A DNA stretch of 64,000 nt from Camelus ferus. Taxonomy: Eukaryota. Shown here piece by piece: positions 1 to 64,000 of the stretch (position 1 is its first letter; every line of letters starts with the position of its first letter). The stretch spans positions 19,964,001 through 20,028,000 of the forward strand of contig NC_045711.1 of assembly GCF_009834535.1 (NCBI RefSeq), in the 5' to 3' direction. The translations under genes and the position numbers were made by a program. Under the pieces are notes generated by a model that had not been told where the DNA came from, searched no databases, and worked only from the letters and a program-made list of their open reading frames with translations.

Positions 1-3000
1 GAGCTGGCTGGGGTCTCTGGGGTTGATGCTTCTCTCCCCGGGGACAGGGGTGTCCGGCTGCTTCCACCGAAGGAGCCAGACGGGAGCAACGCTGTGACTT
101 CCAAGTCCAGGCCCCTATGCTCGACACTCCCCCAGGAAGCCAGCACCCACATGCACTGGCGCCAGGGTCCACAGGCCCAGCGAGCAGAGCCCTTCCAGTC
201 GCCTGCAGCACAGGCTTCCCAGGCGAGCCCTCGGCAGCAGGGGCAGAGACAAGCCCCCACACCTGGCCTCCACACGCACAAGCAGCGGTGGCTGTGGAAG
301 CCACGGGCTTCGGGCTGGGCAGTCATACAACAGACAACAACTTCCTTCTCAGGAAACATATGAGGGACTGAACTCTCAGCCTGCAGGCAGGGTGCTTCGG
401 TGCCCAGGCACCCCGTCCTCCTGGGACAGACAGCACACAGCAGCATGTGGAGGACACAATGAGGGGGACACTCAGAGGAGGACACTGTCAACGTCCGGGA
501 AGCTGAGGAGGGACCTGGAGCAGGGCAGGTGGCCAGCCGGGGGAGGCCACGGGGTCAACAGCACGGAAGGGGAGAGGCGGCGCCTGGTCTCATTCACTAA
601 CAAATAATGAGAACCTAAAGCAAGAGAAAATGTCAAAAATGCTCTCAGTAGTAACACCCGTCATTTGCCAAATTCCTTCCAAAGTCCAAGTAGGAGAAAA
701 GAACAGGATGGGGAGGACTTCCCAGGACAACACTGACATGGCCCCACCAGACACGGGCGGCGTGTGACAGGCCCCGAATCCCAGCCCACGCAGGGGACCA
801 GCCCCGAGGCCAGGCAGCCAGCATGTCTGGACCAAGGGGGACCCACACTCCATTTTTCATGAGTTCAAGGCAAGTTTTTTATCCCAACACTTTTCCGGGC
901 CTTAAATCCCCCAGGATTTCCCAGTGGGCTCTCTGCACACATGAAGGGAGACTCTCCTGTGAACAGACTCCGAAGGGCAAAAAGCATGAAAAGGAACAAA
1001 AAACACTGAAGGCAAGGGCTTTGTTTTTGTTTGTTGGTCTGACTTTTTACATAGAACAGGGCCACCTTAAAAAACTGCCCTCCCCAGAGCACGTGGTTTC
1101 CAACCTGGCGGGCACAGAGGTCAGCGACCCTCAGCAACCGGAGGAAACGCCCTGACCTCTGATAGCTGGGAGGGTCCTCAGCCAGCACCCAAGCAGGGTG
1201 CACCCCTTTCCATGGGGGCATCAAACAGGAGCTGGCTGGAAGCACACACACGTCACACTGGCAGCCACGCCGCAGAGACGCCGACAAACAGCACGCACAG
1301 CTGAGAAGAGAGGCCGCCGGGCCTGTTCCTGTTGCTCCAGTTTCCCCGTAACCACTCTGAAGCACCACGCCTTCCCCGCCCAGGCCTGCTCTCCTGCCAC
1401 CGCAACCAGCCTCCCTCCCCGGGGCACGTTCTCCGGTGAATCACAGGCTGCCCAGCAGGAGATGCTGGTCTGAGGTCCCCTGGAGGCACCACCGAGTCAA
1501 GGCCAAGACCAAGACCAGCAGCCCCACCCCAGGCCCCGGGAGAAGGGGGCCCGCACCAGGTGCCCAGAGTCCCCCGCCAGCCGGTGAGCACGAGCATCGT
1601 GGCCCCCGTCACACAGCCCCACTATTCTCTTGTCTCAAGTGTGTGCCCGGTTTAGTTCCTCAGGGCTGCATACATTAAGGGGAAAACAAAACAATTTCCC
1701 ATGCGGAGAAATTTGATGCTGAAGTTGAGTTTTGGATGGCCGGCATAAGCAGCTGATTAGAATCAACAAGGACCCAGAATGAAAAAATACAATCCTGATA
1801 AAGTAAGTGTATGTCAAGTAAATAATGAAAAATTTTAAGTATACAAATATGTAACTAAAAATTAACTTCACAAAGAAACGTTTAAGTGCTCAACAGTCAT
1901 GTGAAGGGTTACTGCCCTGCCACATGTCTCACCTCACAGTGCAACCCCACTGCACACAGCTCCACGGGAGGGGCGGGCCGCCCTGCTTCCCACCCCAGCT
2001 GTGAGATGAGGAGGAGGAAGGAGGTGCACAGGGAAGAGCCCAGGGGACACCAGACAGGTGGGACTTCCTGTCTTCAGACCAACCTGCTCACGACGTACCT
2101 ACCCTACCACCTGAGCATTCACCCAGCTCCTTCAAGTGGTCTAAACAGCCCACAGAGGAATCCACACCCAAACAGCAAACCGCACTGAGATGCTCCCATT
2201 TAGAGCACCCCTCCCAAGGCCCCTCCCCACGCCCCACCGGCTCCACTCAGACGTTCCCCTGTAGGTCACAGCCGCCCCTCATCAGTCAGCTCTGCCCTGG
2301 GGACTGCGCAGGGCTTAGGTCCGCCTGATCCTCGCTCAGCCCTCGTGGCAGGAACCCTGCCTCTTGCATCCTCTGTGCCTATGTTAGGCAAGTAGACTGA
2401 GAAGCCATCTTTTTCTGAAGAGTTACTGCTCCTGAATTAAGCGGTCCTGACAAGCACTTGGAGGCCCGATGGTGGCTGGTGTCGGTCTGCCTCCAAGATT
2501 CTCCTGCACGTGTGGAGCAGGGGCTCATGTGGAGGTGAGACAGGAGGAGACACAGAGAGAAGGGAGGAGGAGCCAGCGGGCCTCACCCAGGACCAGACAG
2601 CATAGAGCTGAGGCCGCCAAGAAGCCTGGACCGGGCCGGTAGCCCGGGCAGTGCAAAGGAGCGCGGGATCCAGAACACCCACTGGCAAGGCACTGACGGG
2701 TGGGAACCACGGAGAAGAGGCGGCTGAGCTCGGTGCCCACCCCTCTCCTGGGGCCTGCGCTGCCTACCCTCTGGCGCTGCCCCTAGTTCTCCAAAGGTGG
2801 TGGAGACAGCATGGCTGCAGCTGAGGGACACAGAGGTGGCACCACTGCCGTCAAGCAGACCAGCCACAGACCAGGCGGGGCCCAAGCAGAGGGAGGACAG
2901 AGAGAGCAGGTGGCTGACCATGCTCTAGGCGAGGACCCCAGACAGGGCAGAGGACAGGCCACCAGGGGCAGCCTGCCTGACCCAGTGAGCACCAAATCCG

Positions 3001-6000
3001 GAAAGGACAGCTGGGCCTGGGAGATGCCTGGAGCCACCACCCTACGAGTTGACTTGACCAGCGAGAGCCCAGGCAGCACCGCCGGGCAGCCTCCTCTGCT
3101 GCTGGGTCTCGCCAGGCAGGCCGGGGGCTGGGGGTGGCAGCCACCACCTGCGGAGCCTGGAGCAAGCACAACAGGTGCCCAGACCCAGGGCCCTGGGACC
3201 GTGCACGGGAAGCAGGAGCGGAGGTCACGGGGAATCGGGCACGGAGAGCCCGAGGGACCCCTGCACGTAGGGAGGGTGCCCAGCGGGGGGTGGGGGCCAG
3301 CACGCTGCGGTGTAGGGACACTGGCCAGGAGCACGGCTCTCTCTCTCCTCCAAAGGCAAGGGCGCCTGTGACCCACTAGGCCCCTTCCCCCGCAAGCGTG
3401 GGCCTGGGCTGGGCTACCTGCGAGCGCACACCTGTCCAGGGGGACACGTCACCTCTCCACGCAGCAGGTGTACAAACCAGGCCGCCAGTGGACTGAGGTG
3501 AGCCACACACCGTGCATGTTCCAACAGGACTCTGTGCCTGCTGCCCAGAAAATGCTGAGTCACGTGAGACAGTGTAAGCTGGCCGCTCCACGTCTACCCG
3601 AGCCCGTGGGGGAACTGAAGGCGCCTTTCACCTGAACCGTAGGAGAGAACGTGAAAGAGGGCCCCCCCCCCACCGAAAACGCACGTATTCAAGTGCTGCT
3701 CCTGTGCTTCTCCCACCCACAGCCTGCCCCAGGCAAGCGCTGCCACCGAAAAGCCCAATTTGGATAATCTGTCCTCTGGCCACACAACCTTAATGAAACC
3801 ACAAAGAACCCGCAGAGAACAGGAATCAAAGCCACCCGGGAATGACATGGACAAGCAAGCGCCCTCCCCGTCAAAGACGGCCTCACGTCACATCACACGT
3901 CCTCCGAGGTCAGAGACCTGCTACTTCCCTTCGACAGACTGCGCAGGGAGGGCGCCACGTGCCCGGGATCACGGGCACTGCCAGGACGAGGGCCCAGGCT
4001 CAGGAGGGGCCCAAAGGGCCATCACCCCCCGGGGCAGAGTCACGCGTCTGGGGTGCATGGGGCCTGCTCAACAGCCGCCCCCACCTGGGCAGGAGGCTCC
4101 TCCATCCCCACATGTGGCTCAGGCTGGGCGACCGTGGGCCCGGCGGTCTCCCTTTCCCTGTCTGTCAATGTGTCTGCACTGTTCACCCCTGGTGAGATGG
4201 GCAGGACCCTCACTGTGGAGGGAGATGCAACCCCAGCGCCGGCACCACCCGCCCGCGCCCGCACCCACCCCCAGCCACCACGGGGCACCGACTGAGGAGC
4301 CGGAGCAGAGAGCAGCAAGCTCAAGTGACGACCAGCCTCAACTTTTAATTCTGTGTTTCCCTTCCTTGAATTTCCTAAATTTGCATCAATCCTAATGCTT
4401 ATGAAAAGGGGACTAAACCAAAGGGTGTCTCAAGCGTCACAGCGAAGGGGCCTCCAGTGAAAGGAGTGGCCAAGCACAGAGCTAAAAGCCACCGCTGCAA
4501 GAGAAGCACGCTTCCAGGCAAGCGAAAACCGAGCCCCAGTTTCGATGGTGCTTGTTACGAGTCCACCTGTTTCGCCTAGCCCACACTGATGAACAGGTGG
4601 ATAAAACGAAGCCAAGTGCATCAAAGGAGGAGAGGAAACCCTGGAGCACACACGGCGCGGGCAGGTTTCATCACGCAGGGCGGACGCCCGGCCCGCCGTT
4701 CAGGTCTGAGGAGCTCCTGGCAAGGCCACGCCCGCTCGGCAGCGGCGGCGGCAGTTACACCAAATTTCTCCCCCTCAAGAGAAGGGAAGGATCCCAGAAG
4801 GACCCCGGGTTTTCCCAGCAGACACCAGGCTCCCACGGGCTCAGGAAGCAGGGCCGGGCTGGCCTCGCCAGCAGGGATCTCAGCAGCAGCATCGGTGATA
4901 CTCCTGCTGAGAGTCCATCTCCCTGGGCAGCTCTGAGCGCGGCAGCCAGCGGGCACCAGCCCCGCGGGGCCCCTCCTCTGGGTGACAAGCGTACAGGGGT
5001 GCAGGGCCTGGCTTCACTAAGCCTTTGGGAAAATCCTTCTGTTCCTCAGGAGGAAAAGAGAGACGCTCTCTCCTCCGAGTGTGGGGCATGAAGGCGTCCT
5101 AGTGACAGCCCCAGCTCCTGCCGGCGGAGTGGTTGGCAGGCCTTGAACAAGCTGGCGACCAGCAGCAAGAGGATCAAAGCTGTTTTTTGGTTTTTTGTTT
5201 TAAAAAAAAAAAAGGTCCATGGGCCCGGCCGGGGCAGAACTGGACAGAAAGCAGACCCAGGACCTTCTCAAGCTGAGACCGCACTGGTGCGCCAGCACTT
5301 GAGCCGGGACGAGGTGGCCATGGGTGCTCTGGCTGGTGGCCTGAGAGCGCAGTGGTGGTCACCGCCCCAGGGTGGAGGGAGGCACCTGCAGCTCAGGCCC
5401 CAGTCGAACGCAGCCTTGGCCTCTGGAGGGGTGGCTGCCAGGCCAGGGGCTGCAGGAGACCCAGGTGCCCATCCAGGACAGCAGAGTCCTGAGCAGGACG
5501 AGGAGGCCCAGAGCCGGACCACTGCCGCTGACAGCAATTTAGGGCGGGGCTTCCCTGCAGGGAAGGGGACCTACAGGCTCGGCCACGATCCTCAAGCCCT
5601 GGCTTCTCCCTGACCTGGGACTTCTCCAAGTGACTCATGCAAACACTAGGAATCCACTCACACTCAACCGTTCAAATAAACCATCTCAGCCCATCCACCC
5701 ATCCCTTACCAGGATCACCTGCAACATAAACGGCCCCCCTGCTAAGACCCACAGTGACGGCCTGGTGACCAGCTCCCCGGCCCCAGCTCCACACTCAGCA
5801 CCTCCTGCCAGCCTCACCCCACACAGAGCCCCTCACAGCAGGCATGTCCTCCTTAAGCACCGCCCACATAGGCAGTGGCGGAGAGTGCCCGCAGGCAGAG
5901 GTTGTGCCAACACAAGCCGATACCTGTGTCCGTCAGTGTGAAAGGTGTGCAGCCAGGAAAAAGCCCACAGACCTCAGAAACGCCAGAAATGTTCAAATTA

Positions 6001-6179
6001 GTGTTAAACTTTCTCAGTTATTTAAAAAAAAACTATTACTACTACTGCGGCAAGGAAACTGAAAATACACGCTCAAACAAAACCTTACACACAAAGGTTC
6101 AGATCAGCGTTGTTCAGAAAAAGCAAGACACCCACACAACAGAGCACCGACCAGAGGAAGGACGGGGCACAGACACAGG

Positions 6180-6460
6180 CCACCACGTGGAGGCAGCGTG
6201 ACAACACCACGCTGAAGGAAGGTCCCCTGTTACATGACTCCACTCGGATGAAACGTCCAGAGTAAGCAAGTCTAGGGTTCCAGGGGCTGGGGGTGGCAGG
6301 GGAGGGATGGGGAGGGCCCGCTAATGCGTGTGGGCTTCCCTTCAGGAGTGAGGAGAATGCTTGGGAATTAGTGGGGATGGCCGAACAACCCTGTGCACAT
6401 ACAAAACAATCACAGAGTTTATATGCTTTAAAGGGTGAATTACAACGTGCATCACACCTC
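6180..6460 (+). mobile_element. L1M 3'-end fragment
   Basis: catgactccactcggatgaaacgtccagagtaagcaagtc..aaagggtgaattac motif. Confidence 0.65.
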
Positions 6461-7132
6461 CATCTCTTTTAAGGCCCCTGTATGACACACCATGTTTACT
6501 CACAGCACGGAAGGACACGTGAAAACACGGATTACCTCAGCAGACCACAGGGACTCAGGAAATGGTGCATCTCCCAGGTGCCTTTAAAGCATTCCGAGAG
6601 TCTCATCACATAAGTGACAATGAAGGGGCAATGGCACCGTGAGTCTGAGGACATCCTAGGTGCAGAGCAGGGCGGGGGGTCCTCTCTGCTCCTCCAACAC
6701 CCGGGGCCCCACTGTCCCTGCGCCCTCATGCCTCTGACACCCGCCAAGGAGAGCAGAGGAGGCGACACCCAGGAAGACGACATCGCCCCAAGTCACAGCC
6801 CAGAAGCCCCTGTTTAAACACAGCCCGAAACCCCTGCTCTCCTCAAAGTGGGCCCTGGGCTCCCCAGCTCCAGGGACAAGCAGGGTCTCACCCACAGCAA
6901 CAACAGAGCAGGGGGACAGGGCCCGAGGGAGGGGGCTGACCCCAGGGCTGCATAGGGGCCCCCTTCCTGCAGAACTTGAACTCCACACAAGCAGAGCAGG
7001 CGGCACCACCCAGCACCCTCGGGCAGGGGCAGGGTCTGCGCTCAGATCAGGGGTTACAAACACCCCAAGTATCTGATCAAAACCAAAGTTCAAATCACCT
7101 GCCTTCTTTCACTTCTCTCTGTGACATGATTA

Positions 7133-24350
<17,218 letters not shown>

Positions 24351-24870
24351 CCACCCGACACCCTGGGATGCAGGCATAGCCGCTGCCTGAGGCTCCCTGC
24401 TCAGCCCCCACACCTTTATCCAGCGGAAACACAGGCTGCAAAATGGAGCGCGGGAGAGGGGCTGCGCAGTGGCTGCAGCACAACATGGTGGTGGGCTTTC
24501 CGTCCATCCTCCACCTCAGGAAGGGTGGACCTGGAGCCCCACTCAGCCCCAGAGATTCTGCTCAAGAGGTGGGCCCGTCTCGTGGTCCCCATCTCGGCCT
24601 AAGCCAGAAAGAGGAACCGCAAGTCCACCGGGGGAGGGGACACCGACTTCCACTGAAACAAAGCCCAGATCTCTGAATTTCTGTACAACAGTCCTGAACA
24701 TATCCAAACTCCAAGTTCCGCCCCACCCCAGCCCCAGGCTAGGACAGGTAATGAGCCAGTCAGAGACCTTTCAGGTGGTCTGGGCCCCGGTAAATTAACC
24801 CAGCTGCTTGGAGGACGGAAACACAGGTGCAACGAAGACACACACAGCCCATCCCTGAAACCCCCAGGGC

Positions 24871-24876
24871 TTTATT
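24871..24876 (-). terminator. FN3K polyadenylation signal AATAAA
   Basis: tttatt on the plus strand, about 75 nt downstream of the FN3K stop codon. Confidence 0.7.
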
Positions 24877-24950
24877 CTCCCTTAAGTGGCCTCCGGCGCA
24901 GCCACCCCCGGCGTCTGCTCAGCGGCTGGGCAGGGGCTGCCAGCCGGCCA

Positions 24951-25289
24951 CTACTTGAGAAGCTTCCTCATGGTGCCCAGGGATGGGCTCCTGTACTGCC
25001 ACCCAAAGTGGTTCCAGTGGTTCAGGTAGTTAAAGAGCTTATAGAGCAGCAGCCGCCGGTCAAACCCCGGAGCCCTGGGGATCTTGCGGTGGTAGGCGGT
25101 GAAGAAGGACCTGGGAAACCCGCCAAACATTGAGGCGATTGCCAGTTCAAACTCGGAGTGGCCATAGAAGGAGGCCGGGTCGTAAATGATGGGTCCGCTG
25201 TCATCCTCGGCCACGTTTCCCGACCAGAGGTCCCCATGAAGAAGGGCGGGGACAATCTCTAGGCCACAGAACAGATCCGGGATCTTCAC
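24951..25289 (-). CDS. FN3K: FN3K exon 6 (339 nt coding)
   Basis: [53 protein letters not shown]. Confidence 0.97.
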
Positions 25290-28200
25290 CTAGGAAAATA
25301 ATTACTGTATGCAGAGTCACCCTGGGCCCAGGAGCCAGACTCCTCATCCAGCACTTGGAAACAAAGCAGAGACAACCTCGTGCTTGTTCAGGGCCCACAC
25401 CACTGTACACCAAGCCCAGAGGTAAGGACCCTCCGACTCCAGGGGAATGTCACTTTGTCTGGGGGTTTACTGCTAATTTAGGTCCACAGCTCGCCAACAC
25501 TGATGACCTCCATCAGCAGAGCGGACAGCCTCAGAGGTTATACCTTCATTGTGTAAAGTATGACCCGTGTAACCTGAGGGGAGTTTTTTGTACGTAATTT
25601 AGCAATCTTTCTCTGCTAATCTTTTATCTCACAGCACAGGTAAATCTGCACCTCTTTTATATCCTGATGACTTCAATAATGAGTTAAAGAAAATGTCTCT
25701 GATGCTTATGCTATGTTTTGAAACCAGTCACTCTGGGGCACCTGCCACCCACATCTGCTCTAAGAGGATATTTGCACTTTGTCAGAGAAGGAAGAACAGT
25801 GTTAAGAGTGAGAAAACAACAGTAAATGCCACCATTTACAAGCCAAGCACCTACATTTCACGTGAGCAAAGTGTGAGGCTGAGCACCTGTGACCCAGCAG
25901 GTGCGAGGTGCCCTCAAGTCCCACCCCCTTCCCAGTTTCCCCACCAAACCGATAGTGAGGCACTCGTGTGTCCAGGACGTCACGACGTCACCAGCTCTGC
26001 TCCAGTGGGCCCCACTCTGGCTCTGTTCTAGCACAGGACCCCACACAAACGTGGTGGGCTCATGAGAGGACAGCCCCTCTCCCTGGGGATAACTGCTGTG
26101 CCCACCTGCAGCTGTGACCAGAGTTCTCGTGCCTCTCGGTCAGCGTAGTCCTTCTCAATGAGGTCCAGCTGCGCTTGGAGCCGGTGACGGGTGAAGAAGG
26201 TCGGCCAGTCTTCCTGCCACTCGTTCACCTGGGCAACAAGGGAAAGGAGGGGCTGGTGCTGCAGCTGGCGGTCACAGGACAGGGTCACGCATGGAATCTG
26301 CCTAAACCCTACAGCAGCCACTAGAAGAGCACAGCAGATACCTTTGCCGGCCAACAGGGAGACAGGACGGGATTGTTAAAGACAGTTAATTCAAAAGAGA
26401 GCATATTGTGCTCTCCACTGGAATTTGACACAACATTGTAAAATGACTGTAGCTCAATAAAAAAATGAAAAAGAGAATAATGAGGAAAAAGGGAACAAGT
26501 ATCAGATAAGACAAACGAGAAACAGCAAGACGACACATCCAAACCTAACCATATCCATAAGCTCATTGAATGCGAATGGTCTAAACACCCCAGTTAAATG
26601 ACAGAGACCAGCAGGTGGGAAACATAAAGCATGACCCAATTATAAGCTGTTATGTAAGAACTGCATTTTGTATATAAAAACAGAAACAGTTTCAAAGGAG
26701 ACAGAAGTTAATCATGCTAAACTAGTCACAAGAAAGCTGGAGTAGCTGTGTTAATGTCAAAGTAGATTTCAAACAAAGAATACCACCAAGTGTAAAGAAA
26801 GGCAGTTCACAATGCAAAGGGGGTTAGCTGATGAAGATCACGTAATAATCCTAAGCATTCGTGTCCCTGACATGTGGCAAGTCCGCACATGGACTAGACG
26901 CAGCACGTCAGCGGGCATCAGGGAAAACAGAACCTCGCTGAGGTGTCACTTCACACCCACCGAGATGGCTGGAAAGTGCCAAGTGTGGTGAGGACGTGGA
27001 GGACCCGGAACTCTCACACACTGACGGCGTGAATGTGAAGTGGCACAACCACTTCGGAAGATACTTTGGCAGTTTCTTAAACAGTTAAATATGAACCTAC
27101 ATGTGGCCTAGTCACTGGCTCTTAGGTATTTACCTGAAATAAATGGACACATTCAACCACACAAACTCTTGTACATGAAGGTTCACAGAAGCTTTATTTG
27201 TAAAAGCAAAGCCTGGAAACACCCCAGATGTCCAGCCTCAGGTGAATGGATACACAGACTGCGGTTTGTCTTATGGTGGAATGGACTTTCGATCCATACA
27301 ACAACACAGGTGAATATCTAAGTGATTGTGCTGAGTGAAAGCCAAACAGAGGCGTGACAGCACGCGCTCTCACCTACATTAAATTACACAAAGTGCAAAG
27401 CTGTCTGTGGTGACAGAAAGCAGGCCGGTGGTTGCAGGGGCGGGGGGAGGAGTTTGCAAAAGGGCAGGAGGATGCTTTGGGGGAGATGGCCTTGCTCACT
27501 GACGTGGCTGTGGTTAGCGGTTCACAAGTGTGCACATAAGTCAAAACTAGCCAAACCGTAACTGTAGGTGCAGCTCGTGTTGTGTCGGTTATACTTCAGA
27601 CAGTTGTTTGTTTTTGTTGTTTGTTTGTTTTTTAAAAGGTGCAAAGCTTATCTATACGAAGAGTGACTTTGTTAAACTCCCTAGGGGAGGAACTGACCGG
27701 AGAGCATGCATCCCTGGTCAGCGTCCTCAGCATGGAGACCCCCATGCTGAGTGTTGTGGTCCCTGAGCCCCTGGGTTCACTCCTTGGTGCTAGGTGCACC
27801 TCAAGAGAGGACAGGGGGCCCCTCACCAAACGGCCTGAGGCATGTGGGCACATGCCCTCCTGTCCCCTCTGCCTGCCCAGGCCCGTCCTCTTGGACAACC
27901 ACGTCATGAAAGACACAGACTGTTGGGAGCTGGAGACCAGCACGGGTCAGCCCTCCACCTGGACAGACAAGCGGGATCCCCTCACCCACGGAAAAACGTG
28001 ACCTTCCCCAGAGCTGCCAAAGGCAGGGTCACCCCGTGCACAGCTGGTGGGCGGAGCCCACCTTCACCTGGATGGAGGGGCAGGGTGTGCAGCGGACAGG
28101 GCCTATGCCCCAAAGCCAGATGGGCTAACCCTGGCCCCTCCGCTGACCGCTGCACGACCTGGGCACCACCCGGCTTCTTGGCACATCACTTTCCTCGTCT

Positions 28201-31200
28201 CTAAAACGGGTCAAGGACAACCCATCTCTGGGGTTGCTGTGGCAACTGGGGGAGGTGAGTTGGACAAAGCACTTAAAAGGGAGCCTGGGGTGCAGCACCG
28301 AACAAACCGTGTCCATCCTCTGACCAAGCCAGTGGTCTCAACGGGGCTCAGCTCATGGGGGGCCACCACTCAGGGCTGCCCCACTAATGGCGGCAGCCCC
28401 CAAGGGCCCACTCAGCCCTCCCAAGGTGCAGGGAGCCACCTGGCACTTTGGGCTGATCCGTCCAGGCTACTCCATCAGGCGCCATATCCAGGACCATTTT
28501 GTCGGAGCAAAGCGGGTAGGCCAGGCGTCCTCCCAGGCCCCTCCGCCCTCCCTGGCCGGGCTGCAGCTGAGCTGAGTTGGTTCACTGATCCTGGAGTCTG
28601 ACCAGGCACTCTACTCAGGGGCCGCCTGTGTCCCTAATGGGCCAGCCCATCCTCATCTGCTTCGTGGTTCTGTGTACTGTCCATTCCTCAGTTCTTGACA
28701 AGCCACTGAGCGAGGTCCATGTAGACCTGCAGCTCTAGAACTCCACCTCTGAGGCAGGACAACAAGCCATGCTCGGCCATGCTGGCCTGGGACCATGTTA
28801 CTGTCCTGGTGACTAGCTCCAAACAGATACGTCACCCCTGGGGAGCTGGCTCCAGCAGAGACTCATGGAGTCTAAACCAGCCAGGTAACCCCACTGGGCA
28901 CAGTCCTAGGGACCCCAGATGTGAGCATGCCCCTTGGCTGAGATCCCTAAATCTGCCTCCAGCTTCATAAGGCTCTTGCCCCTCGTGACTGCCTGGGAGA
29001 AGAGCCCTGTGCCCACGCCCGGGAGGCACAAAAGGCCATCTATTGTGTGACTCCACTGACATGAAATGTCCAGAGTAAGCGAGTCCTTAGAGACAGAGCG
29101 CCATTGGCGGCTGCCAGTGACGGAGGGCAGGGGGATGGGGATGAGGTTTCTCCTTGGGGTGGCAAAAATGCTTGGAATTATTAAACAGCAGTGATGGCTG
29201 CACAACACTGTGTCTATGCTAAAACCCACTGAACCGTACACTTTAAAATAGTGACGTTTATGTCACTGAATTACATCTCATTAGTGCTAATCATTTTTAA
29301 AGGCCCTGGGAGAGGGGCCGAGCGACCAGGACTTAATCCACAAACTCTAGGGCCGCCCCACCCCCACCCCAGTCCCCTACAATTGTCACATGCCCCAAGT
29401 GATATGGCCTTTGCACCTGCTGTTCCCTCTGCTTGGAATGCTTTCCCACCTGCCCTGCGGCTTCCCATCTCCTCTAGGCTCAGCTCACAGACCCTCTACC
29501 TCACTCTCCCACCGTCCCACGCCCCACAGGTCTCACTCTGCTTTCAGAAGTCAGGCAGTCTAGTCCCCTGGGGCCCTGGGTACTGACACTGCATCCTACA
29601 CAAGGGGTGGGGTGACCAGGACTGGGGCATTCCCGCCCAGACACTCACCTGTGTGATGAAGCCACAGCACGTCACCGTGTGGAAGCCAAACTGGGTCACG
29701 TACTGGGGCCTGGCACCCTCAGTCCTCCGGCCTGTCAACAGAAAGGGCTGCCTGTCTTCCTCAGGAATGCCAGGCCTCAGCAGGGCGTCCAGATGGACCT
29801 GGCTGCACTGCCGGGACATGGGTGGTCAAAGACATGCTACACATGGTAGCAACTGGTCCAGCCTGGATCAGCCAGGACACATCTCTCTCCAGCCCACCGG
29901 ACAGTGGGGCTGGACATGAAAGGGGTCATGAGGCAACCCTACCAGCGTACCATCAGAACTCTTATTCAACAAGCCCACTTTCACACCACAGCATAAAGGG
30001 ATGGGGTCCCACCTGACCATCACTGAAGCGTTGCCCAAGCCCCCGCCGGGCAGGTGCACGCAGGTCAAGGGTCAAGGGCACACCAGCAACCCGCACATAC
30101 CCACTGTGTTCTCCTCCGCCCTGGACTTCTCCCCGAGCTTCTGGTTGTAAAGGTGCAGATCCGCCATCTGTTCTCCAAGTTTCGACGCCTGACTGAGGAA
30201 GGAGACACAGCCAATTAAAATAAGAACAACACAGCCAGCCAGCACATTCCATTCTGAGAAATGTTTTAAATATCTTAAAAACTACTCTCCATTCTTTAAA
30301 AAGTGAAAAATGAACTGCAGGCAGTGACTCTGTCCCAAAAACAAACCTGTAAAATCACTAAGAAGGGTAGGTTCTGGGAATTAAGGGACAAATACTCAAA
30401 AAGCAATGTTAGTAAAAGAAAAAACAAAACAGCTCCCAATTTTTGTCAAAACAAATGTAAATCACATGTAAGAACAGGCGTGGGATGACAGTCACACACC
30501 CACCACTGGTGATGGCTGCTCCCCGCTGCTGATTCGGGTGGCTTTAGTCCTCTTTATGTGAGTTTGTGTTTTCCACCATTTTTTAAACAGTGAATATACA
30601 TACCTTTAATAATTAGAAAAAACTTGAAGGACTTCAGGTAACTGCTAGATGAGACGTCAGAGCCCAAACTGATGGGCCTGAGTGAACTCGAAGCACAAGG
30701 TGAGGGTGGTTCAAACACACTTATCTGATGCAGCTTCATGAGCCAAACTAACCTCACACAGTCCCGCACGGACAGTGCGTGTGCCCGTCCCCACCGGGAA
30801 CAGTCCCCACCAGGAAGGCGGCTGTAGGTTCTGGGCGGTGCCTCTGCTAACCACACCGGCTCGGGAGCAGCTCCATACCAGGCGGCTCCCTCTCCCTCTT
30901 CCTGTCTCTCCCTCTCCCTGTCTCTCACACACACTTACCTGCTCAGGCTCCTCATCTTCAGATATTCCATCACAAAGGCAGCCCCACCGCCTGGGAGGTC
31001 AATCACCTTGATGGGCCGAGGTGCCCGCACCAGGCCAGTGCCGCGAAGAGCCTCCAGGCTCGCCATCTCCCCCTCAAACATCTGCCGAGCCTGCATCCAG
31101 AACACAGCTGTGAGCTCCGACTCCAGCAGGGGCTGAGGGTCACAGCCCTGGACAGAAGCTGCCATAAGCAACCAGGACCTCCAGTTACCGAAAACAGCCT

Positions 31201-33223
31201 GGGAAACTGGGCGTCAGCCCGTCAGAGAGCAGGTGCAGTGTGTCCCCTCTGGAGAAGAGGGGCTACGAGGCTGAGGCTGCACCTGGACTTGCAGGGGCGG
31301 GGTGCTGACACCCCTGCAGCAAGCATGGCTCTGAGAGGTGAGGAGGTCCAGGCCCTGGGGGAGCACGAGGGTACCAAGGGGTGTCGGGAACATGGGTGAC
31401 GTTCTGGGGGTGTTGGGGACACTGTGGGGTACTTCAGGGTGCCATGAGGTGCTGGGGGGTGCCAGGAGTGCGGGTTAGTGGAAGGGCTGGGGCTGGGCCT
31501 GCTTCCCCTCCCAGGTTACCTGACCCCTCACTGCCTCGAGCACTTACAGAAAATGGGGGGCAGCACAGGGCAGCATGGGTGGCAGGGCAACGTGCCTAGG
31601 GGCACACAGGGCAGGGAGGGCGGGCTGGGATCAGCTGGTCTCCCCAAAGACCAGCACCCAGCAGGCCCCCCCCAAACCAGGAAGAAGACAGCCACTGCCC
31701 AGAGCAGCCAAACAGCCTCCACTGGGACCCAGGGGTCTTCCTACTTCTAAAACATCTGCACCAATATCCCAGTTTTAAATTAGGCCAACTCTCATCTTCG
31801 GTACACTATATCTCAGTTAAAAATGTGTTAAAGTGCGTTTGTGAGCACCTCTGGATATAGAATTAACCCTCTAGAACAACACCGAAGCACCTATTTCCAC
31901 ACAGGAAAAGAATTCCATCCCTTAATTCAAGTGCCTGACAGGGAACGAGCAAGGTGTCCTTCCAACTGCCCCCACACCCAGAACCATGGAGCAGGGTGCC
32001 CAGTGACCCCCCTAGCCATATTCCCAGGGTGAGCCCCCAAAAGTACAGGGCAGAGAACACCTGGGCTTCAGGCTGCCTCCGTCCTGAGGGCCTCACCTGT
32101 CACCTGTTCTTGTGCACTGGTTGAGCACCAGCTGTGTGCTCAGCCAGCTCTGACGGGTTCCAAGGCCAGCAGTGACATCCCAGCCTGGACGAGCCATCGG
32201 GGCCAGCCACGGAGGTTCCAGGGCCAGCTCAAACTCTGACCCAAACCCCTTCCCGGTAGGTGGGGCTTATCATTTTGAGGGATCTGGGTTCTGAAATCAG
32301 ATCTTCAGCAGTTTTCTGTGCTAAAAGAGCAGGGTGCTGGACCAAGACCAACCCACTGTCCATCCTGGATGCGGGTGGGCAGCAGGGGGAGTGGGAGGGG
32401 TCCCTCTGGCCCACAGCCAGCATCCCCACTGCCACACCTCAAAGGGGCCTGGCCCCCAGAGCCCCAGGGACCTCCTTGGAGTCACCCCCCAGGGCCAAGG
32501 GGGTGCCACCCTCAGCACCTGGGGCACACACACTATGGACTTCTCCTTCTGTACAGTGTTACTATTTTTCCGTGTGTATCTAACAGCAATGTTTTAGGCA
32601 GATCGGGAAAACCAGGTCCAACACAGCCTGGCCTGTGAGCAGGAGCCTGGCCCTTGGGGTCCACAAGGGTCCTTCCTGCCTCTTCCCAACTGCGAGAAGG
32701 CCCAGGCCTTGGGGAATGGAGCCCAGCCGGGCCCCAAGGCTCACTGCCGCCATGCCTGATGGCTAGAGAAATTAAAACAGACGCCAAACTCCTGTGCATC
32801 CGGGCAAAAGGACGGAAATTAACTCTACAGCAGGTGGAACGCCAGGACCCAGCAGAAAATGCTCGAGCCTGCTCGCGCTGGTGGTGACAGCTCTGCCAGG
32901 CCGCAGGCTGACCCGGGGCGATGACGCCAGGCCTCGATCTGGACTGGACTACAGCGCCCCCTCCCCTGCGCCCCGGGGCCCCCTCGCCCCTCCTTTCCCT
33001 CTCCCCACCAGCTCCAGGGCCCCCGATGGGGGGGGGGGGCTCGGGCCGCTGGGAGAGGTTGGGATGAAGTGGGGGCACTCACCTGCGCCCTGCGGTTGAC
33101 CTTGACGAACACGGGGCCCGCATCTGTGTCGTAGGCGCGCCCCTCGCTGATGCAGCCGGCCCCAGGGCTCGAGAAGGCCCGCAGGGTCGCGGTGCGCAGC
33201 TCGGCGCGCAGCAGCTGCTCCAT
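24951..33223 (-). CDS. FN3K: Fructosamine-3-kinase, complete (6 exons, 930 nt, 309 aa)
   Basis: join(33083-33223, 30939-31090, 30101-30192, 29649-29731, 26106-26228, 24951-25289). Begins [17 protein letters not shown], contains [20 protein letters not shown] and DPASFYGH, and ends GTMRKLLK*. All introns are GT-AG. Confidence 0.98.
26106..26228 (-). CDS. FN3K: FN3K exon 5 (123 nt)
   Basis: [41 protein letters not shown]. Confidence 0.96.
26385..26472 (+). mobile_element. Short younger L1 3' end
   Basis: gaatttgacacaacattgtaaaatgactgtagctcaataaaaaaa; corresponds to the 3' end of the L1 at 59560. Confidence 0.65.
26520..27600 (+). mobile_element. Old L1M fragments in FN3K intron 4
   Basis: ORF2 start-like aatgcgaatggtctaaacaccccagttaaa; L1 3'-end motifs (gccaagtgtggtgaggacgtggag, gtgctgagtgaaagccaaac). 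Confidence 0.75.
29040..29285 (+). mobile_element. L1M 3'-end fragment
   Basis: tattgtgtgactccactgacatgaaatgtccagagtaagc..cactgaaccgtacactttaaaatagtga motif. Confidence 0.75.
29649..29731 (-). CDS. FN3K: FN3K exon 4 (83 nt)
   Basis: [27 protein letters not shown]. Confidence 0.96.
30101..30192 (-). CDS. FN3K: FN3K exon 3 (92 nt)
   Basis: [30 protein letters not shown]. Confidence 0.96.
30939..31090 (-). CDS. FN3K: FN3K exon 2 (152 nt)
   Basis: [50 protein letters not shown]. Confidence 0.96.
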
Positions 33224-33500
33224 GGGGACGGGGCGGGATGGGGGACGGGGACGCAGTGACGCGGGGGACCGGGGTCCGTGCAGACAGCGGCCCAGAGAGC
33301 GAGCGCGCCGCTGCCAAGGCCGCTGTCAGCGGGTCCGCGGGCTTCCAGCGCCCCAGGCTCCCAGCGCTCCGGGCTGGTCCGCCTCCCAGGGGTGGGTCGG
33401 GCAGTGCAGTTAGGAGAGCGATCTCCGCCCACGATCTCCGCCCACCGGTGGGCCAGGCGGTGTGCAGACCCAGCCCTGAGGGACGTTGAGAGGGAGGAGC
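32850..33500. promoter_or_regulatory. CpG island / promoter of FN3K
   Basis: CpG-rich over exon 1; GC boxes, including a duplicated cgatctccgccca at 33419-33444. Confidence 0.75.
33083..33223 (-). CDS. FN3K: FN3K exon 1 (141 nt coding)
   Basis: [25 protein letters not shown] donor. Confidence 0.96.
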
Positions 33501-36500
33501 TCTCTGATGGGCGGTGCCCTCCCCTGTGTCCACAGCCAGTGCACCTGGACCTGCAGGGGGCTGCCCAGGGCTATGCAGGGCCTGACCTCCCTGCACGTGA
33601 ACCCTCCCTGGGCATTGGCCCAGACCCCTCCCTCCGGCAGGACACAGGGCAGTGCAGGGGAGAGATGGCGTCCTGGGATGCTGGTCACAGGCCAGCTGGG
33701 TCTCTCATGGTCCACAGAAGGCTGGGGGTCATGACCACATCCTGCCAGGCCCCAGGCATTGCCTGGTGACACCTGTCAGGGTGCCTGGTGCCCACTCGAG
33801 ATAGAAGCTGCTCCCAGGGTGCTGATACCAGGCACTGACCACACCCTGAGTGGGACTCCTGATTACAGAGACCGGCCATCTGGGAAGGGAGCGTGGAAGC
33901 ACACATGTGTGCACGGGGGGGGGGCAGGTGGGCGGGAGACCAGGTGACATCTGCAGGAAGTCCCCCACAGCTCTTTCTCTCGGTCAGTTGGTCGCTCGGT
34001 CGGTTGGGTGAAGCCCACCCTCCTGGGCATCTTGAGGAAGGGCTGGCGACAGGTGAACCTGAGGTCTTGCGCTTCCTCCAGCATCTTTATTCTCCAAGGC
34101 AGTCGTCAGGCTGTGGGATTCGGGCTGCTGTCACCGCAAAGCATCTGCTGCCTCCCTTTCCAGCCCCTTTGCTGCTGACAAGTTGGAAGCCATTTTGATT
34201 CTTATTCTTTGCGTGGAAACTGTTCTCTCAAGGATTCTTGGCTCCTCTCCTTGTCACCAGTACCTGACAATTCCCCAGGGAGGTGCCCGGGGTGAGTCTC
34301 CTGCCACCCCCTGGGTAAGATGGGGCTGTCTCAGGATGGAAGCTTGGGTCCACCAGCCCTGGGCGCGGCCTTCAGCTTCTGCTCTATGATTCCATCCTGT
34401 CTTCTCCATTCTCTTAGATCTCAGATCTGGTCTAAACACAGCCCCAAAGCTGCCGGGGTCAGGTGCCCATGAGCTCCGCCCTCCTGCCCTCCCCAGGCAC
34501 CCTGGGGGAGATGCTGGTCTTGACTGAGTCCCCTTCTGGGCTGCGGCCTCGTTTTGCCCAAGCAGGGTCTGACCCAGGTGGGCAGCAGCCAGGCAGGAGC
34601 ACCATCCTACTGGTCCCGAACCCAGGCACTTGGGGCTGCGCCCCAGCCTCCAGCTCCCATCTGAGCAGCTCTGGGCCCAAGGGCAGAACCGTCAGCATGA
34701 AGACATGTGCCTAGAAGAGCACTGTGACTTCACACACCGGCCCCGCCCTCCTCCCAAACCTGCATTTGAGTTGGTTTGTGCTCAACGGGGAGATGGGACC
34801 CAGGCACAGGCATCCAAGCAGCCCCACGAGCTGTGCACCCCTCCCCACTGCGGCCAGTCCCCTGCTCTCCGGGTTCTCCCCGCGGCCCCAGCTGGAACCC
34901 ACACTCAGGGAGCTGTGACTTCTTAGGAAACGTATCTGGGGTATGGCTCGAGGTGGGACCGGCTGAGGCACCGGGGTCGCTGTGCAGAGCAGTGACTGTC
35001 CTGCTCACTCAGACCCCTTGCTGTGAGTCCTGAGTCCAGTGACACTGTGGAGAACACAGCCCACAGCCCAATGTGTACCATCACTCCGTAGGGGGGAGGC
35101 GAGGGGGCTGTAACGCTGCACAGAAAAGGGGCACCAGGAGGGCGGCCAAGGGCACAGCCCCAGGGAACACGACAGCCCTTCTGAAATCAGGCAGCTGGGG
35201 TACGGGCTAGGGCCTGAGGCCTGGCTGCAGGCCAGGTGTCACCACTAGTCCCTCATCCTGGCCTCCACTGGGTCCATGCCCCTCACACGGATGGCTGCTC
35301 TGGGGGGCGGAATTCTGCCACCTGCAGGATTCAGACTTCCCCGCCCACTACAGTCCCCACCACTCTGATCACTGCTTCTGAACAGTTTCTGGGTGTCCAC
35401 ATACATCTGTCCAAGAGGAGACCCCGCAGGGAGGCAAGGTCTCACACAGAGGCTTTTGGAAACAATTTCAACCGGGAGACGATGGGGCGGAGAGAGGAAG
35501 CCCCCTCCCCACCCACCGCCAAGTGGGAGACAGGCTCCAGCCATGCTGAGTGGCTCAGCCAGGCCAGGCTCCTGCTGGAAGCTCACCTCCCACAACCCGC
35601 GGTGCCGTGACCGCCTCACCTCATAAATGAGGGATTCAAAGCACAGGTGTCATATCTGAGACTCCACACCGTGGTCCTCCGGCTGCAAGGGCAGCACTTT
35701 CCCGGTACACCAGGGGTGGAGACTTCTAAGAGGGGTTTCCTAGGTCCTGACCCCTCAGCCGGGGTGCATCAGACACACAGGCCTTGTGTGACATAAACGT
35801 GTTCCTTCTGTGGGAAGGTTGATGCCCTGACAGCAGTGGATAACGGATCACGAGACATCTTGTGAAAGTCACGGTCCAGAAACTGGCGGTCTAGTGAGCG
35901 GGATTTGGGGAAGTCACAGGCAGCGGGGTCACAATGTCGGATCCCCAGGCACAGGCCCCTCCACCCACCCACCGTGACTTCTCGGCCCGGGGCCCAGTAG
36001 GGGGAAACGGGCCTTGGCAACTTTTTCCCTAAGGTCCCTGGGCCAGGGGAGGGGAGGGTTCCTCCCCACACCCCGCTAGCCCACGCTGGGCCCGATCCAG
36101 CACCGGAATTTGCTTGCAAGTTTCACCACAGGCGCCCTGCCGGGCCGGCCCCAAGGAGCACCAGCAGTCCCGGAGCACATTTAGAAATTTTCCCCAACTG
36201 AAGCGTTCTTCTTGCATCATCTTTGGTCAAATATCCTTTGTGCAGAGAAGTTTTATTTACTTTTCCATGCCACTACCGCTGCCACTGCAATGAAGAAACA
36301 TCAGTAAATGAGAGTCATAAAATCTTGGGACCACCAAGTTGTAAAGATGTATGTTTTCACTTGACAGTGAAACCACAGGTAGACTGTCTAGTTAGGGTGA
36401 GAAGAGTACATTGATAGCTTGTATTTGTTTTTAAAATTAAATTAATCCTGGATAAGAGTTGCAGGCCTGTTACTCTCCATGACTAACTGTGTAAGTGCTT

Positions 36501-37092
36501 ATTATGGAATAAATCGCTTTTCTACATTAAAAAAGTGAGAATAATTTTAAAAAGGTAGGAATTAAAATGATTTTTTTAAATGTCATAGTCCTCTCTTCCT
36601 CCCTACAAAAGCCAGAACTCTGAAGGCACCAGCTCCGCTTCTGAATCCCACTGAGGGGCTCTGACCTGCAAACAGAAACAGGGAGAAACGAATGCAGGCT
36701 CCCAGGCCCGCCCCGCTGAGACACTGTGTCCCCTCTGACACTGGCGTTCTCCAAGCCTTAAGCCAGAACCAAAGGTGGCCACCAATCTGCTTCTTCCCTG
36801 AAGCGGAACTCCACAGTCGCTTTCAACCTCCGTTCCTGCTGACCAGATCTCACGGCGACAGGACAGCAGTTCGACTGGACCCGAGTCAGGCAGCAGCAAG
36901 TCCTCAGGCCACCGCTGCGCTGACCCTGAAGACCCCCGCCAGTCTCTGTTGAATAAGGCCTAGAAAAGCAGCTGAACCCATGTGTCATCACAACATGTTA
37001 CAAAGGTTTCTTGGCAAACAGCTAAGATACACATTGAATTATGATTTAAATGAGGGAAATACAGTCTCATGAATCACTGAAACCACTAAAAA

Positions 37093-37098
37093 TTTATT
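37093..37098 (-). terminator. Candidate FN3KRP polyadenylation signal AATAAA
   Basis: tttatt about 630 nt downstream of the stop codon; an alternative lies at 36252-36257. Confidence 0.45.
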
Positions 37099-37724
37099 CA
37101 AATGTTTATGCAAAAGGATTTATAAGCATCACTGCCATTCATGGATACGTCTCACTACCACAAGACCGGCGGCAGGAAACACGCTGGCTTAGCGCTGGTT
37201 TCTAAGATGACAATTCACAAGCTTTAGAGGTCACCCGCGAAAGGCTGCTGACAGCTCCTAAACTTATCAGGGACACCCTGAGGCTAGCGGTTTGGTCCCT
37301 CCCAGAACCCAAAGGAAAGGGAATGTGCCCGGGACTGGTCCTCTCAAGGCTCCCATGGCTTCCCGTCCAGGCCTGTGTCTGCCCCATCGAGAAGCCAGAA
37401 CAGCAGTCCCTCCCGGATAGGAGACACGCCCCCCGACCCCCGCCTGCGGGGCAGTTGCGTGGGGGTCGGGCCCATGCTCCACGGGTCCCTGTGTTCACGC
37501 CAAAGTTCTAGGGCAGTTTTATACAGCTATGAAGCCTGTTGAAATGCACCTTTTGGGGACAAGACCCTTCTGGGCTGCTCTGTGCTCCACAAGACCTGGA
37601 ACGTGGTCTGAAGCTCCCTAGGGGTGAGGAGAGGGCAGGTCCCCGGCAGAGGCTGCACGGGAGCGCGAGGCCAGCACAGGAATCTCGTGGGACCCGGGAC
37701 GGGGCCTCCCTCAAGGGACACAGC

Positions 37725-38063
37725 TCATCGGACAAGATCCCTCATGATGCTGAGGGAGGAGCCTCGGTACCCTGACCCGAAGTGGTTCCAGTGGTTCAGG
37801 TGGTGAAACAGCTGGTACAGCTGGAGGCGCTGCTGGAAGCCAGGGGCCCGGGGGATTTGGCGGTGGTAGGCGGAGTAGAAGTTGCTGCTGAAGCCCCCAA
37901 ACATGCCAGCAATGGCCAGCTCGTACTCTGAGTGGCCGTAGAAAGAGGCCGGGTCAAAAATGATGGGTCCCGAGGCATCCTCTGCCACGTTTCCTCCCCA
38001 GAGGTCTCCGTGGAGCAGGGCTGGGACAATGTCCAGGTCACGGAACAGGTCGGGGATCTTGAG
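37725..38063 (-). CDS. FN3KRP: FN3KRP exon 6 (339 nt coding)
   Basis: [54 protein letters not shown]. Confidence 0.97.
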
Positions 38064-41000
38064 CTGTGGGGGAAACACAGCCTCAGCAAAGTGACCAGCA
38101 GTGTGGGGGACACAGGGGCTTTTCCAAGTGCGGCTGCCCGATCCGAGCAGTGTCTGGAGCACAGGTGCCCATGACGCACGTGGCCCAGCTGGGCAGAGGG
38201 ATGCCTCCTGTCCAGACTCAGACCCGTCCAGGCTGCACCGACCTTGACACCACCCCGGTGGGGCCAGGGCACGTGCGTGCGGGCACCGGCGCACACTCAC
38301 CTGCAGAGCAGACCAGAGCTCACGGGCCTCCCTGTCCCCAGACCCCCGCTCCAGCATGTCTATCTGGGGCTGGATGCGCTGCCGGGCGTAGAACGTGACC
38401 CAGTCCTGCTGCCAGTCGTTCACCTGTGCGGGCAACACGGAGCTCAGAGGAAACCACCAGAGCTGAAGGAGGTGCCCGGGGAAAGGTTAGCCATCGGAGA
38501 CGCCACTGCAGGGACATGTGAGGAGTGGAGCTGGCCGAGCAGCCTGGTCTCAAGGACGTGCCGGGACCTCAGATCCCACCCCAAGAGCAGCAGGGTCCAC
38601 TATGAAGAGCCCAGGGACATTTTCTCTCAATCCAGTCACTCAGACACAGAGCCAGGACAGGCAACCCTCCCTGACCCCATGGCTCATTTCTGACCATCCA
38701 GCCTCCACAGAGGACCCTCCTCCTTGGGCCCTCTGAGCACCGCCCTCCCAGGGAGGGAGGAGGGGAGGGCTACCACAAGAGAGGACGGCTGGCCTCAGGT
38801 GCTGACATCCAGAAGGGAGACGAGACAAGCGCACACAAGAGTAGCACCACACAGGCCACAGCGTGACTCTCACCACACATAAACACACGAGCAGTGACCC
38901 CAGAGCAGCAGGACCAGGAATCCCAACTCTCAGCCACTCACTGCCCCAAGCAGGGCCCCAGACAACCTCCTGCAACATATCAAAATCTGAACGGTATCTC
39001 CCCACCCGGTAGATTACTCACTGCCCCCACCTGAGAAGCCACCAGCCTGTCCACGTGGGCGAGTACAGCTCCCCAGGCTGAAACCCCCAGGGAAGCCAAC
39101 CACAGAATCATAAAACTCAAAGTCACAGTCCCTTTTCACTGTGCTACCTCTGAGAGTTTCCTATTTAAAATAAAACATTGTCTAACCTTCTATTTTCACC
39201 CACCTTGAAATCCAGCACCCTAACCTGCCGGTCCTTCTCTGCTCTTCTGAGTTTACCCAGCACAGGAGGCGGGTGCGCCTCATGTCAGCCTCTTAAAATC
39301 AGCAAAGGGAAAAAAGGAGCAAAGCCTTTTACTGAATTTCACGGAAAAGGAGGATGGTGTGCTTTCTCTGGCTGTTTCCGAACAGCTGGCCTGACTGGGA
39401 AATGGAGGCAAATGCCGGTGTCACTCACCTGGGGGAGGTATCCGCAGCATGTCACCACATCGAACCCAAACTGGTCCACAAATGGCCGCTCCACCCGCTC
39501 AGCTCCCTTCCCTTGCAAGTGAAAGGAAACGAGAAAGGTGACCGTCCCGTGCTCCCACAGGCCCGCTCTTGGAGCTCAGAGTAGCTTTGGGGCCTGACCC
39601 CAGGGTGCCCTTTCCCACCAGGCGTCCCCACCCAGAGACAAACAAGGGCCCTGACCTCTACCGACCCTCAGGCCCTGGGAACAGAACCTGTCCCTTCAGA
39701 CTGAACAGTCCAGACACCCACTCCTTCCCCGGAGAGGCATCAGCGGACGCTCAGAGGAGCCACAACACTGTCCAGAAAAGAGGGGAAATCCACTGGTGAC
39801 CCACCAGGAAAGGACGGCTCTCAGTGGCCGGTCCCGCACCTGCCGCCTGTGGGAGACAGACTGCTGGGCTGGCGCGTGGTCTCATCCTCTGCAGCTCCCC
39901 AAGCTCGGAGCGCAGCCCGAAGGACTGGTCCGTAGGGCTCGGGATGGACAAGGCCTGCCTGTCTGTCTAGCACAGCCGATCCTTGGTCACCTGTTCCCAG
40001 TGCGCCAGCTACTCTGGCCAGCAGAGCGGCCACACGGGCTACACGTGGATTATCAAATGTCAAGGACCCAGACGACACCCTCAGTGCTAGCACCACAGTA
40101 AACTCTGAAAAGGTCGGACAGGAGGGCTCCCCTGCCGAGCCTCACGCCTGACTGTTCTCAGAAGAGAAGGCATGGAAAGCCGGGGGAACTTTGGCAGGCT
40201 TGCTTCTGAGCGACAGGTCAAAGGAACCGTAATGCGCCAGGGCCTCGAGTTAAGGAAATGTCTCGTCTTTCACCTGCACTTTCAGCACAGGGCCTAACTG
40301 CGCTCACTGCGCCCCAAACACGTAGTGGGGGGACACGCCTTTCCTCGGGAAGCAACACAGGTATGACGGCCCACGGCGGCAGCCAAGGCCCACCCGCACA
40401 CCCAGCCTGGCCAGACGTCCTCCGGGAGGTCATCAGGCCCCGGGCCATACCCACTGTGCCGGCCTCCTTGTGGAGGGCCTCCCCACGCCTCCTGTTCTCC
40501 AGGTGCAGGTCCGCCAGCTGGGCTCCAAGCGTGGCAGCGTGACTGTGGGACCAAAGGCAGCCACTCAGCGCGTGACACAAACAGGGACACCCTCCATCTG
40601 GAAGGTCATGGGCACACCAAGTGGTGAGGCACTGGGGACATGAGTTTGTCCTGGTGAAGCCAGGGGGAGACGGAGGGCCCCATCTGAGCCAGTAGCCGGG
40701 TGCCAGTCATGTCTCACCTGGAGGGCCCTTTCCTGTTTGTCTTTGGCTCGATCACGTCTCTCAAAATTATACCCCCAAATACAAGCTCTCCACTGGGGAA
40801 AACAGAGCCCCCAGGGAGGCGCCAAGACGCACCTACTGAGGCTCTGCATGTCCAGATGCTCCATCACCAGCACGCTGCCGCCCCCCGGGGCCTCCAGGAC
40901 CTTGATGGGCTTGGGCACCCTCACTGTGCCCGTCTCCAGGATGGCAGTCAGACTCGCCATCTCCCCCTCAAACATTCTTCTGGCCTGTCAGAGAAATAAC

Positions 41001-44000
41001 AGAGGACAGAGAACAAGGTCTCTTTCAGAAAAGTCCTCTCGGCATCGCAACTGTAAATCAAGGCTTCCCGGCTTCAGACTCACTGGGCACGGACGGCTTG
41101 TCTGCCTTCAGCAGCACAGACTCTCGTTCTGAAGCTGTATGGGAACTAGAGGCATCGTACTGTTCAGTAGTGTATGTTTCTAAGCTATCACTGGTTCCGG
41201 TCTCCTCAGAGGGAGGAGAGTGTGCTGGCTCAGAGCTGGACTGTTTCTGGGTCGCCCTCAGACAGCACCTCCACCACAGTGCTGTCCCACCTGGGCCCTC
41301 ACCTGCCAGGAACCTGGAGTCACTTCTCACCCAAATGGACCACCAAGTCCCATGGCATGTCCTGGATGGACCCAACTGGAGCCACCTCACCTCGACCACA
41401 TTCTCAGTTTCTAGTCCACAAGTCCTTGTTCCCCTGCATGGGAGCAACCATTCTCCACCTGGTCTCTGCTTGACATACCCGAGTGATGCTTTTGGAAGGC
41501 AAATTCCACCATGCAACACACCCGAGCTGGCGTCCCTGCCCACTTCCCCGTGTAACCGCCCCACAGGTTCTGGTTCCAGCCCACTTTCCTCTGCTGTCTG
41601 GGCCTCCTGGGCCCCTCCCCAACACTGACAGAGGCACACACGCCCTAAGAGTTCCCCTTCATTCCCCAAAGACCCCCTGCCTGCTCCCACCTAGCCGCCT
41701 TCACATGCCATGTCGCCTCCGCTTAGAACACTCTTCCTCCTTTTGCCAAGTCAGCCCCTGCCCAGTCGGGCTTCAGATTCCAATTTAACATCAGCTTTGA
41801 TTTCTCAGAGAAATCTTCCCTAACTCACCAAGCTAGGTAATTCCTCCTTTTAAAATATTTTTTTTTCAAATAAAAATGCTACAGAAGTACATGAAAAAAA
41901 ACCCGCACAACTAAGCAGCATCCAGAATTCCAGTTCTCCCACAGTCAGCACGCCCACAGGACTGCCACCCAGATTAGGACCGCCACCACTGCCCGGAGGA
42001 TCCCCAGCCCCCCCAGGCGCTGCCGGCGCCCCCAACGGCGGGGCTATCTGTCTGCTCATCATTGGCACGGAGGCAGATGGCCAGGCCTGCCTGGTCCACG
42101 CCACACCAGCAGTCAGTGCTTCTCACCGCTCCCCGGAGCCCCACTGTGTGAACATCCCAACCAAATCCATCCAGTCGGCTGGGCCTCCAGTTTGGGGTCA
42201 CTACAAACAGTGCTGCCACGGGCGTTCTACATCACAGTTACTAACCCTGTAACCCTGGCTTCCTCACCTGTAAGATGGGTTAGCAGTAGTACCTGTCTCA
42301 CAGGCTGGCCGCCATAATTAACTCAGCTAGCAGCTAACACCTACACAGTCGTTCTGAACACTCCACAGGTATTATTACTACACAACCCTGGAGAGCTAGA
42401 GTTGCTGAGAAACAAGATGTCTTTTCTTTTTTTTTTTTAAATGTAGGTACTGGGGATTGAACTGAGGACCTCATGCATGCTAAGTATACGCTCTACCACT
42501 GAGCTATACCCTCCCTCCAAGAACTGTGTCTTAAGGAGAATTTTCAGAGCATTCTCTTTAGAAGACAAAGAAACACAACTGGGCCCTGGCTGTACTTTGT
42601 ACTAAAGCACTGGTTGAGCAGCGTAAAGTAAGGGACAGAATTTTTTAAACTTTTTAATTCAAAAAAAAGAACATGTGGGGAGAGGTGAAGGAGGATCTGT
42701 GCACCCAGGTAGAGGCAAGGCTCCCTCACGGTGATGTGCACAGGTCCAGAGCATCTAACTAGACCCAAGAACACTGCTCCTCAGTCGTCACCATCACTGG
42801 GGGTGCAGGCTGCAAAAGATCCAGACCCTGAGGGAGGAATGTGTGAGAAAACACAGCCTGCAAAGGAAAGATGAGTGAAATCAGGAGGAAAAACAATGCA
42901 GATCAGGCCACTGAAGCAGAGAGTGAGGTAGAAACAGAAGACCAGGTGGTTCTCTTACAAGTGGGGAAGGGGACGTTCTCGCCTCCTAGGAAGTAAAGCA
43001 GGAAGAGTCCTATCTTCCCTATGACTGGCAAATGTTTATGCCGTGGCTGGTGCATCTGCACAACTCACACAGCATGTTTCAGAGCCAACTAGAAAAAGAC
43101 ATGGTTGAAACTGTCTACCAGAGGAGTAGAAGGAACTTCTGTGATGATTAACAAAAAGGAAATGGACTTTGGTGACAAAATAAAAAGCAAGAACCCGAGG
43201 GAACAGCAGCAGAAGAACAATGTTTAAAAGGCATCACTGAGTAGTTCCATTTAATCATTAGAAAATATCTGCTTCCCTATAATCTACACCAAGTTTTTAC
43301 TATTACAAATGCTGATCAGAGTGGAAACACAAACATGAAAGGGACTAACGCCACAAAGAGGAAAAGAATCCAGAGGAGGACTGCGGTGGGAAGGAAGGAA
43401 GGAAGGAAGGAAGGACGCCACCACTGCATTAGCACTGCTGGGGGAAGTTGGTTTAAAGAGTGACTTCAAGGACCACTAGCTGCCACATTCCTACAGAGGG
43501 ACGTGCAGGGTGACACAGCAGCCCATTTCTGTAGAACAAAGGTTGAAGGTTGGTCCTGAGAGAACAGTAGGGTTTCAGAAAGAGATCATCCCACACCACA
43601 GAAGGTGGAATTCATTTCTGGGAAGGAAATGAAAATACCTGCAAGAGGATTTCCAAAAAGGAGACAAGAGCACCGAGCACCGAGGCCATCCTGGGCCTCC
43701 CAGCTGACAGTCCGGAGTGAGCCACCAGAACTGGATGAAGAAGTGACATCAACACCCAGGAGTAGGCATTTCAGCAGGGAGGCTCACCCAAGTTCTACAG
43801 GAGCCCTTGAGAAAACGTTTAGATACAGAAGGGGGGCGTGGCTGACACCCACGCAGTGTGTTGCCCCCCCCCCCAATCATTCGGTGAAACCTAACCCCCA
43901 CAGCCACAATGTTCGGAGGCTGGGCCTTAGGAGGTGACTGGGCCGTAGGGGTGGAGCCCTCATGTGGGGATTAGAGCCCCGTGCGACCTCAGAGAGCTCT

Positions 44001-44763
44001 CTTGCCCCTCGGCCAGTGAGGACTTGGGGAGACGTAGCCTCTGCATCTGTCCAGCCTCCAGACTCCGAGAAAGACATGTCTGTGCTCTAAGCCTCCCGGT
44101 CTGTGCTGTTCTGTTACAGCAGCCCCAGCGGACCAAGTCGTGGCTAGATTACTTTAATATTCAGAAACGGCTTTGATCTCTGAAAATTCAAATAACCCCC
44201 AGGACAACAGGCTGCTACCACCTGTCCTTGTTCAAAACTCGCCAAGCAGAATGGACTTTCTCAAAGGAGCGGGCACATGGAATGCGGGAAAGCCGTCCGC
44301 AGCACCTACGCGGCAGCGAGTCACGAGGCAGACAGGACCCGCGCTGACCTGGCACAGGGCGGAGCTGCGGTCCCAGAAAAACGCCAGGCCAGCCTGACGA
44401 CGAGACGGGCCACCAAGCGCCCGGGCGGCCGCGGCCCCGGGCTGGGACGGCCTCGCCCGCCCCGGACCCCGGGCCCAGACCCCGAGCCCGGACCGGCTCC
44501 CGACCCCAGACTCGGACCCCGACCCCGATTCCAGACCACCCTGGACCTCGAGCCCCCCCTCCCTTAGGCCGGCCCCGGGTCCACAGACCCCCGCCCCGCC
44601 CCCCGCGCGCGGCGGCCCTGACCTCCGCCTTGTGGTTCACTTTCACAAACACGCGCCCTTTGTCCGTGTCGTAGCTCTGACCCTGGCTGATGCAGCCGCC
44701 CCCCGAGTGACCCATGGCCTTGACGGAGCTGCAGCCCAGCTCCCGCTTCAGCAGCGCCTCCAT
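37725..44763 (-). CDS. FN3KRP: Ketosamine-3-kinase / FN3K-related protein, complete (6 exons, 930 nt, 309 aa)
   Basis: join(44623-44763, 40833-40984, 40451-40542, 39429-39511, 38301-38423, 37725-38063). Begins [28 protein letters not shown], contains HGDLWGGN, and ends IMRDLVR*. All introns are GT-AG. Confidence 0.98.
38301..38423 (-). CDS. FN3KRP: FN3KRP exon 5 (123 nt)
   Basis: [41 protein letters not shown]. Confidence 0.96.
39429..39511 (-). CDS. FN3KRP: FN3KRP exon 4 (83 nt)
   Basis: [27 protein letters not shown]. Confidence 0.95.
40451..40542 (-). CDS. FN3KRP: FN3KRP exon 3 (92 nt)
   Basis: [30 protein letters not shown]. Confidence 0.96.
40833..40984 (-). CDS. FN3KRP: FN3KRP exon 2 (152 nt)
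   Basis: [50 protein letters not shown]. Confidence 0.96.
42422..42515 (-). mobile_element. tRNA-derived SINE (vic-1-like) in FN3KRP intron 1
   Basis: Reverse complement reads gggagggtatagctcagtggtagagcgtatacttagcatgcatgaggtcctcagttcaatccccagtacc followed by poly(A). Confidence 0.88.
43388..43414. repeat. (GGAA)n microsatellite
   Basis: gggaaggaaggaaggaaggaaggaagga. Confidence 0.9.
43845..44140 (+). mobile_element. MaLR LTR (MLT1-type) in FN3KRP intron 1
   Basis: gaaacctaacccc..ggggtggagccctcatg..cagcctccagact..tgttacagcagccc motif order. Confidence 0.8.
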
Positions 44764-45200
44764 GTTCCCCGCGCCCGGGACGCCGACCCGCCTCAGGCCT
44801 CACGGAGACGCAGCGACAGCACAGGGGCGCGCGGGGATTGGGTGGGGGCGGGAGAGGCGGGACCGGGCCCCCAGAACGTGCGGGGATTGGGGGGGAGGAA
44901 AGGGGAGGGACCAGGCCGCGGAAGCGCTCGATGATTGGGTAGGCTGCGGGAGGGGCGGGACCTGGCCGCCGGGGGCGGGAGGGGATTGGAGGGGCGGGAG
45001 GGGCGGGAGGGGCGGGACCAGGACGCGGGAGCGCGCGGGGACTGGGGGAGGGGCGGGACGGCGTTGAATGGGGGCAGGGCCTGCTGTGTTCCCCACCCGC
45101 CGTGAGCCCCGGTGACCCTCCTCCCTGGGGCTCGCCCTGGCCTTTCCGCTGACCCTGTCTGTAACCTGCCCTTGACCTTGTGCGGCCCGCCCTTGCCTGG
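44200..45200. promoter_or_regulatory. CpG island / promoter of FN3KRP with repeated CCAAT and GC boxes
   Basis: ATTGG (CCAAT on minus strand) at 44837, 44886, 44934 and 44985; many GGGCGGG boxes. Confidence 0.85.
44623..44763 (-). CDS. FN3KRP: FN3KRP exon 1 (141 nt coding)
   Basis: [22 protein letters not shown] donor. Confidence 0.96.
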
Positions 45201-45409
45201 GGCACACTCCCTGCCCGGCCCCTCCTGGCTTCCCTCCTCACCTGTTGGGCTCCAGGTGAGAGCATCTCCTGTCACAGGATGGCTCCTGCAACACTTGCAG
45301 GGGTCCTATCTTTTCTGTTTGCACATGATTGTCCAATTGGCATCAATCCCCCCAACTAGACTCTAGTGATTTGAGAGCAGAATAAAGTCTGCCTTGCTCT
45401 GTCCACTGG

Positions 45410-45875
45410 AAAAAACTCACAAGCTGTAAGTTGAGAATTACATTTTATTGGGGGCATTACTGAGTACTTAAGCTTGGGGGTTGGGGGGGAGCCTCTCAGG
45501 TAGCTCTGAGGGACTGCTCGGAAGAGGTAAGGGAGGAGCCAGGATATAAAGGAGTTTCAACAAAATAAAAAAGTAGTCAAACATCAAAAGATTACTGCTC
45601 ATTAAAGAAACCAGACATCTTGAGTTACTGAACTTAGCACTTTACTATGTGTGGGAAGACGCAGGTGTGTGTGCTTAATGAAACCCTTCTTTTTTTTTTT
45701 TTTTTTTTTTTTGAAACCCTTCCTTTGATGTGCACATTAGCTGTCTGGGGCCAGTGTCCTGTTCTCTCCACCCTGAGTCCCCTCAGGGGCACCCTCGGGG
45801 CACTGCAAGGGCTGATAAATTGAAAGCCTCAACATCCATTGTTTACTGATACGCAGGCGGTGTTCTTTGTCCACA
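45410..45875. mobile_element. ERV LTR (ERV1-like, family unassigned) upstream of FN3KRP
   Basis: gcctctcaggtagctctgagggactgctc..gagccaggatataaaggagttt..aacatcaaaagattactgct..gggccagtgtcctgttctc recalled as a laurasiatherian ERV1 LTR pattern. Confidence 0.65.
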
Positions 45876-45889
45876 GCTCCCTGTGCCAG

Positions 45890-46770
45890 AAACCAAACCA
45901 ATCAGATGTATGTGTGTAGAGAGAGAGATTTATCTTAAGGAAACAGCTGTGAAAATTAATAAAGGGAAACCTCGTTTAAGACGGAGTAGGGAGGCCAGCA
46001 GGGAGCACTCTTACGCTGTCCACCCAGACACAGCCTGAAGGTAAAGACAGGGTCACCAAGTGCCACCACCCTGGGCCACTCACGGTCTATGACAGGGAGG
46101 ACTGTCAATTAAAGACTCCAACACGCAGAATCATCAACAGGAAAGAATCCTCCATTAGAGGCCTCACAGGGAAAGATGTTCATTGTGTCTCCTTCAAGAA
46201 ATCAACCACCCAGGCTACTCAGCCAATGAGAACCTGTCACCCCCAATTCCCACTTTCCACCAATGGACTTTTGTTCAAACGACCCCTCCAACCTTCTCCT
46301 TTTTCTCTGTAAGACGATGTTTACCTCTTTTGTTTGTTGAACTTGTCTGTGACCTTTGCTGTAGCTGGCTTGTCCCAAATTACAATTCTTTGTTGTTCCT
46401 CAGTCATCCATTTTGCTGGTAGAAATCGCTGGCTGTTGCATTGTTTTAGGTTAGCAGGGCTCACGCACTCGTGGAGGTGCAAGACCAAGGTCTGCAGGGC
46501 AGGCCCAAGGGCTGGAGGCCCAGGAGCAGTTCTGCTGGCAGGACTCCTTCCCAGGGGGTCCATGTTTGCTCTCTTCAGGCCTTCAACGGAGCAGACCAGG
46601 CCCACCCACACTAGGATGGGTGATCGCCTTGCTCAAAAGTCCACTGATTTAAATGTTAATTTAATCTAAAATACACTTCACAGAAACATCCAGAATAATG
46701 TTTGATACCAAATATCTGAGCACCTTGCCCCAGTCAAACTGACACATGAAACTGACTACCACATTCCCCA
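45890..46770 (+). mobile_element. MLT2 (ERVL) LTR, interrupted by the solo LTR at 45948-46457
   Basis: gagagagatttatcttaaggaa..ctgcagggcaggcc..ggccttcaac..aggcccacccacac..aaatgttaat..cacagaaacatccagaataatgtttga..ccagtcaaactgacacat. Confidence 0.8.
45948..46457 (+). mobile_element. ERV1-type solo LTR inserted within an MLT2 LTR
   Basis: TG...CA termini; CCAAT boxes (cagccaatgag, ccaccaatgg); splits MLT2 between aaggaa and ggctcacg. Confidence 0.6.
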
Positions 46771-46824
46771 TGTTTCCCCGTGCTTAGCACGATGCACAAT
46801 GCCAGTCTTGTCGGGGACATTCAA

Positions 46825-47122
46825 TAAGAATGCGGGAAAACATCAATATCGCTAATTGTCAGAGAAATGCAGACCAAAACTACAATGAAGTAGCACCTCA
46901 CACCAGTCAGAATGGCCATCACTCTAAAGTCCACAAATGATAAATGCCGGAGAGGCTGTGGAGAAAAGGGAACCCTCCTACACTGCTGGTGGAACTGTCA
47001 TTTGTGCAGCAACTATGAAAAAAAGTATGGAGGTTCCTTTAAAAACTAAAAATAGACTTACCATGTGATCCAGCAATCCTACTCCTGGGTACATATCCAG
47101 AGCAAAGTCTAACTCGAAAAGA
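46825..47122 (+). mobile_element. LINE-1 ORF2 3' fragment abutting an assembly gap
   Basis: agagaaatgcagaccaaaactacaatgaag..caccagtcagaatggcc..ggagaaaagggaaccctcctacactgctgg. Confidence 0.9.
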
Positions 47123-47283
47123 NNNNNNNNNNNNNNNNNNNNNNNNNNNNNNNNNNNNNNNNNNNNNNNNNNNNNNNNNNNNNNNNNNNNNNNNNNNNNN
47201 NNNNNNNNNNNNNNNNNNNNNNNNNNNNNNNNNNNNNNNNNNNNNNNNNNNNNNNNNNNNNNNNNNNNNNNNNNNNNNNNNNN
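47123..47283. other. Assembly gap (161 N)
   Basis: Run of N. Confidence 1.
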
Positions 47284-47510
47284 ATGTCAGGGCCGAGGCT
47301 CCATCCGCATGAACCAGTGGTGGGGGAGCAGGGGGCCAGGGCATGTGGTTGCCAGCAACGGGGAGGGGGGGGGAGTCACCTTCCAGCACAGGATGCCCTG
47401 CGAGTGGTCAGGTGGGCTGACAAGTGGTGACTGGCTGCTGTCTGCTGGCACCCTGACAGGTCCAATGGCCACTAGGGGCGTGGAGTTGTCAGTCCCACCC
47501 CCATGTGAGT

Positions 47511-47575
47511 GAGTGTCCTGGGGCTGCCATGACAACTTACCACAAACCATCTGGCTTAAAACAACAGAAATAGCT
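47511..47575. mobile_element. MLT1 LTR fragment
   Basis: ggggctgccatgacaacttaccacaaaccatctggcttaaaacaacagaaat. Confidence 0.65.
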
Positions 47576-47827
47576 TATTTTGTTTACAAATAGAGGAACC
47601 TGAGACACAGAAGTGTATATTTTTCACATCATGTAACATGCAGTTGGAATATAATATTCAAATTCCTCAGTTAACATGTTCAAAAACGTGTGCTCTGTGG
47701 AAACCTATTGTGACACAACACGGCTGTCACTGTTTTCCTTTGTGTAACTTGTCAGGTTACAGACAAAGAGGACAAGATCTGTATTCACTGAATCGGGTTG
47801 ATGCAGCAAAACGCCGCTCTTCCAAAT

Positions 47828-47985
47828 CAGGGTTTCTCCCCCTGGAAACCAGTGCCACTTTGGATGGCTGCCCTCCACGGAGGGGCATCTGCGTGCTGTG
47901 GGTGTTGGGCAGCGTCCCTGGTCTCCCCTCCAGATTTTGCCAGATGTCCTGGGGCGGGGGCAAAATCGCCTCCAGCTGAGAAGGA
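47828..47985. mobile_element. MER20-like hAT DNA transposon relic
   Basis: cagggtttctc..ccagattttgccagatgtcctggggcgggggcaaaatcgcctccagctgagaa. Confidence 0.7.
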
Positions 47986-48586
47986 AGCACAGTTCTCAGA
48001 GAGCTACTTGTTAGGACCCTGATTCTCAGAGGAGCCGAAGCCCTGGGTCACTTCTTCTGTCAGACCCTCAGGGAGTTGAGGGGTGTCCCGACTGCATGGG
48101 GGGAGCAATTCTCTGGGAGCCCCGTTCTTTCTGAGCAGGGAACTTGACTCACAAAACGAACAATGTAGGGGAAGCGTGAATGACAGCATCTGCCTTGTGA
48201 GCGAACTCTCCACCACGTCTCTGTAAAGCTGACAATGCATGTTTTGATGTCAGCTGCACAGGTGAGAAGGCAGGTCTCCTGAAGCCCTCGGTGTCCAACC
48301 CCAGGAGCGAGGTCATGTTAGTCCAGGGGAGACTTCACCAGCCTAGGGGAGACTTTGAGGGAGAGATGGTAGGAGTCTCAAGTTTAGGGATAAACTGAGT
48401 TAAAGGTGATGAAAGTAGGATGGTCCACCTCCAATTGCTGCACGTGGGCCCAGGGTGGGAGGCTCAGCCTAGACTGCTGGTCCAGCACCCGCCCCAGAAT
48501 CCCGAGAGGAGGGCAGACAGGCTGCCCCTGGTCGGCGCTGTGCCCAGGACAACACAAGATAAACTGGTTTTCTTTTCTGTCCCAAG

Positions 48587-48866
48587 TACTGAGCTTGCAG
48601 GACCTGTGCTTCCAGGCAGTGGTGTCCCGCACACCCGTGCACCTGGTGGACAAGCTGCCGCTCCCCTGGCCCTGAGGAGCCACCTCAAGTCCTCCTTGAT
48701 GGCTAAAGGCCTGAACGCCAGGATGATGCCGGCCTCTCCTACTCCCTCACTGCCAGCTCCCACCACAGAAGGAGCCACTCACAGGGAAGGGAAGGCTACC
48801 AACCCACCCTGGAGCCACCTCCTCCCCAGCGCTGCCCTGGTGGTGGCTCCAAGGCTCTGTCTCTAA
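48587..48866 (+). pseudogene. RAB40B: RAB40B relic: decayed last exon (SOCS box and C-tail) with two frameshifts; upstream exons not found
   Basis: After the acceptor tggttttcttttctgtcccaAG the sequence reads (V)[26 protein letters not shown], then a 1-bp shift to [20 protein letters not shown], then a second 1-bp shift to GLSYSLTASSHHRRS. This matches the recalled RAB40B end ([64 protein letters not shown]). It lies at the syntenic RAB40B position and on the same strand as WDR45B. Confidence 0.9.
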
Positions 48867-48892
48867 ACTGGATTACAGGTGAAAGGATGCCT

Positions 48893-49035
48893 TTTTTTTT
48901 TTTTTAAAGGGGGAAGTAATTGGATTATTTATTTACTTACTTATTTGTTTGTTTGTTTGTTTAGATGGAGGTACTAGGGATTGAACCCAGGACCTTGTGC
49001 ATGCTCAGCACATGCTCTACCACTGAGCTACACCC
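48893..49035 (-). mobile_element. tRNA-derived SINE (vic-1-like) just downstream of the RAB40B relic
   Basis: A and B boxes, (AAAC)n and poly(A) tail; TSD tgaaagga(t/c)gcct at 48880-48892 and 49036-49048. Confidence 0.9.
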
Positions 49036-49869
49036 TGAAAGGACGCCTCTTTCCGAGAAGGAGGTGGAGGCCGAACGTGCGGCCTCGTGGAGCAGCCACC
49101 TGGGGCGAAGCAGCAGGAGGTGCCGTGGGCCCCGGGGGACTGGGCTGCCACCGCTCTTCAGGAGCGACACGTGGAAACCAGTGCTGTCTTTGCTGAGACG
49201 CCCGGCAGGGTGTCCCTTCTTGGTTCTGCTGCTTGAGTATCAACGAGGGATAAAAGAATAACTTGGAGAGAAAAGCAAATGCCCAGACCTGCTCAGTTTC
49301 TGTTAATGACACAGATTTTTGGAGCTTTAAGGACTCTAGAATTGGGAGTGACACCTTTATTCAGAGATGGCGGAGCCAAGGTCCAGGGAGGAGGAAGGGA
49401 CAGACATCCATTGGGAAGTAGGCAACGGGACAGCAGGTAAACCAGAGTGACGGAACCTCTGCAAGGGGCTGTGGGCCTGGGAGGACTTGCTGCTGGAGCC
49501 AGGGCTCCCTTCTCTGCTGGGCAGTGGATGGAGTGAGCAGCCAGGGGGCTGACCCACTGACCACACCACTAGGACACTGCTGTGGTGGGGTGACACTGCC
49601 CTGAGTGCCACCAACAGAGACAAGGAGAGGCCCACGCTGAGCACGAGCCCCTCCCCAACCTTGAGGGGTGCTCAGAGGTAGAAGGTGCAGGCCCCCCAGA
49701 CCTGATGGTGGGCGCCTAGCCTCAGGGCTAAACCAGGCCCTCCCCTTCTATCTCTTTCCGTGGTTTAACTGGAGGTCTCCTATCAACGTCCCGGAAGGAA
49801 CGGGATAAAGTTCCCAACCCCTTGTCCCGGAGCCCTTCCAAAAGCCTGGTGTCCAAGAGGCCTCATCAC

Positions 49870-50040
49870 AGACAAAGGATACCTGGGGCCACCAGAAGCT
49901 GGATGAGGCAGGAAGGATCCCCCCAGAGCCCTGCCCACACCTGGATTTCAGACTCTGGCCTCCAGAACTGTGAGAGGCAAATTTCCACTGCTTTAAGCCC
50001 CCCAGTTTGTGGCCATACGTGGTGCCAGGACACTCTCACA
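49870..50040 (+). mobile_element. MLT1 LTR 3' part
   Basis: ccaccagaagctggatgaggcaggaagga..cccacacctggatttcagactctggcctccagaactgtgaga..ctttaagcccccagtttgtgg. Confidence 0.8.
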
Positions 50041-51425
50041 ACAAAGAAATGTTACACTTCGCAGTAGAAAGTGGTATTGCTAATCAAAGTGGCATTTCTG
50101 TAAAATAAAAAGAAACCCTAATATAGAATGTATTAAAGTGCAACTATGCATGTTTTCGTGGCGAGCACCCAGAAATCACAATTGAAACGTAAACTGAACC
50201 TTAGAGAAGCCGCTCTCAAAATTCATCATTTTCTTCTATGGCCTCACTGCTGGGAAAATCCACCCAAAATATAAACGGGAGCACCAAATTGTGTCCCAGC
50301 TGTTTGTAATTCTCTTTTCAAGCATCTAGATTCAAAATAAATTATGTACAGTTATGTCTTCAATTGCCCTGTGACAACTCCTGCAAAGCAGAATAATTTC
50401 CTAGACAGAGAGCTTCAACTGTGATGAGGAGTGATCCGGGCAAACACTGAATTTTGGAGAAAATGTTTATTACAGGCTTGATGATACTTGTTTTACCAAA
50501 GACACGGAGATGCAGAAGCTCCCCTTTCCCAGAGAAACCCTGTCATCTAAGCAGATGTGGATTTGAGAAGTGGGCCTGAATGAAGCTGCTTGTGCGGGGG
50601 AACCGGGGAGAGGCCCCGAGTCGTCGAGCAGTCGAGCTGTCGTGGGGGTGGGACCCTGTGCTCACTGTGTTCATCCCCTGCCCTGGACGTACATGGACTG
50701 CAGGTGTCTGGGTGGGAGGCGGAGGTAGGACGGGCACAGTGAAGGTGGAGACCAGAGGGCTCGCTGGGCAAGGGGCTCAGGGCCGGACGCTCCTGCCTCC
50801 GTGGCCGCTAGTGTTAGAACAGGACCGCATGCCGGCTCCTCCTTATCCGGTGACGGGCCTTGTCCCGGAGCTGTGTGTCCCGGCGGCTCTGTGTGTCCTC
50901 GCGGGAGAGTCTATACATTCATTTGACCCTCGGACAACGCAGGCGTTAGGTGCAACGACCCTCCACACAGTCACAAATCCGCGAGTAACTTATAGCTGCC
51001 GGCCCATCCGCCGGATCTGCTGTTCTGCAAACGCGGATCCAACCAACCACGGTCGTGCAGTCTGTGGCGTTTTCCATGAAAACACTCCGCTGCTGAGAGG
51101 CCCCGCGTTGTCCAGGGGCACCGGTACTCCCATTTGCCCACTTCTGTCCACTTTGCTGTTTTTGCCTACATTGTACTAGCGTATCTGTTAAAAACCCCAT
51201 AATGCACTGTTGTTTTTACAGAGATACTGATGGATACTTTTACCAGTTAAAAATGAAAAGGCTCTTACATTTACTTTAATTTCCCTGATTTCTGGGAGGG
51301 CTCAGTTACCGTGGGCGTCTGGGTCCTGTCTGCTCCTGAGGGTCCCTTTGAATCGTCGCCGCCCTGGGGCTCAGTGTCCTGGGGGTCTGCTTCGTCCCCA
51401 GCAGGTGGTTCCCGCCCTCAGGCCC

Positions 51426-51470
51426 GCCCCGCCCCGCCCCGCCCCGCCCCGCCCCGCCCCGCCCCGCCCC
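51426..51470. repeat. (GCCCC)9 pentamer in the WDR45B promoter
   Basis: Read directly from the sequence. Confidence 0.95.
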
Positions 51471-51730
51471 CGCAGACGAGGTCCCGCCCCCAGGCCAGGC
51501 CCCGCCCCAGGCCGCCCCGCCCCGTGGACGTGACGCTCTCGGCGCTCGCTCCCTGCCCTGCCGACCCCGGTGGATGCTCTCGGCGCTCCGCGGCTCCCTG
51601 GTTGCGCGCGCAGGCGGTGGGCCTCTTGCTTCCGGCCGCGGCGGCCTCGGCGCTGGCGAGACGGACCCCGGCGGCCGGCCTCCCCGAGCGGCATGCGGCG
51701 CTGAGGCGCGGCGAACCCCGCGGCGGCGCC

Positions 51731-51797
51731 ATGAACCTCCTGCCCTGTAACCCGCACGGCAACGGGCTGCTCTACGCCGGCTTCAACCAGGACCACG
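51731..51797 (+). CDS. WDR45B: WDR45B exon 1 (67 nt coding)
   Basis: GCCATG Kozak context, GTGAG donor at 51798. Confidence 0.96.
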
Positions 51798-54700
51798 GTG
51801 AGGAGAGCCCCCGGCGGCCCGGCCCTCCTGCCGCCGCCGCTCCGCGCGGGGTCCCGCCCCTCGGCCGGTCGCGCCCCGGGCGGCGTCCGCACCCGGGCCT
51901 GGCTGCTCGGAGCCCGCCCCGGCCCCCCGCTCCGGGCCGCGCTCCCGCCCGTCCGACGGGGAGGGTGTTTTCCGGGCGGCTGTCGGGCCTTTCCGGCTGG
52001 GTCGGGGTCTTAGCCCTCGTGGCGCCGCGCCCGCGCGCCCGGGACCGCGTCCGCCGAGGTCCTCGCCTTTTCTGTGGGCCTGGATGGAAAGCGTCGCCGG
52101 ACGCACTCTCTCCTTGTGCCGAGTGGAAATTGAACTGTCCAGCACGCCGCTGGGGACAAGGCAGTTTTCGCGTTTCCGAGTCGGGCGGGACGCGGGGCCG
52201 CGCCCCACGTTCACCCGAGAAGGGGACTCGCGTCTCGGCTGCTCGACTTCGCTTTGGAAGCTGCGTGAAAGAGAACCCCAAAGGAGGAGCCGCAGGACCC
52301 GTGTTTGTGGGGGTGGTTTGGGGAGATTTTAGCAGAGCGGGAGCGGGTCGCTTTGGCTCTTGGGGTGCTCACTCCGAGGTTCTGACTGTGGCGTCCCAGG
52401 AGCCGAGGCGAGGCGGCCTTTTCATTCCGGGAGGAGCCCTGAGGTCAGGAAGGGTCCTTGGAGGGGCGGGGCTGGGCTGGGCTGGGGACCGCCAGCGCTT
52501 GGTCCCACTGCGGGGCCTGCGGGGTGCGCCTTGGGGGCCGGATGTTGGACCTCGGGCAGTGTGTGGCCGAAGACTTTGGCGCTTGATTTCCTGAGGAGGG
52601 CCAGTAGGTTTCTCTTCTTTTCTTTCTTTCTTTTTTTAAAACAAGTTTTGGTAAAATTGAGAACTCTTTAAGGAGTAAACAGCGATATAGCAACTCCTTA
52701 AGAAACGTGCTTTCAGTAGACGTGGCTGGTGATAGTAATGGAGGGGAGAGGCAACTCTGAAAAACACACACAGAAGCAAAAAGCTTATTGACTCCGGGGC
52801 CATTAAATGCAAAATCTTTTACATCTGCGTTAGTGCCAAACGAGGGACCTTTGTATTAAGTTTCAGCGTAAAAATTGAGTCACAGGATGATGCTAATTAT
52901 TTTGGAAACCAGTGAAGTTTATAACGTCTTTATAAAGTTCCCATCAAAGATTATTTTAAAAGTACAGCTTTGGCTTTTAAATGGATATATTCCGTTGTCT
53001 GAAAACTCTGTTTTCACTTTCCTAAAGCCACGTTATTTCATTGCAACAAATAACAAGTAAAGCTTATAGTACTGTTGAAAAAAACATGCTTTTATACTTA
53101 AGCTTCTGGTTACTGTTAGGTTAATTTCCTATAATGTAAATTTATGCTCGATTGTTGAGTTTATTACATTTTGTTTTTACTTATACTGATTTTTAATTTT
53201 TACTTAGCATTTTTCACACTCTTGTTGCAACTTCAGGTTAAGAAATCATTTTTAAAAGAACATTTGCTCATAATTTTAAATTGTTCAAACTTTTGACTGG
53301 TTTTCTCCTAACGATAATGTGCATTACAATTTTCAAGATTCCTGCATGTTAATATGAACATTTCTGTCCTCGGGGTGCCTGCTTCTCTTTCTCTTCCCAT
53401 GGGAGCCCCGAGTGTTTGATTACATACACCTTCCCTGTTCACTGGCTTGTCCTGCCTGGACCAAGCCTGGGGCCACAGGCTGACCCGGTGGGCAGGCTCT
53501 TCTGTGGTTCTGGAGTATGGGTGAGGAGTATTTGCATGTGGATTGCACGTGCTCACGTGGAAGGGTGCCCTTCAGTGATTCTGATGCTCTGTTGCCAGGC
53601 GGCTGCCCCAGGGGTGTGCTTGGCATCAGCTGCTGGGTTGGGACTTTTCTGTGGGAAAAACTTGTTCAGAGAGCAGGAACGGGAAGATTAGTGCCAGCTT
53701 CTGTGTGATAACCAAGTAAAGTCAATTGATCAATCCCTCCCATCAAATAGCGAGGATAATCCCCAGCCTCCGTGGAGAGTGGTTTCCAGTCTTCTGTTGT
53801 CTATAGGGCCCTTTCTTGTAGCTTTTGCGTGAAGTACAGTGTTCTTACATAAAGTGCATGTGTCCTGAGCACTCAGCCTGAGGAATTTTCCAACTGAACA
53901 CATCTTCTATGGCACCCAGGTTAGGAACCAAACACCCACCATCCTGTGCCCCTTCCCGCCACCCCTCAATCTAACGTCCAACGACCTAGATTAGTTTTGC
54001 CTGTCTCTGTACTTTATTTCTGTTTCTTGCTTTTTTACTCTGTCATGTTTGTGAGATTTTTTCCATGTTGCTGAGCGTAACTGTAGGTCGCTGTCATTAA
54101 TGTGATGTTTCTTTGTGACTGTGTCACCGTTCGTGTATCCATTCTACCATCGGTGTGCATCGGGTGGTTTCCAGTTTGGGGCTGTTCCGAGCATAGCGGT
54201 GCTTCCACGAGTGCTTGCAGTGTCTTCCCTGAACACAGATCTTTGTCCCTGGGGCAAGTGCGCCTAGGGCAGCACTGACAGCCTGCTGGCACGGACAGCT
54301 CCACTGGCTGCAGCACTTCACCTGCCTCCAGCAGGCCCATGCATCCCCGGGCCTCCGCACCCACCGCGCCCGTGGTATTTTCCGGCCTGTTGGCCGTTCT
54401 GGTGGATGCGCAGTGGGTCTCACTGTGGTGCCTGTGTGGCTGTGTCTGTGTTTTCCTGACTCAGTGTCTTTACTGACCGTTTGGATGCTCTCTTCTGTGA
54501 ACCGTCCAGGTCTTTTTGCTTGTTTTTCTATTGGGCTCCTCTGTCCAGATTACGTGGTTCCAGTAAACAAAGAGGGAGTTACAGCCCAGAGTAAATTAGA
54601 GATAGTGAGTGACACCTCACTCTCCAGTGAGTGTCTGACTGCAGGCGCAAGTAAAGTGCACCTCAGAACCTGAGAGCTGATCGTGCAACAGTCTCCCCTC

Positions 54701-55771
54701 CTGGGGAAGCGGCCTGGTCGTTGTGGTCTAATAAGTAACTTGGACAAAAAATAGAAACATGCTTTTCACATTGGGAGGGTGGCTGATAGGATAGAGTAGT
54801 GTGGTCCCAACGCTGGAACGTGGATCGGGACCAGAGGAGAGACCCTGAGGGCGGCTTTGACAGTCAGACCTGTGGAGCGGTCGCGCTGTGAGGGGCCAGG
54901 CTCTGCAGCCTGTCCTGTGAAGATCGTTGGAGGGTTTGGTTTTTCTCCTTCCAGCTACAAGCCTCATTGAATCAGCACTTGGACATGGTGACATTTACGA
55001 AGATTAACGTGGTCTTGGTCACACTTAGGGAATGAAGTCCAGGTCACAGGACCATCTTGAAGTTTGAGTGTCTCCATCAGTTCCTAATGGTGCCTTCAAC
55101 TGAACCATGAACAGTCTGTTGTGTGAACTGGGATGGTGACTCCTGTGCCAGGTTCAGGGAGTCAGGGTTAGTGACAAGGGGGAGTAAGGTCATAGAGACC
55201 TCAAGCTGCCTTCTGAAAGGCCATCCCGTTGTGGCCCGTTTCCCCTTCCCCACTGGGTGTGCCCACACCTTCTGGGGTTGCGTGCTTTGTGGCTGTCCTC
55301 CAGGAGATGGGGGCGTCCTTGTTTGTCGCTGCGCCTCTAGGACTTGGTACCTGACACAGCCCGGCAGAGATGTGTTGGGAACTGAGAGGCCTGTGTGAGC
55401 ACCAGAGGCAGCACTGGAGGGAGATGCCAGGCGGCAGAGTGGCTGGTGCAGGTGGCTGGAGTTAGGGGTGGGGCAGAGCCTGGTGCCCCACAGGGCCTGG
55501 TGGGGGAGGTGGAGCCAGACTGCGAAGGCTCCTTTTGCTGGTATGCGCACAGCCTCTGACCCCAGTGTAGGGGAGTCGTTTGTGTGGTGGAGGGGCCGCT
55601 TCCTCTGGACCCCCTGCTTGTGCCGCTCAGGCCTGGGGAGCCCGTCGTCCAAGCTGAGAGCCCAGCGAGGTGCTTACCGTGTGTCTCTCACTTTAGGGTG
55701 CTTTGCGTGTGGGATGGAGAATGGATTCCGCGTGTATAACACCGACCCGCTAAAGGAGAAGGAGAAACAAG
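51731..55771 (+). CDS. WDR45B: WD repeat domain phosphoinositide-interacting protein 3 (WIPI3), 5' part (exons 1-2; rest beyond window)
   Basis: join(51731-51797, 55697-55771) gives [47 protein letters not shown] with GT-AG boundaries. Exon 3 (EFLEGGVGHVE..) was not found before 64000. Confidence 0.96.
53880..54560 (-). mobile_element. Old L1M 3' fragment in WDR45B intron 1
   Basis: gagatttttccatgttg..ccagtttggggctgt..atgcttcca motifs. Boundaries approximate. Confidence 0.6.
55697..55771 (+). CDS. WDR45B: WDR45B exon 2 (75 nt)
   Basis: TTTAG acceptor, GTAAG donor. Confidence 0.96.
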
Positions 55772-56408
55772 GTAAGAGAGACTGGAATTTCTGGGCTCCT
55801 CCCCTTTCCTGGTCCTCAGAATCTAAACTGTATCCTGCAGGTGGGGGGGCTGATTGTGAGATGTGAGTGGGGTTCGTGGCCCGCCGTCAACGCAGACAGG
55901 GCTGTCCTGGGGCCGGGGCACAGGGGTGGGTCAGCGGGCCCTCCCGTGAGGCTAGCCCTGCGGGCCCTGCGGAGGGGACATGCCCCCCTCCCGTCCAGTG
56001 TCAGCCTGGGGAGAGCGCTGGGAGGGCTTTAGCCATGCACATAGGACTCTGGCTCTTAAAATGACCCACGTTTAGAAAATACTATTCTTAGCAATACATT
56101 ACAGTTGCTTATGTTGATGTATTTCAGTGTCTTAAATTATGTTTTCATGGATTACAAGTTTTCAATGCTGGAATCAGGAATTCTCTTGGTGAAATAAAAT
56201 AATGGTGGTTATATTCCCATTTGACAGGAAAAACGTGTAATTTATGGGTAGAATCTTTGCAGTTACTTCTACTTCATATTTTTCTCAAGCTTTTAGTGTT
56301 TCCTGGTCCTTATCTGCCAACAGGTGAACAAATCTCATAGTCATAGACAATGAAAAACATCCTTTTTCTTCCTGCAGTTGTGCTTTGGTTTTTATTCAGT
56401 GTGCAGGC

Positions 56409-56490
56409 TGTCTTGTCTTGTCTTGTCTTGTCTTGTCTTTCCTTTTCTTTTCTTTTCTTTTCTTTTCTTTTCTTTTCTTTTCTTTTCCTT
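56409..56490. repeat. Compound microsatellite (GTCTT)n(TTTTC)n
   Basis: Read directly from the sequence. Confidence 0.95.
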
Positions 56491-56814
56491 TTTACCCTTA
56501 ATATGGATTTTATTCTGTTGATGAAGGCTGTATTTTCTGGTGCTGGAACTGTTTCTCCTCTGTAGGAGGAAGTCACTGAATGCTGGGCTCCCCCCTCAGG
56601 CCCCTTCCATTTTGACAACTAATACTCTACGTTGGGGATTTTCAGAATTGGTTTTTGGCAGTGGACCCCCTTTGCCAGGTCCAACCTCCCACACAACCGT
56701 GGTGTGTAAAACAGTGAGTGGTGCTTTATGTCTAGGGGTTTACTTTGTAAGCTGATGTCTGTAACTTTCATTTACCAGAGGAAGACAGAGTAGCCCAGTA
56801 GAGAGGGGCGCAGA

Positions 56815-57000
56815 CTCTGCACCCACATTGTTTAGATCCCAGTCCTGCCCTGTCCCTGTCGGATTGCTGTGTAACCTTGGGTAAGTTCCTTACCTTCTCT
56901 TGGCCTCAGTTTCTTTATGTGTAGAAGTGAGGATGACAAATGTCTACGTCTTAAGGCTGCCCTAAAGATAGGTGAGTTAGGACACGTGAGGCACGCAGGT
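56815..57000. mobile_element. MIR SINE relic
   Basis: tgtgtaaccttgggtaagttccttaccttctcttggcctcagtttctttatgtgtagaa core. Confidence 0.75.
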
Positions 57001-59559
57001 GGGAGCCTGGCAGACACCCCATTGGTGCGTCAGTGTTTCTCTACGAGGGTGGTCCGTGGGCTAGAGTCACCTCCCGTCAGTCTAGCCGGCTTCTACTCTT
57101 TATTTTGTTCTCGTGGCATAGTGAATTAAAACAACTCTGCTTTATACAGAAAAATAGTTACAAAATATTTTGAGAAAGGTTAACTTGCAAATTTCAGGAT
57201 ACTTTTTACTTAAATTGACCCAGAAACCTAGTAGTTACAGACTTAAGTTTCGTGGAATCATTAGTAGCATATTAACAACTGTTTCTTAATTAATGAAATG
57301 TTTTTGATAAACCTTGGACTTCCTAGAAAAATAAGTCACAGTGCTGTGTGTGTTCCCTTTCCCTGCTTAGCTGCACTGCGTCTGGGGCAGGCACTTGCGA
57401 GCTCCTGGTGAATTTGACAGGGACCCGACGGGGCCATGCGGTGCTTACTGGTGGTGCATTTAAGAACCTCCTGTGTGCACTTGCAGGTTAGCTGCTGCTG
57501 CATTTCTGGTTGCTGACTCAACAGAAGAAGATCGGCAGAAGACTTGACCTTGTTCCTTTTTTATCTTTGAGCTTGCTCTCCTGAGCAAGGAATGAACTGT
57601 GCCTGCGTTGTGGGTTCATTCCCAGGTCTGAGCTTGTGGGCTCATCTCTGGGGTGCCTGTGGCTGTGAGAAGGGGCCTTGGTGATGGGTGGTGAGCAGGT
57701 GCCTCATGTGGGTATGCCCACCACAGCATGCGAGCCGGCAGTGCCGGGAGTTGTGTTGGGCATTCTGGGCCTGCTTGGAGGTAGCTTTCTCCTTTGAGGT
57801 GTCCTGTGTCTTGTGCTCAGAGCAGCACGGCCCTGCTCGAGGAAGGCGTGGAGCCCTGGGAGCACAGCTGTGTGTCCGTGCAGGGTGCTGCGGGTCTGGG
57901 TGTAGACTCACACACACCCCCCCCAAGCAGCTACTAGAAGGGAGGGTCGCATCATAATCTGAACACAGATGTGTCAGGGAGATACATCTGGATAAAGTGC
58001 TATATCCAGCGGTTGCAGAAATAAAGGAGTACCTGTAAAAAGTCGGTTCTGCTCTTCGTTCAGAAGCACAACCGTCTGAATCCCGAAGGTGACTGGAGCT
58101 GCTATAGCCACGGCTTGGGGAGCTTGCAGGGCACCAGTAGGGGCAGCGGGGTCCAGAGGCGTCCCCTGGTCTTCAGCAGCACTCACCTTCCCCTCTGTGC
58201 GGCCAGTGCTCACGCTCAGGACGATGGCAGCCACGAGCGGGGGCAGAAGGACCCTGAGGCCCGGGGGGGACGCTGTGACAGGCGGGGCAGCAGGCAAGGC
58301 TCTCCTTCCCGGGCCTCTGGGTTCTGCGTGGGATGCGGTGGTGAGGAAGGTGGGTGCCAGGTGTCTGGAGCCTGTTTCGTGTCCTCCTCGATCTGTCTGC
58401 TGCGCGGCCCATGCGGCCAGGGGCGTCTGGAGAAGCAGACATTGTGGAGCATGCCCACCTGCAGCAACTCGCCCGCGGCCCTCTAAGGACCAGCCCTTGG
58501 GGCCTGGGGCGTGGAGGCTCTGGTGGCAACCTCAGGCCTCCCTTTGGGAGACCCTGCCTCTCCAGCAGCAGGAGGTGGGGGTCAGACACCCTCAGGTGCT
58601 GTGGAAGGTGCTCTCTGGGGTGGTGGCCGCTGTGGGGCTGGGGCTTAGACATGCTCCCTGACTCTCCTGGATGTGGGGTCTCCCTTTGACTGCTTCTGCT
58701 CTTCCCCAGAAAGCCTCATGTGCCCATTTCTCTGCCTCTTCGGTTGATGCTGAGAAAGGTGCTTTATTTTTTTTTCTTTCCAGAGTTAAATCTCAGAGAC
58801 TGAAGGTGTTTACAGTGGTCAGACTGCTTGTTTGTCTTAACTCCTAACTCTCAACATCTTTGTAATCTTGATATTTATGTGTTTTTGAATTGCATCTGAG
58901 TCAGCCAGAAATAGGCACTAAGGTAAAACAAAATAGTTCTGATTTCATAAAATACTGGTTTTTCTCTTAGAAAGAGGCTTAGAGAAAAATTACAGACTGT
59001 ATCATTTAAATTAAAACTTTTAAAAAACTTTAAAATGGAACATATTATGCTTTTAACAGAAAATTTAGGTGATTTCTTCACGTGAGGTACTTCAGCTTAT
59101 GTTCTTCACACCCTGTCTGGTGGGTTCTCTGTCTGGGTCACATTTTGAGGCTGATGCCTGCTGGCCCGTCTTCATCCTCCTGTGAACGCGGTCACATCTC
59201 GCTAAGGGAGTGACTCACTGCTTTTAGAACCCGAGAAGACCTACGACGCTGACAAATCCAGCATTAATAAGTTTGAAGCCTCAGTGCTCACGTAGTGTTG
59301 TTTATAAAAGTATTAAATGTTCTCCTTTGGCTGGATCGTATTTAAAGAATATGTGATTACCTTTTGGTATGATTCACAGGTTTCTCTTAATAGATTTGAT
59401 TCTAGAACTTACTGAACCTGCAATGAGGAAATAGTTATACTCCTACTGGGTCCCACAATTCTTCGTCTTGCAAAACTGAAAGTCTGTCCCCATCAAACAC
59501 TGACCCTTCCTCCCCTAGACCATGGCAACCACCATCCTACTTTCTGTCTCTGTGAATTT

Positions 59560-62263
59560 TTTTTTTAATTGAAGTACCGTCAGTTACAATGTGTTAATTT
59601 CTGGTGTACAGAACAATGTCCCAGTCATGCATATACATACCTATATTCGTTTTCGTATTGTTTTTCATTAAAGGTTATTACAAGATATTGAATGTAGTTC
59701 CCTGCGCTATACTGCAGAAACTTTTTTTTTTTAAATCGATTTTTATATATAGTGGCTAACATTTGTAAATCTCAAACTCCCAAATGTATCCCTTCCCACC
59801 CCCTTTTCCCTGGTAACCATAAGATTGTTTACTATTTTACTATGTCTGTGAGTCTATTTCTGTTTTGTGGATGAGTTCATAGTGTCTGGTTTTTTATTTT
59901 TGGATTCCACATATAAGTGATATATGATATTTTTCTTTCTCTTTCTGGCTTCATTTAGAATGACAATCTTTAGGTCCATACCTGTTGCTGCAAATGGCAT
60001 TGTTTTATCATTTTTATGGCTGAGTAGTATTCCACTGTATAAATATATCACATCTTCTTTATCCAGTCATCTGTCGATGGACATTTAGGTTGTTTCCGTT
60101 CCTTGGCTATTGTAAATAGTGCTGTTATGAACATTGGGGTGCATGTATCTTTTCGAATTAGAGTTCCCTCCAGATATATGCCCAGGAGTGGGATTGATGG
60201 ATCATATGTTAAGTCTGTTTTTAGTTTTTTGAGGGAGCTCCATATTGTTTTACATAACAGCTTCACCAAGCTACATTCCCATCAGCAGTGTAGGAGGGTT
60301 CCCTTTTCTCCACAGCCTCTCCAGCATTTGTGGACTTTTGAATGACAGCCATTCTGGCGATACCTCATTGTAGTTTTGATTTGCATTTCTCTGATAATTA
60401 GTGATATTGAGCATTTTTCCATGTGCCTATTGGCCATTTGCTTGTCTTCATTGGAGAACTGCATTTAGGTCTTCTGCCCATTTTTGGATTGGGTTGTTTG
60501 TTTTTTTCTTATTAAGTTGCATGAGCTGTTTATATATTCTGGAATTAAGCCTTTGTCAGTCACATCATTTGCAAATATTTTCTCCCATTCAATAAGTTGT
60601 CATTTTGTTTTGCTTATGATTTCCTTTGCTGTGCAAAAGCTTATAAATTTAATTAGGTCCCATTTGTTTATTTTTGCTCTTATTTCCTTTGCCTGGGTAG
60701 ACTGTCCTAGGAGAATATTTCTAAGATTTATGTCAGAGAATGTTTTGTCAATGTTTTCTTCTAGGAAGTTTATGGTATCTTGTCTTATATTTAAGTCTTT
60801 AAGCCATTTTGAGTTTATTTTTGTGTATGGTGTAAGGGAGTGTTGTAGCTTCATTGATTTACATGCTGCTGTCCAGTTTTCCTAACACCATTTGCTGAAG
60901 AGACTGTCTTTATTCCATTGTATATTCTTGCCTCCTTTGTCGAAGATTAGTTGACCATAGGTCTGTGGGTTTATTTCTGGGCTCTCTGTTCTGTTCCATT
61001 GATCCATATGTCTGTTTTTATGCCAATACCACACTGTTTTGATTACTGTAGCTCTGTAGTGTTGTCTGAATTCTGAGAGGGTTATTCTTCCAGCTTCATT
61101 CTTTTTCTTCAATATTGCTTTGGCAATTCTGGGTCTTTTGTGATTCCATATAAATTTTAGGATTATTTGTTCTAGTTCTATAAAAAATGTCCTGGGTAAT
61201 TTGTCAGGGATTGTATTGTATCTGTAGATTACCATGAGCAGTATGGCCATTTTAACGATATTGATTCTTCCAATCCAGGAGCATGGGATATCTTTCCATT
61301 TCTGTAAGTCTTCTTTAGTTTCCTTAATCAGTGTTTTGTAGTTCTCCATGTATGTCTTTCACTTCTTTGGTCAGATTTGTTCCTATTTTATTGTTTTGGA
61401 TGCAGTTTTAAAAGGGACTGCTTCTTTACTTTCTTTTCCTGTTCATTCATTGTTAGAGTAAAGAAATAAATTGACTTCTGTATGTTAATCTTGTACCTGC
61501 TGCCTTGCTGGATTCTTTTATCAGCTCTAGTGGTTTTTGTGTGGAGCTCTTAGGGTTTTCTACATATAGTATCATGTCATCTGCATTTAGTGACAGTTTT
61601 ACCTCTTCTCTTCCAATTTGGATCCCTTTTATTTCTTTTTCTTGCCTGATTGTTGTGACTAGGGCTTCCAATACTGTTTTGAATAGAAGTGGTGAGAGTG
61701 GACATCTTGTCTTGTCTTGGGTTTTAGTGGGAAGGTTTTCAGTTTTTCACCATTGAGTACTATGCTGGCTGTAGGTTTGTTGTGAATGGCTTCTGTTATG
61801 TTAAGATGTGCTCCCTCTGTGCTCACTTTGAATTTTATCAAATGCTTTTTCTGCATCTGCTGAGATGATCACGTGGGTTTTGTCCTTTCTCTTGTGGATG
61901 TGGTGTATCACGTCGACTGATCTGTGTGCGTTGCACCACCCTTGTAACCCTGAATGAATGCAGCTTGANNNNNNNNNNNNNNNNNNNNNNNNNNNNNNNN
62001 NNNNNNNNNNNNNNNNNNNNNNNNNNNNNNNNNNNNNNNNNNNNNNNNNNNNNNNNNNNNNNNNNNNNNNNNNNNNNNNNNNNNNNNNNNNNNNNNNNNN
62101 NNNNNNNNNNNNNNNNNNNNNNNNNNNNNNNNNNNNNNNNNNNNNNNNNNNNNNNNNNNNNNNNNNNAGAGTTTGAGAAGGACCAGTATGAGTTCTTTGT
62201 ATGTTTGGTAGAATTCCCCAGTGAATTCACCATCTGATCCTGGACTTTTGTTTGCAGGGAGAT
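59560..62263 (-). mobile_element. 5'-truncated younger LINE-1 (~2.7 kb, contains a gap) nested in an older L1, in WDR45B intron 2
   Basis: ORF2 C-terminal peptides ([49 protein letters not shown]); poly-T at 59557-59566; TSD tgtctct(g/a)tgaattt at 59545-59559 and 62264-62278. Confidence 0.92.
61969..62167. other. Assembly gap (199 N) inside an L1
   Basis: Run of N. Confidence 1.
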
Positions 62264-63230
62264 TGTCTCTATGAATTTGACTCCTCCAGGGACCTCATAT
62301 AAGTGGAGTCACACAGTATTTGTCCTTTTGTGATGGCTTACTGCACTTCATATAATGTCCTTAAGGTTCATCCATGTTGTTCCATGTGCCAGAATTTCCT
62401 TCTTTTTTAAGGCTGAATAATATTCCATCATGTGGATGGACCGTGTTTTGTTTACCCCTCAGTAGATGCTTGGATTGCTTCTACCCCTTTGGCTGTTGGG
62501 AGTAATGCTGCTGTACACATGCATGTGAAAATACTTCTTCACAACCTTTCTTTCAGTTCTTTTGAATATATACCAACAAGTGGGATTGCTGGTTCATGTG
62601 GGAGTTCTTGTTTTATTTTTTAATTTTTCGAGGAACTACCATACTGTCTCCAGTAGCGGCTGCACCAGCAATGCTTAAGGTTCCTATTTCTGCACATCTT
62701 TGCCAACGCTTGTTAGTTTCTGGGGATTTTTGTAGTGACTGTCATAATGGGTGTGGAAGGGTATCTCATTGGTTTTGATTTGCATTTCTGTTATATTATT
62801 GATGTGCATTTTTTCATAAGTGTCGGACACATACTGTCTTTAGAGAAATGTCTACTCAAATCCTTTGCCCGGTTTTTTAATCCAGATACTTGATTTTTCT
62901 GTTTTATTGTTGTTGGGTTGTAAGAGTTCATGTATTTTTGATATTAACCCCTTATCAGGTATAGGATTGCAAACACCTTCTTCCATTCTGTAGGTTGCCT
63001 TTGCACGTTAAGTCCTTAAATGCACCAGAGAGTTTAAGTCTCATGTAGTCCCCTTTGTTTTTCCTTTTGTTGCCTGTGCTTTTGACATCATGTCCAGGAA
63101 ATCACTGCCAAGTCCCGTGTCATGAAGCTTTTCACCTTTGTTTTCTTCCAGGAGTTTTATAGTTTTGGGTCTTGCATGTAGGCCTTTAACCCATTTTGAG
63201 TTCATGTTTGTGCGGGGTAGGCCCCCTCTT
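62264..63230 (-). mobile_element. Older L1M host element (continues at 59430-59559)
   Basis: gacctcatataagtggagtcacacagtatttgtcc.. L1 3' motifs; RT C-terminal peptide NSKWVKGLHARPKTIKLLEENKGEKLHDTG. Confidence 0.8.
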
Positions 63231-64000
63231 GTGTGTGGGTGGAGAGCAGTCTTCCTGGCAGAGCTGCGACCTCTCCAGTCGTGAGCGTCCTCGAGGGAAA
63301 ACCCGAGGCTCAGGGTTGACAGTGCTCGTCTCCCAGGCCTGGTGAGGGCCTTCAGGGGACAGGTGGCACCTCTGTAGGTGGAGGCGTGTCCTGCGCCTTG
63401 GGGTCCGGGACCCTGGGCCGGCGAGGGTCTGCAGCCACACAGGGAGCTGCGAGGGGTTAAGGACTGGATCATTGAGGTTGTGGGGCTTAGACGGGGGCTC
63501 GTCCTGTTACAGCGGAGTTCCTGGGGTGGCCAGTGCGTCAGGATGTCAGGTCGTTTCTGTGGATGACGCTCAGTGCAGCGTCTCCTCCAGTTTCCACCAG
63601 GCCTTGGAGCGTACATTTCTCCTGGAGCGGGCGGGGGACTCTGGGACCATCTTGCGCAGCCCTGATGAATGGGCAGAGGTCGAGCTTAGGCTAATCTGAT
63701 TCTCGGAGGTTTTGGTTCCTCTCTTGCGCTTTGTTGTGCCCTCCCTACCCCAGAGCTCGCGGTCGTGACAGGTGGCTGGGGGCTCAGGGACGAGGGTGCT
63801 GGTCCTCTCCTGTCCTGTGCACCGCCAAGGCCCCGTGGACGTTTGAGGGCACGTGGGGTGTCCAGTGGGGAAGGTGTTTGCAGTGATAGAGGAACCTCAG
63901 CTTTTACATCAGAGCTTTGGCAGCCTTTCTGAGAGCTCACCAATTTGGGGCACCTTAAGATGTGGTTTAGCTGTTTCATACATTCTGCTGCGTTGCTGCT

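Follow-up and report, generated by a model that had tools for sequence, protein, structure and literature searches.

RAB40B is a Rab GTPase whose SOCS box recruits the Elongin B/C-Cullin5 E3 ligase, and in the human genome it is placed in the order WDR45B-RAB40B-FN3KRP-FN3K-TBCD. Among the proteins to which Rab40B brings this ubiquitin ligase are EPLIN and Rap2, which regulate actin and cell migration (PMC8129794, PMC8931537). A 2023 review places Rab40B and Rab40C in the genomes of all vertebrates and lists among the open questions how far the two are redundant (PMC10509765). RAB40C, the vertebrate paralogue, has the same domain layout and also binds Cullin5, which makes it the obvious candidate for compensation. 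A human nonsense allele, RAB40B Y83X, has been reported in a family with axonal neuropathy; like the camelid case described below, it removes the SOCS box by truncating RAB40B (PMC10789172). Intact RAB40B of 278 aa is encoded by pig, ruminants, cetaceans, horse, carnivores and bats. A sequence-only reading of a 64-kb stretch of Camelus ferus DNA, which we analyse here in full and refer to as the window, had proposed that the gene is dead in the camelid lineage.

The genes flanking the proposed site were established by tblastn and by comparison with alpaca. FN3K lies on the minus strand from 33223 to 24954, and six FN3KRP exons, also on the minus strand, run from 44763 down to 37728, the minus-strand ORF 37728–38438 corresponding to the last exon of fructosamine kinase. 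The coding part of FN3KRP exon 1 (44623–44763, minus strand) forms the left syntenic anchor, with residues 1–47 of alpaca FN3KRP matched at 100% identity in tblastn. FN3KRP of the window finds its best named relative in alpaca FN3KRP (97% identity), and positions 36461–54848 are colinear, at ~95.5% identity, with the alpaca locus L001 of GCA_048564905.1; the assignment of the DNA to a camelid, made earlier from the letters alone, was therefore right, the species being one distinct from alpaca. The alpaca locus comes from an independent assembly (63-Mb record, zero N in 27 kb) and is ordered WDR45B, 6.9 kb without a called gene, FN3KRP and FN3K. The RAB40B remnant lies on the plus strand between FN3KRP and WDR45B, head-to-head with FN3KRP, which is the syntenic position of RAB40B; WDR45B follows it, as read through the colinear alpaca locus. 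The human-type succession anticipated for the site was thus recovered as FN3K, FN3KRP, RAB40B remnant and WDR45B. The distance from the FN3KRP ATG to the WDR45B start is ~6.9 kb in camelids versus ~52 kb in musk deer.

The remnant itself corresponds to exon 6 of RAB40B, which encodes the SOCS box and the C-terminal tail, and occupies 48587–48862 on the plus strand, as delimited by tblastn, DNA alignments and Pfam. Its match to RAB40B proteins is far beyond chance (tblastn E = 2e-16), and within RAB40B only residues 187–276 match the 64 kb of the window. The first piece shows 83–86% identity to the RAB40B proteins of pig, ruminant and macaque, compared with 72% to RAB40C, and a profile-free HMMER search with this 37-aa piece against 1.84 billion proteins returned RAB40-type proteins only, a further search providing full-length RAB40B, RAB40C and RAB40A for comparison; a PDB sequence search with the same piece gave no match. 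The Pfam SOCS_box profile is aligned over positions 1–31 of 39 and reaches 22.1 bits against a cut-off of 23.5 bits, where an intact ruminant exon 6 scores 33.9 bits. Both the BC-box SLQDLC and the Cul5-box LPLP can still be read in the entry frame. The flanking DNA also matches introns 4 and 5 of the RAB40B gene in musk deer, reindeer, horse and dolphin.

RAB40C was considered as an alternative identity and rejected, given its lower identity over the SOCS piece and the synteny of RAB40B. A second candidate arose from the stretch 48699–48745, which reads MAKGLNARMM.GLSYS and in which K and GLSYS match primate RAB40A rather than other RAB40B sequences; RAB40A is excluded by synteny, and these residues are accordingly taken as a coincidental parallel change. 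Synteny settles the orthology, and together with the intron homology and the higher identity to RAB40B it upholds the earlier assignment of the exon to RAB40B over RAB40C and RAB40A. A 148-aa ORF also spans the remnant (48420–48863); the only homologues that a protein search with it brought up were ORFs called off frame across exon 6 in other species, and no contigs encoding such a protein were found.

The exon retains its polypyrimidine tract and an intact AG acceptor ending at 48585–48586. Translation in the entry frame runs for 29 residues to a TGA at 48673–48675, directly after LPLP, leaving the SOCS box without a complete open frame; the second reading frame gives 20 protein letters and the third continues as GLSYSLTASSHHRRS.... 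Acceptor, frames and TGA position were all reproduced as first described. When exon 6 was aligned with that of musk deer, reindeer, dolphin and horse, four frameshifting indels (−1, −1, +1 and +5) became apparent, all of whose sites are present in camel and alpaca and none in any outgroup. The first is a 1-bp deletion between 48662 and 48663, its exact position ambiguous within a C run, which is identical in alpaca and yields the TGA. The second, also a 1-bp deletion common to alpaca, falls between 48729 and 48730 and affects the His codon that follows ARMM. A 1-bp insertion at ~48774, relative to ruminants, dolphin and horse, is again common to alpaca, and ~5 bases are inserted at ~48815–48821, where alpaca has +4, one base having since been lost. 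All four are on the plus strand. The exon had been described as doubly frameshifted: the two deletions were correctly placed and both are also found in alpaca, but two further indels in the tail had been missed. Because the net shift in the window is +4, the reading frame is never restored. Alpaca carries two private 1-bp deletions in addition to the common indels.

Substitutions have affected the conserved positions as well. Two conserved cysteines of the SOCS box are replaced, by Phe at 48610–48612 and by Arg at 48628–48630, as had been noted. In the DNA alignment with the outgroups, the C-terminal CAAX prenylation motif is absent from the remnant, again in line with the first description: the codon of the CAAX cysteine now reads TCC for Ser (48848–48850), and the position of the native stop reads TCT (48860–48862). 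As a separate observation, the dolphin locus (L006, 30333–30337) has a 1-bp insertion near residue 266 of exon 6, consistent with the 'LOW QUALITY PROTEIN' label given by NCBI; it falls in the same C-rich stretch as the camelid +5, and this tract thus seems prone to indels or to sequencing errors.

For the part of RAB40B upstream of exon 6, residues 1–186, neither a motif scan nor tblastn nor blastn with exon DNA gave a match in the 64 kb. A Rab GTPase domain (G1–G5 motifs, exons 1–5) is present neither in the window nor in alpaca L001, and tblastn found the GTPase exons absent from that gap-free locus, so the claim that these exons are gone is borne out in both camelids. All six RAB40B exons were mapped in four outgroup genomes; the musk deer reference is a composite of two overlapping loci that takes in FN3KRP, RAB40B with its six exons and the start of WDR45B. 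On the left flank of the first deletion, intergenic DNA at 45351–46832 forms colinear blastn blocks with 17223–19519 of this composite, which is FN3KRP-proximal intergenic sequence. Homology ends at musk deer 19519 (window 46832), RAB40B exon 1 of musk deer starts at 32532, and colinearity resumes at window 47328, equivalent to position 57095 of musk deer, which lies 49 nt inside intron 4. Relative to musk deer, ~37.5 kb are therefore missing (19519 to 57095), comprising 13 kb of intergenic DNA, the promoter, exon 1, the 22-kb intron 1, exons 2–3 and the whole or almost the whole of exon 4. A run of 161 N (47123–47283) holds or adjoins the right breakpoint. At the junction itself lies an interspersed repeat (46843–47102), which matches copies dispersed, in either orientation, through the RAB40B introns of horse and a single copy in the FN3K-FN3KRP region of musk deer. 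Repeat-mediated recombination as the origin of this deletion was unsupported, the junction repeat having no copy at the musk deer breakpoints.

The second deletion lies within the remaining RAB40B sequence. A remnant of intron 4 (47284–47570, plus strand) aligns by blastn to musk deer 57095–57330, to reindeer, to horse L005 32131–32309 and to dolphin L006 28342–28580, and is joined at 47570–47574 (plus strand) directly to intron 5. At this junction the horse, dolphin and musk deer alignments all jump; the horse coordinates pass from 32309 to 33575 and bypass exon 5 (32736–32957), and musk deer and dolphin agree. Exon 5 (222 nt, residues 115–188) is removed by this deletion, whose size is roughly 0.5–1.3 kb depending on the outgroup, and neither tblastn nor blastn found a trace of the exon in the window. 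The intron 5 remnant that follows (47575–48586, plus strand) aligns by blastn to intron 5 of four outgroups and ends in the intact acceptor. The statement that exon 6 alone survives thus holds for the exons, while parts of introns 4 and 5 and of the downstream region also remain. As read from these alignments, the exon loss arose through two separate deletions.

Among 267 ungapped coding columns of exon 6, parsimony places 38 substitutions on the camelid stem, distributed 13:14:11 over the codon positions; on the horse branch, nine of 13 substitutions are at the third codon position. Since the split, exon 6 has acquired four changes in the camel lineage and six in the alpaca lineage. Camel and alpaca differ by 4.0% in the exon, by 3.5–4.5% in the intron remnants and by 3.8% downstream, and this equality of exon and flanking intron divergence indicates neutral decay. 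By the same measure, exon 6 has been unconstrained at least since the camel and llama/alpaca lineages separated. The major lesions are common to camel and alpaca, which places the loss before the Camelini-Lamini split. In the tail of the exon (coding positions 185–270), 29 stem changes fall in 87 columns, too many for a base-by-base homologous alignment, so the date is not drawn more finely than that split.

Taken together, lesions common to two camelids, a neutrally evolving remnant and an intact orthologue in the outgroups agree with the proposal that RAB40B is a unitary pseudogene, the original copy having been inactivated in place with no functional duplicate next to it. We consider it highly probable, from the sequence comparisons, that inactivation took place in the ancestor shared by camels, llama and alpaca, through two deletions followed by neutral drift. 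The larger deletion, of ~37.5 kb, would have taken the upstream intergenic DNA together with the promoter, exons 1–3 and exon 4 in whole or nearly so, and the other, of ~0.5–1.3 kb, would have taken exon 5. The remaining introns and exon 6 would then have drifted neutrally, exon 6 gaining its four frameshifts and, as it decayed, losing the SOCS-box cysteines, the CAAX cysteine and the stop codon. The camelid locus can give rise neither to a Rab40B GTPase nor to a Rab40B-Cullin5 adaptor.

A tRNA-derived SINE has inserted close downstream of the remnant, on the minus strand at 48966–49035 (39.7 bits with the Rfam tRNA model); a poly-T run and a microsatellite of TTTG type come before it. Further on, an AT-rich block at 49875–50613 (plus strand) is 76–81% identical to horse, dolphin and musk deer and corresponds to a position ~2–2.8 kb downstream of the RAB40B stop codon in species with an intact gene. 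The camel–alpaca divergence of this block is 2.0% versus ~4% in its flanks, and by this measure it looks to be still under constraint despite the death of the gene. AATAAA motifs occur within it, and it might represent either an old distal 3'UTR turned regulatory element or part of another transcript. The reindeer locus has, between RAB40B and WDR45B, a called gene of 73 aa with the Pfam domain PP1_inhibitor (L003, 38383–41792). This call, which may reflect a retrocopy in ruminants or an error of annotation, falls inside ~4.6 kb passed over by the alignments with camelid and musk deer.

Three other explanations bear on how the locus is read. An artefact of assembly would have the missing exons hidden in the N run or collapsed and the frameshifts produced by sequencing errors, and the run at 47123–47283 does coincide with, or adjoin, the place where exon 4 would be expected. 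Between the same flanks, however, the alpaca assembly has exactly 161 bases, in which tblastn found no RAB40B exon; the best exon match there is 14 nt of exon 4 (13/14 identical), ~60 nt from its expected place, which may be chance. The five missing exons, which amount to at least 568 coding bases even before their introns are counted, could not be concealed in 161 bases, so that the intact exons 1–5 which might have been sought inside the gap are not to be found there, and the separate, gap-free alpaca assembly has the same structure as the window. Sequencing reads agree with it: contigs from DNA runs of three separate studies of one organism contain 100% of the sampled 31-mers of 48450–48900, and runs of two organisms hold 95–97% of the 31-mers of 47300–49300, an interval that takes in the deletion 2 junction and both frameshift sites first noted, the k-mers across these sites being present in short-read contigs from many runs. 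The artefact explanation is largely refuted, and we regard its probability as negligible. It is also very improbable, though somewhat less so, that the syntenic copy is dead while a functional RAB40B survives elsewhere as a duplicate or retrocopy and keeps the function. The family does produce retrocopies, RAB40A and RAB40AL being located on the primate X chromosome and RAB40AL being intronless (PMC10509765), but no camelid RAB40B protein appears among the named matches or the cluster members listed, and in alpaca no gene is called between WDR45B and FN3KRP. Camelid genomes are presumed to have no intact copy at another site.

The remaining alternative concerns the fate of the remnant rather than that of the protein: the exon might be reused in a non-coding or chimeric transcript, for instance one divergent from the FN3KRP CpG-island promoter, from which the exon with its intact acceptor lies 3.8 kb away. 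Such reuse is suggested by the intact splice acceptor and the conserved downstream block, which diverges between camel and alpaca at half the neutral rate, and is compatible with loss of the RAB40B protein. Six RNA runs hold 26–45% of the 31-mers of 48450–48900 (451 nt), and in two of them, X19 and X20, most of the k-mers held in a 2-kb stretch fall inside this segment around the exon. Judged by k-mers, the remnant region therefore appears in RNA, which a dead gene would allow; such k-mers could also come from retained pre-mRNA or from contaminating DNA, and the exon evolves at the neutral rate and still gathers indels. We consider reuse of the exon in a transcript rather unlikely. Somewhat more credit, although still tentative, is given to a broader reading in which camelids are an ancient, fixed RAB40B knockout whose dead locus is partly still in use, in a regulatory or non-coding capacity independent of the RAB40B protein, as the presence of the remnant exon in RNA and the 740-nt downstream block evolving at half the neutral rate would allow. 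Loss of the coding gene itself remains the favoured account.

Compared with RAB40B of other mammals, the camelid locus keeps the same position between FN3KRP and WDR45B, a homologous exon 6 with its flanking introns, and legible BC-box and Cul5-box motifs. It differs in lacking the promoter, exons 1–3 and 5 and the GTPase domain, with at most a 14-nt trace of exon 4 in alpaca, and in an exon 6 that carries four frameshifts, an early stop, two replaced cysteines and neither a CAAX motif nor the native stop. In an outgroup-intact gene that is dead at its syntenic locus, in lesions that are clade-wide and in its neutral decay, the case resembles other mammalian unitary gene losses; it stands apart in that RAB40B has been called present in all vertebrate genomes (PMC10509765). 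The human Y83X allele differs in leaving a truncated product that is expressed, for which its authors suggest a possible gain of function (PMC10789172), whereas the loss in camelids is complete and fixed and leaves no fragment of the GTPase that could be expressed. Our literature search found nothing relevant that links RAB40B with camel, alpaca or dromedary, or with 'gene loss', and no publication reporting the camelid loss came to light in it.

In kind, the event is a clean lineage-specific gene loss, a known type of event rather than a new type of biology, and its orphan last exon is easily missed or mis-called in annotation. It constitutes an exception to the presence of both Rab40 genes in all vertebrates. 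In camelids, the function of Rab40B would presumably be covered by RAB40C; camelid names are absent from the RAB40C cluster members listed, and the look-up of one common RAB40C sequence returned goat and RNA contigs only. A mammalian family that has been without RAB40B since before the camel–alpaca split would offer a ready-made test of the overlap between Rab40B and Rab40C.
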